Shown: positions 1 to 64,000 of the stretch, in pieces
Layout: each line of letters starts with the position of its first letter
Numbering within the stretch: position 1 is the stretch's first letter
NCBI GenBank assembly: GCA_023410645.1
Contig: JAEYPQ010000030.1
Span: forward strand, 11,680 to 75,679
Length of the DNA: 64,000 nucleotides
Direction of reading: 5' to 3'
DNA from: Bacillota bacterium
Lineage (GTDB): Bacteria; Bacillota; Clostridia; TANB77; CAG-465
Notes under the pieces: model-generated
What the model saw: the letters and a program-made list of their open reading frames with translations, nothing else
Databases searched by the model: none
Told to the model about the DNA's origin: nothing
Position numbers and translations under genes: made by a program

Positions 1-1380
1 AAATTATATGTTGCAACAAAGAATTTTGAATTTGAAAATTTGAATAAGGAAATTGAAAAGATTGAAGGCTCAAAAATTCAAAGCAAAGAGGCTATAGAAT
101 CAATAAAAAGTGAAACAAAAATATTATCTGATAATATGAAATTAAATGAAGATAAAATTGAATTAATTGAAAAAGAGATTTTGGAAAATCAGGAAATTGT
201 TGATGAATATGCTAGATTTAATAAAGAAAAAGAAAAGACAATTGATTTTTTGAATGAAGATATAGTTAATTTAAAAATATCTCTATCTTCATTTGATGAA
301 AGTGTATCTTCAATTGATGAGATGAAAGAAAAAATTAATCAGGATATAACTAACTTTGAAGAGTCAATTATAAAAAAGAAAAATCAAATGAATGTATTAA
401 TGAATTCTATTGAGGAAAATAAAAAACAAATCGAAATTTTAAATGATAGAATTAATTCACAAGATACATTTAAATCTGATTATTTAAATATTACTGAAAA
501 ATTAAAGAACGATAAAGAAGAATGTATTAAGTCTCAAGAAGATATAGAAAATAAAATAATTGAGACAATAAAAAATATTGAAAAATTAAAAGAAGAAAAA
601 TCAAAAATAGAAAATAAAAAAGTAAAATATGATATAGAAATTGAAAACTTAAAGAATAAAATGTGGGATGAATATGAACTTACAATTTCTAGTAGTAAGA
701 AATTACTTGAAAATGCTGCTATTGATGAAAGAAATAATAAAAGTATAAAAGAAAGTGCTGAGAAAATAAGAAAACAAATTAAGGATTTGGGAGAAGTTAA
801 TGTAGGATCAATAGAAGAATATAAAGAAACAAAAGAAAGATATGATTTCATTACAACACAAAAACTTGATTTGGAAGAAACAAAATCTAAATTACAAAAT
901 TTGATTAATAATATGACGACTATAATGAAACAACAATTTAGCAAGCAATTTAAAATTATAACAGAAAACTTCAATGAGACATTTAAAGAATTGTTTGGAG
1001 GGGGAAAGGCTGAATTAAGACTTTCTGACGAAAATGATGTTTTAAATAGTGGAATTGAAATAGAAGTTCAACCACCTGGAAAGAAATTACAAAGTATGAT
1101 GTTACTATCTGGTGGAGAAAGAGCACTTACTGCAACAGCACTATTATTTGCAATACTAAAAATAAAAACGCCACCATTTTGTATATTAGATGAAATCGAA
1201 GCAGCACTTGATGATGTTAATGTTCATAGATTTGCAGAATATATTAAAAAGTATTCTAATAATACGCAATTTATTGTTATAACACATAGAAAAGGTACAA
1301 TGGAAGTTGCTTCTTCTGTATATGGTGTTACAATGCAAGAATATGGTATTTCGAAAGTTGTATCAATGAAATTGAAATAA
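1..1380 (+). CDS. smc: Chromosome segregation protein SMC, C-terminal portion (5' end upstream of window)
   Basis: Reading frame is open from nt 1 (no stop before the TTG at 40), so the gene is 5'-truncated by the window edge. Long coiled-coil region followed by the SMC C-terminal ABC head (LSGGERALTATALLFA signature, ILDEIEAALDD Walker B / D-loop, H-loop ITHRKGT). Confidence 0.85.
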   Translation, partial: KLYVATKNFEFENLNKEIEKIEGSKIQSKEAIESIKSETKILSDNMKLNEDKIELIEKEILENQEIVDEYARFNKEKEKTIDFLNEDIVNLKISLSSFDESVSSIDEMKEKINQDITNFEESIIKKKNQMNVLMNSIEENKKQIEILNDRINSQDTFKSDYLNITEKLKNDKEECIKSQEDIENKIIETIKNIEKLKEEKSKIENKKVKYDIEIENLKNKMWDEYELTISSSKKLLENAAIDERNNKSIKESAEKIRKQIKDLGEVNVGSIEEYKETKERYDFITTQKLDLEETKSKLQNLINNMTTIMKQQFSKQFKIITENFNETFKELFGGGKAELRLSDENDVLNSGIEIEVQPPGKKLQSMMLLSGGERALTATALLFAILKIKTPPFCILDEIEAALDDVNVHRFAEYIKKYSNNTQFIVITHRKGTMEVASSVYGVTMQEYGISKVVSMKLK

Positions 1381-1399
1381 TTTTTATAGAGGTAAGAGT

Positions 1400-2644
1400 A
1401 TGCATGATCGTAAAGGGAAATTTGATTTTAATAGTATAAGAAATAGAATATTAAAAGATAAAATGTTAACTAGTGAAATATCTAAATTAAATGTAACTAG
1501 TAATGATGTAGAAACTTATCTTAGCTATTATATTTATAAATTCACTGATATAATTAATAACAATTCAGAATCAATATTAAAAAGTGAAAATAAAGAAGAA
1601 ATATTATCTTTATCCAAACAAAACCTATCAATAATAGGAAATGAAATTTATAAGAGAACAACGTATTTAGATACTTTCATTGAAGAAAATATAAAAGAAT
1701 TTAGTAATTGTAAAATTAAAGAGCTAGATTATATTAATCCATGGCTTATAAAAAAAGAACAATTACTTGACGAATTTAATTGTGACAAAAAAGATACAAT
1801 GCCAATTGAAATATATGCTAAAAATATGCTTTGGAGCAATAGAGCTGCAAAAAGTATTTTTGATGTACAAAATGCTATTGTTGAGAAAGTTTCAAAAAAA
1901 AATAGATTTGATTCTGACACTATAAAAAAAATCTTTAATAATATAAAAATTAATATATTAAAGAATACTGAAGAGTTTGATAAAAATGGTCTAATAAATG
2001 ATTTCTTAATTAAATATTCAAAATATATAGGAAAAAATATTAGTTTAAAAGAATTAGAAAATGAACCTTCTTTTAAAGCAGTTAACCAGTTATTAGATAA
2101 GGTCAAAAAAGGGAAAAATAGTATTAACATTTCAATGAAAGAATTGTACGGTTATATTTCTTGTGATATTTCAAAAGCAAGATTATATACTTCAAAAGGC
2201 ATCTATCAAGATAAAATTGTTGGTGAATACTCAAAATTATGTTCTGAAAAAAAACTAAATGGAATTACTTTATCAAAATTTTCTGATGAGAATTCTATGG
2301 AAAATAAAACGATATTTAATAATATTATAAGATTAAAAATTCCTGGCTATAGTGATACTTTTTCATCACATATGACATCTAGACATATAAGTGACTTAGA
2401 AAAAAAATATAATCTAAATATACCAGACGTCATAAATTTAAGAGAAAATACTACTTATGCACAGTATAAATATAATGATAAACAAAAAAGATATTTTGAA
2501 ATGTTAAGTAATAGGACTTTATTTAGTTCTGACAAAGTTGAAAGAAAATTAAATTTTACCAACTATATGATTTATGATTATAATTCTGAATATTATATCA
2601 GGAAAAATAATAATGAAAGTAGGGATGTTTCAGATGCTAGATAA
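1400..2644 (+). CDS. Hypothetical protein, Lys/Asn/Ile-rich, no recognisable domain
   Basis: 414-aa ORF starting 20 nt after the smc stop, preceded by GAGGTAAGAG. Low-complexity K/N/I-rich composition. It occupies the position where ftsY usually follows smc in Firmicutes. Confidence 0.45.
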   Translation: MHDRKGKFDFNSIRNRILKDKMLTSEISKLNVTSNDVETYLSYYIYKFTDIINNNSESILKSENKEEILSLSKQNLSIIGNEIYKRTTYLDTFIEENIKEFSNCKIKELDYINPWLIKKEQLLDEFNCDKKDTMPIEIYAKNMLWSNRAAKSIFDVQNAIVEKVSKKNRFDSDTIKKIFNNIKINILKNTEEFDKNGLINDFLIKYSKYIGKNISLKELENEPSFKAVNQLLDKVKKGKNSINISMKELYGYISCDISKARLYTSKGIYQDKIVGEYSKLCSEKKLNGITLSKFSDENSMENKTIFNNIIRLKIPGYSDTFSSHMTSRHISDLEKKYNLNIPDVINLRENTTYAQYKYNDKQKRYFEMLSNRTLFSSDKVERKLNFTNYMIYDYNSEYYIRKNNNESRDVSDAR

Positions 2645-2933
2645 ACAAGAATTGCTTAATTTATTAAACAAACAAGAATATGCAAAGATAATTGAATACT
2701 TTTCAGATGAATATAATAGGATTTTAAGAGAATTTTTAAGAATAAACAAATTATCATTTAAAGAAAATTCTAACATGGAAGAATTATTTATGCTTGTTGA
2801 GGAGAATTTCCCAAGATTTTCGGGTCTAATACAAATAATAAGAAGCTCACTAATTGATGAAGATCTATCAACATATGATTCTTTAGATAATTTAATTTCA
2901 AATTATAATTATATAAAAGAAAAGTTGACATAA
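2634..2933 (+). CDS. Small hypothetical protein (about 99 aa), start overlapping the stop of the upstream ORF
   Basis: ATG at 2634 lies 8 nt after AGGGA and overlaps the TAA (2642-2644) of the upstream ORF, suggesting translational coupling. The six-frame ORF opens at 2574. Confidence 0.35.
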   Translation: MLDKQELLNLLNKQEYAKIIEYFSDEYNRILREFLRINKLSFKENSNMEELFMLVEENFPRFSGLIQIIRSSLIDEDLSTYDSLDNLISNYNYIKEKLT

Positions 2934-2998
2934 TACAAAAAATATGTTATAATTACATATAGTGTTAATATACTACATAATAGTGGAGGAATTCCAAT

Positions 2999-3223
2999 AT
3001 GGATAATAAGTTGATTATTTTAATCAATGTTTTACAAGGAAAATTGGGTATGCCTGAAATTAGTTCTATTGAATCATTAATTCTTGAGTATATAAAAAGA
3101 TACTCAAATGAAGATGAAATTGGAACGGTGCTTCTTCAAGAGTACATATCATTATTAAATGAGGGAATGAGTATTGAAGGTTCTAATGAACATATTGATA
3201 AATTGTTAGAATACTTCATTTAA
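2999..3223 (+). CDS. Small hypothetical protein (74 aa)
   Basis: ORF preceded by GGAGGAATTCC. No recognisable motif. Followed by a strong terminator. Confidence 0.3.
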   Translation: MDNKLIILINVLQGKLGMPEISSIESLILEYIKRYSNEDEIGTVLLQEYISLLNEGMSIEGSNEHIDKLLEYFI

Positions 3224-3243
3224 TTTAATTATAGTTTTGATCT

Positions 3244-3276
3244 AAAAAGTCCTGGAAATATTTCCAGGACTTTTTG
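3244..3276. terminator. Bidirectional rho-independent terminator
   Basis: Perfect palindrome AGTCCTGGAAATA/TATTTCCAGGACT flanked by A-run and T-run. Lies between convergent genes ending at 3223 (+) and 3279 (-). Confidence 0.7.
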
Positions 3277-3278
3277 TA

Positions 3279-5651
3279 TTAATCAGTTATTTTTATATTA
3301 TTATCTACAAGATCAATATTAAATCTTTGATTTTCTTTTATATTTCCTCTTAAAAATTCTACTGCAATTAAATCCTCAATATGTTTTTGTATTACACGTT
3401 TAAGGGGTCTTGCACCAAATTTTTCGTTATAGCCAGTTTTTACTATAAATTCAGCAACTTCAGGAGAATATTCAAAAATAATGTGTTTTTCTGATGTTTC
3501 CTTTTGCAACTCTTTTAGCATTAAATCAGCTATTTTTAGCATATCTTCATGAGAAAGTTTATTAAATGAAATTATATCATCAATTCTATTTAAAAACTCT
3601 GGTGCAAAGAATTCTTTCAATGCTTCATTTGTTTTAATTTGCAATTTATCTTGTTCAATTTGATTGTTTGCAAATCCATAACCATCACTTTTAAAATTTG
3701 TTCCTAAATTTGAAGTAAGTACTATGACTGTATGTTTAAATGAAACTGTTTTTCCGTGCGAATCGGTAAGTCTTCCTTCATCTAAGATTTGTAATAAAAT
3801 GTTATATATGCTTTGGTGAGCTTTTTCAATCTCATCAAAAAGAATTATACTATATGGATTTCTTCTAATCTTTTCAGTTAGCTGACCTGCATCATCATAT
3901 CCAACATATCCTGGTGGTGAACCAATAAGCTTTGATGTTGAATGAGCCTCAGTATATTCTGACATGTCTAATTTTATAACAGCATTTTCATTATCAAATA
4001 ATTCGTATGCAAGAGCCTTAACAAGAGCTGTTTTACCAACACCAGTAGGTCCAACAAATATAAATGATGGTGGTCTTTCTATGTTTCTTACATTAGCTCT
4101 TTTTCTAAGAATTGCATTAGATATTGCTTCAATAGCAGTACCTTGACCAATTATCTTCTTATTTAAATTATCTTTCAAGTTAAGTAATTTAGTAGTTTCA
4201 GCTGTTTTAATTCTCATTACTGGAATTTTTGTCCAAAGTTCAACTACTTTTGCTAGGTCATCAAACTCAACTTTTCTTGGTTTGTTATTTTTCTTTAATT
4301 CTTGTAATTCAGTTTCAATTTTACATGTCTCAGCCTTTAATTTTGCTACAATTTCAAAATTAGATACACTGTCACTTCTAGAAGAAGCGACTTTATCAAT
4401 TTCTTCTGTCTGTATTTCAGTCTCAATTTCCTGTTGTTTTTCTTTTATATCATTTAACTGTTTTTCGAGTTTTTCAATTTTAGAAAGATTTACATCATCA
4501 AGATTTACTCTTGCACATGCTTCATCTATCAAATCAATTGCTTTATCTGGTAAAAATCTATCGTGTATATATTTATCAGAAAGGCTAACAGCATCTTTTA
4601 GAATTTCATCACTTAATGTTACTTTATGATAATCTTCATAATATCCTTTTACACCTTTTAAAATTTCAAAACAATCTTTCGCATTTGGTTCATCAACTAT
4701 TATTGGTTGAAATCTTCTTTCAAGAGCTGTATCTTTTTCAATATATTGTCTATATTCTTTTAAAGTAGTTGCACCAATTAGTTGAACAGTTCCATTAGCA
4801 AGAGCAGGTTTTAACATATTAGCTGCATTCATTGAATTATCGTGCTCAAGTCCGCCGACAATATTATGAACTTCATCTATTGCGAGAATTATATTTCCAA
4901 ATGATTTACATTCATCTATTAACCCCTTTATTCTTGATTCAAATTGTCCTCTAAATTGAGTACCAGCAACAAGTGATGTCATATCTACTAGATATACTTC
5001 TTTGTCAACTAATTTTGCAGGTACATTACCATCTGCAATTGCAATAGCCAGTGCATTAACAATAGCAGTTTTACCAACTCCTGGTTCTCCAATTAATGCA
5101 GGATTATTTTTACTTCTACGATTTAAAATTTGAATTAATCTTTGAAGCTCAACTTCTCTTCCAATAACCTTATCTAATTTACCTTCTCTAGCTTTTCTTG
5201 TTAAATTTTCACCAAAAGTATCTAAATATTTAGTTTTTCTATTTTTCTTATTTTTATTACTTTTTGTATTTGTATCTTCTTTTTCGTCTGTATCATTATT
5301 TAAATTTTCATTTTCAATATCATTATCATTTTTCATACTCTTAAATGGAAAGATTCCACCAAGTCCACCTGGAAAAGAGAATCCTCTCTTTTCTGGATCA
5401 CCCTCACCATCTGAATCCACAAAACCATTTAACATTTCTTCAAATTGATTAGACATATTTTCCATATCTTCATCAGACATATTTGTCATTTCCTTCATTA
5501 TATTAGATAAAGGATCAATACCTTGTTTTTTTGCACATTCTACACATAAACCAGTAGTTTCGTTTGTAGATTTACCGTCTTTATCTAATTTGTTTATAAA
5601 TATAACTGCCATATTTTTTTTACATACGGAACATAGCATAATTTTTATCAC
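3279..5651 (-). CDS. clpE: ATP-dependent Clp protease ATP-binding subunit, ClpE-like (Hsp100 family)
   Basis: N-terminal C4 zinc ribbon (CSVCKK...CVECAKK). Two AAA+ modules with Walker A GEPGVGKT and GPTGVGKT, an acidic linker and a middle coiled coil. No Clp_N repeats, so ClpE-like rather than ClpC. Confidence 0.8.
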   Translation of the reverse strand: MIKIMLCSVCKKNMAVIFINKLDKDGKSTNETTGLCVECAKKQGIDPLSNIMKEMTNMSDEDMENMSNQFEEMLNGFVDSDGEGDPEKRGFSFPGGLGGIFPFKSMKNDNDIENENLNNDTDEKEDTNTKSNKNKKNRKTKYLDTFGENLTRKAREGKLDKVIGREVELQRLIQILNRRSKNNPALIGEPGVGKTAIVNALAIAIADGNVPAKLVDKEVYLVDMTSLVAGTQFRGQFESRIKGLIDECKSFGNIILAIDEVHNIVGGLEHDNSMNAANMLKPALANGTVQLIGATTLKEYRQYIEKDTALERRFQPIIVDEPNAKDCFEILKGVKGYYEDYHKVTLSDEILKDAVSLSDKYIHDRFLPDKAIDLIDEACARVNLDDVNLSKIEKLEKQLNDIKEKQQEIETEIQTEEIDKVASSRSDSVSNFEIVAKLKAETCKIETELQELKKNNKPRKVEFDDLAKVVELWTKIPVMRIKTAETTKLLNLKDNLNKKIIGQGTAIEAISNAILRKRANVRNIERPPSFIFVGPTGVGKTALVKALAYELFDNENAVIKLDMSEYTEAHSTSKLIGSPPGYVGYDDAGQLTEKIRRNPYSIILFDEIEKAHQSIYNILLQILDEGRLTDSHGKTVSFKHTVIVLTSNLGTNFKSDGYGFANNQIEQDKLQIKTNEALKEFFAPEFLNRIDDIISFNKLSHEDMLKIADLMLKELQKETSEKHIIFEYSPEVAEFIVKTGYNEKFGARPLKRVIQKHIEDLIAVEFLRGNIKENQRFNIDLVDNNIKITD

Positions 5652-5925
5652 TCCTATTTTAGCAAGTACATAGTTATATTATATTAAATATAACGAGTAA
5701 CATACTTAATAGTATAACATACATTATATTTTTTTACAATAACATTAATATTTATATGTCCATATTATTTGATTAGAAATAATTAAGTATTTTTTATATA
5801 TTAAATCTGTATAATAGATATTCCTTATTTTATAAATGCTTAAATTATATTGAAAATTTAAATGAAAAAAAGTATAATAGTATAATATAGCATTGTGTCT
5901 AAGTGTTATATTAGGAGATGATGTA

Positions 5926-7890
5926 GTGTTAGATAATTATTATACTCAAAAATATACTAGACTTTTAAGTAGACAGTTTAGGAATATACAAGAGGTTACA
6001 GAAGAAATAATAAATTTACAAGCAATACTTAATTTACCAAAAGGTACAGAAATATTTGTTAGTGATATACATGGGGAATATGATATATTTTCTCATATAT
6101 TAAATAATGGTGCAGGAATAATAAAAAGTAAAATAGAAGATGTACTTGGAGATACAATTACTGAATCTGAAATGAAATCTTTAGCAACACTTATATATTA
6201 TCCTGAGGAAAAATTATCAATAATGAAAAAGAATGTTGATGATTTAGATAACTGGTATACAATAATTCTTTATAGACTTATTATGGTAGCAAAACAAGTA
6301 AGTTCTAAATACACACGTTCTAAGGTGAGAAAAGCTCTACCACAAGGATTTGATTATATAATTGACGAACTTTTAAATGTATCAATAAATGGTAAAGATA
6401 AGGATAGCTATTACAAAGAAATAATAAAATCAATAATAGAACTAAAAAGAGCTGATCAGTTTATAATAGCAATTTCTGATTTAATAAAGCGTATGGCAAT
6501 TGACCATCTCCATATAGTTGGTGATATTTATGATAGGGGGCCAAAACCTAAACAAATAATTGATGAATTAATTAAATTTCATAGTTTAGATATACAGTGG
6601 GGAAATCATGATTCAAATTGGATGGGCGCTGCTTGTGGAAATGAAGCTTGTATTTGTAATGTTGTTAGAATATGTTCAAGATATGATAACTTAGATACCC
6701 TAGAAAATGGATATGGAATAAATATAAGACCATTAACAACATTTGCACTTGAAGTATATAAAGATGATCCTTGTAAAGAATTTATTCCAATTACTGTTGG
6801 AGATAATAAATACTGTAATAGTGATAAAGATATTATTTCAAAAGTACATAAAGCTATTACAATAATACAGTTTAAAATTGAAGCAGAGTTAATTAGAAAA
6901 CACCCGGAATATGAAATGGGTAATAGATTGCTCCTAGATAAAATAAATTATAAGAATGGTACTATAAATATTGATGGAATTAATTATGAATTAAAAGATA
7001 AGAATTTTCCAACAATAAATAGTGATAATCCATTTGAGTTAACGCAGGAAGAAAAAGAAGTAATAGCAAGATTAAAAGAGTCATTTATAAATAGTGAAAT
7101 TTTAAAATCACACATTACCTTTTTATATGAAAACGGGGGACTATATAAAATATTTAATTCTAATTTACTTTTTCATGCATGTATTCCTATTAATAAGGAT
7201 GGAGAATTTGAAAAAGTAAAATTATTTGATAAAATTTTATCAGGTAAGGAATATTTAGATTATTTGGAAACCATAATGCATAAAGCTTACTTTAAGGAGA
7301 ATGATGATGAAAATGAATATTTAGACTTTATGTGGTATTTATGGTGTGGTAAGAATTCACCACTTTTTGGAAAAGATAAAATGGCTACATTCGAAAACTA
7401 TTTTTTATATGACTCAGAAATAAAAAAAGAGATTAAAAATCCATATTATACTTTAATAAATAAAGAAGAGATATGTGATAAGGTATTGTTAGAATTTTGC
7501 CTTAATCCACAATATTCACACATAATTAATGGTCATACTCCAGTTATGGAAACAAAAGGTGAATCTCCAATACGTTCTAATGGAAAATTGTTAGTTATAG
7601 ATGGGGGATTTGCAAAAGGATATAGAAATCAAACAGGTAATGCTGGATATATACTTACATATAATTCATATGGATTAGTACTTACTGCAAATGAACCATT
7701 TGAATCTAAGCAAAAGGCAATTGAAGAAGAATTAGATGTACAATATAAAATTGTGGTAAAAGAAAAAGATATAGAGAGAAAAAGAGTAAAAGATACTGAT
7801 ATTGGTGAAAAATTAAAAGATGAAATTGAGGATTTGAAGATTTTACTTGAAGCATATAGATTAGGAATTATTAAAGAAAAAAATATATAA
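5926..7890 (+). CDS. fbp: Fructose-1,6-bisphosphatase class 3
   Basis: Full-length similarity to Firmicute class III FBPase (B. subtilis Fbp/YydE). Shared motifs include ILNLPKGTE, SSKYTRSK.RKALP, DHLH.VGDIYDRGP, IQWGNHD and HIINGHTPV. Start placed at GTG 5926, 8 nt after GGAG (5914-5917); the six-frame ORF opens at TTG 5893. Confidence 0.85.
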   Translation: MLDNYYTQKYTRLLSRQFRNIQEVTEEIINLQAILNLPKGTEIFVSDIHGEYDIFSHILNNGAGIIKSKIEDVLGDTITESEMKSLATLIYYPEEKLSIMKKNVDDLDNWYTIILYRLIMVAKQVSSKYTRSKVRKALPQGFDYIIDELLNVSINGKDKDSYYKEIIKSIIELKRADQFIIAISDLIKRMAIDHLHIVGDIYDRGPKPKQIIDELIKFHSLDIQWGNHDSNWMGAACGNEACICNVVRICSRYDNLDTLENGYGINIRPLTTFALEVYKDDPCKEFIPITVGDNKYCNSDKDIISKVHKAITIIQFKIEAELIRKHPEYEMGNRLLLDKINYKNGTINIDGINYELKDKNFPTINSDNPFELTQEEKEVIARLKESFINSEILKSHITFLYENGGLYKIFNSNLLFHACIPINKDGEFEKVKLFDKILSGKEYLDYLETIMHKAYFKENDDENEYLDFMWYLWCGKNSPLFGKDKMATFENYFLYDSEIKKEIKNPYYTLINKEEICDKVLLEFCLNPQYSHIINGHTPVMETKGESPIRSNGKLLVIDGGFAKGYRNQTGNAGYILTYNSYGLVLTANEPFESKQKAIEEELDVQYKIVVKEKDIERKRVKDTDIGEKLKDEIEDLKILLEAYRLGIIKEKNI

Positions 7891-7894
7891 AATT

Positions 7895-7927
7895 AAAGAC
7901 TTGAAACTTAAGTTTCAAGTCTTTTCT
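7895..7927. terminator. Bidirectional rho-independent terminator between fbp and asd
   Basis: Palindrome AAAGACTTGAAACTT/AAGTTTCAAGTCTTT with flanking A/T runs. It overlaps the asd stop codon. Confidence 0.65.
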
Positions 7928-8906
7928 CTATTAATTTTTCAAGGATTTGAACTGCGTTAGTAGCTGCACCTTTTCTTACATTGTCTGCCACAACCCACAT
8001 GTTAATACCATTTTTTACACTAAAATCTCGTCTTATTCTTCCAACAAATACTTCATCTTTAGTATCTACAAATGTATTTATTGGATAAATATTTCTTGAG
8101 ATGTCATCTAGTACAACTATGCCTTCACTTTTATTTAGTAATTGTTTCAATTCTTCAATATCAAACTCATTTTCAAATTCTACATTAATACTTTCCGCAT
8201 GACAATTCTTAACTGGTACTCTCACAGTTGTAGCTGTTATACTAAGATTAGGTAATCCTAGTATCTTTCTTGATTCTTCAATCATTTTCATTTCTTCTTT
8301 ACTATAACCATTTTCTAAAAATACATCAATATGTGGCAAACAATTATTGTATATTTTATATGGAAATTTTTCGGGTTCTAAACCTCTTGTGGTGTTTTCT
8401 AAATCATTTATGCCTTTCATTCCGGCACCAGATACTGCCTGATATGTTGAATATACTACTCTTTTAATTGTGTATTTATCATCTAATGGCTTTAGTGCAA
8501 CAACTGCCTGTATTGTGGAACAGTTTGGATTTGCAATAATACCATTATTTTTAAAAATCATTTCTGGATTTACTTCTGGAACGACAAGTGGTACATCTTC
8601 CTTCATTCTGAATGCACTACTATTATCGATTACAATACAACCGTTTTTTGCTGCAATAGGTGAGAAAATCTCACTAATTTTTCCACCAGCAGAAAAAAGA
8701 GCATAATTAAATCTATTATTATCAAAAGATGTTTCTGTAAGTTCTTCTACCACATATTCTTTTCCCATAAATTCAGTCTTTTTACCTTTTGATCTGCTTG
8801 AAGCAAATAAAGTATAATTATCTATTGGCAAATTTTTTTCTTCTAAAACTTTTAAAAAAGTTGATCCAACAAGGCCTGTTGCACCAACAATTGCACAATT
8901 TATCAT
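7908..8906 (-). CDS. asd: Aspartate-semialdehyde dehydrogenase
   Basis: N-terminal Rossmann motif AIVGATGLVGS, active-site region NPNCSTIQ, typical length of 332 aa. Confidence 0.85.
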   Translation of the reverse strand: MINCAIVGATGLVGSTFLKVLEEKNLPIDNYTLFASSRSKGKKTEFMGKEYVVEELTETSFDNNRFNYALFSAGGKISEIFSPIAAKNGCIVIDNSSAFRMKEDVPLVVPEVNPEMIFKNNGIIANPNCSTIQAVVALKPLDDKYTIKRVVYSTYQAVSGAGMKGINDLENTTRGLEPEKFPYKIYNNCLPHIDVFLENGYSKEEMKMIEESRKILGLPNLSITATTVRVPVKNCHAESINVEFENEFDIEELKQLLNKSEGIVVLDDISRNIYPINTFVDTKDEVFVGRIRRDFSVKNGINMWVVADNVRKGAATNAVQILEKLIEKRLET

Positions 8907-8997
8907 AAAATGTCACCTCAATAAAATATATGAAATGTCACTATTTTTATGCATGAAAAAGCACGCATGATAAATTTCATCATGTGTGCTCTCTAAC

Positions 8998-9720
8998 TCA
9001 TTTTTGTTCAATGTAGATAAATTGAGTCTTACGGTCAACCCTTCCAATGTAATTTGAACAAAATTGTGGAACTCTTTTAAAGAAAAAAAGAATAGAGTTT
9101 TTAGCAGTCTCTCCATTAAAATAAGTTACGGATATACGCATCTTATCGTTATAAGCAGAAGATTCTAAGATATCATTGATAGTGTAGCTTACTGTACTTG
9201 TTGGCTGCTTTTCATAAAGAGCTTTTAACAGTGATTCAAAAAATATTCCTGAACTCTCTGATAAAAGATTCTTTTTTAAAAAAGCTGTAAATCCGTTTAA
9301 CAAATCAGAATTTAATAATGTGTATATTTCTGATTTTTTTGATAAGTCAAAACCAATGTTGCATAGATCAATGTATAAATCCTGAAGTTCATCTTTTTTT
9401 TCATAAGGAAATATTAATTTATTTACTGAGGCCGCATATACCAGTCTAAACAGATATATGTTAAATTCTAATTTCCTATTATCCAAAATCTTAGATATAA
9501 CCTCAAATATTTTTTGAGAAATTGAATCTGTTTTGAATAATGGCCGGCATACGGTAAAATCACCATGTTTCCCGGACTTTTTGTATAAAGCTTGAACAAT
9601 ATAACTTCCTTCAAATGTTGGCTCATAGCAATTTGATAGAACTGAAATTTCTTCAGAATTGGTATCAATAGTTCTAAAGCCCCTTGTAAAACTTCCAAGC
9701 ATAGTCTTCATATTATTCAT
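8998..9720 (-). CDS. Hypothetical protein (240 aa)
   Basis: ORF with an imperfect hairpin (AGCACGCATGAT...ATCATGTGTGCT) just downstream on the minus strand. No recognisable domain. Confidence 0.4.
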   Translation of the reverse strand: MNNMKTMLGSFTRGFRTIDTNSEEISVLSNCYEPTFEGSYIVQALYKKSGKHGDFTVCRPLFKTDSISQKIFEVISKILDNRKLEFNIYLFRLVYAASVNKLIFPYEKKDELQDLYIDLCNIGFDLSKKSEIYTLLNSDLLNGFTAFLKKNLLSESSGIFFESLLKALYEKQPTSTVSYTINDILESSAYNDKMRISVTYFNGETAKNSILFFFKRVPQFCSNYIGRVDRKTQFIYIEQK

Positions 9721-9834
9721 ATCCTCCTATAAAATTTTTATTGGTCAACGTTAAATATCATAGTTATTATACCATAAAATCTATTTTATGTCAATTTAAC
9801 ATAAATAAGACACTATTATATAATAGTGTCTTAT

Positions 9835-10443
9835 TTATGGATTTACCAATTTATAAAGTATCTCCGGATTTACATATATATTAAAAACTGAAAAGGCAAA
9901 GTTTAAAAAATATCCAACTGCAATAAATAAAGCTACTCTTTTAACTAGTCTTTTTGGAAATAATTCTATTATTTTAAGTAAGAATGGTTGCAAGAAAAAT
10001 ATATAACAAGTCCCAAGTATTCCCCAACCAATAAGTATTGGTACAGTAGTATAATTAAATATTTCTAAAAACATACCATCATAATTCCACATTTCAATGT
10101 TAAAAATATATTTAAACATTAACCCTGATAAAAGTTCAAATGCTCCCATAAATACAGCTGATGTTACAAATGCATAAGGTATATTTATTACTTTTGCTCT
10201 TAAATTATAAAATAAAATATAAAGTATTATAGCACCAAATCCATATATACTGCAAAATGGTCCATATAGCATACCACGATTAGTAAATCTTCCCACAGCT
10301 ACATATACAAATGATACTTCAACAAGCCAACCTATCATAGCACAAATAACAAAGATAAATACCATATCTGTAAAAGATCTTTTTTTGTCATCTATGATTT
10401 CTAGTTTATTTCTATCGATTGTAAGTTTATTCATTAAATTCAC
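9835..10443 (-). CDS. Polytopic membrane protein, possibly DUF1113 / putative ABC-transporter type IV (CmpB-like) family
   Basis: About 5 predicted TM helices. GMLYGPFCSIYG resembles the conserved GP..IYG motif of that family (recalled from memory). Overlaps the start of the downstream rluA-like gene by 17 nt. Confidence 0.4.
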   Translation of the reverse strand: MNLMNKLTIDRNKLEIIDDKKRSFTDMVFIFVICAMIGWLVEVSFVYVAVGRFTNRGMLYGPFCSIYGFGAIILYILFYNLRAKVINIPYAFVTSAVFMGAFELLSGLMFKYIFNIEMWNYDGMFLEIFNYTTVPILIGWGILGTCYIFFLQPFLLKIIELFPKRLVKRVALFIAVGYFLNFAFSVFNIYVNPEILYKLVNP

Positions 10444-11362
10444 ATCCTAGTTTATTTAAGTAGTAAGTACTATTAAGTTCAATAACTATTTTATTCAAAT
10501 AGTAAAGAGACATATTTTCTTTAAAACTAAATTTATATTTATAGGCAAATAACATTTGTCTATATTTTTTGAATTTTTTATTTATCTCATTTTTACCGTA
10601 CATTGAATCACCAATAATAGGATGGAAAATATTTGTCATTTGCGATCTAATTTGATGAGTTTTTCCGGTATGTATAATAATATCCAAAATTGCATAATCC
10701 AAGTTTTTATCAATATATTTGACTGTATATTCAGTGATAATTTTTTTACTTGAATTAACTTTTTCATCATACACTTTTGAGTATCCAGTTTTTGTATCTT
10801 TTAATATATATTTTTCAAGTATCTCGTGCTCTTTTTCAAAATTACTATTATTAACATATGCAATGTAATTTTTTTCAATATATCCTTCTTTAAAAGCAAT
10901 ATTTAATTCATTATATGCAGTTTCATTCTTTCCAAAAACAACTATCCCTGCAGTATTTCTATCAAGTCTGTGACAAATCATAGCATTTGGATAATATTTT
11001 TTTACAATATCATCTAATGTTGGTTCTAATATTCCAGTTTTGTATAAATAAATATCATCACTCTCATGTTCATTATTTGATAAAATACCTTGTTTTTTAT
11101 ATACTGCTAATATGTTATCATCTTCATATATAATATCTAAAGTATCATCTATGTTGAAAAGTATCTTATCGTCAATGTATAATGTTATTTTATCATTTAA
11201 ATTTAAAGCAATATCTTTATTTACTCTAATTCCATTTACTTTTATATCTTTATTTCTTAATGCCTTGTATAAATAATTAGTTGGAATATTTGGAAAAACT
11301 TCACATATATATCTAGTTAATTTTATATTACTTTTACAATTTTCTACAAAAAAATCTCTCAT
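10427..11362 (-). CDS. RluA-family 23S rRNA / tRNA pseudouridine synthase (S4-like N-terminal domain)
   Basis: Catalytic motif HRLDRNTAGIVVFGKN (catalytic Asp) and HTGKTHQIRSQM motif of the RluA/RluD family. Confidence 0.8.
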   Translation of the reverse strand: MRDFFVENCKSNIKLTRYICEVFPNIPTNYLYKALRNKDIKVNGIRVNKDIALNLNDKITLYIDDKILFNIDDTLDIIYEDDNILAVYKKQGILSNNEHESDDIYLYKTGILEPTLDDIVKKYYPNAMICHRLDRNTAGIVVFGKNETAYNELNIAFKEGYIEKNYIAYVNNSNFEKEHEILEKYILKDTKTGYSKVYDEKVNSSKKIITEYTVKYIDKNLDYAILDIIIHTGKTHQIRSQMTNIFHPIIGDSMYGKNEINKKFKKYRQMLFAYKYKFSFKENMSLYYLNKIVIELNSTYYLNKLGCEFNE

Positions 11363-11460
11363 AAAATTATTATAACCGCAATTTATGTAAAATGCAATAT
11401 TATTATTGATTTTTAGAAAATTTTGTTATATAATAACCTTTAAAATGACTGAAATAGGGA

Positions 11461-12492
11461 GTGTTTAATGTGAAAGAAGAATTAGAAGAATTAAGAAAAA
11501 TTTCTACTGATGAATTATCAAAAATAACTAGCAAAAATGAATTAGAAGAAATCAGAGTAAAATATTTAGGTAAAAAAGGTGGTCTTACATCACTTTTAAA
11601 ATCACTTGGTGGTTTGGAAGAAGAAGAAAGAAAGAGTGTTGGAAAACTTGCAAATGAAATACGTATAGAAATTGAAAATTTAATTTCTGACAAGCAACAA
11701 GAACTTGAAAATAAAGAAATAGAAGAAAAAATCCAAAATGAAAAAATTGATATTTCTATATCTAATTCAAAATCATCAAAATATGGACATAAACATCCAC
11801 TTACAATAGTTCTTGATGAAATTAAAGATATATTTTTAGGAATGGGATATTCAATTGCAGAAGGCCCAGAAATTGAAACTACATTCTTTAATTTTGATGC
11901 GTTAAATGCACCAGCAGATCATCCATCTCGTGACTTACAAGATACTATGTATATTACAGATAATATAATACTTAGAACTCAGACTTCTCCTGTACAAGCA
12001 AGAACTATGTTAGAACAAAAACCACCTATAAAGATAATTGCACCAGGACGTGTATATAGATCAGATAATGTTGATGCTACACATTCACCAATGTTCCATC
12101 AAGTAGAAGGTCTTGTTGTTGATAAAAATATATCAATGTCTGATTTGAAAGGAACACTTGAAATGTTTTCAAAGAAAATGTTTGGAGAAGATACAAAAAT
12201 AAGACTTAGACCTCATCATTTTCCATTTACTGAACCAAGTTGTGAAGTAGATGTATCATGCTTTGTATGCGGTGGAAAAGGTTGTAAAGTATGTAAAGGT
12301 GAAGGATGGATTGAAATACTTGGTGCAGGTCAAGTACATCCAAATGTGCTAAAAGCATGTAATATAGACTCAAATGAGTATCAAGGATTTGCTTTTGGTG
12401 TTGGCGTTGAAAGAATTGCAATGATTAAATTTGGTATTAACGATTTGAGATATATTTATGAAAACGATACTAGATTTTTAAATCAATTTTAG
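11461..12492 (+). CDS. pheS: Phenylalanine--tRNA ligase alpha subunit
   Basis: Near-colinear with B. subtilis PheS (motifs HPLT, FFNFDALN.P..HP.RD, RTQTSPVQ.RTM, FPFTEPS.EVD, GWIEILGAG.VHP). Coordinates follow the supplied ORF track. By my own reading of the printed sequence the in-frame GTG after AGGGAG is 3 nt upstream of the track start, and an alternative GTG lies 9 nt downstream, so the start is uncertain by a few nt. There is no T-box leader: only about 100 nt of intergenic DNA shared with the divergent rluA-like gene. Confidence 0.88.
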   Translation: MFNVKEELEELRKISTDELSKITSKNELEEIRVKYLGKKGGLTSLLKSLGGLEEEERKSVGKLANEIRIEIENLISDKQQELENKEIEEKIQNEKIDISISNSKSSKYGHKHPLTIVLDEIKDIFLGMGYSIAEGPEIETTFFNFDALNAPADHPSRDLQDTMYITDNIILRTQTSPVQARTMLEQKPPIKIIAPGRVYRSDNVDATHSPMFHQVEGLVVDKNISMSDLKGTLEMFSKKMFGEDTKIRLRPHHFPFTEPSCEVDVSCFVCGGKGCKVCKGEGWIEILGAGQVHPNVLKACNIDSNEYQGFAFGVGVERIAMIKFGINDLRYIYENDTRFLNQF

Positions 12493-12507
12493 GAGTGTGA
12501 ATTTATA

Positions 12508-14901
12508 ATGGTTGTATCATTAAATTGGTTAAAAGAATATGTGGATATAGATGAAAATTTAACTATTCAAGAGATTGTAGATAGACTTACAATGTCTGGC
12601 AGTAAAGTTGAAACTTTTGAAACTTTTGGTATTAAAACAAAAGAAGTTGTTACTGGTATTGTGGAAAAAATTGAACCTCATGAAAGTAACGATAAACTTA
12701 AAGTTTTAACTATTGATATTAGATTTAGAAAGCTAACTGCAGTTGCAAAAATTCCAGATATAGAAGTTGGGGATATAATTCCAGTTGCACTTCCTGGTGC
12801 TAGAGTAATTAACAAAGAAGTAAATATTTCAGCAGTTGAGGGCGTAAAATCTGAGTGTATGGTTTGTCATATATTAGATCTTGGACTTGATGCTAAGAAA
12901 ATGCCTTGGGTTAAACCTTCTGGACTTTTAGTATTTCCAAAAGATGTTAAAATTGGAGAAGATATTAACGATATATTAGGACTTGGAGACTATTTAATTG
13001 AATTTGAAATAACTCCAAATAGACCTGATTGTCTTTCAATTGAAGGTATTGCTAAGGAACTTGCTGTGACTTTTGGAAAGGATTGCAAAGAATTATGGCA
13101 ATATAAAGAACCAGATTTTATGTTTTCTGATAGTATTAATGGAATTTCAGTTTCTGTTGAGAGTGAAAATTGCAAAAGATATACAATGAATGTTGCAGAA
13201 AATATAAAAGTTGAAAATTCCCCATATGACTTACAAATAAAGTTGATTAAATGTGGTATAAGACCTATAAATAACATTGTTGATTTAACAAACTATGTTA
13301 TGCTTGAAATAGGTCAACCTTTGCATGCATTTGATAAAGATAAAATAAATAGTGATAAGATTGTGGTAAGACAAGCAAAAGATGGAGAAACTTTAGAAAC
13401 TCTTGATGGAATAAATAGAATATTAGATAAGTCTAGTCTTGCTATAACAAATGGAAAAAATCCTATTGCAATAGCTGGTATAATGGGCGGAGAGCTATCA
13501 GGTATAGATGAAAATACAAAAAGTGTAGTTCTTGAAGCTGCAAATTTTGTAAGAGGAAATATTCGTAATACTTCTAAAAAACAAGTACTTAGAACTGATG
13601 CATCTTCACGTTATGAAAAAGGATTACCATCTGAACTTACAATTCATGCTATGAGTCGAATTGTTGATTTAATCAATTCTACGAATTGTGGTATTATTGT
13701 AAATAACATAGTGGATATTTATCCACAAAAACAAGTAAATAACACCATTGAAATCAATTATGATAAAATAAATAGTGTTATTGGAACAAATATATCTGTT
13801 GAAGATATAGATAAAATATTAGAAGATTTAGGAATTGAAATAAAAGATAATATAGCATTTATACCATATTTTAGAGAAGATTTAGAATTGGTAGAAGACT
13901 TAGCAGAAGAAGTGGCAAGAATTTATGGATATGATAAACTTCCTTCAACACTTCCAAATACTAGTCTTACTTTTGGTGCTAAAACTAAAGAACAAAAAAT
14001 AGAAGAAAAATTAAAAGAAATTGCAAATGCAAGTGGGTATAATGAGATATACACGTATACTTTCTTTAGTAAAGAGACATTAGAAAGAATGTGTCTAAAT
14101 AAAAAGTCTAGTCTATTTGATTTAGTTAGAGTAAAGAATCCATTAAGTAAAGATTTTGAATATATGAGAACTACAACAATGCCATTAATGTTAGAGGCAT
14201 TAGAGAGGAATTTTACTAGAAAAAATACTAATGTTAAATTATTTGAATTTGGTAAAATTTTCGAAGATGCAGAAAATGTGTTAAAGGATAAGCTTGTTAC
14301 AGAAAATTATGCTTTAACATTTGGAATGTACGATGATTATTCTAATTTCTATGACATAAAAGAAGTGGTAGAAAAAGTGTTAAATTATTACAATATATTA
14401 GATAATAATTATATCATAGAAAGAATTGAAAACAAGGATGAATATCATCCTGGAATGAGCGCTAGAATTGTTATAGGGGAAGATATAATTGCTGAGTTTG
14501 GTAAATTATCTCCAATCGTTCAGAAAAATTATATTTTGCCTGAAAATACATATATGGCTAGCATATATTTTGATAAAATATTAAAATATGAAAATAAAGA
14601 ATTAAAATTTGTTGAACTTCCAAAATATCCTGCAGTTGAAAGAGATTTAGCTTTTGTAATTTCTAAAGATGTGCTTTCTTTTGAAATTATAAAATTAATA
14701 AAAACTGTTGATACTGTTGAAAGTGTTGAACTTTTCGATGTATATGAAGGAAAACAAATTGAAGAAGGTAAAAAGAGTATGGCATATAGAATATTACTTC
14801 GATCTAATGAAAAAACTCTTGGTGATGAAGAAATAGTAAATACAATGAATAAAATTGTTGAATTATTAAAAAGTAAGTTTAATATAGAAATAAGATCATA
14901 A
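12508..14901 (+). CDS. pheT: Phenylalanine--tRNA ligase beta subunit
   Basis: 797 aa. N-terminal tRNA-binding OB domain, B3/B4, B5 and C-terminal anticodon-binding (FDVYEGK) domains. ATG lies 7 nt after AGGAGTG and 15 nt after the pheS stop. Confidence 0.9.
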   Translation: MVVSLNWLKEYVDIDENLTIQEIVDRLTMSGSKVETFETFGIKTKEVVTGIVEKIEPHESNDKLKVLTIDIRFRKLTAVAKIPDIEVGDIIPVALPGARVINKEVNISAVEGVKSECMVCHILDLGLDAKKMPWVKPSGLLVFPKDVKIGEDINDILGLGDYLIEFEITPNRPDCLSIEGIAKELAVTFGKDCKELWQYKEPDFMFSDSINGISVSVESENCKRYTMNVAENIKVENSPYDLQIKLIKCGIRPINNIVDLTNYVMLEIGQPLHAFDKDKINSDKIVVRQAKDGETLETLDGINRILDKSSLAITNGKNPIAIAGIMGGELSGIDENTKSVVLEAANFVRGNIRNTSKKQVLRTDASSRYEKGLPSELTIHAMSRIVDLINSTNCGIIVNNIVDIYPQKQVNNTIEINYDKINSVIGTNISVEDIDKILEDLGIEIKDNIAFIPYFREDLELVEDLAEEVARIYGYDKLPSTLPNTSLTFGAKTKEQKIEEKLKEIANASGYNEIYTYTFFSKETLERMCLNKKSSLFDLVRVKNPLSKDFEYMRTTTMPLMLEALERNFTRKNTNVKLFEFGKIFEDAENVLKDKLVTENYALTFGMYDDYSNFYDIKEVVEKVLNYYNILDNNYIIERIENKDEYHPGMSARIVIGEDIIAEFGKLSPIVQKNYILPENTYMASIYFDKILKYENKELKFVELPKYPAVERDLAFVISKDVLSFEIIKLIKTVDTVESVELFDVYEGKQIEEGKKSMAYRILLRSNEKTLGDEEIVNTMNKIVELLKSKFNIEIRS

Positions 14902-14903
14902 TT

Positions 14904-14940
14904 AAAAGAGCTAGTTAATTTTTAACTAGCTCTTTTAATT
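14904..14940 (+). terminator. Rho-independent terminator after pheT
   Basis: AAAAGAGCTAGTTAA-TTT-TTAACTAGCTCTTTT perfect 15-bp stem followed by a T-run. Confidence 0.75.
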
Positions 14941-15095
14941 TAATATATAATTTATGTGTAAAAATAAAAAATATTTGTTTACATAAACTATTTACAAAAA
15001 ATAATTATTATGATATAATATTCGCATTAAAGTAATTTTTTTTGAAAGTCGAACATAAGAATGTATTATAAGTATCCAAAGGAGGAAAAAATTTA

Positions 15096-15749
15096 ATGGA
15101 ACCTTTTAATGAAAATAATATAATAAATTTGAGAGGAGTTGTATCATCTGAAGTAGAGTATAGTCATGAAGCATTTGACGAAAAATATTACAGATTTTTT
15201 GTTGACACTAAAAGACTTAGTGATTTAAGCGATACTTTACCAATAATAGTATCTGAAAAACTAATCAATATAGATGATATAAAAATTGGAGATGTCGTAT
15301 TTGTAAATGGTCAAGTAAGATCTCATAATCAACCAGTTGAAGATAAAAGAAGCAAATTAATCCTTTCAATTTTTACAAAAGAAATTAGAAAAGAAAGTAT
15401 AGAAGAAGACACTTCTTTAAATGAAGTTATTTTTCAAGGATTTATATGCAAAGAGCCTATTTATAGAAAAACACCACTTGGAAGAGAAATAGCTGATGTA
15501 TTAATAGCTGTAAATAGAGCATATAAAAAATCTGATTATATTCCTTGTATTTTATGGGGAAGAAATGCTAAGTTTTGTGAGTCTTTACCAATAGGAAGCA
15601 AAGTTAGTATAACAGGAAGAATGCAATCAAGAAAATATAGTAAAAAATTAAATGATGAAAATGTAAGAGAAATGACTGCATATGAAGTTTCTGCAAGTAT
15701 GTTCACACTTTTAAAAGATGATGAAAAAGAAGAGATGGCACAAATATAA
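15096..15749 (+). CDS. Tandem OB-fold single-stranded-DNA-binding-like protein
   Basis: Two consecutive SSB-like OB modules: residues 1-100 (INLRGVVSSE...GDVVFVNGQVRSHN) and 110-200 (VIFQGFICKEP...IPCILWGRNAKFC...GSKVSITGRMQSRKY). The pattern matches bacterial SSB (L.GRL...PE.R......W...AE......KGS.V.V.GRLQ.R.Y). Short acidic C-terminus DDEKEEMAQI. Preceded by the promoter TTTACA-17-TGaTATAAT and RBS AAAGGAGG. Confidence 0.5.
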   Translation: MEPFNENNIINLRGVVSSEVEYSHEAFDEKYYRFFVDTKRLSDLSDTLPIIVSEKLINIDDIKIGDVVFVNGQVRSHNQPVEDKRSKLILSIFTKEIRKESIEEDTSLNEVIFQGFICKEPIYRKTPLGREIADVLIAVNRAYKKSDYIPCILWGRNAKFCESLPIGSKVSITGRMQSRKYSKKLNDENVREMTAYEVSASMFTLLKDDEKEEMAQI

Positions 15750-15781
15750 TTTATATATAAAATATGTATTAGAGTAAATAA

Positions 15782-16369
15782 CTAAATGTTATTTACTTTT
15801 TTTGTATATTTAAACTTTGAAGGATCAATAGTGTTACCTTTGACATCAAATAAAGAAAAATGCAAATGTGGGCCTGTTGTCCACCCATTTTGCAATCCAC
15901 TGGATAAAACTTTTGGACCAACATATCCAATTGTCTGACCTTGAATAATTTTTTCACCAACTTTTACAATTATTTTCTCAGACATATGACCATACATTGA
16001 TTTGGTACCATCAAAATGCAAAATAGTAACACATATTCCATAGCCACTTGTAAAACCACAAAAAGTTATAGTACCAGATTTGGTTGCGTAGATTTTTGAA
16101 TTTTCAGGTGCTGGAAAATCAATGCCATTATGAAAATTTTGTTTATTAAATAGCATTCTATAACCATAGTATGATGAAATATGTATTATATCTGTTGGAT
16201 AAATATAGTTTTCTGAATCAATATTTGAATTTAAACTTGAAAATATAAAAGAAATTAAAATGGAAGAAAAAACTAAAATAGAATAAAATTTTTTATACAT
16301 TACATCACCGATTGATATTTTAACATTTAAATTTGAAGTTGTAAATAAAAAAATAAAAAAATAAAACAA
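15782..16369 (-). CDS. Secreted M23 (LytM-type) peptidoglycan endopeptidase
   Basis: N-terminal signal/TM segment. M23 motifs HNGIDFPAP, YGHMSE and GPHLHFSLF. Confidence 0.75.
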   Translation of the reverse strand: MFYFFIFLFTTSNLNVKISIGDVMYKKFYSILVFSSILISFIFSSLNSNIDSENYIYPTDIIHISSYYGYRMLFNKQNFHNGIDFPAPENSKIYATKSGTITFCGFTSGYGICVTILHFDGTKSMYGHMSEKIIVKVGEKIIQGQTIGYVGPKVLSSGLQNGWTTGPHLHFSLFDVKGNTIDPSKFKYTKKVNNI

Positions 16370-16377
16370 TTTTCTAT

Positions 16378-16404
16378 TGCTTTTTTTCTTATTATTGATA
16401 TAAT
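16378..16404 (+). promoter_or_regulatory. Putative sigma-A promoter with extended -10 (TTGCTT...TGaTATAAT) for pilin-like gene 1
   Basis: TTGCTT at 16378-16383 and TGATATAAT at 16396-16404, upstream of RBS GAGGAGG and the ATG at 16435. Confidence 0.4.
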
Positions 16405-16434
16405 TTAATAAGCAACTATCTCGAGGAGGAATTT

Positions 16435-16854
16435 ATGAAAAACACTAGGAATAAAAAAATAGTATTTGAAATCTTATCTATAGTATTAATTTGTATCTTG
16501 TTTACTAGTTCGATTTTTGGATTAACACCATCAGAGCCTGGTAAAGGAAATGAGCTAACACCAATAACAGATTTAGCAGGATCAATTTGGGCAACTTTTG
16601 CAACTGTTGTTCAAGTAGCTGCAATTGTAGCAGTAGTACTTGCTGGAGTAAGATATATGTTTGCATCAGCAGATGCAAAAGCAGATATAAAAAAGCAAAC
16701 TATAACATTGGTTATTGGTGCAGTGTTAGTATTTGCTGCAGTACCACTTACCAAGTTGATTGTCGGTGCTGCAAAAGACATTTTAGACTCTAATAGTGGT
16801 TCTGCACCAAATATAGAAGTAGATCCACGTAATCCAAATCAAATGTCACAATAG
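16435..16854 (+). CDS. VirB2/TrbC-like pilin-family protein, paralog 1 (139 aa)
   Basis: Signal peptide/TM (ILSIVLICILFTSSIFG). Then hydrophobic helix 1 (AGSIWATFATVVQVAAIVAVVLAGV), a short charged loop (RYMFASADAKADIKKQ) and hydrophobic helix 2 (TITLVIGAVLVFAAVPL). This is the TrbC/VirB2 architecture. Assignment is by topology and motif, not by search. Confidence 0.5.
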   Translation: MKNTRNKKIVFEILSIVLICILFTSSIFGLTPSEPGKGNELTPITDLAGSIWATFATVVQVAAIVAVVLAGVRYMFASADAKADIKKQTITLVIGAVLVFAAVPLTKLIVGAAKDILDSNSGSAPNIEVDPRNPNQMSQ

Positions 16855-16949
16855 ATGTGTTATTATGTAGATTATTGCTCTGAATTTAGCTAATTTAGCT
16901 GAAAAATTAAAAAAATATATAAAATTTATATAAAAATTTGAGTAAACTA

Positions 16950-16977
16950 TTGATTTTTGCTAAAAAATGGGTATAAT
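16950..16977 (+). promoter_or_regulatory. Near-consensus sigma-A promoter (TTGATT-16-TATAAT) for pilin-like gene 2
   Basis: TTGATT at 16950-16955, TATAAT at 16972-16977. RBS AAGGAGG 7 nt before the ATG at 17012. Confidence 0.5.
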
Positions 16978-17011
16978 TAAATTAGGGATATAAAACTTAA
17001 GGAGGAATTTT

Positions 17012-17374
17012 ATGAAAAAGTCAAAGAAAATATTATTAAGAGTATTACCTGTATTAATGGTTATGTTTGTACTTATTGCTAGCCCTATTTTTGGAATAGA
17101 TGTTAAGGATCCAGATTCTCTAGGTGGTAAAGGATCAACTGATATTTCAAATGTTGCAGGTAACATTTGGCAAACAATTAGTACAGTAGTTCAAGTAGTT
17201 GCAATTGCAGCAGTAGTACTTGCCGGTGTAAGATATATGTTTGCATCAGCAGACGCAAAAGCAGATATTAAGAAACAAACAGTTATTTTAATAGTTGGAG
17301 CAGTGCTTGTATTTGCGGCAGTACCTTTAATGAAATTGATTGCTTCTGTATCAGATCAGATAATAAATCAATAA
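17012..17374 (+). CDS. VirB2/TrbC-like pilin-family protein, paralog 2 (120 aa; probable major subunit)
   Basis: Same architecture as paralog 1. The C-terminal 75 aa are about 85 percent identical to paralog 1 at both protein and nucleotide level (16606-16749 vs 17186-17330). Strongest promoter and RBS of the three. Followed by a hairpin plus T-run (17413-17450) that could attenuate read-through. Confidence 0.5.
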   Translation: MKKSKKILLRVLPVLMVMFVLIASPIFGIDVKDPDSLGGKGSTDISNVAGNIWQTISTVVQVVAIAAVVLAGVRYMFASADAKADIKKQTVILIVGAVLVFAAVPLMKLIASVSDQIINQ

Positions 17375-17472
17375 ATTATATTGGTGTTACTTAATTATTA
17401 TAGATTATAATTAAAAAAGATATTTTAAGTTTTAACTTATTATATCTTTTTTTATAGAAAGAAGTTGATAAG

Positions 17473-18147
17473 ATGAAAGAAAAAATTATTGCTTTTGTAT
17501 GCATATTTATGTTGTTATTTACAATTGGTACAAATGTACAAGCAGCAAATGCACAGACTACTGAAGGCACTCAAAAAAACTTTCTTGATGACATTTTTGG
17601 GCAGGGAAGCACTTGGTTTAATTCTGCAAAGGGTACAGAAAGTGAGAATAGTTTTGGAAATGCCATTAAAGATTATATTAATAATGGTGGTATAATGCAA
17701 GCCGTGCTTGCAGTTGGAAATCTCGTATTTGCTATTGTTACAGTTACATTAGGTGCAAAGTATATTTTTTCAGGTATAGAAGGTAAATCTATAATAAAAG
17801 AAACTTTGCCAACTTTTGTTGTTGGTGTAATTTTCTTTTATTTAGCTAGTAATTTAGTATTTTTCTTTACAAATGATGCAGGAACTGGTGTATTAAATAT
17901 TTTATTTGGTGGGACACCAAATTTCACCACAATATCAGGTAGTATTTGGTCTACAATTTCAATTGTAATAAATACGGTGTCTATTGCAGGCATTGTGTTT
18001 ATAGGACTTAGATACATGTTTGCTGGTCCTGATTCAAAAGCAGATATTAAAAAAAGCCTTCTACCAGTTACGCTTGGAATTATATTCGTTTATTGTGCAT
18101 TTCAGGTATTAAATTTTATAGTACAAGTTGGAAATGCAGCTATATAA
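17473..18147 (+). CDS. Tandem pilin-module protein (224 aa): signal peptide, soluble segment, then two VirB2/TrbC-like helix-loop-helix modules
   Basis: Signal peptide ending ...NVQAANA. Module A: IMQAVLAVGNLVFAIVTVTLGAKYIFSGIEGKSIIKETLPTFVVGVIFFYLASNLVFF. Module B: GSIWSTISIVINTVSIAGIVFIGLRYMFAGPDSKADIKKSLLPVTLGIIFVYCAF, which shares the RYMFA..D.KADIKK loop with paralogs 1 and 2. Confidence 0.45.
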   Translation: MKEKIIAFVCIFMLLFTIGTNVQAANAQTTEGTQKNFLDDIFGQGSTWFNSAKGTESENSFGNAIKDYINNGGIMQAVLAVGNLVFAIVTVTLGAKYIFSGIEGKSIIKETLPTFVVGVIFFYLASNLVFFFTNDAGTGVLNILFGGTPNFTTISGSIWSTISIVINTVSIAGIVFIGLRYMFAGPDSKADIKKSLLPVTLGIIFVYCAFQVLNFIVQVGNAAI

Positions 18148-18155
18148 TTAATAAA

Positions 18156-18198
18156 TTGTTACATAAAAATTACATTTATGTAACAATTTATTTTTTTG
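18156..18198 (+). terminator. Strong rho-independent terminator after the pilin-like gene triplet
   Basis: Perfect 12-bp stem TTGTTACATAAA / TTTATGTAACAA with 7-nt loop, followed by TTTATTTTTTTG. Confidence 0.75.
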
Positions 18199-18219
18199 TT
18201 TATTTTTGCTTGAAAATTG

Positions 18220-18248
18220 TTGATAAATTAGCGTATTTATGATAAAAT
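18220..18248 (+). promoter_or_regulatory. Putative sigma-A promoter (TTGATA-17-TGaTAAAAT) for the T4SS-like operon
   Basis: TTGATA at 18220-18225 and TAAAAT at 18243-18248 with upstream TG. RBS AGAGGGGGA before the ATG at 18298. Confidence 0.4.
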
Positions 18249-18297
18249 TTCTTAAAGTATGAATTATCATTACTAAAGAAGAGGGGGATATATTAAA

Positions 18298-18642
18298 ATG
18301 GGGAGAACTTATACGGTACCAAGAAGTGTAAAAGGTGAATCTAGATTATTATATATATTTTCAATAAGATCTTTTGTTTCTACTGTTGTATTTGGATTTG
18401 TGGGCTTTTTGATAGGAAGTTTGCTTTCACTTGTTGGAGCTAGTGGTTTAATTAAAGTTATAATGACTGCTGTCTTTGGAATAATTGGATATGGAATGGC
18501 AACACTAGTAATTCCGGATACACCTATTGTTGGAAACTTAAGAAAAGCTGGTGGAGAGCAGGTCGGTGAAATTTTACTTAGAATTATAACTTTTAAAAGA
18601 AGAAAGAAAATATATATTTATAGATATGGGGGAGATAAATAA
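18298..18642 (+). CDS. PrgI / VirB3-like small two-TM protein (114 aa)
   Basis: Size, position immediately upstream of the VirB4-like region, and two adjacent TM helices (VVFGFVGFLIGSLLSLVGA, IKVIMTAVFGIIGYGMATLVI) match the VirB3/PrgI/TcpE-like component of Gram-positive T4SS. Confidence 0.45.
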   Translation: MGRTYTVPRSVKGESRLLYIFSIRSFVSTVVFGFVGFLIGSLLSLVGASGLIKVIMTAVFGIIGYGMATLVIPDTPIVGNLRKAGGEQVGEILLRIITFKRRKKIYIYRYGGDK

Positions 18643-19958
18643 TGGATACAGTTACAATTATTGGTATTGTTTTAATTTTAGGATTTGGAATAGCTTTTAC
18701 AATAGCTATGATTATTCAAGGTAATAAAGCAAAGAAAAATGTTTCCAAGACTTCAAGTGATAAAACTTCAACACAAAAAGATTATAAGACAAATAAAAGT
18801 GGGGAAATACCTAAAAAAGATATATTAAATTTTATGGAGTTTGATAGAATTGTAGATGATATGATTTTACAAGAAAAAGAAAGCAAATATACTATGGTTG
18901 TTCAATGTAAGGGAATAAATTATGATCTTATGTCAGAAATCGAACAATTATCCGTTGAAGAAGGTTTTATAACTTTTTTAAATACTTTAAAATTTCCTGT
19001 ACAATTATATGTACAAGCAAGAGCAATTGATCTTAAAAAGAGTATGGAAATATATAAAGAAAATGTAGATGGTATTTCAAATCAATTTAATGATGCTGAA
19101 AATAGATTGAAAAATGTTGCTAGTAATCTAAATTCTACAAATGCTCAATTAAATGAAGCTAAAATGGAAAGAGAAAAATATTTGAATATGCTTGAATATG
19201 CTAATGACATTAAAAGATATATGGAAGTTTTAAGCCTAAATAAACATGTATTGCAGAGAAAATTCTATGTTGTAATCTCTTATCATAAATCTGAAGTTAC
19301 TGCTACATCAGAATTTACTAAAGAAGAATTACATGAGATATGTCATAGAGAATTATACACAAGAGCACAAACAATTATAAGTGCACTTTCTGCTTGTTCA
19401 GTATCTTCTAGAGTATTATCTTCAAACGAACTTGCAGAGTTATTATATATTTCATATAATAGGGATGATGAAAAATTAATTGATATAAAGACTGCATTGG
19501 ATTCTGGTTTTTATAGATTGTATTCCACATCTGAAGATGTATATGATAAAAAACAAAACCTAATGCAAAGAGAAATTGAAGAAGAGGCTAAAAGAAGAGT
19601 TACAGATGCAATAAAAGAAGCTTTAGATGCTGAAAAAATAAAAACTCCAGATGAATTAACTGAGGAATTTGAAGAAAGAGCTGATAGAGAAGCAATTACT
19701 ATAGTAAGAGATTCAGATATAGATGATGAATCTAAAGATAAACTTATAAATATAATTGCAGAAAATCATGTAGCAAAAGCAAATGTAAGAAAAGATATTA
19801 AAAAGGCTGGTTTAGATAATGAGCAAATTGATAATAAAGTAAATGCTGAAGATAATGATGAGCAAGCTGAATCAAAAGAAGAAAATAATAATATAGATAA
19901 TCAAAGTGAATTAAAAAATGATAAAATCATAAATAATGAAAATGATTCTATTATTTAG
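18642..19958 (+). CDS. T4SS-associated membrane-anchored coiled-coil protein with acidic C-terminal tail (438 aa)
   Basis: Start overlaps the upstream stop (ATAAATGG). One N-terminal TM helix. Residues 60-140 (FMEFDRIVDDMILQEKESKYTMVVQCKGINYDLMSEIEQLSVEEGFITFLNTLKFPVQLYVQ) resemble the N-terminal segment of Gram-positive VirB4 proteins as I recall it. Long coiled coil, then a D/E/N-rich tail. Confidence 0.35.
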   Translation: MDTVTIIGIVLILGFGIAFTIAMIIQGNKAKKNVSKTSSDKTSTQKDYKTNKSGEIPKKDILNFMEFDRIVDDMILQEKESKYTMVVQCKGINYDLMSEIEQLSVEEGFITFLNTLKFPVQLYVQARAIDLKKSMEIYKENVDGISNQFNDAENRLKNVASNLNSTNAQLNEAKMEREKYLNMLEYANDIKRYMEVLSLNKHVLQRKFYVVISYHKSEVTATSEFTKEELHEICHRELYTRAQTIISALSACSVSSRVLSSNELAELLYISYNRDDEKLIDIKTALDSGFYRLYSTSEDVYDKKQNLMQREIEEEAKRRVTDAIKEALDAEKIKTPDELTEEFEERADREAITIVRDSDIDDESKDKLINIIAENHVAKANVRKDIKKAGLDNEQIDNKVNAEDNDEQAESKEENNNIDNQSELKNDKIINNENDSII

Positions 19959-19971
19959 GAGGTAAAATACA

Positions 19972-21945
19972 ATGGGAAAAGATAAAAAAAATAAAAAAGG
20001 TAATAACACTCAAGAAGAACTTGTTAGAGCTAATGAAGAAAGTGTTAATTTTCTAGAATCAAATAAATCAAATTTAAAAGACTTAATATCACCTGCTGGA
20101 ATAGATGCAAGTCATTATGATTATATGGAGATATTCTCTAAAGTGTCTAGATATATTAGAACTTTCTATGTTACAACTTTACCTAGACAAGCATCTTTCC
20201 CTTATTTCTTATCAAATATATATGAATTTGGGGATGTAAATACTTCAGTATTTATAACTCCTATTTCGGAAACTGCATCACAAAGAGATTTAAATAAAAC
20301 TATTGTTGAGTTACAATCCGAAAGGTATGTTGCAGCAGATAGGGGAGATATAAATAGAGCGGCAGTTCTTGCAACTAAGCAATCTGAGGCTGAGGAGTTA
20401 AGAGATCAAATTGCTGCTGGATATAATAAACTATTTGAAGCTACAATTGTTGCTAGTTTATTTGCATATAGTAAAAATGAGCTTGATAAAGCATCTGAAC
20501 TTCTAGCAATGGAAGCTTCAAAAAATATGGTTGGAATAAAAGCTACTTGGGCAATGCAAGAAGAGGCTTTTCAAAGTAACCTACCTCTAAATAAAAATAA
20601 ATTAAATAGAAAACATACTTTTGATAGAGGGTCAATGGCAACAGTTTTTCCTTTTGTTTCTTCGGAAGTTGGACATGATATTGGTGTACCTATTGGAATA
20701 AATAAACAAACTGGATTACCTCTATTGTTTGATAATTTCCACTCTTCTCTTAATAATTATAATATGATAATATTTGGAAAATCTGGATCTGGTAAATCTG
20801 TTACAATTAAAACAATTATGGCAAGATCTTCAGTATTAATGGGAGTTGAAAACTTAGTTATAGATGCTGAAGGAGAATATTCAGTGGTTGCTGAGTCATT
20901 AAATGGAATAAATATAGTAATAAGTCCAAACAGTAATACAATAATAAACATATTCGACATCGAGCCAGAAACAGTAAAAGATGAAATAACTGGTAGGGAA
21001 AGAATAGTTTTAAATGTTGAAAATAAGGTTGAGGATGCAACACAATCTTTATTAACAATGGCTCGTGGTGCTACTAGAAGTCAGGAAGTAAATGAACTTA
21101 CAAAGCAGATAATTGCAGAAATAGTTGCAGAATTATATGCAAGAAGGAAAATTAAAAGTGATATAAATTCACTATATGAAGATGCAAATGAGTTAAATGT
21201 AACAAATAATTTTGTTGGTCTTAAGAAAAAAGAAATGCCGACAATAGGTGATTGGTATGATGTACTTGTAGAAAAAGCATCAGAAAATACCACAGAAACA
21301 TATGCATATCATTATAATTATTTACTTAAAGTAATGAAACAATATTGTAAAAAATTTGATGGTCAAATGTCTTATTTTGATGGTCAATCAACTTTTGAAT
21401 TGATGGATGGTAATCAATTTATAAATCTTAATCTTTCTCAACTTGAAGAAAAATTTGCAAGACCTTTGGCACAGCAAATACTCCTTTCTTGGGTATGGGA
21501 AAAGTATGTTAAGAAAAATAGCGAAAATAGAACTAAGGCAAGAAGAAAAAGGGTTCTTATAGATGAGGCATGGATGTTACTTGATTATCCTGAAGCAGTT
21601 CAATTTTTAAATACAATGGCAAGACGTGCTAGAAAAAGAAATGTTTCTCTTGCAGTTGTATCACAGAAATTCCAAGATTTCTATGAAAAGAAAGAAGCAC
21701 AAGCAGTTTTAACTTCTTCTGATACAAAATTATTTTTGGCTCAAGATAAATCTGAAATTGAATACTTAAAAGAAGTATTTAAATTAAGTGAAGGAGAAAC
21801 AGATTTCTTACTTACATGTTCAAGAGGTGAAGGTCTTATACGTATAGGTCAAGAATCAGCGGTAATTGCTATACAGCCAACACAAAAAGAATTTGAATTT
21901 GTTGAAACAAATTTGACAAATATAATTGCGCGTAAACAAAGCTAA
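19972..21945 (+). CDS. VirB4-family T4SS ATPase (TraE/PrgJ/TcpF-like, 657 aa)
   Basis: Walker A IFGKSGSGKSVT. Walker B in RVLIDEAWMLLD, the DEAW hallmark of VirB4/TrbE/CagE. N-terminal motif RTFYVTTLPRQASFPYFLSNIYEFGDVNTSVFITPI matches the conserved FYV..LP...W/FL....d.s.hI.P block of Gram-positive VirB4. Length matches pIP501 TraE-type VirB4. Confidence 0.8.
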   Translation: MGKDKKNKKGNNTQEELVRANEESVNFLESNKSNLKDLISPAGIDASHYDYMEIFSKVSRYIRTFYVTTLPRQASFPYFLSNIYEFGDVNTSVFITPISETASQRDLNKTIVELQSERYVAADRGDINRAAVLATKQSEAEELRDQIAAGYNKLFEATIVASLFAYSKNELDKASELLAMEASKNMVGIKATWAMQEEAFQSNLPLNKNKLNRKHTFDRGSMATVFPFVSSEVGHDIGVPIGINKQTGLPLLFDNFHSSLNNYNMIIFGKSGSGKSVTIKTIMARSSVLMGVENLVIDAEGEYSVVAESLNGINIVISPNSNTIINIFDIEPETVKDEITGRERIVLNVENKVEDATQSLLTMARGATRSQEVNELTKQIIAEIVAELYARRKIKSDINSLYEDANELNVTNNFVGLKKKEMPTIGDWYDVLVEKASENTTETYAYHYNYLLKVMKQYCKKFDGQMSYFDGQSTFELMDGNQFINLNLSQLEEKFARPLAQQILLSWVWEKYVKKNSENRTKARRKRVLIDEAWMLLDYPEAVQFLNTMARRARKRNVSLAVVSQKFQDFYEKKEAQAVLTSSDTKLFLAQDKSEIEYLKEVFKLSEGETDFLLTCSRGEGLIRIGQESAVIAIQPTQKEFEFVETNLTNIIARKQS

Positions 21946-21951
21946 TTAAGA

Positions 21952-22929
21952 ATGGGTGATGAAATGATTAAATTAAAGAATAAGAAACATATACTAATGA
22001 TTACAATTATTATACTTATGATAGTAGCATTAAATGTATTACCATTTAGTAACATTCATGCATATACGAATGATGCACCTCAGGCATCAGATGCTGAAAA
22101 TCTAGTAAAAGGTGCTATAGGATGGATATTATCCACTGGTGCTGGAGTTTTGGCTACTCCAATAACTTATGTTATAAATATGGTTAATGTTGTAATATTT
22201 AGCATTCTATATACTGTATTTGTAGGTTCTAAGATTGTAGATACTATATTTTCATTTCCAACACCTGATAATGTAATTTTTAATAGAATAGGCTTTTTTG
22301 ACCCTAATTTTATTAATCCTACCCCTGTAGAGAGTGCACCGGTAGTACAAATAAAAACTGTAATTCAAAGTCTATATTATTCTTTCTTTACAGTAGCAAT
22401 AACAATATTTGTTATTGCAGCACTTGTTATTGGAATAAAGCTTGCACTATCTACAATAGCTTCTGAAAAAGCTCAATTTAAGAATGCATTGAAAAATTGG
22501 GTTATGGGTATAGTTTTATTATTTACAATACATTTTGTCATGGCAGGAATTTTTGCAATAAATGAAGAGATAGTTAAAATTGCATCTAACTATGCTGGAG
22601 ACAATATTAGTTTTAATATACAAGTTACTTCTGGAATTCCTGTGGTAGGAAATGCACTGTCTAGTATTATAAGAGGATTTAGTGATTTAATTGGAAGTAA
22701 TAATCCAATTGATGCTTTTCAAATGAATGGATATTTAGGATTAATAATACAATTTTTAGTTAAGTCAGTTGGTGGAGATTTATTATCTTCAATAGCACTT
22801 ACGATAATTTTATTCCAGACTGTTGCGATAGTTGCTATGTATATTAAAAGACTATTTTATTGTATAATCCTTGGAGTAATAGCGCCTCTTGTTGTAGCAG
22901 CAGATGTAGTAAAGAAATCTATAGGTTAA
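21952..22929 (+). CDS. Polytopic membrane protein, VirB6/TrbL-like candidate (325 aa)
   Basis: Signal/TM at N-terminus, then at least 5 TM helices with short loops. Positioned right after the VirB4-like gene as in Tn916/ICEBs1/pCW3-type loci. No catalytic motif. Confidence 0.4.
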   Translation: MGDEMIKLKNKKHILMITIIILMIVALNVLPFSNIHAYTNDAPQASDAENLVKGAIGWILSTGAGVLATPITYVINMVNVVIFSILYTVFVGSKIVDTIFSFPTPDNVIFNRIGFFDPNFINPTPVESAPVVQIKTVIQSLYYSFFTVAITIFVIAALVIGIKLALSTIASEKAQFKNALKNWVMGIVLLFTIHFVMAGIFAINEEIVKIASNYAGDNISFNIQVTSGIPVVGNALSSIIRGFSDLIGSNNPIDAFQMNGYLGLIIQFLVKSVGGDLLSSIALTIILFQTVAIVAMYIKRLFYCIILGVIAPLVVAADVVKKSIG

Positions 22930-22941
22930 AGGAGGATTAAT

Positions 22942-24081
22942 ATGGGAGAAAAAAATAATAAAAAGGGATTATTTGAAAATTGGTTTTCCATGTTTGTTTC
23001 CAATGTTTTTATACAAAGCTTTCAAGCAGTATTTTTAATGTTTCTATTGCAATTTATAGCAGGGGTACAAAAATCAAATGCATCTGATATGCTTATTGCA
23101 TTATTAACTATTGCTGGACTTGCTGGTATAATTAAATTTGAAAAATTAGTCCAAGAAATATTTCAAATTAAAGAATCTAAAAGTGGTAGTTTCGGTAGAA
23201 ACTTCTATAGAACTATGCAGGGTATAAAAAGTGGTTCTGATCTAGTAAGTAGAACTTCAGAGCCTTTTAAAAACTATGCAAATGTTAAGAGAAATAGAAT
23301 TAAATTAGACAATGAAATAGCGGCAAGAAAAATCACTGATAAACCAAAAACTCAGGATAGTGGTGTTGGTACTAGTACAGGTGGTACAGGTGCTACAGTT
23401 CAAGGCACTGCTGCAAGTCAAATCTTAAATCCTCAATCTGGAGGGACTGCTAGACAAATTGTAGACGCTAATGGAAATCCTATTTCAAGTGGAAGATTTT
23501 CAACTGGACCAGTTGTTGCAGCTAGTTCTAATGGACAAAATATTTCAGGTGGAAGTTTTGAAAAAATGGAAGCTAGCTTAGACAGATTAGCAAAAATTAT
23601 GGAAAAGAGTACTGGAGTTTCTGATAATTCTTCTAAATCGATACCAGAGTTAGAAAAACAAAGAGATGAATTAAAACTTCAAGAATCTAAATTAGGAATG
23701 CAAAGATTTACTAGACTTGGAACAACGCTTGCTGCTGTTGGTGGAGCTTTTGGCGCAAATGATGGAGATTTTGGGGAGGCTATGACTCTTGCAAATGTTG
23801 TTGATAAACCTTTGGATTCTGCAAGTGACAAGATGATTAATAGTAGGGTTTATAAACCAAGATACAAAGAGGCACTCCAAGAGTATAACCAAGCTATACA
23901 AACAAAAAGCCCTGATGCTATGGAAGCATTCAAAAAACTTGAATCAGCAAGTAAAACAATGCATAATTCACTTGCAAGAGAAGCTGAAGATTTTGCTAGA
24001 AGCGCCGTAAATTCGTTTACACCTTCTAAAGAAGCAAGAAAAAAGCGTAGAGTAGATATTGATAGTATAGATGTAATTTAG
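22942..24081 (+). CDS. Membrane protein with two N-terminal TM helices, Gly/Thr/Ser-rich linker and C-terminal coiled coil (379 aa)
   Basis: RBS AAAGGAGG before the ATG. Low-complexity segment GVGTSTGGTGATVQGTAASQ. Coiled-coil C-terminus. No recognisable enzymatic motif. Confidence 0.35.
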   Translation: MGEKNNKKGLFENWFSMFVSNVFIQSFQAVFLMFLLQFIAGVQKSNASDMLIALLTIAGLAGIIKFEKLVQEIFQIKESKSGSFGRNFYRTMQGIKSGSDLVSRTSEPFKNYANVKRNRIKLDNEIAARKITDKPKTQDSGVGTSTGGTGATVQGTAASQILNPQSGGTARQIVDANGNPISSGRFSTGPVVAASSNGQNISGGSFEKMEASLDRLAKIMEKSTGVSDNSSKSIPELEKQRDELKLQESKLGMQRFTRLGTTLAAVGGAFGANDGDFGEAMTLANVVDKPLDSASDKMINSRVYKPRYKEALQEYNQAIQTKSPDAMEAFKKLESASKTMHNSLAREAEDFARSAVNSFTPSKEARKKRRVDIDSIDVI

Positions 24082-24091
24082 GAGAGTTTAT

Positions 24092-24670
24092 ATGTTTAAA
24101 CAATTAAATAAAGGAACTAATATAATAATTATAGTAGTATTTGCACTTGCCTGTTTGAGTTTTATTATAAATGCCATTATAGGTATATTTAAAAAACCAG
24201 AGTTATTGAATACTGATGATATAACTCAATATATAATAACTGATAATGTTGTTGATGAAAATGGAAATATAACAAAAGCTTCTAATATAGTTAAAGATTA
24301 TAATACTTTTTACACTTTGCAAGATGCTACTGAAAACTTTATACAATATATAGTCGATCAAAAATTTTCTCAAACATATAGTGTACTTTCTGATGAAATT
24401 AAAAGTAAATATTCTAAATCAGAGTACGAAGATAAGATTAAAGTTGTATATGATAAAAACTTTTCAGTCACTTATAGTGATGAGAATATAAAAAATGGAC
24501 AAGATAATGGAATTAATAATTTTAATAACTCAAATAATTTGGTAAATTTATATAAAATATCTGAAAATGAATATATTTGTGAGACTAAGAATGTACATTC
24601 AAAAATTTTTAAACTAGGTATAAGATTGGAAAATAATAATACATATAAAGTTTTTTATATTGATTTTTAA
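24092..24670 (+). CDS. N-terminally anchored extracytoplasmic protein (192 aa), possible VirB8-like scaffold
   Basis: Single N-terminal TM (IIIIVVFALACLSFIINAIIGIF) followed by a soluble mixed alpha/beta domain. Role inferred only from context. Confidence 0.3.
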   Translation: MFKQLNKGTNIIIIVVFALACLSFIINAIIGIFKKPELLNTDDITQYIITDNVVDENGNITKASNIVKDYNTFYTLQDATENFIQYIVDQKFSQTYSVLSDEIKSKYSKSEYEDKIKVVYDKNFSVTYSDENIKNGQDNGINNFNNSNNLVNLYKISENEYICETKNVHSKIFKLGIRLENNNTYKVFYIDF

Positions 24671-24680
24671 GAGGTGTTTG

Positions 24681-25556
24681 ATGGAAGAACAAAAAAATAG
24701 TAAAATAATATTAGGTTTATCCGCTATATTTATTTTGGTATTTGTGATTATTGCTATATTTGCATTAGTACAAATATGGAAACCTAAAGACAATACTGAA
24801 GAAAAAATTGTTTTATCGTCTAGTAATGATAAAATAGGTACATATAAGAAAATTAAGTATACTGAAAATCAGCAAATTTCCCAGTATATAACTCTTGTCA
24901 CTAATGCTATTGTTAGTAGTGATACTGATAAATTATATTCTATGTTAAATGAGGAATATAGAGATTATTTTAGCATTGATAAAACAAAAGCAGAAAACAT
25001 TTTTAAGACAAGAGGATTTCTTGGAAGAATGTTAACTTCTGACAAATATACTAAGGCTACAATAGATGGTAGAAGCATTTATATAGTTCCTTTAAAGACT
25101 TCCGTAAATGGAGCAATATATGATAATGTGATAATAACTGAATATTCACCAAGAAAATTTTCTATTGCTTTTGATGATTTCCTTACTTATGATAAATCAG
25201 AAAAAGTATATTATAGAGATGAACTTAAATTAGTTGTATATAATAAAGTTAATTTTATAACTTCGGTAAGTGCTAAAGTTAAGATTACAAATTTATCAGA
25301 TGAGAGAATAACAATAAATGATTCACACAAATATGAGAATTTCTACATAAGATTTAATGATCAAAGCGAAGTATTAACAAATTTGAGCTTTTTATCTGGT
25401 GAATCTTATGAGATGATAAAAAATCAGGAATTGGCTTTTGATGCTTCTTTTGAAATTCCTGCATTATCTCATCAGGCAATAAATTCATATGTATTAAAAG
25501 ATGTTAAATATATGAAAAATGGTGCCACAAAAGATTTAGAATTTAATATAAAATAG
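24681..25556 (+). CDS. N-terminally anchored extracytoplasmic protein (291 aa), possible VirB8/TcpC-like
   Basis: ATG at 24681 follows GAGGTG (24671-24676); the six-frame ORF opens at 24660. Single TM (ILGLSAIFILVFVIIAIFALV) then a soluble domain. Size and topology are like TcpC/VirB8-like proteins, by inference. Confidence 0.3.
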   Translation: MEEQKNSKIILGLSAIFILVFVIIAIFALVQIWKPKDNTEEKIVLSSSNDKIGTYKKIKYTENQQISQYITLVTNAIVSSDTDKLYSMLNEEYRDYFSIDKTKAENIFKTRGFLGRMLTSDKYTKATIDGRSIYIVPLKTSVNGAIYDNVIITEYSPRKFSIAFDDFLTYDKSEKVYYRDELKLVVYNKVNFITSVSAKVKITNLSDERITINDSHKYENFYIRFNDQSEVLTNLSFLSGESYEMIKNQELAFDASFEIPALSHQAINSYVLKDVKYMKNGATKDLEFNIK

Positions 25557-25595
25557 GTAGTTTGTTTGCTATATAAAAAAGCGAGGTGATATTAT

Positions 25596-28500
25596 TTGGA
25601 CGATTTTGAAAAAGAGTACGAAGAAGAGCTACTTAGACAACAACAAGAAGAACAAAGAAATCAAGATATAAATATTAGGGATACATATGATAAATTAAAA
25701 AGTGCACAAGAAAAATACCAAAAACTTTCTGACAAAATTAATAGTTCAAATAATAATCTTAAACAAGGCTCTTTAAATAGAGATGCAGCAAATAATATAA
25801 ATAAATCAGCTGGAAAAAAAGCTACTGAGCAAGGTGCTAAATCAGTAAGTAATGAAGCTGCTAAGAGTGCTGGAAAAGAAGCTGCAAAAACTGCTGGAAA
25901 AGAGGCTGTAAAAAAAACTGGTGAAGAAGCTGCGAAAGAGGCGGGGAAGCAGGTAGCAAAAACTGCAGCAAAAGAAGCAGCTAAAAAGGGAGCTGAAACT
26001 GCTGCAGCTGGTACAGGAGTTGGTATACCTATTGCTGCTGCAATTGAGGCTGCTGACCAGGCACAAAAGCTAAAAGTAAAAGCAGAAGAAAAAATAAAGG
26101 AAACTACTGGAATAGATTTAAAAGAATCAAGAAAAAAGAGGAGAAAAATTGTCATAGCATTAGCACTTAGTTTGTTATTTATACTTTTAACGACAAATTA
26201 TGTTTCGAGTCAAGATTTAAATACTACACTTAAATCTTTAATTGCTAGAAGAGAAGCAAGAAATGAAAAGAAGTTAATACAATTTACAGATTCCGAATAT
26301 GATGATTTAATAAACAAAGATTATGTAGATTTACCATCAGGTTACTCTGATAATTCTGTAAATGATGAAAAGTATGCAGATCCAGGTTATAAAAGAATGC
26401 TCGAATATGCATATAGTAATAATTATGATTCTTTTTTAGCTGGTAAAACTACTATAGATAATCAGACAAAAAAAAGCGAAGTTGCTGCAAGTAACACAAG
26501 AAAATATTTAGAAGCAGAAAGACTTAATTTCAATAAAATAAAATGGTATTCATACAAAAGTAACTATACATATAATCATTCATCAAGTTTAGCAAACGAT
26601 GTTGTACCAACATTCTTAAATTCAAGTACAGGTTCAATTCAGGCAAATGGTAAAATTACGGATTCAGAGCTAAATATTCCAAAGTTATCTGAATATGACG
26701 TAAATCCAGGAAGTAATACAAAGCAAAAAGAAGATATGTATATTGATTTACTATCAAATTATATGCAAAAATGGTTTATTCCATATTTAATGATGATTGA
26801 TACGCAGTCAAAGGAATTTACAATTAATGAAGTAATGGAAAAAATGTATAGTCCTGTTAACGTAACTTTATACCAGATTAATAGAGATACCAAAAAAACG
26901 AAAACTACTTACTACCTAGAGTGTGAGGTAGTTATTAGGACAATTACAACTACGATTGGACCTAATGGTGAAATAAGTACCAGTTCACATATTTCAGACA
27001 GAAGAAATTCTAATACTAAGAATGATCCTGTTGGAACAACTAGTTATAATAATGGTAATACTACAATAGAAAAGACAGTAACTTCAAATGGTAAAATTGC
27101 AACTGATTCTTCTGGAAATCCTATGGTAGCATCTGTTACTGTTGAAAGAAATATATCACCATATAAGTATGTACCTAAGATAACTTATTGCGAGGGATTT
27201 TATGATATAATAAGTGCAAGATACAAAATTGATCCTATAAATGAGGCAATAACTCCAAAAAGCACATCTGAAACGCCTCTTACATCGTCGGATGCTAATA
27301 CTTCATATATTACAAAGACTGAGATTTGGGATGAAAATATATTAAATGATGTATATGAAAAGAAAGATTATAAAGTCTCATACTATTCAGATGAAGATTA
27401 TAAGAACTTGGGAAGAAAAGTATCAAGAGTTGAATGGTATCAAGATTATGGAAATTATTTATATAAATCTGGAAAATCTGATGTTGATTTAAAGATCTAT
27501 GACAATGAGATATATCCATTAAAAGTTACAAATAAAGGTGAAACTATTGATGGATATCAAAATGATTATTTATTGAGTTTAGAAGAAGCCTATGACTCAT
27601 ACTCAAATTCAAAAGGATATTCGTATGATGATATGTATTTTGCATATACATTAATAAGTGAATATTATAGTAATATAAATAGTCTTGGAAGTGATGTAAA
27701 TTTAAATTTAAATGGTATACCTTATGATGGATTTGCTTGGCCAGTTGAGATAACAGCAGAAAATCCAGGTACTAATGTTATAAATACACTTTTTGGACTT
27801 ACACCAGCTTATGGAAGTAGTCATACTGGAATAGATATATCAAGTGGAAATCTAAGATATAAGGAAGGAAACTTAACTAAAGGACCTAAAATTTTGGCGG
27901 CACATGATGGAGTTGTTACAGCTGTTTCTAACACTGCCACATCTGATTCAGTATATGATTCTAGCACTGGTCAATTTACTTATATATCACCATATAACTT
28001 TGTAAATATTAGAACACAAGATGGCACTTATACAACTCAATATGGGCATTTATCTGAAATTAATGTTAAGGTAGGAGATACTGTAAAAAGGGGACAAGTT
28101 ATAGGAAGGATGGGTACAACTGGTTATTCTACGGGAGTTCATTTGCATTTTGAGATAATAGATTCTACTGGTGAAAGACTAGATCCTTTGAATTATTATA
28201 TTACAGATCCAGAATATGGAAGTATTAACCGTAACTCAATAACTTCAATGCCAAGTGGTTATGTATATTTAAGGCCTAAGACATTTAGTATATCTGGAAA
28301 TTCACAAATTTCTGATATGATAGCAAAGGCTATAGAATTAGCAAATAAAAAGAATATTTTATATAGACAAAACGGAAGACAAACGGCTAGCACTATAGTT
28401 GGATTAGATAATATTACTCAGGCAGATTGTAGTTCATTTGTATATTCTTTATTTAAAACATACTTAAATATAAACGTCGGAATGACTTCTGATGATATAA

Positions 28501-29183
28501 AAAGTAGAGGCGATAATAAGCATTCTGAAAATGGTTGGACTGCCGAATCAGGAGCCATAAATTCTGATTATTCTAAACTTCAACCAGGTGATATATTATG
28601 GCGCAGTGGACACGTTGGACTATATGTTGGTGATGGAAAACAAGTTGATCTTGGTGGTCCTGGAGGGGAAAATTCTGAAGCAGATCCTAATTGGAAAGGG
28701 CCAATTTATGATACAGACATAGATGGCTATACACATTATATAAGATATGTGAATAAAAATGCATTAAATGGAGTTAGTGCAGAAGATATCTTATTAATGT
28801 CTAGAATTATTGCACAAGAAGCTGGATACAATATGGAAGATTGTTTAGCTGTTGCAGCTGTAATTGTTAATAGAGTAAAAAGTCAAAGCAATGATTTTAA
28901 AGATGAAGACACGGTTCGCAAAGTTATTTATCCTGCAGGAGATGATATGGCTAAAAATAGATTGCAATGGGCATCAATAGGTGGAGTAGAATTTAATAAA
29001 GAACCTGATAAGAGTAAGGCACCGTATAAAGCTGCATTAATGGCCATAGCTGGTGAAGATCCAACAGGAGGAGCACTATATTTCTATAGTCCAAGAGGTG
29101 GATTTTATAGTGAATGGCATGAATCCTTAAAATATTTGTATACGTCACCAAATGGTCAAAGATTCTTTACACCAGAAGAATAG
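25596..29183 (+). CDS. Multidomain peptidoglycan hydrolase (VirB1/PrgK/CwlT analogue, 1195 aa)
   Basis: N-terminal coiled coil plus Lys/Ala-rich degenerate 8-aa repeats (AGKEAAKT-like, 25800-26000). One TM (IVIALALSLLFILLTT), then a large extracytoplasmic region. M23 domain: HTGIDISSG, AAHDGVVTAV, YGHLSE, GVHLHFEI. NlpC/P60 domain: ADCSSFVYSLF with Cys, GHVGLYVGDG with His. SleB-type cell wall hydrolase (Hydrolase_2) domain: LMSRIIAQEAG...LAVAAVIVNRVKS...GGALYFYSP. Confidence 0.75.
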   Translation: MDDFEKEYEEELLRQQQEEQRNQDINIRDTYDKLKSAQEKYQKLSDKINSSNNNLKQGSLNRDAANNINKSAGKKATEQGAKSVSNEAAKSAGKEAAKTAGKEAVKKTGEEAAKEAGKQVAKTAAKEAAKKGAETAAAGTGVGIPIAAAIEAADQAQKLKVKAEEKIKETTGIDLKESRKKRRKIVIALALSLLFILLTTNYVSSQDLNTTLKSLIARREARNEKKLIQFTDSEYDDLINKDYVDLPSGYSDNSVNDEKYADPGYKRMLEYAYSNNYDSFLAGKTTIDNQTKKSEVAASNTRKYLEAERLNFNKIKWYSYKSNYTYNHSSSLANDVVPTFLNSSTGSIQANGKITDSELNIPKLSEYDVNPGSNTKQKEDMYIDLLSNYMQKWFIPYLMMIDTQSKEFTINEVMEKMYSPVNVTLYQINRDTKKTKTTYYLECEVVIRTITTTIGPNGEISTSSHISDRRNSNTKNDPVGTTSYNNGNTTIEKTVTSNGKIATDSSGNPMVASVTVERNISPYKYVPKITYCEGFYDIISARYKIDPINEAITPKSTSETPLTSSDANTSYITKTEIWDENILNDVYEKKDYKVSYYSDEDYKNLGRKVSRVEWYQDYGNYLYKSGKSDVDLKIYDNEIYPLKVTNKGETIDGYQNDYLLSLEEAYDSYSNSKGYSYDDMYFAYTLISEYYSNINSLGSDVNLNLNGIPYDGFAWPVEITAENPGTNVINTLFGLTPAYGSSHTGIDISSGNLRYKEGNLTKGPKILAAHDGVVTAVSNTATSDSVYDSSTGQFTYISPYNFVNIRTQDGTYTTQYGHLSEINVKVGDTVKRGQVIGRMGTTGYSTGVHLHFEIIDSTGERLDPLNYYITDPEYGSINRNSITSMPSGYVYLRPKTFSISGNSQISDMIAKAIELANKKNILYRQNGRQTASTIVGLDNITQADCSSFVYSLFKTYLNINVGMTSDDIKSRGDNKHSENGWTAESGAINSDYSKLQPGDILWRSGHVGLYVGDGKQVDLGGPGGENSEADPNWKGPIYDTDIDGYTHYIRYVNKNALNGVSAEDILLMSRIIAQEAGYNMEDCLAVAAVIVNRVKSQSNDFKDEDTVRKVIYPAGDDMAKNRLQWASIGGVEFNKEPDKSKAPYKAALMAIAGEDPTGGALYFYSPRGGFYSEWHESLKYLYTSPNGQRFFTPEE

Positions 29184-29197
29184 GGGAGTAGAAGTAG

Positions 29198-30028
29198 ATG
29201 AATGAAAAAGATGATATAAAGTTTAATAAAAATAATAGTGGTGTTCATAAAAGAACACCACGAAAAATAAAATATTCTTTGGAACAGTTAGAACAAATAA
29301 AAAAAGAAGAACAAGTATTAGATATGTATGTTGAAAGCATTGATGATAGTCTGAATATGATAGGTATTGTAGGGACAGATATAAAAGCGATGATACCAAG
29401 AGATGAAGCTTCAAGTATTGTTGGAGATGATGGACTAGTTGAAGAAAAATTTATTGTTAATAAAAAAGGAAAAATAATACCTACATGTATAAAAGAAATA
29501 ATAAAAAATGGTGATAATATTGAATTGATATTGTCAAAGAAGATACTTGAACTTAAAGTAAGACGTTGGATGTATATGCATTTGAAACCAGGTATGAAAC
29601 TTAAAGGTGTTGTTGTAAGTACTACTGAATATGCAGCTTTTGTTGATGTTGGTGGAGGAGTAACAGGTATATTAAAATTATCTGATATTTCTGATGTATC
29701 ATTACAACATTCTAATGATGTTTTTAAATTAGGTCAAAGAATAGAAGTTATGGTAAAGAAATTCGATAGAGATACTGGAAGAATTGAATTAACATATAAA
29801 GAATTGTTAGGTTCTTTTGAAAACAATGTTAAAAATCTAAAAGAGGGAGACATTGTTGACGGTATTATACGAAATAGAATTAAGACTGGTGTGTTTGTTG
29901 AATTAAAACCTAATCTTGTTGGTCTTGCTGAACATGTTAATGGAGTGGAATATGGACAAAAGGTACTAGTTAGTATAAAAAGAATTATTCCAGAAAAGAA
30001 AAAGATTAAACTTGTAATCATAGGATAA
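29198..30028 (+). CDS. S1 RNA-binding domain protein with tandem S1/OB repeats (276 aa)
   Basis: Two clear S1 modules: MKLKGVVVSTTEYAAFVDVGGGVTGILKLSDIS...RIEVMVKKFDRDTGRIELTYK and EGDIVDGIIRNRIKTGVFVELKPNLVGLAEHVNGVEYGQKVLVSIKRII. Starts 15 nt after the hydrolase stop, so probably co-transcribed. Confidence 0.55.
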   Translation: MNEKDDIKFNKNNSGVHKRTPRKIKYSLEQLEQIKKEEQVLDMYVESIDDSLNMIGIVGTDIKAMIPRDEASSIVGDDGLVEEKFIVNKKGKIIPTCIKEIIKNGDNIELILSKKILELKVRRWMYMHLKPGMKLKGVVVSTTEYAAFVDVGGGVTGILKLSDISDVSLQHSNDVFKLGQRIEVMVKKFDRDTGRIELTYKELLGSFENNVKNLKEGDIVDGIIRNRIKTGVFVELKPNLVGLAEHVNGVEYGQKVLVSIKRIIPEKKKIKLVIIG

Positions 30029-30140
30029 ATAAAGTTTAGTAAGTAAATATATTAATTTGATATATTTACTTACTTTTTTTTGACAAAGTATTGATTTTTA
30101 GGTAATAATATGTTATTATATTAAAGTACTTGAAATACAT

Positions 30141-30217
<77 letters not shown>

Positions 30218-30223
30218 AATAAA

Positions 30224-30252
30224 AACATCCGATAAAATTCGGATGTTTTTTG
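30224..30252 (+). terminator. Rho-independent terminator after tRNA-Arg
   Basis: ACATCCGA-TAAAAT-TCGGATGT stem-loop followed by TTTTTT. Confidence 0.7.
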
Positions 30253-30347
30253 TGTTCAATTGACATAAAAATTAATAAATGATATAATATAGCAAATGAA
30301 TATAAAATATTAGAGTAAATCTTATTATGATAAAGGAGAGAGTTTAA

Positions 30348-31160
30348 ATGGAAAAGTTAAACCAATTACGTTATTTTATTTCTGAGTTAAAAATTTATAA
30401 AGAAGAAATTAAAGATATATACATGCGGTTTAAAATAGAACTGCCAGATACTAATAATATTTCTGAAAGTTATATTAAATTTAATGTGGATGGCTCAAAG
30501 ACTCATAATCAAAGAGAAAATGATAGAAGTTTTAACGACTTAAAGTATTATTATAGTAATAAATATATTGTTAATATAGAAAATACAAGAAGAATTGCGT
30601 TATATATTTTAGAAGATGGAAAACAAAATTTTAAGTTTATTACCTGTAATCCGGGTAAAGAAAAAGTTAATATTTTCAATTTCAAAAGAAAAAGCTTAGA
30701 ATTTAAAAATCTAATATTGGAAGTAAGATTTTTATCTATTTATCTCTATAATTATCTTATTTCAAAATATGGTAAAAAAATATTTGAAAATATAAACAGA
30801 TATGAACCAACTACTTATTTTCCAACTACTATGCAATGGACAAATGAGAGATATTATAGTAGGAATTTTAGTTCTGAATCTATTTTTAATTCTAAAATTG
30901 CTTTATCAGTTTTAGGGATAATAATACTATTAATTATACAGTATGTTCTCATAACTAATAATAGTAATAATAGTATTAATTATGCAATAAATACTGATGA
31001 ATACTATGTTGCAGTAGATGTAACTTTTCAATCTGACCAAACGAAAAATGATCTTGTTGAAACAATGGAAGAAAGAGGATATAAATTAGTAAGGAAATAT
31101 CCTATATTTAGACTTAAACGAGTCACAAGAACATACTATGATTTTAAAAAATTAGAATGA
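30348..31160 (+). CDS. Hypothetical protein with one C-proximal TM helix (270 aa)
   Basis: RBS AAAGGAGAGAG upstream of the ATG. TM segment IALSVLGIIILLIIQYVLIT. No recognisable domain. Confidence 0.4.
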   Translation: MEKLNQLRYFISELKIYKEEIKDIYMRFKIELPDTNNISESYIKFNVDGSKTHNQRENDRSFNDLKYYYSNKYIVNIENTRRIALYILEDGKQNFKFITCNPGKEKVNIFNFKRKSLEFKNLILEVRFLSIYLYNYLISKYGKKIFENINRYEPTTYFPTTMQWTNERYYSRNFSSESIFNSKIALSVLGIIILLIIQYVLITNNSNNSINYAINTDEYYVAVDVTFQSDQTKNDLVETMEERGYKLVRKYPIFRLKRVTRTYYDFKKLE

Positions 31161-31263
31161 AGCACTATTTAGTGCTTCTTATTTTTTTATATATTAATTT
31201 TTTTACATATTTAAAATAATATATATTTTATGTTATAATATAATTATATAGAGGAGTGATAAA

Positions 31264-33045
31264 ATGGAAAATAATATAAAATACAAATGGAATCTAGAAG
31301 ATATATATGATTCTATTAATAATCTTGAAGAAGATATAGTAGTATGTAATAAAATATTAATTGCAATTGAAGAATATAAAGGTAGATTATCTGAATCATC
31401 AAATAATCTATATGATTGTTATGAGAATTTAGAAAAAATGTATAAGATACTTGCCAAGATTAGTGGATATGCTACATTAAAATATCATCAGAACATGGGG
31501 GAAACTTCTAATTTAAAACTATATAAAAAAATACAAAATCTGCAAACAGATATACAAGCAAGAACATCTTTTATTTTGCCAGAGATAACTGAAATAGATG
31601 ATAGTATTTTAGAAAAGTTTATATCTGAAGACGATAAACTAAAAAAATATGAAAGATTAATTAGAAAAATAATGAAAGATAAAAAGCATATATTGAGTCA
31701 TGAGGCTGAATACGTGATTTCAAAATATTCAGATGTTCTTGATTCAATGGATAATATTTATACAACTTTATCAAATGTGGATTTAGCATTTAGTAAGGTT
31801 TTAGATGAGGATGGTAATGAACTTGAATTATCACATGCTAAGTATGGTAAGTATATGGCATCCAAAGATAAAATACTAAGAAAAAATGCATTTGATAGTA
31901 TGTATTCTGAATTTGAAAAATACATAAATACAATAACTGAGATATATCTAAATTCTGTAAAAAAAGATGCAATATCAAGTGAATTAAAGAACTATAATTC
32001 TTCACTTGAAAATGCAGTGTATAATGATGATTCAACTAAATTAGTATACGATAGCCTTATTGAAACCATAAATGATAATATATCAATTAATCATAAATAT
32101 ATGAAATTAAAAAAGAAATTATTAAATTTGGATGAGATACATTTATATGATATGTATGTTAATAGTTTGGAAGTAGAAGAAAACGATATATCATATGAAG
32201 AAAGTCAAAATATTATAAAAAAGGCATTAGAACCACTTGGAAAAGAATATTTAGAAGTAATAGATATTGCATTTAAAAATAGATGGATAGATGTATATGA
32301 ATCAAATAATAAACGTAGTGGAGCATACAGTATGGATGTATATGGAGTTCATCCATTTATACTTTCTAATTATACGAATGATAATGAATCAGTAAGCACA
32401 ATAGCGCATGAACTTGGTCATACAATGCATTCATATTATGCTTCAAATAATCAAAATTACTTTTATTCTGCATATACAATACTTGTTGCAGAGGTAGCTT
32501 CAACAGTAAATGAAATTTTACTTAGTGAATATTTAATTAACTCTGAACCTGATAATTTAAAGAAAGCTGCACTTATTAATTCACAAATTGATAGAATAAG
32601 AGCCACATTAATTCGTCAAACTATGTTTGCAGAATTTGAGAAGAGTGTACATCAAAAAGTTGAGGATAATATATCACTTGCTTCAGAAGATTTATGCGAT
32701 ATTTATTATGACTTAAATAAGAAATACTTTGGAGATGATGTTATAATAGATGAAAAGATAAAATACGAATGGGCAAGAATACCTCATTTTTATAGTTCTT
32801 TCTATGTGTATAAATATGCAACTGGAATTTCATCTGCTATATGTATTGCAAATAAAATATTAAATGATAAGGGAGAATATACTAAAAAGTATATAGATAT
32901 GTTAAAGGCAGGAGGTTCAAAGGATTCTTTAGATTTACTTAGAAGTGTCGATGTTGATTTAGAAACAAAAGATCCTGTAGAAGATGCAATAAAGTATTTT
33001 GAAAATAAAATAAATGAACTTGAGAGTATTGTTAATAACCTTTAA
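31264..33045 (+). CDS. pepF: Oligoendopeptidase F (M3B family)
   Basis: 593 aa. Zinc motif HELGHTMHSYY with downstream E (VAEVAST). Overall PepF length and architecture. RBS GAGGAG upstream. Confidence 0.85.
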   Translation: MENNIKYKWNLEDIYDSINNLEEDIVVCNKILIAIEEYKGRLSESSNNLYDCYENLEKMYKILAKISGYATLKYHQNMGETSNLKLYKKIQNLQTDIQARTSFILPEITEIDDSILEKFISEDDKLKKYERLIRKIMKDKKHILSHEAEYVISKYSDVLDSMDNIYTTLSNVDLAFSKVLDEDGNELELSHAKYGKYMASKDKILRKNAFDSMYSEFEKYINTITEIYLNSVKKDAISSELKNYNSSLENAVYNDDSTKLVYDSLIETINDNISINHKYMKLKKKLLNLDEIHLYDMYVNSLEVEENDISYEESQNIIKKALEPLGKEYLEVIDIAFKNRWIDVYESNNKRSGAYSMDVYGVHPFILSNYTNDNESVSTIAHELGHTMHSYYASNNQNYFYSAYTILVAEVASTVNEILLSEYLINSEPDNLKKAALINSQIDRIRATLIRQTMFAEFEKSVHQKVEDNISLASEDLCDIYYDLNKKYFGDDVIIDEKIKYEWARIPHFYSSFYVYKYATGISSAICIANKILNDKGEYTKKYIDMLKAGGSKDSLDLLRSVDVDLETKDPVEDAIKYFENKINELESIVNNL

Positions 33046-33166
33046 TAATATTTTTTAAAACTCAATAATAAATTATATATTATTATTGAGTTTTTTATGT
33101 GTAAATTTTGTTATATATTTACTAAGAAAATATTAAGTGATATAATTATATAAAAGGATGGAATTT

Positions 33167-35620
33167 ATGCAAATAATAAAAAAAGATATAAAATTTAAAA
33201 AAATATTTGAATATGTAATATTATTGTTATTATTTTTGTTATCAATAAAAAAAGGTGGATTTTACAAAACGGATACTTTATTTTTTTGCTTTTCAATTGC
33301 TGGAATTTCTATTTTGTATTTTACTTATGAATATTTTGAAAATAGAAATAAAAAAAATCAAAACAGGATTGATATAATTAGTATACTATTACTAATATTA
33401 TCTTTTTTCTATACGTTACCTATTTTATTTAGAAATTATTCTAATTTATCAGACAGCATCTTTGAAATGACAAGATATTTTAATATATATTTAATATATA
33501 GAATTGTTAAAAATTCAGATAATAAAAAGATTTTCTTAAATGGTATTGTCATAATTACAATTATACAGTGTTTAATAGGTATTGATGGACTTGGAAATAG
33601 ATATTTGTCTTCTATACTGGATAATTTTAATTCAGGCTTTTTAAGTAGAGATATAACAAGATTATCAGGGACAATACAATATGCAAATGTTGTGGCAATT
33701 TTGTGTACCATATCTATAATAATCTTATTAGAAAAAATTAAGAATATAGAAAAGTATAATCTAAATATAAAAAATATTCTTAATTTTGTTGGTATATTTA
33801 TTTTGTTTTCTTCACTACTTTTAACTGAATCTAGAGCAGCACTTATATTTGGAGTATTTGCGATAATTATTTATTTTATACTTGAAAGAAAAAATATAAA
33901 GAATATATTTTTTACACTTTTAATACAGATACTGTTTAGTATATTATTTACAAGTATAATACAAAATAATATAATAAATAATCCAACTGCAATATATTTT
34001 TATACTGCAGTTGCAATATTAATTAATGTAATAATATATCTTGTACTAAATATTTTAAATAAAAATAATATTATAAATAAGGTAGTTAATAATAGATTAA
34101 ATATTAGTAGAAATAAATTAATAATTATATTTTGTCTGGTATTTATATCATACATTATAATTGGAATAAATGTTTCAAAACCATTATATATAGATTCAAA
34201 GTCAAAAGAAAATAAAGAATCAATAAATGTATATAATGTAAATCGTAATGAAACCAATAATATAAACTTAAAACTTGACTTAAAGGCTGAAGATACAAGA
34301 TATAAGATAACTTTTATTGAAGTAAGTGATGAATTTACATCTAAAGTAGTAAAGGTTCTAAACTATTATAATATAATTGACACAAATATTAATTTAAGTT
34401 TTGATGCTTCAAATAATGCAAAATATATAAATATAATAATAGAGTGCGAAAAGGGAAGCTTGTATATTGATGAGTTAAAAATGAATAATAAAAATAAGAC
34501 TTTAAAATATGCTATAATACCAACAGAGATAGTATCTAGAATAGAAGATGGTATATATGGTTCTACTAGCATTAGAGATAGAATAGCTTATACGGAAGAT
34601 TCATTTAAAATCATATTTAATTTGCCAGTAAATTTCTTGATTGGTGTTGGTGGAGAAGGATTTAAAAATACATATGAACTTTTTAAAAGTTTTGCATATT
34701 CTTCAACAGAAGCTCACAATTCTTTTCTACAAATATTTATTGAAAGTGGTGTACTAGGCTTCATTACTATAATTTCAATAATAATTATTGTGGTATTAAA
34801 AAAAGAAAATAATTATATTAAAGTGGCTTTATTATTACTTATAGTACATAGTTTTTTTGATTTGAATTTTTCTTATTTGTTTATGTTATGTGTATTTGCA
34901 ATTTTATTAGCTTGTTGTGATGATAAAAAAATAAATAAAGGCGTATTAAAGGATAAGACAATTGAATATTTAAAATTTTTCGAAAGTATTCTTTGTTATT
35001 TCTTTTTGATATTAAACATTTATATTTTGATTAATGCCAATTTTGCATATTATTTGGGAATACCTAAATATAAACAAGAAGAATTAACTTTAGAAAAACA
35101 AATAAACGTAGTTAATTTAATGGAAAAGAGAGTAAATCTTGATCCGGGCGAAAATGTATATAGACAAAGTCTAAATGAAGAATATTCAGTGTATTTTGAT
35201 ATGCTTATTAAGACAATAAGTGGATTAGATGATAAAAACCCAAGTAAAAAAGTATTAGAAGAAGAAGTAAAAAATGTAATAGAAAATATAAAGACAAATG
35301 CTGATAATATGGTTAAAAATAGTAAATACGACAGAAATATAATACTTAAAGTTTCAGATATATATTTTAATAATTTAAAATACTTTACTACAATTTATTA
35401 TAGTAAAAATATTGATGAAGGATATCAAATTTATTTAGATTATATATTAAAGAATGTGGAATATGTTGAAAACAACTATAAAAATAATTCAAATATAGAA
35501 AGCTTGGTTAAAACTACATACAATAAATATTTGACTGAACTTAAAGAAAATAAAGAAGATTTGAATAGTATTAAAATAGAGGAATATATCAACATTTTAG
35601 AAAGAAAAATAGGTACTTAG
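33167..35620 (+). CDS. O-antigen ligase (Wzy_C)-like polytopic membrane protein with large C-terminal soluble domain
   Basis: More than 10 TM helices. A periplasmic-loop region with LTESRAALIFGVF is typical of O-antigen ligase / WaaL-like proteins. C-terminal ~250 aa is soluble and helical. ATG 33167 is preferred (8 nt after AAAGGA); the six-frame ORF opens at 33158. Confidence 0.45.
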   Translation: MQIIKKDIKFKKIFEYVILLLLFLLSIKKGGFYKTDTLFFCFSIAGISILYFTYEYFENRNKKNQNRIDIISILLLILSFFYTLPILFRNYSNLSDSIFEMTRYFNIYLIYRIVKNSDNKKIFLNGIVIITIIQCLIGIDGLGNRYLSSILDNFNSGFLSRDITRLSGTIQYANVVAILCTISIIILLEKIKNIEKYNLNIKNILNFVGIFILFSSLLLTESRAALIFGVFAIIIYFILERKNIKNIFFTLLIQILFSILFTSIIQNNIINNPTAIYFYTAVAILINVIIYLVLNILNKNNIINKVVNNRLNISRNKLIIIFCLVFISYIIIGINVSKPLYIDSKSKENKESINVYNVNRNETNNINLKLDLKAEDTRYKITFIEVSDEFTSKVVKVLNYYNIIDTNINLSFDASNNAKYINIIIECEKGSLYIDELKMNNKNKTLKYAIIPTEIVSRIEDGIYGSTSIRDRIAYTEDSFKIIFNLPVNFLIGVGGEGFKNTYELFKSFAYSSTEAHNSFLQIFIESGVLGFITIISIIIIVVLKKENNYIKVALLLLIVHSFFDLNFSYLFMLCVFAILLACCDDKKINKGVLKDKTIEYLKFFESILCYFFLILNIYILINANFAYYLGIPKYKQEELTLEKQINVVNLMEKRVNLDPGENVYRQSLNEEYSVYFDMLIKTISGLDDKNPSKKVLEEEVKNVIENIKTNADNMVKNSKYDRNIILKVSDIYFNNLKYFTTIYYSKNIDEGYQIYLDYILKNVEYVENNYKNNSNIESLVKTTYNKYLTELKENKEDLNSIKIEEYINILERKIGT

Positions 35621-35648
35621 TAATTACTTTACTAGTACCTATTTAATT

Positions 35649-35981
35649 CTATTTACATTGCAATAACAGAATCTTATACTTTTTTATTATTTCTTTTATT
35701 TCATTTAACCCGTATTGTGAAGTTTTTTCTTCAATTTTTTGAATTTCAGCAAGTTGTTTTATTATTAACTTTAGATTTTCTTTAAAAATAACATTTTTCT
35801 TGTAGTTTTCAATATTTGAACTTAATATTGTGTATAATTTATTGCACTTTTCAATATTTTCTTGATTGTATGTTACGTATAAAAGTCCATGAATAGCAAA
35901 TGAAATATCTTTAAACTGTTCACTGATATTAGGTGGTAAATCATTAACATCTTTTTTATTATTTCTTAATTTAACAAACAT
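35649..35981 (-). CDS. Small hypothetical protein (110 aa)
   Basis: Minus-strand ORF with upstream RBS-like GGAGGTATAA on the minus strand (36000-35991). No motif recognised. Confidence 0.35.
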   Translation of the reverse strand: MFVKLRNNKKDVNDLPPNISEQFKDISFAIHGLLYVTYNQENIEKCNKLYTILSSNIENYKKNVIFKENLKLIIKQLAEIQKIEEKTSQYGLNEIKEIIKKYKILLLQCK

Positions 35982-36184
35982 TTTTATTAATTATACCTCC
36001 ATGTAAAATATTCCATGTTTTATTTTAAAAGTTGCAAAAATGATTATAGCATAATTTATATACAAAGTAAATATGCAAATTATTTATTTTAATAAATTCG
36101 CATGCAAAATAATATAATACTTGTGTTTTATTTTGTTTTATGATATAATCTAACCAATAATTTGTAAATTTAGGAGGAATGGAC

Positions 36185-36421
36185 ATGGGTTGGTTAGACT
36201 GGACAATATCAATTTTAACAATAGTAGTTGGAATTTTTCTTACGGTGGTTGTAATGCTACAAACTAGTAAAAGTTCTCAATCATCAATAACAGGTAGTAA
36301 TACTTTTTATGGCACAAATAAGTCTAAAACATTAGATGGAGTATTATCAAAATATACAGTAGCTCTTGCTTTGCTTTTTATAGTGCTTTGCTTTTTAACT
36401 ACTGTTGCAATAATTCATTAA
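36185..36421 (+). CDS. secG: Preprotein translocase subunit SecG
   Basis: About 78 aa, two TM helices flanking the conserved LQ.SKSS...G...G stretch of SecG. ATG 36185 is 7 nt after GGAGGA; the six-frame ORF opens at 36179. secG directly precedes rnr as in other Firmicutes. Confidence 0.7.
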   Translation: MGWLDWTISILTIVVGIFLTVVVMLQTSKSSQSSITGSNTFYGTNKSKTLDGVLSKYTVALALLFIVLCFLTTVAIIH

Positions 36422-36432
36422 GGTAGGTTTAT

Positions 36433-38607
36433 ATGAGTAAAAAAAATAAAAATGATGTTAATTTTTTTGAGATAAATGACCAAGAATATATAGAAAAGAA
36501 GGAAGTTCTCACTTCCTTTTTTTTAGATAAAGTATATACTCCAATGACTTTCAAGCAACTATCTGCTATTCTTGATGTAAAAAAGGATAAGGTAAATTTA
36601 TTAGATAAGATATTATCTGATTTAGAATATGAAGGCTTAATATATATAGATGATAGTAAGAGATATGTACTTTGTGAAAAATATAACGTTGTTAAATGTA
36701 TATATCAATCAAAGGGTGAGAGATTCGGATTTGGTATTTTAAAAGATACTGATGATGTATATATTTCATCTGATAATTCCATGGGCGCAATGGATAATGA
36801 TGAAATATTAGTTAAGGTATTTACTGATAATGAATCGTCAAGAAAAAAAGAAGGAAAAGTAATAAAGGTATTAAGGAGAAATCTTAAAAAGATTTTAGGA
36901 AGATATATTAAAAATAAAAACTTTGGATTTGTTAAGCCATTAGATGTTAAGATAAATGATATATATATCCCTAAAAAATATACTAAAGGGCTAAATGATG
37001 GACAAATTGTCGAAGTAGAAATAATAAAATATGCAACATCTACATCAAAAGCTGAAGGCAAAATAGTATCAGTAATTGGAAATGCAGACGATCCTAATGT
37101 TGAGATAAAAGCAATGTATAAAGCATATTCAATTAGTGAAAGACAAAATTTTAATAAATTAGTTCAAGATGAAATAAAAAATATTAAAGATGAAGTTGTA
37201 CAAAGTGATAAGATTGGCAGAGTAGACAAAACATCTGAATGGGTATACACAATAGATGGTGATGATGCCATGGATTTAGATGATGGAGTTTGTGTAAAAA
37301 AATTATCAAATGGAAACTATTTGTTATCTGTTTTTATTGCTGATGTTAGTAATTATGTAAAAGATGGTACTGAACTTGATAAAGAAGCAGTATCAAGGGG
37401 AACTAGTACATACATACCTGGTACAGTAGTACCTATGCTTCCAAAAAAACTTTCAAATGGAATTTGTAGTTTAAATGAGGGTGTTGAAAGACTTGCACTA
37501 TCAATAGATATTACTATTGATAGTAAAGGGAATTTCCTAGAAAATGAAGTATATAAAGCTGTTATAAAAGTAAAAAAGAGAATGTCATATAGCAAAGTAT
37601 ATAAAGTAATAACTCATTCTGATAGTGAAGTTCTTAAAGAATACAAAGATTTTGAAAAAGATATATTATTGATGCAGGAACTTGCACTAATTTTAAAAGA
37701 AAAAAGAAATAGAGAAGGCACTATAAACTTTGATATACCAGAGACAAAAGTTATACTTGATGAAAATGGAAATGTAATTGATATAAAACCATATGAAATT
37801 ACTATAGCAAATCAAATTATTGAAGAGTTTATGCTTGCCGCAAATATGTGTATTGCAGAAAAATTCTATTTCCTTGAATTACCTTTTATATATCGTATTC
37901 ACGAAAAGCCAGATGAAGAAAAATTAAGAGCATTAAATGAAATATTAGGTAATTACAATAAGAGAGTTAAGGGCCTTAAAAATGTACATCCAAAAGCTCT
38001 TTCAGAGATAATAGATTCTATTGAAGATGAAGATGAAAAACAAATAATCTCATATGCTATGCTAAGGACATTAAAACTTGCAAGATATAGTAATGAATGT
38101 TTAGGACATTTTGGACTAGCTGCTAAATATTACTGTCATTTCACATCTCCAATAAGAAGATATCCAGATTTATTTATACATAGAGTAATTTCAGATTATT
38201 TAAATAGTAATGCTAGTATTCCAGAAAATAGAATTAATAAATATACAACTCAAGCGGTTAAATATTCTGATTCTTCATCTGAGGCTGAAAAGCAAGCTAC
38301 ATTAACTGAACGTGATTTTGATGATTTATACAGAGTTATGTATATGTCTAGATTTGTTGGAGAAAAATTTGATGCAAGAATATCGTCAGTTACTTCTTTT
38401 GGTGCTTTTGTGAGACTTGAGAATACTTCAGAAGGACTTGTTCCATTTGAATATATGCCAGATGATGATTATTACATTTATGATGATACAAAAAATATTC
38501 TGATTGGAAGAGAAACATCTAGAATTATAAAAATTGGAGATAAAGTAAAGGTAATATTAGAAAGAGCAGATGTAAAACAAAAAAGATTAGATTTTAGAAT
38601 AGTTTAA
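36433..38607 (+). CDS. rnr: Ribonuclease R
   Basis: 724 aa. Cold-shock/OB N-terminal domains, RNB catalytic domain (DGDDAMDLDDG region) and a C-terminal S1 domain (GAFVRLENTSEGLVPFEYM). Confidence 0.85.
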   Translation: MSKKNKNDVNFFEINDQEYIEKKEVLTSFFLDKVYTPMTFKQLSAILDVKKDKVNLLDKILSDLEYEGLIYIDDSKRYVLCEKYNVVKCIYQSKGERFGFGILKDTDDVYISSDNSMGAMDNDEILVKVFTDNESSRKKEGKVIKVLRRNLKKILGRYIKNKNFGFVKPLDVKINDIYIPKKYTKGLNDGQIVEVEIIKYATSTSKAEGKIVSVIGNADDPNVEIKAMYKAYSISERQNFNKLVQDEIKNIKDEVVQSDKIGRVDKTSEWVYTIDGDDAMDLDDGVCVKKLSNGNYLLSVFIADVSNYVKDGTELDKEAVSRGTSTYIPGTVVPMLPKKLSNGICSLNEGVERLALSIDITIDSKGNFLENEVYKAVIKVKKRMSYSKVYKVITHSDSEVLKEYKDFEKDILLMQELALILKEKRNREGTINFDIPETKVILDENGNVIDIKPYEITIANQIIEEFMLAANMCIAEKFYFLELPFIYRIHEKPDEEKLRALNEILGNYNKRVKGLKNVHPKALSEIIDSIEDEDEKQIISYAMLRTLKLARYSNECLGHFGLAAKYYCHFTSPIRRYPDLFIHRVISDYLNSNASIPENRINKYTTQAVKYSDSSSEAEKQATLTERDFDDLYRVMYMSRFVGEKFDARISSVTSFGAFVRLENTSEGLVPFEYMPDDDYYIYDDTKNILIGRETSRIIKIGDKVKVILERADVKQKRLDFRIV

Positions 38608-38616
38608 GGTGGTAAC

Positions 38617-39324
38617 ATGAAAGAAAATAAAGGAAATAGAAATATTAAATCAGGAATAATTGATTTAATAAAAAAATATTTTGAATTTTACAATACTAAT
38701 TTAAAAAGGAAGCATGCTGTTATATATATAATATCAATGATAATCTTTTTTATATTTCTTAGTTTTTTTATATCAAATATTGATGTAACACAAAATATAA
38801 ATAATATTTCACAAGATGCTGTAAGTCAAGAAAAAACTAGTATAATAAAAATGATATTTGAAGATAAAATTCCACTTGTACTTTTAATAATATTTGCTGG
38901 AATAACTCCATATATAAATGTTCCTGTTTTAGGAATATTTAGTTCATATAGTCTAGCTATTAGTATTGTAAATACATTTGGAAAAACTAATAATAATTTG
39001 AATTTAATTTTATCATCGTTTGGAAGCATATTAGAATTATTTGGTATAGCTTTATCAATAGCAACAGGTATATATTATTGCAGTCTATCAACAAAAAAAA
39101 GTAAATATAATAAAATGAGTCAACTTAATATGAATGATATAAAAAGAAATATTTATCAAATCACTAAAAACGATAAAAAGATAGATGAATTAGATAAAAA
39201 ATTAGAAGCAAAAAGAATTGAAAAAGAAAAATTTAATGTAAAAATTCCATATATCAACTTAATTATATCTGGCATAATAAGTATTATTATAGTTATTATA
39301 GGAACAATAATTTCGGGTATATAA
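38617..39324 (+). CDS. Polytopic membrane protein, possibly SpoIIM-like (DUF95)
   Basis: Multi-TM protein of ~235 aa with a charged C-proximal loop, similar in size and topology to stage II sporulation protein M. Occupies the slot after rnr where smpB is commonly found. Assignment is tentative. Confidence 0.3.
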   Translation: MKENKGNRNIKSGIIDLIKKYFEFYNTNLKRKHAVIYIISMIIFFIFLSFFISNIDVTQNINNISQDAVSQEKTSIIKMIFEDKIPLVLLIIFAGITPYINVPVLGIFSSYSLAISIVNTFGKTNNNLNLILSSFGSILELFGIALSIATGIYYCSLSTKKSKYNKMSQLNMNDIKRNIYQITKNDKKIDELDKKLEAKRIEKEKFNVKIPYINLIISGIISIIIVIIGTIISGI

Positions 39325-39337
39325 AATAGGAGGAACT

Positions 39338-39988
39338 ATGCGAGTAAGATTTAATCCGAATGCTAAAAATGAATTAAAAAACTTTGATAGATTTATAAGT
39401 AGTAAAGAAGAGCTGCAAGCATTATTAAAAAAAGATGAAAATAAAAATAAAAAGATATATATAGAAATTGGCATGGGAAAAGGTGACTTTATTTCAACTC
39501 TTGCAAGTTTAGATAAAGATAATATATATATTGGTATTGAATTAGTTGAGTCAATTTTAGCACTTGCAGTAAAAAAATTAAAAAGAAATGAAGAAACTAA
39601 TAATATAGAAATTAATAATTTATATTTTATGTCTTTTGATGCTGAGGAGTTATCAAAAATATTTGAAGAAAATCAGATAGAAAAAATATATTTAAATTTC
39701 AGTGATCCATGGCCAAAATCAAGACATGAGAAAAGAAGATTAACTTATAAAAGTTTCTTAGAAGAATATAAAAGGGTTTTGAAAAAGGATGGAATTATAG
39801 AATTTAAAACTGATAATAGAATATTATTTGAGTTTAGTTTAGTAAGTATGCAAAACTTTGGACTTGAATTTCTAGAGGTTTATTTAGATTTGCATAAATC
39901 AAATATATATAATGTAATGACTGAATATGAGGGAAAATTTTCAGAAAAAGGTCCAATATATAAATTAGTTTGTAAAATTAAAAAATAA
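39338..39988 (+). CDS. trmB: tRNA (guanine-N7)-methyltransferase
   Basis: SAM-binding IEIGMGKGDF and the conserved NFSDPWPK.RH.KRRL motif. 216 aa. Confidence 0.85.
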   Translation: MRVRFNPNAKNELKNFDRFISSKEELQALLKKDENKNKKIYIEIGMGKGDFISTLASLDKDNIYIGIELVESILALAVKKLKRNEETNNIEINNLYFMSFDAEELSKIFEENQIEKIYLNFSDPWPKSRHEKRRLTYKSFLEEYKRVLKKDGIIEFKTDNRILFEFSLVSMQNFGLEFLEVYLDLHKSNIYNVMTEYEGKFSEKGPIYKLVCKIKK

Positions 39989-40084
39989 TTAAAAAATTAT
40001 ATTAAACTGGTATAATTTTATATAAATTTTGCACAAAATATTGACAAAACCTTTAAAATATATTAAAATGTAAAGTACGTGATT

Positions 40085-40162
40085 GGTGGATATAGCACAG
40101 TCGGTTAGCGCGCCAGTTTGTGGCACTGGAGGTCATGGGTTCGAATCCCATTTTCCACCCCA
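40085..40162 (+). tRNA. tRNA-His (anticodon GTG) with extra 5' G(-1), CCA encoded
   Basis: Anticodon stem CCAGT/ACTGG with loop TTGTGGC. G-1 opposite C73 as expected for tRNA-His. T-arm ATGGG-TTCGAAT-CCCAT. One T:T mismatch in the acceptor stem (6-67) and an A:C in the D-stem by my reading. Confidence 0.65.
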
Positions 40163-40179
40163 TCACTTATTTGAATATT

Positions 40180-40253
40180 GGGCTGTCGCCAAGCGGTAAG
40201 GCACCAGACTTTGACTCTGGTATTCGTTGGTTCGAATCCAGCCAGCCCAGCCA
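40180..40253 (+). tRNA. tRNA-Gln (anticodon TTG), CCA encoded
   Basis: Acceptor TGGGCTG/CAGCCCA, anticodon stem CCAGA/TCTGG with loop CTTTGAC, T-loop TTCGAAT. Confidence 0.8.
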
Positions 40254-40415
40254 GATAAATTGACGAAAAGTCATTAATGAATAAAGCATATAGCTATGAA
40301 ATAGTTAGATGCTTTATTTTTTATTAAATAAATAATCTTCAAATTGATTATTGAATAAATTTTAATTTTAATATATAATTTTACTATATTTTAAACAAAT
40401 GATAGGAATGATAAA

Positions 40416-41747
40416 ATGTTGGATAGAATTAAAGTAGAACTAAAAGAGTTTACAAATTATTTTGTAACAAATATTAAAGAGTCTACACTTTTAACTGTTA
40501 AGTACATTGTTTATGGAATATATTTAATAATACTTACTGTGATAGCTAATAGATTTGATTTAGAGTCACTTACATATTTTAATGCTGTGCTGGTTTTAGT
40601 GTATTTTTCTGAGATGATAAGTTATGGTGTTTCATCTGGTATAAATATATATATTAATCAAAATATTGAAAACAAAGAGGTTGTAAAAAAATATATAAGT
40701 TTAGGTTTTTCAATGTGTTTAGTAATTGCAAGTTTATTTATTCTTTTATTATATTTTTCAAAAGAATTTATATTTAGTCAGATAATGAAAGTAAATGTTT
40801 ATGACAATTATCTATTTTTTGATATAATGCTTATAACAATTTTTCAAAACATAATCCTTAGATTTTTCTTAGATGTATTAAAGATTATTAAAGAATTCAA
40901 ATATCAGCTTATAATTACCTTCGTTGAAAGTGTATTAATACTTATTGGTATTTCTGCAGTTGGATACTTTCTTACTCAAAATATTTATGTAATAGCAGTA
41001 TCATACATAGTATCGTATGGGGTAATGCTTCCAATTATTTTATATATTTTAAAGAATAAAACCAAAAGAATAAGTTTTTCTTTTAAAGAAATAGTTAATT
41101 GTGTTCCTAAAATAAATATAAAAGAAGTATATACAATTTTAAGCATAGGATTAAAAGAGATTATATGGAATATTGGATATACACTAAGTGGAATAATATT
41201 GTTAAATAAAAGTGAAATATTATATAATTCATATTCGTATTATGAAAATATGTTAGATGTAGTAAATGGAGTATATTTTTCAATAATCACTGTTTGTAGT
41301 ATTGGAATTTGTAATGAACTAGGTAAAGGAAATTTTGCTAAAGCATATAAAAATTCAAAATACTCTATTATAATGTCAGTAATGATTTGGCTTTGTATGT
41401 TGTTAATATATATTTTATTTAAAGGATATATAATTTCAGGAATGAATATTGAAATACAGCAGATTGGTGAATATATTGCATTTGCATATTTATTAATACA
41501 ACTATTTAGATATATAGACTGGTTACTAAATTCATATATTTTAGTGCTAGGTGCCAATGTAAAATTACCAGTTATTCTTGATATATCTGGTTTGATATAT
41601 TTTAGTATATTACTTTATTTTGCAAAATATCTACCAAACAATCCGATAATCTTAATATTAATTGTTGGATCTGATTCAATTATAAAGAGTATTATAAATT
41701 TAATATATTTTAAAAGTAAGAAATGGATGAATACAATATCTGAATAA
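40416..41747 (+). CDS. 12-TM membrane protein of the MOP (MATE / polysaccharide-flippase) superfamily
   Basis: 443 aa, about 12 predicted TM helices in two 6-helix halves. No specific catalytic motif. Family assignment by topology only. Confidence 0.4.
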   Translation: MLDRIKVELKEFTNYFVTNIKESTLLTVKYIVYGIYLIILTVIANRFDLESLTYFNAVLVLVYFSEMISYGVSSGINIYINQNIENKEVVKKYISLGFSMCLVIASLFILLLYFSKEFIFSQIMKVNVYDNYLFFDIMLITIFQNIILRFFLDVLKIIKEFKYQLIITFVESVLILIGISAVGYFLTQNIYVIAVSYIVSYGVMLPIILYILKNKTKRISFSFKEIVNCVPKINIKEVYTILSIGLKEIIWNIGYTLSGIILLNKSEILYNSYSYYENMLDVVNGVYFSIITVCSIGICNELGKGNFAKAYKNSKYSIIMSVMIWLCMLLIYILFKGYIISGMNIEIQQIGEYIAFAYLLIQLFRYIDWLLNSYILVLGANVKLPVILDISGLIYFSILLYFAKYLPNNPIILILIVGSDSIIKSIINLIYFKSKKWMNTISE

Positions 41748-41749
41748 AG

Positions 41750-41778
41750 TTGACATAACCAATAAAGTGTGATATTAT
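41750..41778 (+). promoter_or_regulatory. Consensus-like sigma-A promoter TTGACA-17-TATTAT
   Basis: TTGACA at 41750-41755, TATTAT at 41773-41778, upstream of RBS TGGAGGT and the ATG at 41827. Confidence 0.5.
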
Positions 41779-41826
41779 ATATGAAACCTACTAACAATGC
41801 CTATAATTAATACTGGAGGTATAAAT

Positions 41827-42267
41827 ATGGAAACTAAAATTAGATCATATAAAAGAATTTGTTTATATCTGCTTCATGATGTGATTAAGAAATATATTGA
41901 GGATCCGGTATCTTTTAATGAGGGACTAAGACAGGCTATAATTGAAGAATTAAATGTCGATGAGACCACTGTAGATAACGTTTTACCATTTTATAAAAAT
42001 ATAATAAAAGATTTAGTAAAATATTATGATGTGGAAGATTTAGAGACTGATTTATCATATGAAAAATATCTAAATGAAGCATATTGTGATAATATGTCAG
42101 AGCACAAGCATGCATTGATGGATTTACAATCAGAGGATATACTTCCTAAAATTACTGAATCGATTACACTTTCTAGTTCCGATAAAGATATAATAAATAT
42201 TATATGTAGTCTTTGTGGAAATATTGTAAAATGTAAAGTATGTATGAATATGAAAAGCCTAGTTTAG
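41827..42267 (+). CDS. Hypothetical cytoplasmic protein (146 aa) with C-terminal Cys cluster
   Basis: ATG 41827 is 7 nt after GGAGGT; the six-frame ORF opens at 41797. C-terminus CSLCGNIVKCKVC suggests a small metal-binding knuckle. Confidence 0.4.
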   Translation: METKIRSYKRICLYLLHDVIKKYIEDPVSFNEGLRQAIIEELNVDETTVDNVLPFYKNIIKDLVKYYDVEDLETDLSYEKYLNEAYCDNMSEHKHALMDLQSEDILPKITESITLSSSDKDIINIICSLCGNIVKCKVCMNMKSLV

Positions 42268-42358
42268 GCTTTTCTTTTTTTGATATTATGAAAACATATT
42301 TACTTTTTATAATTATATAGTATAATATGAATGATATATTATTTTAGGAGGAAAATAT

Positions 42359-42985
42359 ATGAATAAAAAATTAGGAATAATATTAATTGTAAGCTCAATA
42401 TTATATATATTAGCTGTTATTATTGGTGGTGCGTTAAAAGAAAATTATAGTCATATATATAATTCAATAAGTGAGCTTTCTTTAGTTGGAACAAAGAGAA
42501 TCTTTATAGTAGAATTATTATTTACAATATATAATTCATTACTTATTATATATTCTATTGTAACTTTAGCCAAGGGGAAATCCCTAAGAAAAATAGAAAA
42601 GGTAATTGTATCTTTAATTGGAGTATGTGCTATTGCAGGTATTATATCAATAATATTTCCACAAGAGCCAAGAGATGCTACTGTAACTATATCAGGAATT
42701 ATGCATCTTATTTCAGCTGGTATATCTGCAGTTACAACAATGTTGACTGCAATACTTACATATGTATGTTATATAAAAAATAAAGATACAAAACCATATG
42801 CAATATATTCTATTATAACTTTTATAATCATTTTCATATTTGGTGCAACAGGACCAATGATGATAAGTACTGGTATAGATGGAATATTTGGAGTAGTTGA
42901 GAGAATTACAATTGGTGCTTTTATGATATGGTTAATTGTAACTGGTATTCAACAATATAAGAATAAAATTTTTCTAAAACAATAA
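42359..42985 (+). CDS. Polytopic membrane protein (208 aa), function unknown
   Basis: RBS AGGAGG before the ATG. Six predicted TM helices. Confidence 0.4.
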   Translation: MNKKLGIILIVSSILYILAVIIGGALKENYSHIYNSISELSLVGTKRIFIVELLFTIYNSLLIIYSIVTLAKGKSLRKIEKVIVSLIGVCAIAGIISIIFPQEPRDATVTISGIMHLISAGISAVTTMLTAILTYVCYIKNKDTKPYAIYSIITFIIIFIFGATGPMMISTGIDGIFGVVERITIGAFMIWLIVTGIQQYKNKIFLKQ

Positions 42986-43081
42986 TGGATAAATATTAAT
43001 TTTATTAATATTTACCATTTAATTGAAAAATATGTTATAAAGGTGTATAATTTTCATATGTATTTTTTTAGGAGGTATTTT

Positions 43082-43501
43082 ATGAAAGTAAAAAATATTG
43101 GTACAAAATATGTTATAAGATTAGATAAAGGCGAAGATGTAATAGAATCTCTAAAAGATATTTGTAAGAATAATAATATAAAACTTGCAAGTATTTCTGG
43201 AATTGGAGCTGCAAATAAAGTAACACTTGGTCTTTTTAATACAACTGAGAAGAAATATTATTCTAAAGATCTAGAAGGTACTTTTGAAATAACTAGTTTA
43301 ATTGGAAATGTATCTACAATGAATGATGAAGTGTATTTACATATTCATTGTAATGTTTCAGATGCTGATTTGACAGTATACGGTGGCCATCTAAACTATT
43401 GTAGAATTAGTGCAACATGTGAAATTATATTAGATACAATTGATTCAACTGTTGATAGATATTTTGATGAAGAAATTGGATTAAATTTATTTAAATTATA
43501 A
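43082..43501 (+). CDS. PPC-domain (DUF296) protein
   Basis: ATG 43082 follows AGGAGGT; the six-frame ORF opens at 43043. Motifs ISGIGA...LGLF, GNVS...VYLHIH and GGHL match the PCC/DUF296 fold as recalled. Confidence 0.5.
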   Translation: MKVKNIGTKYVIRLDKGEDVIESLKDICKNNNIKLASISGIGAANKVTLGLFNTTEKKYYSKDLEGTFEITSLIGNVSTMNDEVYLHIHCNVSDADLTVYGGHLNYCRISATCEIILDTIDSTVDRYFDEEIGLNLFKL

Positions 43502-43507
43502 TAAAAA

Positions 43508-43549
43508 ATACTTGAAGTATGAAAATTAAATACTTCAAGTATTTTTTTA
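43508..43549 (+). terminator. Rho-independent terminator
   Basis: ATACTTGAAGTAT - loop - ATACTTCAAGTAT perfect 13-bp stem followed by TTTTTTT. Confidence 0.75.
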
Positions 43550-43610
43550 TTTCTACAAGTAGTAAACTTAATCAATAAAAATTAATATAATAAAAGTAGA
43601 GGTGTTTAAA

Positions 43611-43679
43611 ATGGAAGATCAAATTGATGTAATGGACATTCAAGGTGTCGAAATGGAAAGCGCAGAGAGCGAGGGATAG
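43611..43679 (+). CDS. Candidate 22-codon acidic micro-ORF (MEDQIDVMDIQGVEMESAESEG) coupled to the downstream lysin gene
   Basis: ATG is 6 nt after AGAGGTG. Its stop TAG lies 2 nt before the ATG of the M23 gene, and its last codons form that gene's RBS (GAGGGA). The ORF is locally GC-richer. Below the ORF-track size cut-off. Confidence 0.2.
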   Translation: MEDQIDVMDIQGVEMESAESEG

Positions 43680-43681
43680 AT

Positions 43682-44389
43682 ATGGCATATATAACTAAAT
43701 TACCATTTGAAGGAGTATTTAAGGTAACGTATCCCTATGGTGTAAAAGATTCAAACTATAAATCAGGGTATCATCAAGGAATAGACATGGGAAATTCACA
43801 AAGACCAGAAGTATACTCTATTAATACTGGAGTGGTATCTTATGCAGGATGGGAGAATATAAACAATAAAAGTCAAGGATTTGGCCTTTATGTATCAGTT
43901 AAATTTGATGTAACATCTGCTGGATATAAGAAAGTATTTTATGGACATTTAAATGAATTAAGGGTTAAGGTTGGTCAGCAAGTTAGTAATCCAACAATAC
44001 TTGGTATAATGGGAAGTACTGGCTTTAGTACAGGACCTCATACACATGTTGAAATTAGAGAGTATGATAGCAATAATAATATTATTAAAATTTTAAATCC
44101 AGCTTCATATATGGGAGTTCCAAATGTTGTAGGAACTTATGATAGTGCAAATTATAGAATAGAATTAGGAAATAATTCAAAATACACTACAGGAAGATAT
44201 AAAGTAACTGCAAAAGAAGGATTAAATGTAAGAAGTGGTCCAGGAACTCAAAATGGAAAAATCTCAAATGCAAGATTTCCAAATGGTGCTTATCCATACG
44301 GTCAAGTATTTGACGTATTTGAAGTAAAAGGTAATTGGGGAAGAACACCAAGTGGATGGGTAAGCCTTGATTATAGTTCAAAAATGTAG
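43682..44389 (+). CDS. M23 peptidase with C-terminal SH3b-like domain, no signal peptide (lysostaphin/endolysin-like)
   Basis: M23 motifs YHQGIDMG, YGHLNE and GPHTHVEI. The C-terminal ~70 aa (RYKVTAKEGLNVRSGPGTQNGKI...GWVSLDY) matches the SH3b cell-wall-binding pattern. No N-terminal hydrophobic segment. Confidence 0.7.
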   Translation: MAYITKLPFEGVFKVTYPYGVKDSNYKSGYHQGIDMGNSQRPEVYSINTGVVSYAGWENINNKSQGFGLYVSVKFDVTSAGYKKVFYGHLNELRVKVGQQVSNPTILGIMGSTGFSTGPHTHVEIREYDSNNNIIKILNPASYMGVPNVVGTYDSANYRIELGNNSKYTTGRYKVTAKEGLNVRSGPGTQNGKISNARFPNGAYPYGQVFDVFEVKGNWGRTPSGWVSLDYSSKM

Positions 44390-44554
44390 AAATTTAAATT
44401 TCTACATTTTTTTATTGAAATTTAACTAAAAACTGATAAATATAAATGATTGTTGACATAAAAGCAAAAATATTGTATAATATATATTAGATTTTTATAT
44501 GTAAGTTATACAATTGTTAACTTTTTGATTATTAAAAAATAGGAGGATTAAAAA

Positions 44555-46219
44555 ATGAAAAGATTAAAGATTCTAGTTATGGTAATGTTGGTAGCAGTTC
44601 TTATTTCCCAGCCAATTTTTGCTGAAGCACAGACAATCTATTATGGCGAGGAGGGCGTTGATGAACGGTCAGGAATCACATGGTTTCAAAATCCCAATGT
44701 AAGTGAGACTATTGGACAATGTATAACAGCAAATGAGCTAATCAGAGAGCAAATAGTGGCAGATAATGGCGGAACTATTACACGCAAATCTATTTCAAAA
44801 TTTGATGATGCTAATGATCTGACTTCTAAAGAACGCGAATATGCAGAAAGAGCATATTCACTTGGCGCATTATTTACTCAATCCAATAGAATAAATTGGG
44901 ATAGCCCGATAACAAAAGGTAAGGCAGCACAAATCAATTATGTATATGGAAAGAAAGTATTTAAATTTAGCTATATATACGGAAGTAAAACATTCACAGA
45001 TATCAGTAAAAAGAGTACTTTATACACACCAGCAGTATACTCATATAGAACTGGAATATTAAAGGCTCCTGGAACTAAATTTGTACCAAATTCTAATTAT
45101 ACAATTGGAAAAGGACTTGAAATAAGATATAGATATTTGGTATCCAGTGATCTTGTTAAAGAAGAGTATATAAAGAGTGCATACGAGGAAATTTTTAATT
45201 GTACTTTTGATAATTATGATGATTCAACACCATCTATACCATCAACACCATCAAGCACAGATACAATAATACAGGTTGGTGGATATTTCGTATCGTATAT
45301 GCCTGACAACAGAGATTATGAATTTTCTATTGTAGATAATAATATAGCATATATATCTGAAATATCATATAATGCCAATTATAATAAGGTAGCAACAGTA
45401 AAGGGACTTAATCCTGGAACAACAACGTTAGAGATAAGTTATAATAGCAAAGTTGTCTCAAGAATAAAAATAACTGTAAAATCAAAAGTGGATTATTTAC
45501 AGATATATGATTTTCAGTTAAAAGTTGGAGAAAGTCAAAAAATATATCCGAATTATAATTGGACTAGTGATACTCCAGTTTTTAAATGGAGTAGTAGTAA
45601 TACAAAAGTAGCTACAGTTGATCAAAACGGTAATATTGCTGCCAAGTCAGTAGGAACGGCGAAAATAAAAGTTGTAGCTAATGATTTAGTAGAAGCTACC
45701 TGTACTGTAACAGTATATAATAATTACTCAAGTATAACTTTATCTAATACAAATGTAACTATGAATATATACAATTACTTTACTTTAAGTGCACAAACAT
45801 ATCCGAATAATCAAAGTGTTTATTGGAGATCCACTAATGAAAGTATACTCACCGTGGATTCAAATGGTGGCGTTTATGCTGTAGGGTACGGTACTGCTGA
45901 GATAATTGCAACATCCGCTTATGGTGATTCAGCAAAGTGTAAATTCAATATTAATCCTGATTATAATAGCTTAAGAGATATTTGGATAATATCAGATTTC
46001 ACTACAATATACACTGGTGAGCAAAAATATTTGGATTATGGAACTGATCCTGGTTATGTACCGAATTTAGTTGTTAGCTGGTATAGTAGTGATAATACTA
46101 TTGCCACAGTTGATAAAAATGGTAAGGTTACAGCCAAGAATACTGGTAATGTGACCATAACGTGTGTCTCAACTAATGGTAAATCAGATACCATAAATAT
46201 AACTGTAAAAAAGAGATAA
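44555..46219 (+). CDS. Secreted protein with C-terminal tandem bacterial Ig-like (Big_2) domains
   Basis: Signal peptide MKRLKILVMVMLVAVLISQPIFAEA. Three Big_2-like repeats of the form VATVD.NG.V.A...GTA.I. Strong RBS AGGAGG. Confidence 0.55.
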   Translation: MKRLKILVMVMLVAVLISQPIFAEAQTIYYGEEGVDERSGITWFQNPNVSETIGQCITANELIREQIVADNGGTITRKSISKFDDANDLTSKEREYAERAYSLGALFTQSNRINWDSPITKGKAAQINYVYGKKVFKFSYIYGSKTFTDISKKSTLYTPAVYSYRTGILKAPGTKFVPNSNYTIGKGLEIRYRYLVSSDLVKEEYIKSAYEEIFNCTFDNYDDSTPSIPSTPSSTDTIIQVGGYFVSYMPDNRDYEFSIVDNNIAYISEISYNANYNKVATVKGLNPGTTTLEISYNSKVVSRIKITVKSKVDYLQIYDFQLKVGESQKIYPNYNWTSDTPVFKWSSSNTKVATVDQNGNIAAKSVGTAKIKVVANDLVEATCTVTVYNNYSSITLSNTNVTMNIYNYFTLSAQTYPNNQSVYWRSTNESILTVDSNGGVYAVGYGTAEIIATSAYGDSAKCKFNINPDYNSLRDIWIISDFTTIYTGEQKYLDYGTDPGYVPNLVVSWYSSDNTIATVDKNGKVTAKNTGNVTITCVSTNGKSDTINITVKKR

Positions 46220-46236
46220 TATATGTCATCTTGGAG

Positions 46237-46266
46237 AAGGGTTGCAAAATTGCAACCTTTTTTCCG
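46237..46266 (+). terminator. Rho-independent terminator after the Big_2 protein gene
   Basis: GGTTGC-AAAATT-GCAACC followed by TTTTTT. Confidence 0.6.
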
Positions 46267-46359
46267 TTTATAATTATAACAAATAAATCTCTAACTATTG
46301 AAAAATATATCAAAAAAGTGTATAATAATAAAATAAAATTTATGTTTGAGGTGATAAGA

Positions 46360-46848
46360 TTGTTAATTGATGTAGAAAAAATGAGAATGCTAAAAACTGA
46401 CAATCCTAACATGAAATTTAAACTAATAAAGCAAAATTTAGAACGCTTTTTTAGAGATTATATATATTACTATAATGTTTATGATAGAACAGAGTTAATA
46501 ATTGATGCAGGATACCTTCCATATCATTATTTGGATGTAGAAGTAATAAATAAGATTATATCACTTTTAGAAGAAGAACTTGGATATTCCATAATTATTA
46601 TGAAAATATCGAATACGGATCAAATTGGATATAAAAAAGGAGATTTGATAAATATAAGATTATTTGATAGAAAGACTACTACAGCAAAAGAAGTAGATGA
46701 CTATTTTAATTTGAAAATGTTTCAACCACTTTACTCGTCTCTTCATAATTATTGTAATATAAATGGAGATGTGAAAACAGATTCTTATGTTTCATGTTTA
46801 AGTAATGAAAATGGTTTTTTATTAAGTCAGAGTGAAAAGTTAAACTAA
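46360..46848 (+). CDS. Hypothetical protein (about 162 aa)
   Basis: The six-frame ORF opens at 46231 inside the upstream terminator. More plausible start is TTG 46360, 6 nt after GAGGTG and downstream of the promoter TTGAAA(46298)-17-TATAAT(46321). No motif recognised. Confidence 0.3.
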   Translation: MLIDVEKMRMLKTDNPNMKFKLIKQNLERFFRDYIYYYNVYDRTELIIDAGYLPYHYLDVEVINKIISLLEEELGYSIIIMKISNTDQIGYKKGDLINIRLFDRKTTTAKEVDDYFNLKMFQPLYSSLHNYCNINGDVKTDSYVSCLSNENGFLLSQSEKLN

Positions 46849-46857
46849 GGAGAAAAT

Positions 46858-47484
46858 ATGAAAAGAATAAAAATACTACTTGTAATTTTACCAATAATAT
46901 TATTTATATTACTTGCTATATGCATTAAAGCAGGAACAATTTTGAATATTGAAGAAAATTTTTATTTTGAATTAATTGAAAATAAAACTGATGCTTTTAC
47001 TGCAATAATGAAAATAATTACTCATCTAGGTGATCCAATATCAATAATACTAATATGTTTTGCATTATTTATATTTAGTAAAACTAGAATAAAGTTTGCA
47101 ATTCCATTGTCAATTACCATTATTGTGTCAGCTATATCAAATATTTTCTTAAAAGAAATTTTTGCAAGAGAAAGACCAGATATTTTAAGGCTGGTTAATG
47201 AATCAAGTTATAGTTTTCCTAGTGGACATGCAATGACAAACTCTGCATTGTATATGATGGCAATTTTACTTGTAAATGTATATATAAGAAATAACAAATT
47301 TAAAATACCATTAATCATTTTATTTACTATTATTCCTATTATAATTGGAATTAGTAGGGTATATTTAGGAGTGCATTATATAGGGGATGTAATAGGTGGA
47401 TTTTTACTTGGAATTACAGTTTCTATTATAGCATATGCATATTGGAAAAAAGTTTATATAGATAAAAAGCATGAAAGTATATAA
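46858..47484 (+). CDS. PAP2-family membrane phosphatase (undecaprenyl-diphosphatase / PgpB-like)
   Basis: The three PAP2 motifs: KEIFARERP, PSGH and SRVYLGVHYIGDV. Polytopic membrane protein of 208 aa. Confidence 0.75.
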   Translation: MKRIKILLVILPIILFILLAICIKAGTILNIEENFYFELIENKTDAFTAIMKIITHLGDPISIILICFALFIFSKTRIKFAIPLSITIIVSAISNIFLKEIFARERPDILRLVNESSYSFPSGHAMTNSALYMMAILLVNVYIRNNKFKIPLIILFTIIPIIIGISRVYLGVHYIGDVIGGFLLGITVSIIAYAYWKKVYIDKKHESI

Positions 47485-47512
47485 TAGATGATCTATTTTA
47501 TACTTTATATAT

Positions 47513-47588
47513 TGGGGTATAGCCAAGCGGTAAGGCATCAGACTCTGAATCTGACATTTCGCTGGTTCGAATCCAGCTACCCCAGCCA
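47513..47588 (+). tRNA. tRNA-Gln (anticodon CTG), CCA encoded
   Basis: Acceptor TGGGGTA/TACCCCA, anticodon stem TCAGA/TCTGA with loop CTCTGAA, T-loop TTCGAAT. Confidence 0.8.
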
Positions 47589-47809
47589 AATAAATATAAA
47601 AATCCAATTACAGTATAAATAGTTACATGAAAGTTAAAAAATAGCATTTGCTATTTTTTTTTGCCATAATTAATTAAAATATTGATTAAGATATTATATT
47701 AATTGATTTTTAATGTAATATTTTGTCGAATATTGACATTTTTTGCATATTATAGTACAATAATATTATTATGTATACTTAGCTTTAAATAATAAATTTA
47801 TTTGAAAGG

Positions 47810-48514
47810 ATGATAATTATTAGTACAAAAATTTCAATGCCAGTGAAGGGAATTATAGCTATTAGGTTACTAATGGACTATGACATTTCAAGAAGAAGGA
47901 GGTTAAGAGAAAATTTCTATGAATTAACAGGTGAATTTTTACAATGCAGTGACCTTAAAATGGTTATATTAGAGTATTTCAACAATTGTCCAGGTAAATT
48001 AAAAGACATTTCTGAAGTTATTGAAAATAATAAGTTATTGCCCAAAAATCATATTGCAGATAGGAAGGTCTTAAAACGGATTCAACATGTAAAATCAAAT
48101 GGTGATATAATTAAAGGTATGGTCATATTAACTATTTTGCAGTATGAAGATATAAAAACAATACCAAGGTTAAAGGATAGAATATATTATTATCTTAATA
48201 CTAGTATAGAATGTAACACCGCCGAAAAATATGTATTTGAGTATTTAAACTCAATACAATATTCACGAAGAATTGAATTATTAAACTTTTTAGCAGAACA
48301 AAATCTATTTCCTTCATTTATTATTGCAAAGAAGATAGTACAGTCAAAACTTGAAAAATCTGATTTTTGCAAATTAAATAAAGTATCGTATGATAAATAC
48401 GAAATGGCGGAAAAATTACTCTATTTGTCTTATTACGCTAAAATACTCTCTATAATTGCAGAATTAGATAATAGGGAGCATTTTAGGCCAAAACTGGTAA
48501 AACAATATACTTAA
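47810..48514 (+). CDS. Hypothetical protein (up to 234 aa; start uncertain)
   Basis: Preceded by the promoter TTGACA-17-TACAAT (about 47722-47750). No recognisable domain. A hairpin plus T-run follows at about 48549-48585. Confidence 0.35.
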   Translation: MIIISTKISMPVKGIIAIRLLMDYDISRRRRLRENFYELTGEFLQCSDLKMVILEYFNNCPGKLKDISEVIENNKLLPKNHIADRKVLKRIQHVKSNGDIIKGMVILTILQYEDIKTIPRLKDRIYYYLNTSIECNTAEKYVFEYLNSIQYSRRIELLNFLAEQNLFPSFIIAKKIVQSKLEKSDFCKLNKVSYDKYEMAEKLLYLSYYAKILSIIAELDNREHFRPKLVKQYT

Positions 48515-48604
48515 GATTAAATCATCTCATATATTTTATTGAAAAATATTTACACATAAAAAAACAAGCAGTTTAGAACTACTTGTTTTTTTATACCATT
48601 TTTA

Positions 48605-48690
48605 TGGTGGGCAGGGATGGATTCGAACCATCGTAGGCGTACACCAACAGATTTACAGTCTGCCCCCTTTAGCCACTCGGGCACCTACCC
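48605..48690 (-). tRNA. tRNA-Tyr (anticodon GTA), long variable arm, CCA encoded
   Basis: Reverse complement reads GGGTAGGTGCCCGAGTGGCTAAAGGGGGCAGACTGTAAATCTGTTGG...GGTTCGAATCC...CCCACCA. Anticodon loop CTGTAAA. Confidence 0.85.
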
Positions 48691-48710
48691 AAATAAAAAA
48701 TAAACAAAAA

Positions 48711-48787
48711 TGGTGGGCCTTCAGGGATTCGAACCCCGGACCATCCGGTTATGAGCCGGGTGCTCTGACCAACTGAGCTAAAGGCCC
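48711..48787 (-). tRNA. tRNA-Met (anticodon CAT), elongator or Ile2-type, CCA encoded
   Basis: Reverse complement reads GGGCCTTTAGCTCAGTTGGTCAGAGCACCCGGCTCATAACCGG...GGTTCGAATCCC...GGCCCACCA. Fully paired acceptor stem, so not initiator-like. Confidence 0.8.
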
Positions 48788-48976
48788 ATTTCTGTGAACA
48801 TTTATATTATAATAGATTTAGCAGTAAAAGTCAATACTTTTTATACTTTTTTTAAATAAAAATCTGTCATAATGCGACAATAATAATATTGCTAGTTAAT
48901 TCTATTATATTAGTTTACAATAAGAATATGAAAATAAAAAGTTGCAATTTATAAAAATAAAAAGCAACTTAAAATC

Positions 48977-50080
48977 TTATACATTGAATCTAAAAACTAT
49001 TATATCTCCATCTTGTACAATATACTCTTTTCCTTCTAATCTTACTAATCCTTTTTCTCTTGCAGCGGCAACTGTACCATTTTCAATTAAATCTTTATAT
49101 GATATAACTTCAGCTTTTATAAAACCTCTTTCAAAATCAGAGTGTATCTTACCTGCTGCCTGAGGAGCTTTTGTTCCATTTTTTATTGTCCATGCTCTTA
49201 CTTCTTGTTTTCCAGCAGTAAGATAGGAAATTAATCCTAATAGTTTATAGCTTGCTTTTATAAGTTTATCAAGTCCAGATTCAGTTATACCATAATCACT
49301 CATAAGAGCTATTCTATCGGCATCATCTAATTCACTTAAGTCTTCTTCAAGTTTAGCACATAAAGTTACAACTTCAGCGTTTTCTTTTTTTGCATATTCT
49401 TTTACTTTTAATACATTAGCATCGTTTTCCATATTAGTAATTTGATCCTCAGAAACATTAGCAACATATATTGTTGGTTTAATTGTTAAAAGAAATACTT
49501 CCTTTAACATATCTTTTTCTTCATCATTAAGTTCCATTGTTCTAACTGGCTTTTCTGACTCTAAATGATCTTTAACTCTAGTTAGCAGTTCAGATTCTAT
49601 TTTTGCAGCTTTATCACCAGTTTTTAATAGCTTTGATACTCTATCCATTCTTTTATTTACAGCTTCAATATCTGATAGAATAAGTTCAATTGATATAGTT
49701 TCTATATCAGAAATAGGGTCAATTCTTCCTTCTACATGAACGATTTTTTCATCTTCAAAACATCTAACAATATGAGCAATTGCATCGGTTTCACGAATGT
49801 GTGATAAAAATTTATTTCCTAGGCCTTCACCTTTTGATGCACCTCTAACAAGACCTGCAATATCAACGAATTCTATCGCTGCATATGTAGATTTATCAGT
49901 ATCATACATTTTAGATAATACATCTATTCTTTCATCTGGTACACTAACTATACCAATGTTTGGTTCTATAGTACAAAATGGGTAATTAGCACTTTCTGCT
50001 CCTGCTTTTGTTATAGCGTTAAATAAAGTACTTTTGCCTACATTTGGCAATCCAACTATTCCTATTTTCAATTTAAACAC
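48977..50080 (-). CDS. ychF: Ribosome-binding ATPase YchF (Obg-family GTPase-like)
   Basis: G1 motif GIVGLPNVGKSTLFNA, YchF-specific NYPFCTIEPN, C-terminal TGS domain. 367 aa. Confidence 0.9.
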   Translation of the reverse strand: MFKLKIGIVGLPNVGKSTLFNAITKAGAESANYPFCTIEPNIGIVSVPDERIDVLSKMYDTDKSTYAAIEFVDIAGLVRGASKGEGLGNKFLSHIRETDAIAHIVRCFEDEKIVHVEGRIDPISDIETISIELILSDIEAVNKRMDRVSKLLKTGDKAAKIESELLTRVKDHLESEKPVRTMELNDEEKDMLKEVFLLTIKPTIYVANVSEDQITNMENDANVLKVKEYAKKENAEVVTLCAKLEEDLSELDDADRIALMSDYGITESGLDKLIKASYKLLGLISYLTAGKQEVRAWTIKNGTKAPQAAGKIHSDFERGFIKAEVISYKDLIENGTVAAAREKGLVRLEGKEYIVQDGDIIVFRFNV

Positions 50081-50235
50081 TCCTTTTTACTATAATATTA
50101 TATCAGACAAAAGAGATATGTCAAGAAAATTTGGGTATTGAAGAAAAACTTGACTAAAATATTGTAACAACTTTATATGTATGGTATAATTATTCTACTA
50201 TAATAGTATAGTGAGTTAGGGAGATGTGATAAAAT

Positions 50236-51837
50236 TTGGCAGTAAAAAGACAATCATTCATGAATGGTGTTATTATAATAATGGTATCTCAAGTACTTAT
50301 AAAATTACTTGGTTTCATATATAGAATAGTACTTACAAATTTTAAAGAATTTGGTGATGTAGGTAATAGCTATTATGGATCAGGATATACTGTTTACACA
50401 CTAATTTTAGCCGTTGCGACAATGGGTATACCTAATACAATTTCAAAATTAGTATCTGAAAAAATAGCAGTTGGAGATAGAAGAGGTGCTCATAAAATAT
50501 TTAGAACTGCAATGTCTTTATTTACTCTAATTGCAATAGTATTTTCAGTAACACTATTTTTTAGTTCTGGATTTATTGCAGAAAATATATTAGCAAATCC
50601 TGGTGTTAAATATACGCTAATGTCACTATCACCAGCGATAATATTTGTAGCAATGTCTGCAGTATTACGTGGCTATTTCGTTGGTATGCAAAATATGATG
50701 GAATACAGTAAAGCACAAATATTAGAACAAATTATAAATAGTGTATTTTCAATATTGTTCGTTGTAATGCTATTTGGATCAACACCAGAAATAATGGCTG
50801 CTGGATCAACACTTGCAACAACAGTTTCAACATCAACTGCATTTTTCTATTTATTAAATTATTATAATAAAAATAAAAAAGATATATGGAAAGATATAAA
50901 AGAATCAGAAAAATTTGCACTTGATTCTAGAAATAAAATAATAAAAAAATTAATATCATATGTTATTCCAATTTCATTTGGAAGTGTTGTTGTGGCATTA
51001 TCTGGAGTTATTGATACAGTTACAGTAATGAATGGACTTCAACAATTTGGCTTAACGATTAATGAGGCAAATGAACAATTTGGTATATTACTTGGAAAGG
51101 TAGATATATTAAATGCAGTTCCACTTTCGATTAATGTAGCATTTTCCGTTGCACTTGTACCTTTTATATCAGCTGCAATTGCAAGAAATAGGAAAAATGA
51201 AGCAGTACATAAAATTAAGTTTTCAATTAAAATATCTTCTATAATCGCACTACCTTGCACAGCAGGTTTGTTTTTACTTGCACCACAAATTTTTGATTTA
51301 ATATTTCCAAATGCAACAGCAGGTGCATATCTTCTACAAATACAATGTTTTATGATACCTTTTGCTGTAATATCACAAACATTATATGGATCTCTACAAG
51401 GTATAGGAAAATTATATGTCCCAGGCGCTTGTTTATTAATAGGTGCAGTGCTTAAATATACACTAAATGTAATATTTATACCTATTTATGGAATATCAGT
51501 TCCTGCAACTACAACAGTGATATATAATGCTTTAGCATGTATATTAGCTTTCACAATATTATTTAAGAATTTGAAGGAAAAACCTAACTTAAAAGAGATA
51601 TTTTTACGACCAATATTAGCTACATTATCAATGAGTTTTGTGATAATTTTAAGCAAAAAAGTGTTAGATTACATAAGCATAAGAAATAGTGTGGAAACAA
51701 TCTCTATTATTGTAATCTCAGTTGTTACATATTTCTTATTTATATTGATTTTTAATGTATTAAGTAAAGAGGAAATGAAACAGCTACCTTATGGTAACAA
51801 GATATGTCAAGTTGTTGAAAAAATAAAAAAAATATGA
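50236..51837 (+). CDS. Oligosaccharide/polysaccharide flippase-family (MOP; SpoVB/MurJ-like) membrane protein
   Basis: 533 aa, about 14 TM helices. The N-terminal region (GFIYRIVLTNF...GYTVYTLILAVATMGIPNTISKLVS) is typical of SpoVB/polysaccharide-biosynthesis (Wzx-like) proteins. Start uncertain: TTG 50236 vs ATG 50260. Confidence 0.55.
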   Translation: MAVKRQSFMNGVIIIMVSQVLIKLLGFIYRIVLTNFKEFGDVGNSYYGSGYTVYTLILAVATMGIPNTISKLVSEKIAVGDRRGAHKIFRTAMSLFTLIAIVFSVTLFFSSGFIAENILANPGVKYTLMSLSPAIIFVAMSAVLRGYFVGMQNMMEYSKAQILEQIINSVFSILFVVMLFGSTPEIMAAGSTLATTVSTSTAFFYLLNYYNKNKKDIWKDIKESEKFALDSRNKIIKKLISYVIPISFGSVVVALSGVIDTVTVMNGLQQFGLTINEANEQFGILLGKVDILNAVPLSINVAFSVALVPFISAAIARNRKNEAVHKIKFSIKISSIIALPCTAGLFLLAPQIFDLIFPNATAGAYLLQIQCFMIPFAVISQTLYGSLQGIGKLYVPGACLLIGAVLKYTLNVIFIPIYGISVPATTTVIYNALACILAFTILFKNLKEKPNLKEIFLRPILATLSMSFVIILSKKVLDYISIRNSVETISIIVISVVTYFLFILIFNVLSKEEMKQLPYGNKICQVVEKIKKI

Positions 51838-51930
51838 AAAAAATAAATAAAACTGTTGACAATGTTTTGGTTTTGTAGTATATTCTTAGTGTAATCACGG
51901 TACGGAGGGTTACACTAGGAGGGATTTAGA

Positions 51931-52209
51931 ATGAATAAAGCTGAATTAATAGCTAAAATTGCTGAAGAAAGCAAATTAACAAAAAAAGCTGCAGAAACTG
52001 CATTAGACGCTTTCGTAACAAGTGTTGAAACTGCACTTAAAAGTGGAGAAAAAGTTCAATTAGTAGGATTCGGAACTTTCGAAGTTAGAGAAAGAGCTGC
52101 TAGAAAAGGAAGAAACCCACAAACTAAAGCTGAAATTAAAATACCAGCTTCTAAAGCACCAGTTTTCAAAGCAGGTAAAGCTTTAAAAGATTTAGTAAAC
52201 AAAAAATAA
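51931..52209 (+). CDS. hup: DNA-binding protein HU
   Basis: 92 aa. HU signature [20 protein letters not shown] and the beta-arm. Strong RBS GGAGGGA. Confidence 0.9.
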
Positions 52210-52226
52210 TTTCTAGTATAGAATAA

Positions 52227-52260
52227 AAACCAAAAGGCATTGTGTCTTTGGTTTTTTTTC
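52227..52260 (+). terminator. Rho-independent terminator after hup
   Basis: AACCAAAAGG - CATTGTGT - CTTTGGTT followed by TTTTTTTC. Confidence 0.7.
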
Positions 52261-52342
52261 GTCTATTAATAATTTATATTATTTACTTGATTATTTTAAT
52301 AAAATATGTTAATATATAAAGGTACATATTAGTACACTTTAT

Positions 52343-52429
52343 GCCGAAATGGTGGAATTGGCAGACGCGCTAGACTCAAAATCTAGTGGTAGCAATACCG
52401 TGTGGGTTCGAGTCCCACTTTCGGCACCA
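52343..52429 (+). tRNA. tRNA-Leu (anticodon CAA), long variable arm, CCA encoded
   Basis: Acceptor GCCGAAA/TTTCGGC, anticodon stem CTAGA/TCTAG with loop CTCAAAA, variable-arm stem GGTA/TACC, T-arm GTGGG-TTCGAGT-CCCAC. Followed by hairpin GATGAAG...CTTCATC plus T-run (52440-52467). Confidence 0.85.
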
Positions 52430-52439
52430 GACCATATGA

Positions 52440-52467
52440 GATGAAGAGTTAATGCTTCATCTTTTTC
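52440..52467 (+). terminator. Rho-independent terminator after tRNA-Leu
   Basis: GATGAAG - AGTTAATG - CTTCATC followed by TTTTT. Confidence 0.6.
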
Positions 52468-52492
52468 TATATATAAAATATGGGGGAGTTAG

Positions 52493-53296
52493 ATGATATA
52501 TTTAAAAACTTTTAAACTTAGTGATAATAGAAGTAAAAATTATAATATATATCCATATAATGTGTTAAGAGGTAAAGAACCTGATATTTTTATATTTGAT
52601 AATATAACTGTTTTATATGGTAATAATGGTTCAGGAAAATCTACAATTTTAAATATAATTGCTAATAAATTAAATTTAAATGGAAAAGATAAGATACCTT
52701 GTCAGAGATTTTTTAATGAATATATATCTTTGTGTGAATATAGTTTAGGAAATGATGAATACGGTAAAGTAATTAAAATGATACCTAATGAAAGTAGATA
52801 TATTAAGAGTGAAGAATTATTATATGAGGTTAGTAAAATACAAAATAATAGTATTTTAGAAGAAAGTTATATATTAAATAAAGTTAAAGAGGGCATGGAT
52901 GAAGAAAAGGCTAAAGAATCTATTTATACTAAACAAGGAGTGAAAGAGCTAGAAAATATAAGATTTGCACAAGAAAAATATTCCAATGGTGAAACTGCTA
53001 TGCAGTGCCTTGTTGATAAATTAGAACCAGATAAATTATATTTATTAGATGAGCCAGAAGTATCGTTATCTATACAAAGTCAAATAGAATTAGCTAATAA
53101 TATAAATCATATGGCAAGATACTTAAATTGCCAATTTATTATATCAACTCATTCACCATTTATGCTGGGGACATTAAATGCAAAAATATATAATTTAGAT
53201 ACTAAGAATTATGATGTACAAAATTGGAATGAGCTTGAAAATGTAAAATTATTTTATAAATTCTTTAAAGATAAAGAAAATGAATTAAAAAATTGA
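52493..53296 (+). CDS. Stand-alone ABC-type / AAA_21-like P-loop ATPase (267 aa)
   Basis: Walker A LYGNNGSGKSTILN, Q-loop region, Walker B LYLLDEPEVSLS, H-loop ISTHSPF. No transmembrane partner or second domain. RBS GGGGGAG upstream. Confidence 0.6.
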   Translation: MIYLKTFKLSDNRSKNYNIYPYNVLRGKEPDIFIFDNITVLYGNNGSGKSTILNIIANKLNLNGKDKIPCQRFFNEYISLCEYSLGNDEYGKVIKMIPNESRYIKSEELLYEVSKIQNNSILEESYILNKVKEGMDEEKAKESIYTKQGVKELENIRFAQEKYSNGETAMQCLVDKLEPDKLYLLDEPEVSLSIQSQIELANNINHMARYLNCQFIISTHSPFMLGTLNAKIYNLDTKNYDVQNWNELENVKLFYKFFKDKENELKN

Positions 53297-53366
53297 TATA
53301 TAACATTTATCATAATAAATATAGTAGATAATATGCGAGTTTATATATAAAAGACACTTGCAATAT

Positions 53367-53453
53367 GCCGAAATGGTGGAATTGGCAGACGCGCTAGACT
53401 CAAAATCTAGTGATAGCAATATCGTGTGGGTCCGAGTCCCACTTTCGGAACCA
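53367..53453 (+). tRNA. Degenerate second copy of tRNA-Leu(CAA) (probable pseudo-tRNA)
   Basis: First 47 nt identical to the copy at 52343. Four substitutions in the 3' half: variable-arm stem GGTA/TACC becomes GATA/TATC (compensatory pair), T-loop TTCGAGT becomes TCCGAGT (loss of U55), and acceptor 3' TTTCGGC becomes TTTCGGA (G1:A72 mismatch). Followed directly by TTTTTTG. Confidence 0.5.
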
Positions 53454-53481
53454 TTTTTTGTGTAGTTTTGTTTTTACAAAG

Positions 53482-53865
53482 CTATACATTTTTTTTAAAT
53501 AGTTTTATAATTTTAGTAACTATTACCATAAATAAAATAACAGTAATAAAGGGTACACAATATAAATAAAAAAGTGTACTACTCATAGTATACTTTAGTA
53601 ATCCACTACTAAGAATTGTATCCCCTAAATACAAGAATAGATAGAAAATAAAAAAACTAAAAGATATTAATAATAAGTTAAATTTGTTTTTAACATAAAT
53701 TGAAAATATGAAAATAGTAGTTACTAAATAAAATATGATTATGAAAGGTATAGAAAAAAGTGAAAGCTGATTTGTAAGCAATATTATTAACCACAGTAAC
53801 GTAAAAACTAGTGTTGGAAATAAAAGTACTAAAATATATTGAAAAATTTTATTCATTGCATTCAC
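53482..53865 (-). CDS. Small polytopic membrane protein (127 aa), unknown function
   Basis: Four predicted TM helices. No motif recognised. Confidence 0.35.
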   Translation of the reverse strand: MNAMNKIFQYILVLLFPTLVFTLLWLIILLTNQLSLFSIPFIIIFYLVTTIFIFSIYVKNKFNLLLISFSFFIFYLFLYLGDTILSSGLLKYTMSSTLFYLYCVPFITVILFMVIVTKIIKLFKKNV

Positions 53866-54052
53866 CTTCTTTACTATTTGAATTATATCATATATAAAGT
53901 TTTTTTGTAAAGTAATATAAAATAATATAATATTAATGAATACAATTGTTAAAAAATTTTGAATAATAAATTAAAAGGTTATAAACATAGAATGTTAAAT
54001 TAAAAATCAGTGTACTTTTAAAGTACACTGATTAATTATTATATTTAATATA

Positions 54053-55015
54053 TTATTGTAGGAGTAAAGAAGATATTGCAAAAGTTGCATATGTTAAAAT
54101 TAGTGCGATTCCATCGCTTCTACTAATTTTCTTTTGAGTAATAAGCTTTAAGAATAATAAATCAAAAAGTAGCATAAAGGCTATTTGGAATAGTAATGTA
54201 TTTGTATAATGTATAGGATGAATTATAGCAGCCGTACCAACTATAAACATTATATTACTAACACCGCTACCAACTACGTTTCCTATTATTATATCGTATT
54301 CTTTTTTCTTTGCTGCAACTAAAGCAGTACTAAGTTCTGGTAGTGTTGTACCAAGAGCTACAACTGTAACTCCAATAAAAGCCTCAGATAATTCAAAATA
54401 ATTTGCAATTTTAGTTGCAGAATCTACTACGAAATTTCCACCAAGGACAACGAATACTAGTCCAGTAATTATAAATAAAATCATAGTTATAACACTATTT
54501 TTTATTATACTTTCAGCTTCATCAATATATTTTTCCTCTGTATTTATTAAATCATTTTCATCAGCAACACTTACTATTTTTTTTGTATTTTTTATTAAAT
54601 GTATCATGTAACCTATAAAAATTAATAAGAATATTATTCCATCTATTCTATTTAATCCACCACCAATAACTAATAAGAATAATAACACAAGTTGAACTAT
54701 TATCATTGCAAAGACTTCTTTTTCAACTTTCTTTTTTATATATATTGAATAAATTATAGCTGTTATACCAACACTTATAGCTATCGTTGTTATATTGCTC
54801 CCTATATTGTTTGATAATGTTATCTGATTTCCTTTAAAAGAAGATACGCAGGCAATTGCAAATTCGGGCATACTAGTACCTATGGATATTATTGTCATTG
54901 AAATAATCATTGTAGAAATTTTTAATTTCTTTGCAATTTTAACACTTCCTTCAACTAACAAATTAGCTCCAACTATTAGCATTATAAATCCAAAAATTAT
55001 TGTAATAAATTCCAT
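54053..55015 (-). CDS. CaCA-family sodium/calcium exchanger (YrbG-like)
   Basis: Two alpha-repeat signatures GTSMPEFA and GTTLPELSTA in the two 5-TM halves. 320 aa. Confidence 0.75.
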   Translation of the reverse strand: MEFITIIFGFIMLIVGANLLVEGSVKIAKKLKISTMIISMTIISIGTSMPEFAIACVSSFKGNQITLSNNIGSNITTIAISVGITAIIYSIYIKKKVEKEVFAMIIVQLVLLFLLVIGGGLNRIDGIIFLLIFIGYMIHLIKNTKKIVSVADENDLINTEEKYIDEAESIIKNSVITMILFIITGLVFVVLGGNFVVDSATKIANYFELSEAFIGVTVVALGTTLPELSTALVAAKKKEYDIIIGNVVGSGVSNIMFIVGTAAIIHPIHYTNTLLFQIAFMLLFDLLFLKLITQKKISRSDGIALILTYATFAISSLLLQ

Positions 55016-55283
55016 CTATACACTTCCTTATCTTTTGTTAAATAATTATATATTTCTAGTATTGTCACTCTTAATAAAAGTATAAGTTATATTTAAAATT
55101 TAATCAACATTATTCTAGAAATTAGCTGTTATTTATACAAATTTCTACTTAATTTTAAAAAATGTAACATTTTATAGTTTTAAATTGAATAAAATAATTA
55201 TATTATAATAGCAAATACAATTATTGTAATTAAATATGTTTTATGATAAACTTATAGCAATTTAAATGCATTTTAATTAAAGG

Positions 55284-56060
55284 ATGGTTATTTTGAATAT
55301 AGAAATAAATAATATAAAAATAAATTATATAGTAAAAGGTGATTCTGATAAGAAAATATTACTACTTCATGGTTGGGGATCTAATATTAAGCTTTTTAAC
55401 AATATAATTGAACACTTATCTAAGGAAAATACAGTTTATGCACTAGATATGCCAGGATTTGGAGAAAGTCAATTACCTAATAATTCATGGAATGTGGATA
55501 ATTATGTTGATTTCATAATAGAATTTATTAAAATAATGAAAATAGATAAATTATCATTACTTGGTCATTCTTTTGGCGGAAGAGTAATTATAAAACTCTC
55601 AAATAGAGAAAATTTACCTTTTGAGATATCAAAATTAATACTTGTAGATAGTGCAGGTATTTTGCCTAAGAAAAGCAATAAAAGCTCATTTAAGACTAAA
55701 ATATATAAATTATGTAAAGTGGTACTAAAGAATAAAGTTGTAAGTAAAATTTTTCCTAATGCTTTAGAAAATTTAAAGAAGAAGTTTGGATCAGAAGATT
55801 ATAAAAATGCTATACCGGTAATGAGAGAAACTCTGGTAAAAGTAGTTAATGAAGATTTAGAACCTTTACTTAAAAATATAAAGCAGCCAACATTGCTAAT
55901 TTGGGGAGATAAGGATGAAGCTACTCCATTTGAAGATGCAAAAATAATGGAAAGTCTTATACCTAATTCTGGAATAGTAAGGGTAGAGGGGGCTGGACAT
56001 TATTCATTTTTAGAACAACCAATTCTAATTAATAAAGTATTAGATTCATTTTTAAATTAA
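55284..56060 (+). CDS. Alpha/beta-fold hydrolase
   Basis: HGWGSN oxyanion region and nucleophile elbow GHSFGG, with C-terminal Asp/His region (GDKDEA...GAGHY). Start uncertain: ATG 55284 vs TTG 55293. Confidence 0.65.
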   Translation: MVILNIEINNIKINYIVKGDSDKKILLLHGWGSNIKLFNNIIEHLSKENTVYALDMPGFGESQLPNNSWNVDNYVDFIIEFIKIMKIDKLSLLGHSFGGRVIIKLSNRENLPFEISKLILVDSAGILPKKSNKSSFKTKIYKLCKVVLKNKVVSKIFPNALENLKKKFGSEDYKNAIPVMRETLVKVVNEDLEPLLKNIKQPTLLIWGDKDEATPFEDAKIMESLIPNSGIVRVEGAGHYSFLEQPILINKVLDSFLN

Positions 56061-56075
56061 TGAAAGGAATAGATA

Positions 56076-57632
56076 ATGGAAAATATATTATTTTTACTCA
56101 TTACAATATCATTTTTTATAAATTTTTATATGTACTTTATTTTTAATGTACATATATATCAACTAAATCATTATGGTACTAAATCACAGATAAATTGGAT
56201 TTTTAAAAATAAGAAGAGATTGTTATTAAGAAGTATAAGTATAGTTAATATTATATTATTTTTCTTAGGTGATATAGGAAAAATAGCATCAATTATAATA
56301 TTCCTTATAGCAGCATATTTAAACATACAAAAAGAAACTAAAATACCGATTGTATATACTACTCGTGTTAAAAGATATATTATTACTTCATTTATTATTA
56401 TTGCTTTAATAATAACAATATTAAAGTTGTATTTTATAAATAATATAGTTACACTAATTTCATTTCCAATAATAATATTATTAACACCATTTATTCTTAT
56501 AGTTGCTGATTATATAAATTTGCCAATAAATAAGCTTATAAAGAATTATTATATAAATGATGCTAAAAAAATATTAAAAAATATGCCAAACCTAATAGTT
56601 ATAGGTGTAACAGGTAGTTATGGAAAAACAAGTACAAAGAACTTTTTGTATAAGCTCTTATCTGCAAAATATAATGTATTAATTACTCCTGAAAACTATA
56701 ATACAACTCTTGGAGTTGTTAAAACAATTAGAAATAATTTAAAGGCCACTCACGAAATATTTGTTTGTGAAATGGGTGCATACAGAGTTGGTGAAATAAA
56801 AGAAATATGTGATATTGTAAGACCAAAATATGGAATAATTACATCAATTGGTCCACAGCATTTAGAGAGTTTCGGATCAATTGAAAATATAATTAAAACT
56901 AAATTTGAACTGGCAGATAGTGTACCAGAAGATGGGATTGTATTTTTAAATTATGATAATGAATATATGGAAAGAAATAAGATAAATAAAAAAGTAGTAC
57001 CTTATGGAATAGAAAATGAAACAAGTAATCAATATAATGCTTATGATGTAACTTCAACAAATAGAGGACTTACTTTTAAAATGAAAGATGAAAATAATAA
57101 TGAAAAAATATTTAGAACAAGTTTACTTGGAAAGCATAATGTTGAAAATATTGTTGGTTCAATCGCAGTAGCAAATAAATTGGGTATTCCTATGGATACT
57201 TTAATATCTAAGGTTAAATTACTTGAAAGTGTACCACATAGATTACAACTAATTAATACACCAAATTGTATAATAATTGATGATGCATATAATTCAAATC
57301 CAAGTGGATCAAAATCCGCAATAGATACTTTAGGAACGTTTAATGGAATAAAAATACTGGTTACTCCTGGAATGATAGAACTTGGAGAAAAGCAATATGA
57401 ATGTAATTATGAATTTGGAGCTTACGCTGCAAATGTTTGTGATTATATAGTTTTAATTGGAAAAGAACAAACAAAGCCTATTTATGATGGTATAATCTCA
57501 AAAGATTATAATAAAGATAAAATAATAATAGCAGACACTTTACAGGAAGGCTTAAATGTGGTATATCAGATTAAAACTGATGGGAAAGAAAAGATTATAT
57601 TACTAGAAAATGATCTACCAGATAATTATTAA
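56076..57632 (+). CDS. murF: Mur ligase family protein (MurF-like) with about 150-aa N-terminal polytopic membrane extension
   Basis: Residues 1-150 form four or five hydrophobic helices. They are followed by a Mur ligase P-loop GVTGSYGKTSTK, a central domain and a C-terminal domain. Immediately upstream of ddl, as murF usually is. Confidence 0.6.
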   Translation: MENILFLLITISFFINFYMYFIFNVHIYQLNHYGTKSQINWIFKNKKRLLLRSISIVNIILFFLGDIGKIASIIIFLIAAYLNIQKETKIPIVYTTRVKRYIITSFIIIALIITILKLYFINNIVTLISFPIIILLTPFILIVADYINLPINKLIKNYYINDAKKILKNMPNLIVIGVTGSYGKTSTKNFLYKLLSAKYNVLITPENYNTTLGVVKTIRNNLKATHEIFVCEMGAYRVGEIKEICDIVRPKYGIITSIGPQHLESFGSIENIIKTKFELADSVPEDGIVFLNYDNEYMERNKINKKVVPYGIENETSNQYNAYDVTSTNRGLTFKMKDENNNEKIFRTSLLGKHNVENIVGSIAVANKLGIPMDTLISKVKLLESVPHRLQLINTPNCIIIDDAYNSNPSGSKSAIDTLGTFNGIKILVTPGMIELGEKQYECNYEFGAYAANVCDYIVLIGKEQTKPIYDGIISKDYNKDKIIIADTLQEGLNVVYQIKTDGKEKIILLENDLPDNY

Positions 57633-57648
57633 AATGGAGGGATTTAAA

Positions 57649-58842
57649 ATGAAAATTAAAGTTGGAGTTTTTTTTGGAGGACAGAGTGTTGAACATGAGG
57701 TTTCAATAATTTCTGCAATACAAGCAATAAATAATTTTGATCATGATAAATATGATATTATTCCTGTTTATATCACAAAAGAAAATTATATGTTTGTTGG
57801 AGAAGATATTGGGAATATAAAAGAATATAGAGATATAAATAAGTTAATATCAAAGAGTCAAAGAATAATATTAGTTAATGATAATAATAAATGTGAATTA
57901 ATAAAATATCCAATGAAAAAGTTTACAAAGAATGTTTATGATTACATAGATATTGCATTTCCAATTGTACATGGTACAAATGTTGAAGATGGAATATTGC
58001 AAGGATATTTAAAACATTTAAATGTACCTTTTGTTGGATGCGATGCTTTATCATCAGCAATTGGTATGGATAAGTATGTTATGAAAGCTGTTTTAAAAGA
58101 AAATGATATACCAGTTCTAGATTGCATGAGTTTTAATTTGAAGGATTATAACGAGGGCATTGAAAATATTATTACAAAAGTAGAATCAAATATTGAATAT
58201 CCAGTTATAGTTAAGCCAATAAATCTAGGATCTAGTGTTGGAATAAAAATTGCTAAAGATAAAGAAAAATTAGATGAGGCAATTGAATATGCTTTTCAAT
58301 TTTCAAATAGAATATTAGTTGAACATGCTATATCTGAGCTAAAAGAAATAAATTGCTCTGTACTTGGTGATTATGAAGAAGCAATAGCATCAGAGTGTGA
58401 AGAACCGATTAATACAGATGAGATTTTAAGTTATGAAGATAAATATATATCAAATGGTGGCAAAACAAGTGGATCTAAAGGAATGAGTAGCCTTAAAAGA
58501 AAGCTTCCAGCTGATATTTCAGAAGATATAAAAAAGGAAATTCAAGAACTTGCAGTTAAGACATTTAAAATACTTGGATGTAATGGTGTATCTAGAATAG
58601 ATTTTATGATAGATAAAGCAATAGATAAAGTATATGTAAATGAAATTAATACAATTCCTGGTTCTTTAGCATTTTATCTATGGGAAGCAACTGGTTTAAA
58701 ATACAAAGAATTATTAGATAAATTAATAACAATTGCATTAAAAAGATCAAGAGAAGAAGAACAAGTTTCCTATTCTTTTGAAACAAACATATTATCAGGA
58801 ATTGAACTTGGTGGAACTAAGGGTACAAAACTAGGGAAATAA
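57649..58842 (+). CDS. ddl: D-alanine--D-alanine ligase
   Basis: ATG 57649 is 9 nt after GGAGGG; the six-frame ORF opens at 57610 inside murF. Motifs IKVGVFFGGQSVEHEVS, ATP-grasp EYPVIVKPINLGSSVGI and C-terminal NEINTIPG. Confidence 0.85.
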   Translation: MKIKVGVFFGGQSVEHEVSIISAIQAINNFDHDKYDIIPVYITKENYMFVGEDIGNIKEYRDINKLISKSQRIILVNDNNKCELIKYPMKKFTKNVYDYIDIAFPIVHGTNVEDGILQGYLKHLNVPFVGCDALSSAIGMDKYVMKAVLKENDIPVLDCMSFNLKDYNEGIENIITKVESNIEYPVIVKPINLGSSVGIKIAKDKEKLDEAIEYAFQFSNRILVEHAISELKEINCSVLGDYEEAIASECEEPINTDEILSYEDKYISNGGKTSGSKGMSSLKRKLPADISEDIKKEIQELAVKTFKILGCNGVSRIDFMIDKAIDKVYVNEINTIPGSLAFYLWEATGLKYKELLDKLITIALKRSREEEQVSYSFETNILSGIELGGTKGTKLGK

Positions 58843-58947
58843 ACTATCAATTATTTGAAATTCTCCTAAATTTATAGTATAATATAACTGAAAATATAAA
58901 AAGTTATAGTTTTAGTATAATTATATAACTAAGGGGGGGAACTTTAA

Positions 58948-59148
58948 TTGATTGATTCTAATCGGAAGATCATCATATTTATAGTCTTACTGGTTATTAT
59001 ACTTACTTTAGGAAAAATAATTATTGGTATATTAAGTCTAATATTATTTTTAATATCACACTTATTAAACTTATTTTTCCCTATTATTGTTGTTGCATTA
59101 ATAATATATTTACTAATGAAATTATTAAGAAGCAGGAAAATAAAATAA
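58948..59148 (+). CDS. Small two-TM membrane protein (66 aa)
   Basis: RBS AAGGGGGGGA upstream. Almost entirely hydrophobic with a basic tail. Hairpin plus T-run follows (about 59158-59195). Confidence 0.3.
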   Translation: MIDSNRKIIIFIVLLVIILTLGKIIIGILSLILFLISHLLNLFFPIIVVALIIYLLMKLLRSRKIK

Positions 59149-59239
59149 TATTAAAAATACAGGTATATTTTAAAGATATGCCTGTATTTTTTTATTTGTA
59201 ACTTGATTTTAAGATAGTTTATTAGTATAATATATATAT

Positions 59240-59313
<74 letters not shown>

Positions 59314-59828
59314 ATTATAGAGTAATCAATGTTTAAGTTTTTATATATAAGAAAAAGCTAGTAATTCCAATAGGAAACTAGAATTTTTGTTATTTAAAGA
59401 TATATTTGTTACATTTTATTTATGTGAAGATAATGATTACTCAGTTTATAAAGCAGTTATTGAAATGGCTAATATAGTAAAAATATGTTGAATTTAAAAG
59501 CAAAAAAGTATATAATTTTAGTGAGGAAAAGCCTTATGGATAAGTTAAAAGTATTATGTGGAAACATTTTAGATTATTTAGATGGTAAGAATGCAATTGT
59601 TAATTCAAATAACCAATATATGATATGTGGTAGTGGTTTGTGGAGCAATATTTATAAGAGCAGGTAAAGATATATCAGAAGAATATTTTAAAAAAGTGTC
59701 CAATTCTTTTATAAAAGAAATAATTGACATAGGAATTAAAGTTGTATAGAAGATATAGATAAAGAAATGATAGATAAACATTCGTAAAAAAATAATGTAA
59801 TTATATAATGATTTTGGTGGTAATAATA

Positions 59829-60629
59829 ATGGGAAAAATATATGAAAAAATAAAAGAAGAAGAAATATTATGCAAGGATGTAGTCGTTCCAGAATATTTT
59901 CCTGCAATATATATAGATGAATATGATAATGTATACTGTTATGCTGGAATAATTGATAAAAATAGATTTTTATTTGGGTCTTGTCCATATTGGTTAAAAG
60001 GCAGAAAACCAAAGGAAATAAATAATAGTATTAGAGGTTATTTTAGAATAAAGAATGGAAAAATTTTACAAGACAAAAAGTTTATAGATGAGAAAAATTC
60101 TTTTAATGAAAAGGCTAAATTTAAAATGATTCCTGCACATGTTCACTTTCCAGCTCCGCAAGATATGACTTTTGGTATATACTCTAGTACATATCAAGAT
60201 TTAGAAAAAGAATTAACGGCGAAAGTGTTTGGTATTTCTTACGATGATTTATTGGAAATTCTTTATCAATATAATAATATTTTTAAAGTCGCTCAAAAAA
60301 CATATTTTAATAATTATCCTAAAATTACTAGATCAATTAAAAATAATAATTATTGTGATTTGAGCGGAATGTGGATTCCTAAAGAATTTCCATATATTGC
60401 TTTTTGTGAAAGTGACTACTATTATTCTCATATTTCACTTTATGGATTTTATCAACATATGAAATTTATAACTTCATGTGATATTGATTCTATTATATCA
60501 AAACAATTGATATCAAATGGCTTAAACCCAGAGATATTAAACGTGTTATTTAATATGGATAGTGATGATTATATTAGCAGGCCAATTGATGAATATTTAT
60601 TTAATGAATTAAATGATTGTTATCAATAA
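59829..60629 (+). CDS. Hypothetical protein (266 aa)
   Basis: ATG 59829 is 8 nt after GGTGG; the six-frame ORF opens at 59808. Cys/Tyr/Phe-rich. No motif recognised. Confidence 0.35.
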   Translation: MGKIYEKIKEEEILCKDVVVPEYFPAIYIDEYDNVYCYAGIIDKNRFLFGSCPYWLKGRKPKEINNSIRGYFRIKNGKILQDKKFIDEKNSFNEKAKFKMIPAHVHFPAPQDMTFGIYSSTYQDLEKELTAKVFGISYDDLLEILYQYNNIFKVAQKTYFNNYPKITRSIKNNNYCDLSGMWIPKEFPYIAFCESDYYYSHISLYGFYQHMKFITSCDIDSIISKQLISNGLNPEILNVLFNMDSDDYISRPIDEYLFNELNDCYQ

Positions 60630-61027
60630 AAAATATTGTATTTAAATAGAATAGACTTATTATTTAATAAAGTGTCTTGGTATGTCTTAAAGTGTTCTGC
60701 AGTTGTATTAAATCGCATTAAGTTTTTAAAGTAGAGCTGAAGATCATTGAAGCAATTGGAGTGATATTCCAAGTTTAAAACAGTTTAATATGAATATTAA
60801 GTTTACTAATGCAGTCTTTTAACATGGTTTATTTGAAGGTTCATTTAAATTAAATGAAGATGATAGTGTTAAAGAATATATATTAGGAAATGTATTAGAT
60901 TAGACCTTTATAAAAGGTTTGTCGCCTGTTGGAAAATTTCTACATTTATAGAGTAATCAGACCCTTGATTTTTTATAAAATTTATATAATTAGTTAGTAA
61001 TACAAATAGTGATTTGTAGGAGGTATT

Positions 61028-61351
61028 ATGAATAATATTGAAAAAGAAATAAAAGTAATTACTATTTGTGGTAGTCTTAAATTTAAAGATGAAATGATGA
61101 AAGTAGCAATGCAAATGGAATTGGAAGGAAATGTTATTTTAACTCCAATATTTCCAATAACTGATGATAAAGATGCTTATACTAAAGAAGAGGTAATTAT
61201 GCTTGGTAAAATGCACAAAGAAAAAATAAAGTTATCAGATGCTATTTTAGTTGTCAATGTAAATGGCTATATAGGTAATAGTACAAAAAGTGAAATTGAA
61301 TATGCAAAAGTTCAAGGAAAAGAAATATTATATTTAGAAAAGGATAAATAA
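61028..61351 (+). CDS. Hypothetical protein (107 aa), possibly nucleoside 2-deoxyribosyltransferase-like fold
   Basis: RBS GGAGGT upstream. ICGSLKF....ILTP pattern is reminiscent of the DUF4406 / deoxyribosyltransferase-like family. Low-confidence recollection. Confidence 0.3.
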   Translation: MNNIEKEIKVITICGSLKFKDEMMKVAMQMELEGNVILTPIFPITDDKDAYTKEEVIMLGKMHKEKIKLSDAILVVNVNGYIGNSTKSEIEYAKVQGKEILYLEKDK

Positions 61352-61706
61352 AGCAAATATTATTACATCAGAAGAATTTTAGAGTAAAAAAAATGAATAG
61401 ATAAGCTAAATGGTCTAATGCCTGTTTGAAGATTGATCCAAAAGATATAATTGTCTTACTAAAAAAATTAATGATTAAATCAACTGAAATATGTTGATTT
61501 TTTTTTTGTGTTGTTGAAAAGAAAATATAGATGTGATAATATATAAAAAAAGAAATCAATATAAATAGCTAAAGAATTAAAGTCTAAAAATCAAATGTTA
61601 TGGATTCAAAAGATGAATAACATTAAGAATATAGCTGAAAAATTATTTTAAATTATGTAAAGCTTGTGAGATAAATAGTAATTTGGAGAGAATGTGAGGT
61701 TATAGA

Positions 61707-62474
61707 ATGGAAGATTTACCTTTGAATACTGATTTTATAAACTTAACAACAGAGAATCTTGTTAATGAGCATTTATGTTGCATTATCCGCAGTAAAAAGA
61801 TTCATCAAGGTGTTGAGGCAAAGAGACAATGGCTTTCTAACCGATTAAGTGAAGGTCATGTCTTTAGAAAGTTAAATGCAAAAGCTACAGTTTTTATTGA
61901 ATATGCTCCTCTTGAAACTTCTTGGGTTCCTATTATTGGGGACAACTATTATTATCTGTATTGTTTATGGGTTTCTGGTGATTACAAGGGAAAAGGGTAT
62001 GGAAAATCTTTGATGGAGTATTGTTTAGCTGATGCCAAAGAAAAAGGAAAATCTGGTATTTGTATGCTCGGAGCAAAAAAACAAAAATCTTGGCTTACTG
62101 ACCAATCATTTGCCAAAAAATTTGGATTTAAAGTTGTAGATACTACTGATAGTGGATATGAATTGCTTGCACTTTCTTTTGATGGAACAACACCAAAGTT
62201 TACACAAAATGCTAAACATGAAAAAATTGAAAGTAAAGAACTAACAATCTATTATGATATGCAATGTCCATATGTCTATCAAAATATTAAGATTATAAAA
62301 CAGTATTGTGAAATGAATTCTATTCCTGTATCTTTAATTAAAGTAGATACATTACAAAAAGCAAAGGAATTGCCTTGTGTTTTCAATAACTGGGGTGTAT
62401 TTTATAAGGGAAATTTTGAGACAGTGAATTTGTTGTTAGATGTTGAATACTTAAAGAGAATACTCAAAAAATGA
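61707..62474 (+). CDS. GNAT-family N-acetyltransferase-like protein (YoaP-like, 255 aa)
   Basis: Acetyl-CoA-binding-like segment YLYCLWVSGDYKGKGYGKSLMEYCLADAKEKG. C-terminal extra domain of ~90 aa. Confidence 0.45.
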   Translation: MEDLPLNTDFINLTTENLVNEHLCCIIRSKKIHQGVEAKRQWLSNRLSEGHVFRKLNAKATVFIEYAPLETSWVPIIGDNYYYLYCLWVSGDYKGKGYGKSLMEYCLADAKEKGKSGICMLGAKKQKSWLTDQSFAKKFGFKVVDTTDSGYELLALSFDGTTPKFTQNAKHEKIESKELTIYYDMQCPYVYQNIKIIKQYCEMNSIPVSLIKVDTLQKAKELPCVFNNWGVFYKGNFETVNLLLDVEYLKRILKK

Positions 62475-62605
62475 AAAATATTAAGGATAGGCAGAATAGT
62501 TTGTTTTGAATGAAATAATTTTACTCTATAGATTATTTTTTGTATAAATGATATACTATTTATGATACAAATGGTAATTTGTAAAATCAAAAGGAGGAAA
62601 TGAAA

Positions 62606-63067
62606 ATGGCAAAATCAGAATGGTATGAGAGAAAAAACGGAAAAGTAGAACATTTAGTTTATTTAAATGACAAAGCAAAAGAGTTAGATAAGCTAATTAA
62701 TAATGAAAAGACAATGATTATAAGGGGGGCAGCAGGTAAAAAATGTCCTTTAGGTGGTCGTGCAAAAGTAAATGATGACATATATTTTGTTGAAACTGGT
62801 GGAGATATGATAGTAACGCATAAAGGAATTATTTCAAAAGTAATTGAAAGTGAAAAGATGACTCCAGAAGAATCAGAAGAATTTATAAAAAAATATGAAA
62901 AGGAACTGAATCTATCAAAAGACCAATATAAAAGATGGAATGGTAAAAAGTTTTTAGCCGTTTATGAAATATCAGAACTAAAAGAAATTGATCATTTTAA
63001 GTATAATCGTGAAAATAATATGGATGACTGGATTATTACAGATGATATAAAGAAAATCAAATTATAA
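62606..63067 (+). CDS. Hypothetical protein (153 aa), possible ASCH/PUA-like fold
   Basis: ATG 62606 is 8 nt after AGGAGGA; the six-frame ORF opens at 62600. No strong motif. Confidence 0.35.
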   Translation: MAKSEWYERKNGKVEHLVYLNDKAKELDKLINNEKTMIIRGAAGKKCPLGGRAKVNDDIYFVETGGDMIVTHKGIISKVIESEKMTPEESEEFIKKYEKELNLSKDQYKRWNGKKFLAVYEISELKEIDHFKYNRENNMDDWIITDDIKKIKL

Positions 63068-63403
63068 TAATAAATTATAATTTGTATGTTTAATTTTAAA
63101 ATTTAAAAAGTAAATTGATATTATGGCAACATTAAATGAATATAAAGATTTTATTTTAGAACAATTAGATCTATTTGATAATATAATTTGCAAATCAATG
63201 ATGGGTGAATATTTACTTTATTATATTTATATATTACTATTTAAACTGTAAGTTAACAAATTTGTTTGATTATAGATAGTAAGTTAACATAATATTTGCA
63301 ATAAGTAATAAAATATGATATAATGATACTATAGGTAAATGTATCTCTATGCGAATAATTTAGCAGGAGTGAGATCCTGCATAGTTAAAAGGAGGATTTT
63401 ATA

Positions 63404-64000
63404 ATGAATAGACTGGAATCTAATACTGTATTGGAAGTTTTAGGAATTAACAATCGGATAAGTAGTATAGAAGGTAAGTCCGATGTTTTAGAAGATGTAT
63501 ATCTTTGGAATGACTTTACAATTTACTTTTATGGTAGTGACTATACTATCGTAAGAGGAAAAGTACCGCTTGAAGTAGCTCAAAGAATATATGAAAAATA
63601 TCCGGAAAATCCTTATGGGATAAGGGTTGAAGGAGGTGCAAACAGCAATATACCGTTAGAATGGGCGACAAGTGAAGAGTATGAGAATTTTATAAATGAA
63701 TCTTTAAATGAACTAAAACCCGATTTTGACAAACTTGAGAAAGTCATCTTTGCAAGAAGAACTGAGATATTCCAAAATAATCCTCAAAGTTTGTACATCG
63801 GAACTTATCATGTTGATACAAAGGAAGGGTTGTTGATACTTCTCACTGAATTACATGACCATATTGCATCCAAGCAATTAAACGGCGAAGTTTTAGATTC
63901 TCAGGTTGATAAAAATGCAGAATTATTAGCGGAAATCATCAGGCGGTTAATAAAACGCAGTAATCCGTGCAAGGATACTGGACGCTGGATTAAAGAAAAT
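63404..64000 (+). CDS. Hypothetical protein, 3'-truncated by window end
   Basis: ATG is 8 nt after AAAGGAGGA. Open to the end of the window (about 199 codons). Noticeably GC-richer than neighbouring DNA. Preceded by a small hairpin GCAGGA-GTGAGA-TCCTGC. Confidence 0.4.
   Translation, partial: MNRLESNTVLEVLGINNRISSIEGKSDVLEDVYLWNDFTIYFYGSDYTIVRGKVPLEVAQRIYEKYPENPYGIRVEGGANSNIPLEWATSEEYENFINESLNELKPDFDKLEKVIFARRTEIFQNNPQSLYIGTYHVDTKEGLLILLTELHDHIASKQLNGEVLDSQVDKNAELLAEIIRRLIKRSNPCKDTGRWIKEN

What the first reader, a model, noticed from the sequence alone, without database searches (positions are those of the whole stretch)
16435..18198. Triplicated pilin-like genes with their own promoters and terminator, including a duplicated-module fusion
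Three consecutive genes of 139, 120 and 224 aa all encode the motif AG.IW.T.STVVQV.AI.AVVLAGVRYMFASADAKADIKKQT...GAVLVFAAVPL, a two-helix hairpin separated by a charged RYMFA..D.KADIKK loop.
- Paralogs 1 and 2 share about 145 bp of roughly 85 percent identical DNA (16606-16749 vs 17186-17330), but have unrelated N-terminal regions. This suggests recent duplication or gene conversion of the C-terminal module.
- The third gene carries two such modules in tandem after a cleavable signal peptide.
- Gene 2 has the strongest promoter (TTGATT-16-TATAAT) and RBS, and is followed by a hairpin plus T-run (17413-17450).
- The triplet ends with a perfect 12-bp-stem terminator (18156-18198) before a new promoter for the ATPase operon.
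This is the layout expected for a highly expressed major pilin with minor-pilin-like variants. VirB2-like subunits are not a described feature of Gram-positive conjugation systems.
Basis: partly seen in the sequence, partly recalled or inferred. Interest (0 to 1): 0.7.

Follow-up and report, generated by a model that had tools for sequence, protein, structure and literature searches.

The report
VirB2-type pilin array in gut Clostridia
Three adjacent genes encode VirB2/TrbC-type secretion-system pilin subunits at the head of a chromosomal type IV secretion system with no DNA-transfer genes in the window, conserved across many uncultured gut Clostridia; current reviews say such pilins occur in single-membrane bacteria only in Patescibacteria.

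Summary
ORFs 16435-16854, 17012-17374 and 17473-18147 encode a signal peptide followed by one, one and two copies of a two-helix hairpin with an invariant RYMFASAD-KADIKK-type loop.

Genes 1 and 2 score above Pfam's curated threshold for TrbC/VirB2 pilin. They sit directly upstream of PrgI/VirB3-like, TraC-like, VirB4, VirB6-like and bitopic proteins, and a 1195-aa cell-wall hydrolase.

The conjugation framing is not supported. The 64-kb window is ordinary chromosome with no relaxase, coupling protein or integrase. The same layout (1-4 single pilins, one double-module pilin, then PrgI-VirB4) recurs in about 60 species of uncultured low-GC Clostridia, and selection on it is strongly purifying (VirB4 dN/dS 0.02).

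The pilins evolve fastest in the cluster. Genes 1 and 2 are old paralogues homogenised by gene conversion in the helix-1/loop region.

The closest described analogue is the relaxase-less T4SS with VirB2 arrays of Patescibacteria, which reviews from 2025 call unique among monoderms. I rate this a new variant of a known kind. Whether a pilus is actually built, and what the system transports, remains untested.

The parts
15096..15749 (+). Two-OB single-strand DNA-binding protein (PRK05813 type). It is a flanking gene that stays linked to the cluster in 42 related loci.
   Evidence: Pfam SSB and NCBIfam NF004476 at 269 bits. Synteny. Its divergence tracks the S1 gene (rho 0.79), not VirB4 (rho 0.12).
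15782..16369 (-). M23 peptidoglycan peptidase, transcribed away from the pilin array and syntenic in most related loci.
   Evidence: PF01551 at 85.9 bits. Synteny.
16396..16404 (+). TGATATAAT, an extended -10-like element 30 nt upstream of gene 1.
   Evidence: Read directly from the sequence. It has no statistical support, because promoter-like sites are not enriched in this region.
16435..16854 (+). pil1: a 139-aa TrbC/VirB2-family propilin. It has a signal peptide of about 28 aa (ending IFG), a variable N-terminal segment, helix 1, an RYMFASADAKADIKK loop, helix 2, and a 21-aa C-terminal extension.
   Evidence: PF04956 at 32.4 bits against a cutoff of 27.9. Hydropathy. GGAGG Shine-Dalgarno sequence. 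An orthologue exists in L084.
16585..16700 (+). Approximate gene-conversion tract in pil1 (helix 1 to loop), homogenised with 17165-17280 in pil2.
   Evidence: In four-taxon site patterns, 10 genome-grouping against 6 orthologue-grouping sites fall in alignment columns 55-93, compared with 0 against 30 in columns 1-54 (Fisher p = 2e-6). The genome-grouping sites include synonymous ones.
16950..16977 (+). Promoter-like site TTGATT-16-TATAAT upstream of pil2.
   Evidence: This is a consensus match only.
17012..17374 (+). pil2: a 120-aa TrbC/VirB2-family propilin. It is the copy closest to the family consensus and the candidate major subunit.
   Evidence: PF04956 at 36.7 bits. 589 homologues found. 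21 invariant core residues in 58 sequences. AF2 model with pLDDT 75.8 and helices at 3-28, 43-81 and 86-118. AGGAGG Shine-Dalgarno sequence.
17165..17280 (+). Approximate gene-conversion tract in pil2, the partner of 16585-16700.
17410..17462 (+). AT-rich hairpin (arms 17410-17431 and 17434-17455) whose 3' arm runs into a T-run. Candidate partial terminator after pil2.
   Evidence: dG of the local stem is about -12 to -15 kcal/mol, and z is only -1.07. Hairpin-plus-T-run elements after pilin genes are enriched across related loci (median -13.2 vs -7.75, p = 1.4e-4).
17473..18147 (+). pil3: a 224-aa tandem two-module pilin-like protein with a signal peptide (VQA/ANA) and four hydrophobic helices. 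It is conserved immediately upstream of the PrgI-like gene in most related loci.
   Evidence: Two domains with the family HMM. PF18895 at 22.9 bits for the C-terminal module, below the cutoff. 24 homologues, whose N-terminal module is the better conserved. Weak Shine-Dalgarno sequence.
18150..18207 (+). Intrinsic terminator: a perfect 18-bp stem with a 7-nt loop, followed by a U-rich tail.
   Evidence: dG -16.4 kcal/mol, z -5.3, and 0 of 200 shuffles fold as well.
18220..18248 (+). Promoter-like site TTGATA-17-TAAAAT with an upstream TG, ahead of the PrgI-VirB4 operon.
   Evidence: This is a consensus match only.
18298..18642 (+). PrgI/VirB3-like small membrane protein.
   Evidence: PF12666 at 19.2 bits, below the cutoff. 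Its position is conserved in all 80 related loci.
18642..19958 (+). Bitopic 438-aa protein, TraC-like (PF26593 in precomputed hits).
19972..21945 (+). VirB4-family ATPase.
   Evidence: NF045971 (CD1110 family) at 233.9 bits and NF045975 (Mycoplasma ICE VirB4) at 211 bits, both below their equivalog cutoffs. Also TraG P-loop, AAA_10 and DUF87. dN/dS 0.02 against the sister species.
21952..22929 (+). Polytopic VirB6-like protein with an embedded pilin-like hairpin at aa 133-196.
   Evidence: NF045848 (MMCAP2_0566 family) at E 3e-5. PF18895 at 25.8 bits against a cutoff of 26.6. hhalign E 0.0019. Hydropathy.
22942..25556 (+). Three further membrane-anchored proteins of 379, 192 and 298 aa. The last two are bitopic and may play a VirB8-like role, which is an inference.
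   Evidence: Hydropathy. Only a weak NTF2-like hit, E 0.002. No Walker A motif. Partly conserved in related loci.
25596..29183 (+). 1195-aa cell-wall hydrolase combining M23, NlpC/P60 and SleB-type Hydrolase_2 domains. It is the functional counterpart of VirB1/PrgK.
29198..30028 (+). S1-domain RNA-binding protein, a flanking gene linked to the cluster in related loci.

Best explanation
The three genes form the pilin array of a chromosomal type IV secretion system (T4SS) that has been domesticated for a non-conjugative role.

Shown:
- pil1 and pil2 are TrbC/VirB2-family proteins. Each has a Sec-type signal peptide followed by two hydrophobic helices joined by an invariant basic loop.
- pil3 is a conserved covalent tandem of two such modules.
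- The array lies directly upstream of VirB3-like, TraC-like, VirB4, VirB6-like and bitopic proteins and a giant wall hydrolase.
- No relaxase, coupling protein or integrase lies in 64 kb.
- The cluster is syntenic in about 60 species of uncultured low-GC Clostridia and is under strong purifying selection.
- The pilins are its fastest-evolving parts, and change is concentrated in the N- and C-terminal segments.

Inferred, by analogy with VirB2, TraA and archaeal CedA1/TedC pili:
- The propilins are inserted by Sec and cleaved after IFG/VFA.
- They pool in the membrane, are extracted by VirB4, and are stacked on the VirB6-like platform into a lipid-containing tube.
- That tube crosses a channel cut in the wall by the hydrolase.
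- The invariant loop lines the lumen and the variable termini face outward.
- pil2, possibly co-assembling with pil1, is the bulk subunit. It is made in excess from its own promoter and strong ribosome-binding site and is followed by a leaky terminator.
- pil3 is a low-copy adaptor or nucleator.

The cargo is unknown. The likeliest roles are contact-dependent exchange with other cells or DNA uptake, as proposed for the Patescibacteria and Ced/Ted systems.
For: Family membership and architecture:
- PF04956 scores lie above the gathering threshold for pil1 and pil2, and the match covers the whole profile.
- The architecture is a signal peptide plus a helical hairpin.
- 21 core residues are invariant across 58 homologues, while both termini vary.
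- 589 homologues were found, annotated TrbC/VirB2 by Pfam, NCBI and JGI.
- 891 cluster representatives match at E <= 1e-10.

Genomic context:
- The array is linked to VirB3-like, VirB4 and VirB6-like genes and a hydrolase.
- Pilin arrays of 2-5 genes occur in all 80 related loci. A two-module gene comes last in the array in most of L002-L062.
- The sister-species contig L084 is identical in layout.
- The rest of the window is housekeeping genes.

Selection:
- dN/dS is 0.02 for VirB4, 0.24-0.27 for the pilins and 0.09 for the pil2 core, and the pil2 termini evolve fast.

Expression signals:
- pil1 and pil2 have strong Shine-Dalgarno sequences and pil3 a weak one.
- A strong terminator follows pil3.
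- Hairpin-plus-T-run elements are enriched after pilin genes.

Precedents:
- Relaxase-less T4SS with VirB2 arrays in Patescibacteria (PMC12102498, PMC12857230).
- VirB2-like pili in the archaeal Ced/Ted DNA importers (PMC9905601).
Against: - There is no direct evidence of a filament.
- pil3 itself falls below the Pfam thresholds, and its AF2 model is poor, with pLDDT 59.5.
- PrgI-like and VirB6-like assignments rest on sub-threshold hits.
- VirB2 proteins are also needed in Gram-negative systems that make no pilus (PMC12857230). Family membership therefore does not prove polymerisation.
- A coupling protein or relaxase could be encoded elsewhere in the genome. In addition, 12 related loci carry a marginal Replic_Relax-like gene next to the cluster.
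Confidence: 0.6

Rival explanations
1. The proteins belong to the same family but make no pilus. They stay in the membrane or cell envelope as structural parts of the translocation channel, as VirB2 does in pilus-less Gram-negative T4SS, and never form an extracellular filament.
For: - Reviews note that VirB2 is required even in systems without pili (PMC12857230).
- The VirB6-like protein contains a homologous hairpin (PMC9905601). This suggests that such modules can act as channel elements.
- Covalent fusions of 2 to 5 modules exist and are hard to fit into a regular helical filament.
Against: - Strong ribosome-binding sites, separate promoter-like sites and terminators fit a product made in large excess.
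- The fast-evolving termini contrast with an invariant core, which fits surface exposure.
- A giant wall hydrolase in the operon suggests that something must pass through the wall.
Confidence: 0.25
2. One reading: these are the conjugative pilus genes of an integrative conjugative element (or a remnant of one) that transfers DNA to recipient cells.
For: - The VirB4 belongs to the conjugation-type families CD1110 and Mycoplasma ICE.
- An SSB gene is adjacent and a tRNA-Arg gene lies at the far end.
- Twelve related loci carry a conserved protein with a marginal Replic_Relax hit, 26.7 bits against a cutoff of 25.3.
- The T4SS block diverges independently of its flanks. L025 shows SSB 88% but VirB4 75%, whereas L002-L011 show SSB 50-63% and VirB4 80-85%. 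This implies some horizontal exchange of the block.
Against: - No relaxase, coupling ATPase, integrase or repeat boundaries occur in the window.
- The chromosomal position is the same between SSB and S1 in dozens of species. The sister species shares the full flanks, including pheST.
- VirB4 dN/dS is 0.02.
- pil2 gave no hit in a search of 72,556 plasmids.
Confidence: 0.1
3. The three proteins are unrelated small membrane proteins, such as holin-like or immunity proteins, that merely resemble pilins in hydrophobicity.
For: Weak sub-threshold hits to the lambda holin and to other membrane families. Structure searches were non-specific.
Against: - TrbC/VirB2 hits above the curated threshold cover the full profile.
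- The genes are linked to VirB3-like, VirB4 and VirB6-like genes in all 80 related loci.
- No phage genes lie nearby.
Confidence: 0.03

Closest known systems
Patescibacteria (CPR) chromosomal T4SS with VirB2-like pilin arrays (Southlakia epibionticum, Nanosynbacter lyticus TM7x; PMC12102498, PMC12857230)
   Same: - Monoderm-type T4SS built from VirB3-, VirB4- and VirB6-like proteins.
- Chromosomal, and usually without a relaxase.
- Tandem arrays of 2-11 VirB2-like genes lie next to virB4.
- The hosts have reduced genomes and are mostly uncultured.
   Different: - The hosts here are labelled Clostridia (Bacillota), not Patescibacteria.
- Array members are far more alike here: 56-60% identity, against a mean of 25% and a maximum of 54% in the CPR arrays.
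- The core here is homogenised by gene conversion.
- A conserved two-module pilin closes the array.
- A large VirB1-type hydrolase is present, whereas most VirB2-bearing CPR genomes lack VirB1.
- No VirD4-like gene was seen in the window.
- Whether the VirB4 falls inside the Patescibacteria clade was not tested.
TrbC/VirB2 pilins of Gram-negative T4SS (RP4 TrbC, Agrobacterium VirB2; Pfam PF04956)
   Same: - Profile match above the curated threshold.
- A long signal peptide plus two hydrophobic helices with a basic loop.
- The gene sits at the head of a virB3-virB4 operon.
   Different: - The host has a Gram-positive-type envelope.
- No VirB5, VirB7, VirB9, VirB10 or VirB11 is present.
- No evidence for cyclisation was found.
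- Tandem-module forms exist.
- Solved pilins were not retrieved by sequence or by fold search.
Archaeal Ced/Ted DNA-import systems (CedA1/TedC pilins; PMC9905601)
   Same: - A domesticated, relaxase-less T4SS made of VirB2-like, VirB6-like and VirB4-like proteins.
- A signal-peptidase-type cleavage site is predicted for the pilin, as for TedC.
- The VirB6-like protein contains a pilin-like hairpin.
   Different: No detectable sequence similarity was tested or claimed. Here the wall is bacterial and a dedicated hydrolase is present. The direction of transport and the cargo are unknown.
Mycoplasma ICE pilin-like protein (NCBIfam NF045849, Mbov_0395 family) with MMCAP2_0566 and Mbov_0397 VirB4
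   Same: The same trio of families gives weak hits: pilin-like at 21.2 bits, MMCAP2_0566 at E 3e-5, and VirB4 at 211 bits.
   Different: All three hits lie below the equivalog cutoffs. The Mycoplasma systems sit on mobile ICEs in wall-less cells.
MPF-FATA conjugation systems of Firmicutes (pCF10 Prg/Pcf, pIP501, C. difficile CTn; PMC4027160)
   Same: PrgI/VirB3-like, VirB4, VirB6-like and VirB1-like hydrolase components are shared, and there is no outer-membrane core complex.
   Different: Those systems are reported to have no VirB2 homologue and to use adhesins instead. They also carry a coupling protein and a relaxase.

Membership tests
TrbC/VirB2 T4SS pilin family (Pfam PF04956 / PF18895) | Sequence match to the family profile above the curated threshold | tested here: met
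   pil1 scores 32.4 bits and pil2 36.7 bits against a cutoff of 27.9, covering profile positions 1-97 of 98. pil3 is below threshold (PF18895 22.9 vs 26.6), but it has two domains with the family HMM built here, and its orthologues carry precomputed PF04956 hits.
TrbC/VirB2 T4SS pilin family (Pfam PF04956 / PF18895) | Cleavable N-terminal signal peptide followed by two hydrophobic helices joined by a short charged loop | tested here: met
   Hydropathy segments. AF2 helices at 3-28, 43-81 and 86-118. The -3/-1 residues V/I-F-A/G are conserved at the end of the signal peptide. Cleavage itself was not tested.
TrbC/VirB2 T4SS pilin family (Pfam PF04956 / PF18895) | Genetic linkage to virB3, virB4 and virB6 homologues | tested here: met
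   The linkage is conserved in 80 related loci.
TrbC/VirB2 T4SS pilin family (Pfam PF04956 / PF18895) | Fold similarity to solved conjugative pilins | tested here: inconclusive
TrbC/VirB2 T4SS pilin family (Pfam PF04956 / PF18895) | Polymerisation into a lipid-containing extracellular pilus | not testable with these tools
   This needs cryo-EM or biochemistry on cells. No multimer modelling tool was available.
Conjugative element (ICE or plasmid) with an MPF-FATA T4SS | Relaxase and type IV coupling protein associated with the T4SS | tested here: not met
   None was found among the proteins of the 64-kb window scanned with Pfam and NCBIfam. The cluster proteins other than VirB4 have no Walker A motif. 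The rest of the genome was not available. There is a marginal Replic_Relax-like gene in 12 related loci.
Conjugative element (ICE or plasmid) with an MPF-FATA T4SS | Integrase or recombinase, and variable insertion sites or patchy distribution | tested here: not met
   No integrase lies in the window. The SSB...S1 position is the same in dozens of species, and the full flanks are shared with L084. The divergence of the block is, however, decoupled from that of its flanks.
Patescibacteria-type domesticated T4SS with VirB2 arrays | Chromosomal, relaxase-less T4SS with a tandem array of VirB2-like genes near virB4 | tested here: met
   compared with the description in PMC12102498.
Patescibacteria-type domesticated T4SS with VirB2 arrays | VirB4 falls in the monophyletic Patescibacteria VirB4 clade, and the host is a Patescibacterium | not tested
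   No Patescibacteria VirB4 sequences were retrieved, so no phylogeny was made. All 80 related records are labelled Clostridia, Clostridium, Bacillota or Lachnospiraceae, which argues against a Patescibacterial host.
Patescibacteria-type domesticated T4SS with VirB2 arrays | Required for growth on a host cell | not testable with these tools
   The organisms are uncultured.

The most novel reading that the evidence does not exclude
A large clade of uncultured, low-GC gut Clostridia (possibly the order TANB77, an assignment I could not verify) keeps a vertically inherited T4SS with no relaxase or coupling-protein gene in the 64 kb examined, and this system builds VirB2-type pili. It would be a second monoderm lineage with such a system after Patescibacteria.

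This would mean that VirB2 pilins are an original part of Firmicutes-type (MPF-FATA) T4SS and were not borrowed from diderm systems. It would also make Firmicutes the likely source of the Patescibacteria system. Finally, these Clostridia may depend on physical contact with other cells, or on DNA uptake through this machine, as epibiotic Patescibacteria do.
Probability: 0.3. Interest if true: 0.85.

Novelty: new variant of a known kind. Interest (0 to 1): 0.68.

Why it matters
Published accounts say that T4SS of Gram-positive bacteria lack VirB2 pilins (PMC4027160). Two 2025 reviews add that Patescibacteria are the single monoderm exception (PMC12102498, PMC12857230). Here a clearly VirB2-family array heads a monoderm-type T4SS in Clostridia. 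VirB4 relatives were found in 377 species-level genomes, and the full layout was checked in 80 of them.

- **Origin of the Patescibacteria pilins.** The Patescibacteria authors left open where their VirB2 genes came from, "given their absence in MPF-FATA". This finding bears directly on that question.
- **A second domesticated T4SS.** It offers another natural case, from a reduced-genome lineage, for asking what such a system does.
- **Concrete experimental targets.** The candidates are the pil2 core loop, the tandem-module subunit, the hydrolase and, in relatives, a neighbouring TraX-family gene.
- **Possible clinical link.** If the hosts are TANB77, these are abundant surface-exposed proteins of a clade already linked to immunotherapy response through a different, Tad-type pilus (PMC11680825).

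Tried and rejected
2. A profile search of PDB sequences found no pilin.
4. A tblastn search of pil2 against 72,556 plasmids gave no hit.
   - The nearest plasmid VirB4s (39-42% identity, Clostridium beijerinckii and C. botulinum) have a small ORF with a signal peptide and two transmembrane helices in the equivalent position.
   - Homology of that ORF to the pilin family is unsupported. PF18895 gives E 0.0027 for one of the two and nothing for the other, and hhalign gives probability 0.2.
5. The consensus promoter scan found fewer sites than in shuffled sequence, so the promoter claims cannot be evaluated from sequence.
6. I tried to confirm from papers that the hosts belong to the GTDB order TANB77. 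No paper links CAG-465 or CAG-921 to TANB77, so that assignment rests on my memory only.
7. The TANB77 "conserved pilin" paper was checked. It describes a Tad-type pilus cluster and does not mention VirB2 or T4SS, so it is not this locus.
8. Recent duplication of pil1 and pil2 is rejected, because both orthologues exist in L084 and their N-terminal parts group by orthologue.
9. Protein co-evolution alone, without gene conversion, is considered less likely, because several genome-grouping sites are synonymous.
10. The excess of identical codons between pil1 and pil2, measured against between-species pairs, was only borderline (0.66 vs 0.53 +/- 0.09, 5.3% of pairs at least as high). The four-taxon test was therefore needed.


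Full report
**1. What is there**

The window is low-GC DNA, about 21-32% GC. ORFs lie at 16435-16854 (139 aa, pil1), 17012-17374 (120 aa, pil2) and 17473-18147 (224 aa, pil3), exactly as reported.

Each protein starts with a hydrophobic signal peptide. pil1 and pil2 then have a short variable segment, a hydrophobic helix, the loop RYMFASADAKADIKKQT and a second hydrophobic helix. pil3 has two such hairpins in tandem, with loops KYIFSGIEGKSIIKE and RYMFAGPDSKADIKK.

- An AF2 model of pil2 (pLDDT 75.8) gives helices at 3-28, 43-81 and 86-118.
- The quoted DNA repeat is 82.6% identical over 144 nt, with a 71-nt core at 92%.
- The N-terminal parts are not unrelated. The proteins align end to end at 56-60% identity.

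**2. Family**

pil1 and pil2 match Pfam TrbC/VirB2 pilin (PF04956) above the curated threshold, at 32.4 and 36.7 bits against 27.9, across the entire profile. They also give weaker hits to T4SS_pilin (PF18895) and to NCBIfam's Mycoplasma "pilin-like conjugal transfer protein". pil3's C-terminal module is just below the PF18895 threshold.

- A word-indexed search found 589 homologues of pil2. Nearly all carry precomputed PF04956, and the few that are named are called TrbC/VirB2.
- In 58 of these, 21 core positions are invariant (W53, T55, Q61, G72, R74-A78, K83, A84, I86, K87, G96 and others). The post-signal N-terminus and the C-terminus vary.
- An exhaustive profile search of 1.84 billion cluster representatives found 4133 matches at E <= 1e-3 and 891 at E <= 1e-10. 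These include proteins with 3 to 5 tandem modules.
- Fold and PDB searches could not discriminate a two-helix hairpin.

**3. Context**

The following genes lie directly downstream:

| Coordinates | Gene | Evidence |
|---|---|---|
| 18298-18642 | PrgI/VirB3-like protein | |
| 18642-19958 | bitopic TraC-like protein | |
| 19972-21945 | VirB4 ATPase, closest to the CD1110 and Mycoplasma-ICE families | |
| 21952-22929 | polytopic VirB6-like protein | |
| 22942-25556 | three further membrane proteins | |
| 25596-29183 | 1195-aa hydrolase with M23, NlpC/P60 and SleB-type domains | |

The VirB6-like protein contains a weak pilin-like hairpin. A homology between VirB2 and VirB6 of this kind has been noted for Ced and VirB systems (PMC9905601).

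Upstream lie pheS, pheT, a two-OB SSB and a divergently transcribed M23 peptidase. Downstream lie an S1-domain protein, tRNA-Arg and pepF. The rest of the window encodes SMC/RecN-like, Clp ATPase, FBPase, RNase R, TrmB, YchF, MurJ-like, Mur ligase and Ddl proteins and nine tRNAs.

No relaxase, coupling ATPase or integrase was found. No cluster protein other than VirB4 has a Walker A motif.

**4. Distribution**

VirB4 relatives occur in 377 GTDB species genomes. The best 80 (67-85% identity) are all uncultured gut MAGs, all but two labelled Clostridia, Clostridium or Clostridiaceae (one Bacillota, one Lachnospiraceae).

- In loci L002-L062 the order is conserved: SSB, M23(-), 1-4 single-module pilins, one two-module pilin, PrgI, TraC-like, VirB4, VirB6-like ... 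S1.
- Loci L063-L081 have 3-5 single-module pilins.
- A metagenomic sister contig, L084, is collinear from asd to the hydrolase and has the same three pilin genes.

The "triplet" is therefore one instance of a general pilin array, and the fusion gene is an old, conserved component.

**5. Selection and evolution**

Comparison with the sister-species contig L084 gives these values:

| Gene | Identity to L084 | dN/dS |
|---|---|---|
| VirB4 | 98% | 0.02 |
| SSB | 96% | 0.07 |
| pheT | 89% | 0.11 |
| PrgI-like | 90% | 0.12 |
| pil3 | 84% | 0.15 |
| pil1 | 75% | 0.27 |
| pil2 | 75% | 0.24 |

Within pil2 the core has dN/dS 0.09, while the exposed N- and C-terminal segments change fastest. The system is functional and the pilins are its most plastic part.

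Four-taxon site patterns for pil1 and pil2 in the window and L084 give three counts:

- 45 sites group by orthologue. These lie mostly in the signal peptide and variable region.
- 14 sites group by genome. These are concentrated in helix 1 and the loop.
- 3 sites show the third pattern.

The spatial split is significant (Fisher p = 2e-6), and the genome-grouping set includes synonymous sites. The duplication is therefore old, but the core has been homogenised by gene conversion after speciation.

Across species, the divergence of the T4SS block is uncoupled from that of its flanks.

- SSB against VirB4 gives rho 0.12. SSB against S1 gives 0.79. VirB4 against pil2 gives 0.76.
- L025 has the closest flanks but a more distant T4SS than L002-L011.
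- This suggests occasional replacement of the whole block at a fixed site.

**6. Expression signals**

- pil1 and pil2 have GGAGG and AGGAGG ribosome-binding sites, and pil3 has a weak one.
- The terminator after pil3 is strong (dG -16.4, z -5.3). The hairpin after pil2 is not significant by itself (z -1.07).
- In the related loci, intergenic regions after pilin genes carry stronger hairpin-plus-T-run elements than other same-strand intergenic regions. The medians are -13.2 and -7.75 kcal/mol, and 65% against 41% reach -12 or lower (p = 1.4e-4).

**7. Interpretation**

The evidence places these genes in the VirB2 family and places the cluster among monoderm-type T4SS. It does not support a conjugative element.

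The best reading is a domesticated chromosomal T4SS whose VirB2-like subunits form a wall-spanning tube or pilus. pil2, perhaps with pil1, would be the bulk subunit and pil3 a low-copy adaptor. The steps from membrane insertion to polymerisation are inferred from VirB2, TraA and CedA1/TedC biology and are not shown here. The main rival is that the proteins act only as channel components and form no filament.

**8. Comparison with the literature**

- Guglielmini et al. (2014) found no pilin homologues in MPF-FATA and stated that monoderms lack VirB2 (PMC4027160).
- Quinonero-Coronel et al. (2025) repeat this. They describe relaxase-less chromosomal T4SS with arrays of 2-11 VirB2-like genes in Patescibacteria and leave the origin of those pilins open (PMC12102498).
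- A December 2025 review calls the Patescibacteria systems unique among monoderms in their potential to make conjugative pili (PMC12857230).
- Searches for VirB2 with Bacillota, monoderm, PF18895 or PF04956 found no paper describing the Clostridia system.
- The TANB77 "conserved pilin" paper concerns a Tad-type pilus, not this locus (PMC11680825).
- Automated annotation already names these proteins TrbC/VirB2. The family assignment is therefore not new, but its biological context appears undescribed.

**9. Limits**

- The host taxonomy beyond "uncultured Clostridia" is unverified.
- Only 64 kb of the genome was available, so a distant relaxase or coupling protein cannot be excluded.
- The PrgI-like, VirB6-like and VirB8-like assignments are sub-threshold or inferred.
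- No structure-based link to solved pilins was obtained.

Noticed in passing
L046:1754-2656 and 25 other related loci, just upstream of the SSB gene. No homologue in the window.: A TraX-family membrane protein (PF05857, 74.7 bits) lies between pgi and SSB-M23-pilin array in 26 related loci. TraX is the family of the enzyme that N-acetylates F-pilin. tblastn found no copy in the 64-kb window.
   Followed up: partly
L060:20438-21478 and 11 other related loci, just downstream of the S1 gene. Absent from the window.: A conserved 346-aa protein (69-100% identical among loci) with a marginal Replic_Relax hit (PF13814, 26.7 bits against a cutoff of 25.3) follows the S1 gene. In the window, tRNA-Arg(TCT) at 30141-30217 and an orphan 270-aa ORF at 30348-31160 occupy that place.
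   Followed up: partly
L025 compared with L002-L011, and window 16435-29183: The divergence of the T4SS block is decoupled from that of its flanks. L025 has the closest flanks (pheS 92%, SSB 88%, S1 85%) but VirB4 at 75% and pil2 at 40%. L002-L011 have SSB at 50-63% but VirB4 at 80-85%. This suggests replacement of the whole block between species at a fixed chromosomal site.
   Followed up: partly
window 16801-16851 (pil1 C-terminus) and L084:8596-9018: The last 17 residues of pil1 (SAPNIEVDPRNPNQMSQ) are identical in the sister species, although the protein as a whole is only 75% identical. Tails of 12 aa or more are rare: 6 of 136 single-module pilins have one, and each is different. The tail could be a processing or recognition peptide.
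   Followed up: partly
P0155, P0156 and P0160 (library proteins); L019:6200-7192; L049:5595-6626: The family includes proteins with 3-5 tandem pilin modules. P0156 has five IGIKYM-GS-EEKAEYKK hairpins in 450 aa. It also includes single-module pilins with C-terminal extensions of 180-200 aa.
   Followed up: partly
window 21952-22929, aa 133-196: The VirB6-like protein contains a pilin-like hairpin (PF18895 at 25.8 bits against a cutoff of 26.6; hhalign E 0.0019). This echoes the published homology between CedA and CedA1 and between VirB6 and VirB2.
   Followed up: partly
L082:7101-7511 and L083:7102-7485 (Clostridium beijerinckii and C. botulinum plasmids): The nearest plasmid VirB4s (39-42% identity) sit in clusters typed as non-mobilizable. 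Each cluster has a small ORF with a signal peptide and two hydrophobic helices in the pilin position, upstream of a PrgI-sized gene. Homology to the pilin family is unsupported (PF18895 E 0.0027 in one; hhalign probability 0.2).
   Followed up: partly
window 15782-16369 (-), 25596-29183 and 43682-44389: There are three M23 peptidase domains in 64 kb, two of them flanking or inside the T4SS cluster.
   Followed up: no
window 52343-52429 and 53367-53453: Two tRNA-Leu(CAA) genes flank a single 267-aa ATPase gene (52493-53296) with AAA_21 and ABC-type hits. This may be a small insertion or a duplication.
   Followed up: no
window 33158-35620: An 820-aa polytopic protein with a Wzy_C (O-antigen ligase-like) domain lies in the lowest-GC stretch of the window (21-23% GC).
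   Followed up: no

Follow-up and report, generated by a model that had tools for sequence, protein, structure and literature searches.

The window, i.e., the whole stretch of 64,000 nucleotides analysed here, carries a chromosomal type IV secretion system (T4SS) cluster, in the middle of which three consecutive genes encode a PrgI/VirB3-like small membrane protein, a 438-aa protein and a 657-aa ATPase (Table 1). The last two were found as open reading frames exactly where an earlier note, made by reading the sequence alone, had placed them. The three genes show tight translational coupling. The junction between the PrgI-like gene and the 438-aa gene reads GATAAATAATGG; the TAA stop codon of the former (18640-18642) and the ATG of the latter (18642-18644) have one base in common (TAATG). 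The stop/start overlap described in the earlier note is thus real, although the string quoted for it, ATAAATGG, is not literally in the sequence. At the following junction, the TAG stop codon of the 438-aa gene falls within GGAGG, the ribosome-binding site from which the ATPase is translated, at 13 nt from the ATPase ATG.

Table 1. Genes of the cluster, followed by the regions of the 438-aa protein, in coordinates of the window.
Feature	Coordinates	Strand	Remarks
VirB2/TrbC-like pilin gene 1, 139 aa	16435..16854	+	Pfam TrbC PF04956, E 1.1e-7, above threshold
VirB2/TrbC-like pilin gene 2, 120 aa	17012..17374	+	Pfam TrbC, E 5.1e-9; syntenic in 74/80 loci
Larger pilin-like membrane protein, 224 aa	17473..18147	+	C-terminal T4SS_pilin-like segment
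PrgI/VirB3-like small membrane protein, 114 aa	18298..18642	+	PF12666 PrgI, E 0.0019, below threshold
Probable TrsD-like membrane-anchored VirB4 N-terminal-subdomain protein, 438 aa	18642..19958	+	
Short-form VirB4-type ATPase, 657 aa	19972..21945	+	VirB4 N-terminal domain incomplete, its first part missing
Polytopic membrane protein, 325 aa, candidate VirB6 analogue	21952..22929	+	Present in 69/80 loci
Three accessory genes, 379, 192 and 298 aa	22942..25556	+	Kept in nearest relatives only, 14-17/80 loci
Multidomain cell-wall hydrolase, 1195 aa (M23 + SleB-type Hydrolase_2 domain)	25596..29183	+	VirB1-type function
438-aa protein: N-terminal transmembrane helix, residues ~3-26	18648..18719	+	Kyte-Doolittle maximum 2.76
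438-aa protein: alpha/beta core, first half, residues 59-130	18816..19031	+	Contains the segment quoted in the earlier note
438-aa protein: inserted antiparallel helical hairpin, residues 131-199	19032..19238	+	AF2 helices 131-161 and 167-199 (full model)
438-aa protein: alpha/beta core, second half, residues 200-295	19239..19526	+	LQRKFY..SY and ELAELLY.SYNRDD blocks conserved
438-aa protein: lineage-specific C-terminal extension	19536..19958	+	Helices 299-400, then D/E/N-rich tail 401-438 (AF2; composition)

The first pilin gene, whose match to T4SS_pilin is weaker than its match to TrbC, is syntenic in 74 of the 80 related loci. The 224-aa pilin-like protein, present in 64/80 loci, matches PF18895 below threshold (E 8.8e-5), and in 79/80 loci the PrgI-like gene stands directly upstream of the 438-aa homologue. 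Downstream of the ATPase, the 325-aa protein displays a weak match to the conjugal-transfer model MMCAP2_0566 (E 3.1e-5) and a T4SS_pilin-like segment (E 1.1e-5). The three accessory genes gave no family match above threshold in the Pfam scan, and the large hydrolase is recognized by the NCBIfam M23 and SleB models as well as by precomputed matches to Peptidase_M23, NLPC_P60 (faint) and Hydrolase_2. Neither a relaxase nor a coupling protein was found among the scanned open reading frames of the 64-kb window, and the cluster is flanked by housekeeping genes.

The 657-aa protein is a VirB4-like ATPase, as had been proposed. It exceeds the Pfam thresholds of P-loop_TraG (PF19044, 59.1 bits for a cutoff of 25.8), AAA_10 (PF12846) and DUF87 (PF01935), contains a Walker A motif (GKSGSGKS, residues 269-276, 20776-20799) and a Walker B motif (VLIDE, residues 528-532, 21553-21567), and is similar to VirB4 from end to end, with E-values between 1e-32 and 3.5e-69 against the NCBIfam VirB4 models. 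The match to CD1110 (NF045971; E 3.5e-69, 233.9 bits) covers model positions 179-730 only, of 752, below the 325 bits and the full-length coverage set for this equivalog; those to VirB4_plasma (NF045975; E 1.9e-62) and TIGR00929 cover positions 281-891 of 894 and 212-744 of 792, respectively. Since the VirB4 models are matched only from about position 180 of CD1110 and from position 281 of VirB4_plasma, the N-terminal domain of this VirB4 is missing its first part. For comparison, the long-form PrgJ matches CD1110 over positions 1-751 (901 bits), whereas in the short forms, i.e., TrsE of pSK41, BCE_A0025 of pBc10987 and the ATPase of C. beijerinckii, the match begins at CD1110 positions 177-183, and each of them is preceded by a TrsD-like gene. 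The 657-aa protein is collinear with pSK41 TrsE, and its identity across 79 species is 65-85%. TraE/TrsE of pIP501/pSK41, with which the earlier note proposed a comparison, are short forms too, preceded by TraD/TrsD.

A single strong hydrophobic helix close to the N-terminus of the 438-aa protein is the sole stretch over the Kyte-Doolittle threshold (19-residue maximum, all the rest being below), in agreement with the one transmembrane helix announced for it. This helix is found in all 56 diverse family members examined and is absent from pSK41 TrsD; behind it lies a basic linker (residues 28-58, net charge +6). Then comes an alpha/beta core, the first half of which is predicted as strands and a helix (pLDDT 83-93). 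Conservation within the family is highest from K59 to R127, where many columns of the alignment are invariant, and the segment that had first drawn attention to the protein (FMEFDRIV...VQLYVQ) corresponds to residues 65-125. The long coiled coil of the earlier note is not a simple continuation of this segment: an antiparallel hairpin, well predicted (pLDDT about 85-97 in the core model for residues ~131-199) and variable in sequence, is inserted in the alpha/beta domain, which resumes at residues 203-290 and is followed in the AF2 model by a second helical region (299-400) and by the acidic tail. In the hhalign alignment with TrsD, the second half of the core (residues 200-295) is aligned to TrsD 130-216, and the hairpin counterpart of TrsD is much shorter, leaving a gap. 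The tail is indeed rich in D, E and N (12 D/E and 10 N among its 38 residues) and ends with D-S-I-I. A D-[DE]-S-I-[VI]-type end is present in 24/27 close orthologues and absent from the plasmid forms of ~300-365 aa. As no P-loop family of Pfam or NCBIfam matches the 438-aa protein, it is not itself a VirB4 but resembles its N-subdomain only.

The link between this protein and VirB4 comes from a precomputed Pfam match and from transitive evidence obtained through its family. The precomputed match, attached to an identical protein, is to the TraC-like family PF26593 and bears no weak mark (E<=1e-5). Our local Pfam scan of the 438-aa protein, of its core and of three relatives having the precomputed match never returned PF26593, nor any VirB4-type match; as the family was missing even for proteins with a precomputed match, the model is probably not in that Pfam copy. 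One relative matched TraC_F_IV at E 0.055 in the local scan. Among the 56 diverse relatives, 39 match VirB4_plasma at about positions 91-282 (some from 51; best E 1.4e-7), nine weakly match the TrsD/TraD model NF041427 (best E 2.4e-6), three match CD1110 (1.1e-4) and two match TIGR00929, one of them at model positions 21-111. With the TrsD model, relative P0216 reaches about 17 bits for a curated cutoff of 200, and pSK41 TrsD itself obtains 227.6 bits against this model. The 438-aa protein itself gave no NCBIfam or local Pfam match to any VirB4/TrsD model, and none to the TrsD model at E<=1. The matches of its relatives to NF045975 and TIGR00929 are confined to N-terminal model positions that are absent from the adjacent ATPase.

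Comparisons with single sequences and with structures gave signals of varying strength. The family profile aligned by hhalign to the pSK41 TrsD sequence spans nearly all of TrsD (165 columns, E 0.0053, probability 6.8%), and the same comparison was not significant by hmmsearch. The resemblance to PrgJ/TcpF-type N-termini, put forward in the earlier note, had the right position, since the family profiles land on the N-termini of the single PrgJ and TcpF sequences, but these matches are not significant (hhalign E 0.44-0.62; hmmsearch). The N-terminal 330 aa of PrgJ, used as a database query, retrieved 13 proteins, mostly fragmentary. In Foldseek, the core model (pLDDT 82.5) retrieved TrwK/VirB4 chains as 14 of its 33 top matches (probability 0.84-1.00, TM 0.30-0.43), with R388 TrwK/VirB4 matches at E about 0.01 only; the matches, which also include FemX/FemA and BAR domains, all have E above 0.001. 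Searching the PDB by sequence and by profile returned chance coiled-coil matches only.

The 438-aa gene is real, with orthologues in 80 species-level genomes, and its homologues form 1274 representative clusters (50% identity clusters, E<=0.001). The order PrgI-like gene, 438-aa homologue, ATPase gene is kept in 79/79 testable gut Clostridia species, with a median gap of about 17 nt, and the two proteins are never fused; no fused long protein occurs either among the best 150 of the 1274 representative matches. A literature search combining TANB77 and type IV secretion returned nothing relevant.

The explanation that we favor, with a probability of roughly 0.78, is that the 438-aa protein, of TrsD/TraD type, corresponds as a free-standing homologue to residues 1 to ~180-280 of a full-length VirB4 (the Pfam TraC-like subdomain), its gene standing between the VirB3-like gene and that of a short VirB4 lacking exactly that part. 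The homology, the complementary model coordinates, the invariant gene order and the tight translational coupling are the established points of this explanation. The split VirB4 N-domain, one of the options left by the earlier note, agrees with an ATPase starting at CD1110 position 179 and VirB4_plasma position 281 and with relatives of the 438-aa protein covering VirB4_plasma ~91-282. In the R388 structure, the N-terminal domain of VirB4 has VirB3 wrapped around it and also makes the interface of the VirB4 dimer (PMC9259494). The three co-translated proteins may together rebuild the face that a VirB4 motor turns to the membrane. The 438-aa protein, anchored in the membrane by a helix of its own, would give in trans the VirB3-wrapped, dimer-forming surface of the N-domain; the remainder of this domain would come from the 657-aa subunit, together with the hexameric ATPase ring energising pilin extraction and substrate transfer. 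More speculatively, the hairpin, the C-terminal helices, the acidic tail and the terminal motif could be extra interaction surfaces for other parts of the machine or for its substrates.

An alternative is a protein that is TrsD-like by ancestry and yet plays no structural part in the motor, i.e., a membrane-tethered adaptor or receptor (a stand-in for the coupling protein, or a recruiter of substrate or pilin) or an assembly factor. Conservation of the C-terminal extension and its D-[DE]-S-I-[VI] end is restricted to the chromosomal lineage, the window offers neither coupling protein nor relaxase, and the literature, which describes TrsD as remotely homologous to the VirB4 N-terminus, assigns it no function. 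We nevertheless regard such a role as improbable: the most conserved part of the protein is the VirB4-like core and not the extension, plasmid relatives devoid of the extension hold the same gene position, and the complementarity of the model coordinates points to a structural role. Much less credible is a coiled-coil scaffold or stator of VirB8-, VirB10- or HlyD-like type, unrelated to VirB4 and resembling it by chance; the distinct stator-like component once envisaged finds no support, the VirB4-model coordinates and the HMM evidence both speaking against it. Least probable of all is an extra, duplicated N-domain copy beside a complete ATPase: it could plausibly dock, since VirB4 dimerises via its N-domains, but the ATPase lacks CD1110 positions 1-178 and VirB4_plasma positions 1-280, the very positions matched by the 438-aa family, and we reject this second option of the earlier note because the two sets of coordinates are complementary and not overlapping.

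Under the split-VirB4 reading, the 1274 clusters of a widely distributed "hypothetical protein" receive a settled annotation: they are the first part of VirB4 in detached form, always accompanied by a short VirB4. Moreover, the complementary coordinates lead to a concrete proposed role for TrsD-type proteins, which would be to complete the VirB3-binding N-domain of VirB4. A homologue of these proteins has been reported to be essential in an epibiotic Saccharibacterium (PMC12102498). A broader scenario, which we consider rather unlikely, places the pair in a T4SS that is fixed in the chromosome, with a pilin array and no nearby relaxase. Patescibacteria are the only bacteria for which such a system has been described to date, and here it would be inherited in a lineage of gut Clostridia (including Clostridium sp. 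CAG:465 and CAG:1219). The machine would then be non-conjugative and serve a function linked to lifestyle (pilus, contact-dependent action, or exchange of DNA or nutrients), and the elongated TrsD-like protein, by its C-terminal extension and D-[DE]-S-I-[VI] motif, would be a built-in receptor for substrates or partners replacing the coupling protein. In about 80 species of uncultured gut Clostridia, a component set of Patescibacteria style has been conserved, and this set could bear on the origin of the Patescibacteria-style system and on its role in monoderms.

A split VirB4 is not new here: it is already known from staphylococcal plasmids and from Patescibacteria. In staphylococcal and enterococcal conjugative plasmids such as pGO1/pSK41 (NF041427; MPF_FATA, pGO1 subclass), TrsD/TraD is encoded, as here, between the VirB3-like TrsC and a short VirB4 of ~660-670 aa, TrsE. 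The pSK41 gene order is indeed alike (VirB2-like, TrsC, TrsD, short TrsE, TrsF, hydrolase), the PrgI-like gene occupying the position of TrsC and the 325-aa gene that of TrsF. However, pSK41 TrsD has 227 aa and neither transmembrane helix nor C-terminal extension, while the 438-aa protein has both, and the conjugative plasmid pSK41 carries both a relaxase and a coupling protein, while the present cluster is chromosomal with neither of them nearby. The "TraD" of pELF, a VirD4 homologue, was set aside as a comparison. Other related proteins are the homologues of C. beijerinckii p1, of C. botulinum plasmids and of the pXO1-like pBc10987 (BCE_A0026/BCE_A0025), which are membrane-anchored proteins of 304-335 aa encoded directly upstream of a short VirB4 of 658-699 aa; the 438-aa protein is 27-30% identical to those of the Clostridium plasmids and about 23% to that of pBc10987. 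In these Clostridium and B. cereus-group clusters, as here, a large membrane protein and a peptidase are encoded downstream of the short VirB4, and the hydrolase position is shared by pSK41, pBc10987 and the C. beijerinckii plasmid. They differ in being plasmid-borne, in lacking the C-terminal helical/acidic extension and in having a single very large VirB6-like protein.

With respect to the N-subdomain of full-length VirB4 proteins (PF26593; VirB4 of Mycoplasma ICE, NF045975; R388 TrwK, residues 15-400), the 438-aa protein is a separate polypeptide without P-loop, and it covers the first part of the N-domain only, the remainder being carried by the 657-aa protein. Finally, the chromosomal T4SS of Patescibacteria (CPR) is found in other hosts than gut Clostridia and differs from the present cluster by the large cell-wall hydrolase encoded here. 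Both are chromosomal with no adjoining relaxase, and their likeness lies in the component set that they share, i.e., VirB4, a TrsD homologue, PrgI/VirB3, VirB6 and tandem VirB2-like pilin genes.

As judged from its sequence, the 657-aa ATPase encoded directly downstream of the 438-aa gene is a short VirB4, whose matches to VirB4 models begin well inside these models. It scores above the Pfam thresholds of P-loop_TraG, AAA_10, and DUF87, and possesses Walker A (residues 269-276) and Walker B (528-532) motifs. The first model position that it matches is 179 of 752 for CD1110, 281 of 894 for VirB4_plasma, and 212 of 792 for TIGR00929. Among the controls, the long-form PrgJ of pCF10 covered CD1110 from 1 to 751, and the CD1110 matches of TrsE (pSK41), BCE_A0025 (pBc10987), and a C. 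beijerinckii plasmid ATPase start at 177-183. TrsE is collinear with the 657-aa ATPase from about residue 56-61 onward.

The earlier note had read the 438-aa protein as a possible split VirB4 N-domain. This reading is supported, since relatives of the protein match the model stretch that the ATPase is without. We aligned 56 diverse relatives (A2; 20-55% identity), obtained by an exhaustive profile search that yielded 1274 representative clusters. Scanned singly, 39 of the 56 matched the NCBIfam model VirB4_plasma (best E 1.4e-7), 9 the TrsD/TraD model (best E 2.4e-6), 3 CD1110, and 2 TIGR00929. They cover positions of about 91-282 in VirB4_plasma and 21-111 in TIGR00929, i.e., the part without a match in the ATPase, and both proteins meet at VirB4_plasma position 281/282. 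Using hhalign, residues 73-273 of the window protein in A2 are placed on residues 46-216 of TrsD from plasmid pSK41 (E 0.005). A precomputed match of an identical protein to Pfam PF26593 ("TraC-like") was not reproduced, as our local Pfam scan never returned this family. A likeness to Gram-positive VirB4 N-termini had been proposed previously; direct alignments with PrgJ and TcpF were best in their N-terminal parts (PrgJ 57-215, TcpF 21-97), without significance. The model comparisons support a 438-aa protein that would supply the VirB4 part missing from the 657-aa ATPase.

The coordinates and lengths formerly given for these genes are correct, and the segment quoted then corresponds to residues 65-125 of the 438-aa protein. 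We also recovered the single transmembrane helix (a strong hydrophobic helix at residues ~3-26, followed by a basic linker) and the D/E/N-rich tail (12 D/E and 10 N among the last 38 residues). The AlphaFold model of the whole protein is of low confidence (pLDDT 64); a second one, limited to residues 55-300 and based on an alignment of 63 sequences, reaches 82.5. This core model is an alpha/beta domain interrupted at residues ~131-199 by a long antiparallel helical hairpin. Hence, the long coiled coil announced earlier exists as a helical hairpin, but it is an insertion inside the conserved domain and does not follow it. With this model, 14 of the 33 best-ranked Foldseek matches were TrwK/VirB4 chains of R388 (E about 0.01-0.2, probability 0.84-1.00); no match was as low as E<=0.001, and some were to FemX/FemA or to BAR domains. 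Residues 299-400 form a second helical region, which precedes the acidic tail. In 24 of 27 close orthologues, a low-complexity tail of variable length ends in an acidic D-[DE]-S-I-[VI]-type terminus, which may be a docking motif. The plasmid-borne forms end near residue 300-365 and this type of end is absent from them.

For this gene pair, the analysis shows the homology to VirB4, the complementary model coverage, the coupling, and the conservation. The overlap of start and upstream stop is real (one common base, TAATG), although the string was slightly misquoted. The 438-aa gene ends within the ribosome-binding site of the ATPase gene, its stop codon falling in the GGAGG, 13 nt ahead of the ATPase ATG. 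All three proteins (PrgI-like, 438-aa, and ATPase) would be synthesized in fixed proportion and would assemble so that the membrane-anchored 438-aa core completes the ATPase N-domain at the membrane face. [quoted passage not shown] Any interaction role of the hairpin or of the C-terminal extension is speculative.

The T4SS genes, all co-directional, are located between an SSB gene and an S1-domain protein gene, in a window of ~25% G+C. The surrounding genes are housekeeping ones (pheS/pheT, the SSB and S1 genes, oligoendopeptidase F, RNase R, a ClpB-type ATPase, FBPase, a Mur ligase, and Ddl). Of the ORFs scanned in the 64-kb window, none was identified as a relaxase, coupling protein, or integrase.

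Features of the T4SS cluster and its upstream border
Feature	Coordinates
SSB with two OB folds (PRK05813 type) plus a small, divergently transcribed M23 peptidase, both immediately upstream of the pilin array	15096-16369
Three VirB2/TrbC-like pilin genes, in tandem	16435-18147
PrgI/VirB3-like gene, 114 aa	18298-18642
438-aa gene	18642-19958
Acidic C-terminal end of the 438-aa protein	19842-19958
657-aa ATPase gene	19972-21945
Polytopic membrane protein, 325 aa	21952-22929
Three genes without assignment	between the 325-aa membrane protein and hydrolase genes
M23/SleB-type cell-wall hydrolase, 1195 aa	25596-29183

The 325-aa membrane protein contains an internal T4SS_pilin-like segment just below threshold (E 1.1e-5) and weakly matches MMCAP2_0566, a conjugal-transfer family of Mycoplasma ICE; at this position, plasmid relatives have instead a membrane protein of ~900-1330 aa. 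The very large hydrolase has an alanine/lysine-rich N-terminal region and a membrane helix, together with M23, possible NlpC/P60, and SleB-type domains. Only 34 of the 80 related loci gave a match to it, and part of these matches are to the small upstream M23 peptidase gene instead of a gene at the hydrolase position.

These 80 loci, recovered from GTDB species representatives, all lie in uncultured Clostridia from gut or environmental sources; Clostridium sp. CAG:465 and CAG:1219 are among the record titles, and some are titled Bacillota or Eubacteriales bacterium. Their hosts presumably belong to the GTDB order TANB77. The order PrgI-like, 438-like, ATPase is kept in all 79 judgeable loci, none of which shows a fusion of these genes, with intergenic gaps of -14 to 73 nt (median about 17). 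The SSB and the small M23 peptidase are syntenic with the cluster in 41/80 and 53/80 loci, respectively. Large plasmids of the B. cereus group (among them the pXO1-like pBc10987) and of C. beijerinckii, C. botulinum, and C. perfringens also carry this gene pair, as do metagenomic contigs bearing integrase or partition genes.

Across species, identity is 65-85% for the ATPase, 38-60% for the 438-aa protein, and about 50-63% for the adjacent SSB in most loci. Related locus L041, compared with window positions 11461-30028, has the most similar flanks of all relatives (pheS 85%, pheT 77%, SSB 88%, S1 85%), whereas its T4SS genes, at the same site, are much more divergent (438-aa protein 49%, ATPase 75%, pilins 40-46%, 325-aa protein 31%). 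Other species present the reverse pattern (ATPase 82-85%, SSB 52-61%). This contrast points to rapid diversification of the cluster or to its replacement by recombination. Some genomes carry the whole cluster in two copies (L037 and L046 on contig CAYZTN010000004.1; L056 and L060 in the same MAG), which in one case adjoin on a single contig.

Homology to the VirB4 N-terminus is not new, because it was already reported for TrsD, which is found in the pGO1 subclass of MPF_FATA without assigned function (PMC12102498). The same gene order exists in pSK41, where a CagC/VirB2-like gene and TrsC precede TrsD (227 aa); TrsE, which has 672 aa and is annotated DUF87, comes next, followed by genes for a membrane protein and for a CHAP hydrolase. 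The pSK41 transfer region encodes an SSB too. The 438-aa protein is a divergent, membrane-anchored, extended member of this known TrsD/TraC-like kind. Its N-terminal membrane helix, present in 56/56 A2 members, is lacking in pSK41 TrsD, its helical hairpin is far longer, and the ~140-residue helical and acidic C-terminal extension is specific to the chromosomal lineage. pSK41 also has one CagC-family gene, versus three tandem pilin genes here, on the chromosome of a presumably monoderm host. Major pilin genes are said to be missing from Gram-positive T4SS classes, and pilin arrays are treated as a feature of Patescibacteria, where TrsD is the most abundant T4SS component recovered, beside VirB4, PrgI/VirB3, VirB6, and VirB2-like arrays (PMC12102498). 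The Patescibacteria system is mirrored in gut Clostridia by a chromosomal, conserved, pilin-array T4SS without nearby relaxase, and this cluster context is the more interesting point.

What the first reader, a model, noticed from the sequence alone, without database searches (positions are those of the whole stretch)
25596..29183. 1195-aa cell-wall hydrolase combining M23 endopeptidase, NlpC/P60 peptidase and SleB-type lytic domain behind a Lys/Ala-rich repeat and a TM anchor
All three catalytic signatures are readable:
- M23: HTGID, YGHLSE, HLHFEI.
- NlpC/P60: DCSSFVY Cys, GHVGLYVGDG His.
- SleB/Hydrolase_2: AVAAVIVNRVKS, GGALYFYSP.
The cytoplasmic N-terminus contains degenerate 8-aa Lys/Ala repeats (AGKEAAKT-like). 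At the DNA level these form a locally GC-rich imperfect tandem repeat at about 25800-26000, which also generates spurious antisense ORFs. Three different peptidoglycan-cleaving activities in one T4SS-associated protein exceed described analogues (CwlT has two, PrgK three but of different types). The arrangement suggests the apparatus must breach a thick cell wall.
Basis: seen in the sequence. Interest (0 to 1): 0.65.

Follow-up and report, generated by a model that had tools for sequence, protein, structure and literature searches.

The report
Three-enzyme wall cutter of chromosomal T4SS
This is a real 1195-residue membrane-anchored protein with three intact-looking cell-wall-cutting domains, encoded in a secretion-machine gene cluster on the chromosome of an uncultured gut Clostridia bacterium; it follows the plan of the known plasmid protein PrgK but uses a scaffold seen only in a small lineage-restricted family, whose enzyme domains are swapped from species to species.

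Summary
ORF 25596-29183 (+) starts at TTG behind a GAGGTG ribosome-binding site. It encodes M23 (E 2.5e-20), NlpC/P60 (26.2 bits against a cut-off of 23) and SleB-type Hydrolase_2 (E 9.4e-14), all above Pfam gathering scores. The catalytic residues are present: H743/D747/H818/H849/H851, C945/H1006/D1018 and E1075. The Lys/Ala 8-residue repeat, its GC peak, the antisense ORFs and a single TM helix (185-203) are confirmed.

The gene lies in a T4SS-like cluster (three VirB2-like pilin genes, PrgI/VirB3, TraC-like protein, VirB4). No relaxase, coupling protein or integrase was found among the ORFs of at least 100 aa in the 64 kb. At least 80 species-level Clostridia MAGs carry the block (VirB4 67-85% identical).

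"Exceeds described analogues" is overstated. PrgK already has LytM + muramidase + CHAP, and relatives of this protein carry four or five domains.

New points:
- A 490-residue extracellular scaffold with no Pfam, PDB or BFVD match (47 hits among 1.84 billion representatives).
- Replacement of the enzyme head across positional orthologues: 14 Pfam families in 41 proteins.

Verdict: a new variant of the Gram-positive VirB1/PrgK-type hydrolase, of moderate interest.

The parts
25583..25588 (+). Shine-Dalgarno GAGGTG, 7 nt before the TTG start at 25596-25598
   Evidence: sequence read directly
25596..29183 (+). Complete ORF, 1195 aa, multidomain membrane-anchored peptidoglycan hydrolase
25596..26147 (+). 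N-terminal region, aa 1-184, predicted cytoplasmic. It is K 17%, A 17%, E 12%, has an invariant MDD start and no signal peptide.
   Evidence: The topology is inferred from the positive-inside rule.
25800..25991 (+). Eight degenerate 8-residue Lys/Ala units (xGKEAAKx), aa 69-132. The TRF array is at 25854-25987, period 24, 5.5 copies, with local GC 0.44-0.47.
   Evidence: K82/K90/K122/K130 are invariant in homologues, and homologues differ by 4- or 8-residue indels.
26004..26063 (+). Conserved Gly/Ala-rich hydrophobic stretch, aa 137-156 (AAAGTGVGIPIAAAIEAADQ), with invariant G141, G143, A147, E151 and D154. Its role is unknown.
26148..26204 (+). Single transmembrane helix, aa 185-203, preceded by KESRKKRRK
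   Evidence: Kyte-Doolittle maximum 2.32 at residue 185
26259..27731 (+). Extracellular scaffold domain, aa 222-712, the family hallmark. It has no Pfam family. Conserved motifs are NFNxIxW (F312, N313, W317), P362, YxQKWxIPY (389-397) and W578.
26856..27371 (+). Beta-rich core of the scaffold, aa about 421-592. The AF2 model gives pLDDT mostly 81-93 and very long strands (up to 34 residues).
27822..28187 (+). M23 metallopeptidase domain, aa 743-864. Key residues are H743, D747, H818, H849 and H851. There is an insertion of roughly 12 residues after HTGID.
28416..28658 (+). NlpC/P60 cysteine peptidase domain, aa 941-1021. Key residues are C945, H1006 and D1018.
28806..29144 (+). SleB/CwlJ-type Hydrolase_2 domain, aa about 1071-1183, with putative catalytic E1075
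25661..26155 (-). Antisense ORF of 164 aa (Ala/Ser/Phe-rich) opposite the K/A repeat. It is judged spurious. A second antisense ORF of 74 aa lies at 25842-26066.
   Evidence: The gene calls of public contigs do not include it.
16435..25556 (+). Upstream T4SS-like genes on the same strand:
- two TrbC/VirB2-like pilins (16435, 17012)
- a T4SS_pilin-like protein (17473)
- PrgI/VirB3-like (18298)
- a 438-aa protein with a precomputed PF26593 TraC-like hit (18642)
- VirB4 ATPase (19972-21945)
- an MMCAP2_0566-like membrane protein (21952)
- three proteins of unknown function (22942, 24092, 24660); the one at 24092 has a weak NTF2-like hit
29198..30028 (+). S1-domain RNA-binding protein, 15 nt downstream. 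It is syntenic with the hydrolase in many related loci and probably shares its transcript.

Best explanation
The protein is the VirB1-type cell-wall-remodelling subunit of a chromosomally encoded, Gram-positive-style (MPF-FATA-like) type IV secretion or pilus apparatus, in an uncultured low-GC gut Clostridia bacterium.

**Proposed anatomy** (inferred from sequence):
- About 184 N-terminal residues stay in the cytoplasm. They include a Lys/Ala 8-residue repeat, probably a charged helical spacer or docking arm.
- One TM helix (aa 185-203) anchors the protein in the membrane.
- A beta-rich scaffold of about 490 residues, restricted to this lineage, projects outward.
- At its end sit three peptidoglycan-cleaving modules:
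  - an M23 metallo-endopeptidase (peptide cross-links);
  - an NlpC/P60 cysteine peptidase (stem peptide);
  - a SleB/CwlJ-type Hydrolase_2 domain (glycan strands; a lytic transglycosylase by analogy with SleB).

**Proposed action** (inferred):
- Anchoring next to the VirB4, TraC-like and PrgI proteins confines wall lysis to the assembly site.
- This opens a local duct in the cell's own wall for the pilus or channel.

**Shown:** the domains, the catalytic residues, the gene context, the synteny and the narrow distribution of the scaffold.

**Not tested:** enzyme activities, bond specificities, topology, and whether all three domains are active rather than regulatory, as two of them are in PrgK.
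For: - **Domains and residues:**
- **Anchor:** a single TM helix with a positively charged cluster before it.
- **Gene position:** same strand, 40 nt after the preceding T4SS-cluster gene, with no + strand terminator-like site in the intergenic gaps on either side of the gene.
- **Neighbours:** VirB4 (P-loop_TraG 3.9e-16), PrgI, TraC-like protein, TrbC/VirB2 pilins.
- **Synteny:** the order SSB, small M23, pilins, PrgI, TraC-like protein, VirB4, four genes, large hydrolase, S1 protein recurs in dozens of species-level genomes.
- **Homology of positional orthologues:** all 41 share the scaffold motifs (F312, W317 and P362 invariant).
- **Enzyme content of orthologues:** they almost always combine peptidase and glycan-cleaving Pfam families. 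This is the same functional formula as PrgK (LytM + muramidase + CHAP behind an intracellular domain and a TM helix; PMC11323569, PMC12857230).
Against: - No activity, topology or interaction data exist.
- There is no detectable sequence similarity to PrgK (BLASTP best E 0.96).
- The scaffold has no match on any of 72,556 plasmids. Homology with characterised T4SS hydrolases is therefore limited to shared domain families.
- No relaxase or coupling protein was found among the window's ORFs of at least 100 aa, so what the apparatus transports is unknown.
- The NlpC/P60 score is marginal and the third triad residue is Asp.
- In PrgK two of the three domains are catalytically silent.
- Frequent replacement of the enzyme head between species with VirB4 at least 72% identical is not obviously required for a protein that only cuts its own wall.
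Confidence: 0.6

Rival explanations
1. The enzyme head works in trans, as a wall-breaching module. The scaffold presents the three hydrolase domains to the wall of a partner cell (recipient, host or prey) contacted through the T4SS pilus. The head is exchanged between species to match the partner's peptidoglycan chemistry, as in polymorphic effectors.
For: - 41 positional orthologues share one scaffold but carry 14 different wall-active Pfam families.
- Species with VirB4 81-85% identical differ in head composition.
- The hydrolase is only 13-40% identical where VirB4 is 72-85% identical.
- The cluster lacks a relaxase and a coupling protein in the window, like the Patescibacteria T4SS, which is thought to be co-opted for epibiotic life. 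There, a peptidase and a lysozyme downstream of virB4 are essential (PMC12102498).
Against: - The protein is membrane-anchored by an uncleaved TM helix, so its reach is limited to its own envelope unless it is released.
- No immunity-like gene is adjacent; the next gene is an S1 RNA-binding protein.
- Other predicted extracellular proteins of the cluster diverge as fast (g379, g192 and g298 are about 22-42% identical). Rapid change is therefore not specific to the hydrolase.
- Characterised conjugative T4SS hydrolases also differ widely in domain content (PMC12857230).
Confidence: 0.2
2. It is a general autolysin for growth, division or cell separation. It merely sits beside the T4SS-like genes and has no functional link to them.
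For: - The flanks are housekeeping genes, and GC is uniform across the window.
- M23 and NlpC/P60 enzymes are typical division and separation hydrolases.
- Two further M23 proteins lie in the window, at 15782-16369 and 43682-44389.
Against: - Its position after the VirB4 block is conserved across many species, even where the flanking genes differ.
- The genes are tightly spaced on the same strand.
- The scaffold domain is very rare: 47 of 1.84 billion representatives.
- In every locus examined here, the scaffold lies in this cluster.
Confidence: 0.1
3. It is a spore-cortex or germination lytic enzyme, suggested by the SleB-type domain.
For: - Hydrolase_2 matches SleB structures 4F55 and 4FET (E 3e-7) and TIGR02869 weakly.
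- A weak SpoIIM-like hit lies nearby in the window.
Against: - The TIGR02869 score is 44.6 against a cut-off of 236.5.
- Only 3 of 41 positional orthologues have Hydrolase_2. The others carry lysozyme, SLT, glucosaminidase or 3D domains at that end.
- The TM-anchored architecture with an N-terminal cytoplasmic domain is unlike SleB or CwlJ.
Confidence: 0.03
4. It is a remnant of a phage tail-associated lysin or of a prophage.
For: - M23, NlpC/P60 and lysozyme combinations occur in phage tail lysins.
- PrgK itself is annotated as "phage tail tip lysozyme".
Against: - No phage genes were found in the window.
- The scaffold has no fold match in BFVD viral structures.
- GC shows no island signature.
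Confidence: 0.02

Closest known systems
PrgK of Enterococcus faecalis plasmid pCF10 (VirB1-like, DELTA class of Gram-positive T4SS hydrolases)
   Same: - Intracellular N-terminal domain, one TM helix and three extracellular wall-active domains (PMC11323569, PMC12857230).
- The three domains follow the same scheme: metallopeptidase (LytM/M23), glycan cleaver and papain-like cysteine peptidase.
- Encoded in the same gene cluster as a PrgI/VirB3-like gene and VirB4.
   Different: - No detectable sequence similarity (BLASTP E 0.96).
- Domain order here is M23, Cys-peptidase, glycan cleaver, against LytM, muramidase, CHAP in PrgK.
- The families differ: NlpC/P60 instead of CHAP, and Hydrolase_2 instead of Phage_lysozyme2.
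- The M23 zinc and catalytic residues are intact here, whereas PrgK's LytM is degenerate.
- Extra here: a 490-residue scaffold domain and a Lys/Ala repeat.
- The gene is chromosomal, with no relaxase or T4CP nearby, whereas pCF10 carries both.
CwlT (ICEBs1), TcpG (pCW3), TraG (pIP501), Orf14 (Tn916): two-domain or one-domain T4SS hydrolases
   Same: - They are wall hydrolases encoded within Gram-positive T4SS gene sets.
- They share the NlpC/P60 or CHAP plus glycan-cleaver logic. For TraG and Orf14 this comes from PMC12857230. For CwlT and TcpG it comes from my own knowledge and was not checked here.
   Different: - They have fewer domains and no M23.
- No scaffold domain or Lys/Ala repeat is described for them (PMC12857230; my own knowledge for CwlT and TcpG); none of these four sequences was fetched or compared here.
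- They are carried on conjugative elements with a relaxase and a T4CP.
Peptidase and lysozyme genes downstream of virB4 in Patescibacteria chromosomal T4SS clusters (PMC12102498)
   Same: - Chromosomal, relaxase-less, MPF-FATA-related T4SS with VirB2-like pilins.
- Wall hydrolases, some with M23 domains, lie beside virB4.
   Different: - A different phylum.
- No sequence comparison was made here.
- Whether those proteins share the scaffold domain is unknown. The exhaustive profile search found only 47 proteins in total.
SleB/CwlJ spore cortex lytic enzymes (PDB 4F55, 4FET)
   Same: - The C-terminal domain belongs to the same Pfam family (PF07486).
- It conserves the Glu taken as catalytic and the AVAAV..NRV and DPTG..ALYF motifs.
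   Different: - It is not an equivalog (44.6 bits against a cut-off of 236.5).
- It has no SleB N-terminal PG-binding domain.
- It is fused to a T4SS-associated multidomain protein.
C39-family peptidase + 3D-domain protein in the VirB4 cluster of Clostridium beijerinckii plasmid p1 (NZ_CP107023)
   Same: - It belongs to the closest plasmid-borne VirB4 relative (42% identity).
- A multidomain wall hydrolase lies two genes after VirB4.
   Different: - 681 aa with Peptidase_C39_2 + 3D.
- tblastn with the N-terminal region plus scaffold of the window protein found no match on this or any other plasmid in PLSDB.

Membership tests
Peptidase_M23 (PF01551; LytM/lysostaphin type) | Profile score above the gathering threshold | tested here: met
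   72.9 bits against 28.7, E 2.5e-20
Peptidase_M23 (PF01551; LytM/lysostaphin type) | Zn ligands HxxxD and HxH, plus the catalytic His | tested here: met
   H743, D747, H849 and H851 are invariant in the family alignment. H818 (YGHLS) aligns to lysostaphin YMHLS, and HLHF aligns to HLHF. The HxxxD motif is separated by an insertion and was not covered by the pairwise alignments.
NlpC/P60 (PF00877) | Profile score above the gathering threshold | tested here: met
   26.2 bits against 23, E 8e-6; marginal. The precomputed annotation agrees.
NlpC/P60 (PF00877) | Cys-His-polar catalytic triad | tested here: inconclusive
   C945 (DCSSF) and H1006 (GHVG) are present. The third position is D1018 where 8er5 has His. 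Acidic third residues are known in the family (RipA; from my own knowledge), but this was not verified here.
Hydrolase_2 (PF07486; SleB/CwlJ catalytic domain) | Profile score above the gathering threshold, and the catalytic Glu | tested here: met
   52.3 bits against 27. E1075 falls in an invariant column with the Glu of the SleB GESRGE motif. That this is the catalytic Glu, E151 in PDB 4F55, is from my own recollection; a paper search for the residue number found nothing. That a Glu is essential for SleB activity comes from PMC12331253.
SleB equivalog (TIGR02869, spore cortex-lytic enzyme) | Full-length score above the curated cut-off | tested here: not met
   44.6 bits against 236.5
Gram-positive VirB1-like T4SS hydrolase, DELTA class (PrgK type) | Encoded within a T4SS gene cluster beside VirB4 and VirB3 | tested here: met
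Gram-positive VirB1-like T4SS hydrolase, DELTA class (PrgK type) | Intracellular N-terminal domain plus a single TM anchor, with the enzymatic part outside | tested here: met
   One hydrophobic helix at aa 185-203 with a KRRK cluster before it. This is a sequence prediction only.
Gram-positive VirB1-like T4SS hydrolase, DELTA class (PrgK type) | Three extracellular enzymatic domains | tested here: met
Gram-positive VirB1-like T4SS hydrolase, DELTA class (PrgK type) | Sequence homology to PrgK | tested here: not met
   BLASTP best E 0.96. Only Pfam family types are shared, with relatives of this protein (Phage_lysozyme2, CHAP).
Gram-positive VirB1-like T4SS hydrolase, DELTA class (PrgK type) | Required for transfer, and binds a VirB8-like partner (PrgL) | not testable with these tools
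   The only hint is a weak NTF2-like hit (MecA_N, E 0.002, below cut-off) in the 192-aa protein two genes upstream.
Conjugative element (plasmid or ICE) | Relaxase, type IV coupling protein, integrase or replicon near the mating-pair-formation genes | tested here: not met
   None was found among the ORFs of at least 100 aa scanned across the 64-kb window. GC is uniform. These genes could still lie elsewhere in the genome.

The most novel reading that the evidence does not exclude
The cluster may be a vertically inherited, relaxase-less T4SS/pilus machine of a large gut Clostridia lineage, used for cell-to-cell interaction (epibiotic attachment, DNA import or killing) rather than for plasmid conjugation. 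It would be a Bacillota counterpart of the essential Patescibacteria T4SS or the archaeal Ced system.

On this reading the 1195-aa protein is its polymorphic wall-breaching subunit. A scaffold fold with no known relative carries an exchangeable set of peptidoglycan hydrolases, matched to the wall of the partner cell.
Probability: 0.15. Interest if true: 0.8.

Novelty: new variant of a known kind. Interest (0 to 1): 0.5.

Why it matters
Gram-positive T4SSs are poorly understood, and PrgK is the main studied multidomain hydrolase. In PrgK only one of the three domains is active.

This protein offers a natural contrast:
- It follows the same three-part formula, but all catalytic residues are intact.
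- It is built on an unrelated scaffold.
- Within one syntenic locus, nature has exchanged the enzyme domains many times. That gives a ready-made comparative set for asking which bond specificities a wall-spanning machine needs.

The context also matters. The block is chromosomal, has no relaxase in the window, contains VirB2-like pilins, and is shared by at least 80 species-level gut and rumen Clostridia genomes. This suggests that T4SS co-option beyond conjugation is not confined to Patescibacteria.

Tried and rejected
- **Genome scan with the family alignment A1** failed because no stretch was conserved enough. VirB4 was used as the query instead.
- **Full-length AF2 with 9 sequences** gave pLDDT 41.6 and was unusable, so no fold search was run on it. 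Only the cropped scaffold model (pLDDT 72.8) was used.
- **The word-indexed profile search with the scaffold** returned only 10 proteins. The exhaustive HMM search was used for the distribution.
- **Literature searches** for TANB77 or CAG-465 together with T4SS found nothing relevant. I therefore do not assign a GTDB order.
- **A search for the SleB catalytic residue number** in PMC12331253 found only a general statement. The E1075 assignment rests on alignments.
- **Spore-cortex enzyme and phage-lysin readings** were considered and rejected; see the rival explanations.
- **The antisense ORFs at the repeat** were judged to be a by-product of the repeat's biased codon content.

Full report
**1. 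Observation**

The window holds an uninterrupted + strand ORF at 25596-29183 (1195 aa, TTG start).
- A GAGGTG Shine-Dalgarno sequence sits 7 nt upstream.
- The first three residues, M-D-D, are invariant in eight homologues. The start is therefore sound.

Pfam finds three wall-hydrolase domains above their gathering scores. The precomputed annotation of the identical public protein agrees.

| Domain | Residues | Bits (cut-off) |
|---|---|---|
| Peptidase_M23 | 760-864 | 72.9 (28.7) |
| NLPC_P60 | 941-1017 | 26.2 (23; marginal) |
| Hydrolase_2 | 1082-1183 | 52.3 (27) |

**2. Catalytic residues**

- **M23.**
  - The segment from NFVNIRT to HLHFE (aa 801-853) is 55% identical to lysostaphin, with YGHLS over YMHLS and HLHF over HLHF.
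  - The HxxxD motif (H743, D747) lies before an insertion of roughly 12 residues. Together with H849 and H851 it is invariant in the family alignment.
  - This contrasts with PrgK, whose LytM domain is degenerate and metal-free (PMC11323569).
- **Hydrolase_2.**
  - It matches the SleB catalytic domain structures 4F55 and 4FET (E 3e-7).
  - A 4-sequence MAFFT alignment puts E1075 in an invariant column with the Glu of the SleB GESRGE motif. I take this to be the catalytic Glu from my own recollection of the SleB structure papers.
  - phmmer had shifted it by one residue because of a one-residue loop deletion.
- **NlpC/P60.**
  - C945 and H1006 are present.
  - The third triad position is Asp1018 where 8er5 has His.
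  - This is compatible with the family as I know it, but it was not verified here.

**3. N-terminal region**

- TRF reports a 24-bp period, 5.5 copies, 69% matches, at 25854-25987.
- The protein shows eight 8-residue units (xGKEAAKx) in register at aa 69-132.
- GC peaks at 0.44-0.47 against 0.265 for the window.
- Two antisense ORFs overlap the repeat. Public gene calls omit them.
- The repeat is constrained, not slippage debris. Lysines K82, K90, K122 and K130 are invariant, and homologues differ by 4- or 8-residue indels.
- A Gly/Ala-rich stretch (aa 137-156) with five invariant residues follows. Its role is unexplained.
- The only strongly hydrophobic segment is aa 185-203, preceded by KESRKKRRK. 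This gives a predicted N-in/C-out bitopic topology.

**4.

Between the TM helix and M23 lie about 490 residues (aa 222-712) with no Pfam or NCBIfam hit. This region is the real hallmark of the family.
- In an alignment of 41 positional orthologues, the only invariant columns (F312, W317, P362) and four of the six nearly invariant ones (N313, Y389, W578) are in it; the other two, G827 and G833, lie in the M23 domain.
- An AF2 model of this region with 15 sequences reached pLDDT 72.8 and pTM 0.67. Its beta core (aa about 421-592) scores mostly 81-93 and is made of very long strands.
- Fold searches found nothing significant:
  - Foldseek against the PDB gave TM scores of at most 0.09 among the top hits.
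  - BFVD viral structures gave no E of 0.001 or better.
  - The AFDB library was unavailable.
- An exhaustive HMM search of 1.84 billion representative proteins with a scaffold profile found only 47 hits.
- tblastn of aa 1-712 against 72,556 plasmids found none.

**5. Context**

- The gene is the last large gene of a same-strand block:
  - two TrbC/VirB2-like pilins and a third pilin-like protein;
  - a PrgI/VirB3-like protein;
  - a 438-aa protein with a precomputed TraC-like hit;
  - a VirB4 ATPase;
  - a protein weakly similar to a Mycoplasma ICE transfer protein;
  - three proteins of unknown function.
- An S1-domain gene follows after 15 nt, and no + strand terminator-like site lies in the gap between them.
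- Everything else in the 64 kb is housekeeping: RecN-like, Clp ATPase, FBPase, Asd, RluD-like, PheST, PepF, RNase R, TrmB-like, YchF, Mur ligase and Ddl.
- No relaxase, coupling protein or integrase was found among the ORFs of at least 100 aa.
- GC is uniform at about 0.21-0.32.
- Scanning one genome per GTDB species with VirB4 gave 377 relatives. The best 80 (67-85% identical) are gut or rumen MAGs labelled Clostridia bacterium, Clostridium sp. CAG:465 or CAG:921.
- The block from SSB through the S1 protein is syntenic in most of them. One locus (L027) also shares the pheT and pepF flanks.
- The closest plasmid VirB4 is only 42% identical. It lies in a Clostridium beijerinckii plasmid typed non-mobilizable, whose cluster carries a C39_2 + 3D hydrolase.

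**6. The enzyme head is exchangeable**

While VirB4 stays 72-85% identical, the hydrolase drops to 13-40% identity. Across the 41 positional orthologues, Pfam finds 14 families:

| Family | Proteins |
|---|---|
| M23 | 19 |
| CHAP | 15 |
| NlpC/P60 | 8 |
| Glucosaminidase | 6 |
| Peptidase_C39_2 | 5 |
| Phage_lysozyme | 5 |
| Hydrolase_2 | 3 |
| GDSL | 2 |
| SLT | 2 |
| Lysozyme_like, Phage_lysozyme2, M15_4, 3D, YkuD | 1 each |

- The nearest species by VirB4 (L004, 85%) has M23 + 3D + NlpC/P60 + Hydrolase_2.
- L023 has five domains: CHAP, M23, GDSL, SLT and C39_2.
- Close homologues pair M23 with GH24, SLT, glucosaminidase or Phage_lysozyme2.
- In the close, M23-bearing homologues the recurring formula is a metallopeptidase plus a cysteine peptidase plus a glycan cleaver, with non-orthologous replacement of each slot; the more distant orthologues often lack M23.
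- No plasmid record covers 80% or more of the three-domain region.

**7. Comparison with known systems**

- PrgK of pCF10 is described with an intracellular N-terminal domain, a TM helix and LytM + SLT (actually a muramidase) + CHAP. It is placed in the DELTA class of Gram-positive VirB1 homologues.
- In PrgK only the muramidase is active. LytM and CHAP down-regulate it, and PrgK binds the VirB8-like protein PrgL (PMC11323569, PMC12857230).
- The window protein shares that plan but shows no pairwise similarity to PrgK (E 0.96). PrgK's Pfam content is Phage_lysozyme2 + CHAP.
- The protein therefore works like a PrgK-type hydrolase without being its orthologue.
- The claim that three activities "exceed described analogues" is not supported.
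- The chromosomal cluster, with no relaxase in the window and with VirB2-like pilins, recalls the Patescibacteria T4SS (PMC12102498).

**8. Mechanism and verdict**

- Most likely (confidence 0.6): a membrane-tethered hydrolase that opens the producer's own wall at the site where the pilus or channel assembles.
- Main rival (0.2): the exchangeable head acts on a partner cell's wall.
- Autolysin, spore-cortex and phage-remnant readings are unlikely.
- The finding is real. It is a new variant of a known kind.
- Its value lies less in the count of three domains than in the scaffold without known relatives, the domain carousel and the chromosomal T4SS context.

Noticed in passing
window 15096-15749 (+): This SSB-family protein of 217 aa has its OB fold in the C-terminal half (aa 108-199), behind an N-terminal extension of about 100 residues. 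It travels with the T4SS-like block in most related loci. That may hint that the apparatus handles single-stranded DNA.
   Followed up: partly
window 15782-16369 (-): A small stand-alone M23 peptidase lies on the opposite strand at the head of the cluster. It is conserved at that position in most of the 80 related loci (38-69% identity). It is a second wall hydrolase associated with the block.
   Followed up: partly
window 16435-16854, 17012-17374, 17473-18147 (+): Two paralogous TrbC/VirB2-like pilin genes and a third T4SS_pilin-like gene sit in what appears to be a monoderm (Clostridia) genome. The two paralogues contain a near-identical hairpin, TTTGC(A/G)TCTGCTGATGCAAA. They give weak hits to Mycoplasma ICE pilin-like proteins. 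Characterised Gram-positive conjugation systems are not known for VirB2 pilins.
   Followed up: partly
window 29198-30028 (+): An S1-domain RNA-binding protein starts 15 nt after the hydrolase stop codon. It is conserved immediately downstream of the large hydrolase in many related loci (51-85% identity). A perfect sigma-70 consensus (TTGACA-17-TATAAT with TG) appears only after it, at 30260-30288. The S1 gene may therefore be the last gene of the operon.
   Followed up: partly
window 1-64000: No relaxase, type IV coupling protein, integrase or replication gene was found among the ORFs of at least 100 aa in the window. GC is uniform at 0.21-0.32. The T4SS-like block looks like a resident chromosomal system shared by at least 80 species-level MAGs.
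   Followed up: yes
window 24092-24670 and 24660-25556 (+): Two proteins of unknown function (192 and 298 aa) lie just upstream of the hydrolase. The first has a weak NTF2-like hit (MecA_N, E 0.002). They are candidates for VirB8-like partners analogous to PrgL, and they evolve fast (22-39% identity between species).
   Followed up: no
window 26004-26063 (aa 137-156 of the hydrolase): A Gly/Ala-rich hydrophobic stretch has five invariant residues (G141, G143, A147, E151, D154) in the predicted cytoplasmic part. It is the best-conserved piece of the N-terminal region. Its function is unknown.
   Followed up: no
window 43682-44389 (+): A third M23-domain protein (235 aa) lies in the window, outside the cluster. 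It is followed by a 554-aa protein with three Big_2 Ig-like domains.
   Followed up: no
L084 (Clostridium beijerinckii plasmid NZ_CP107023) 10101-21732: This is the closest plasmid-borne relative of the VirB4 block (42% identity). The plasmid is typed non-mobilizable. The cluster has the same small-gene, VirB4, large-protein layout, with a Peptidase_C39_2 + 3D hydrolase. Clostridium botulinum plasmids carry a similar VirB4 (39% identity).
   Followed up: partly
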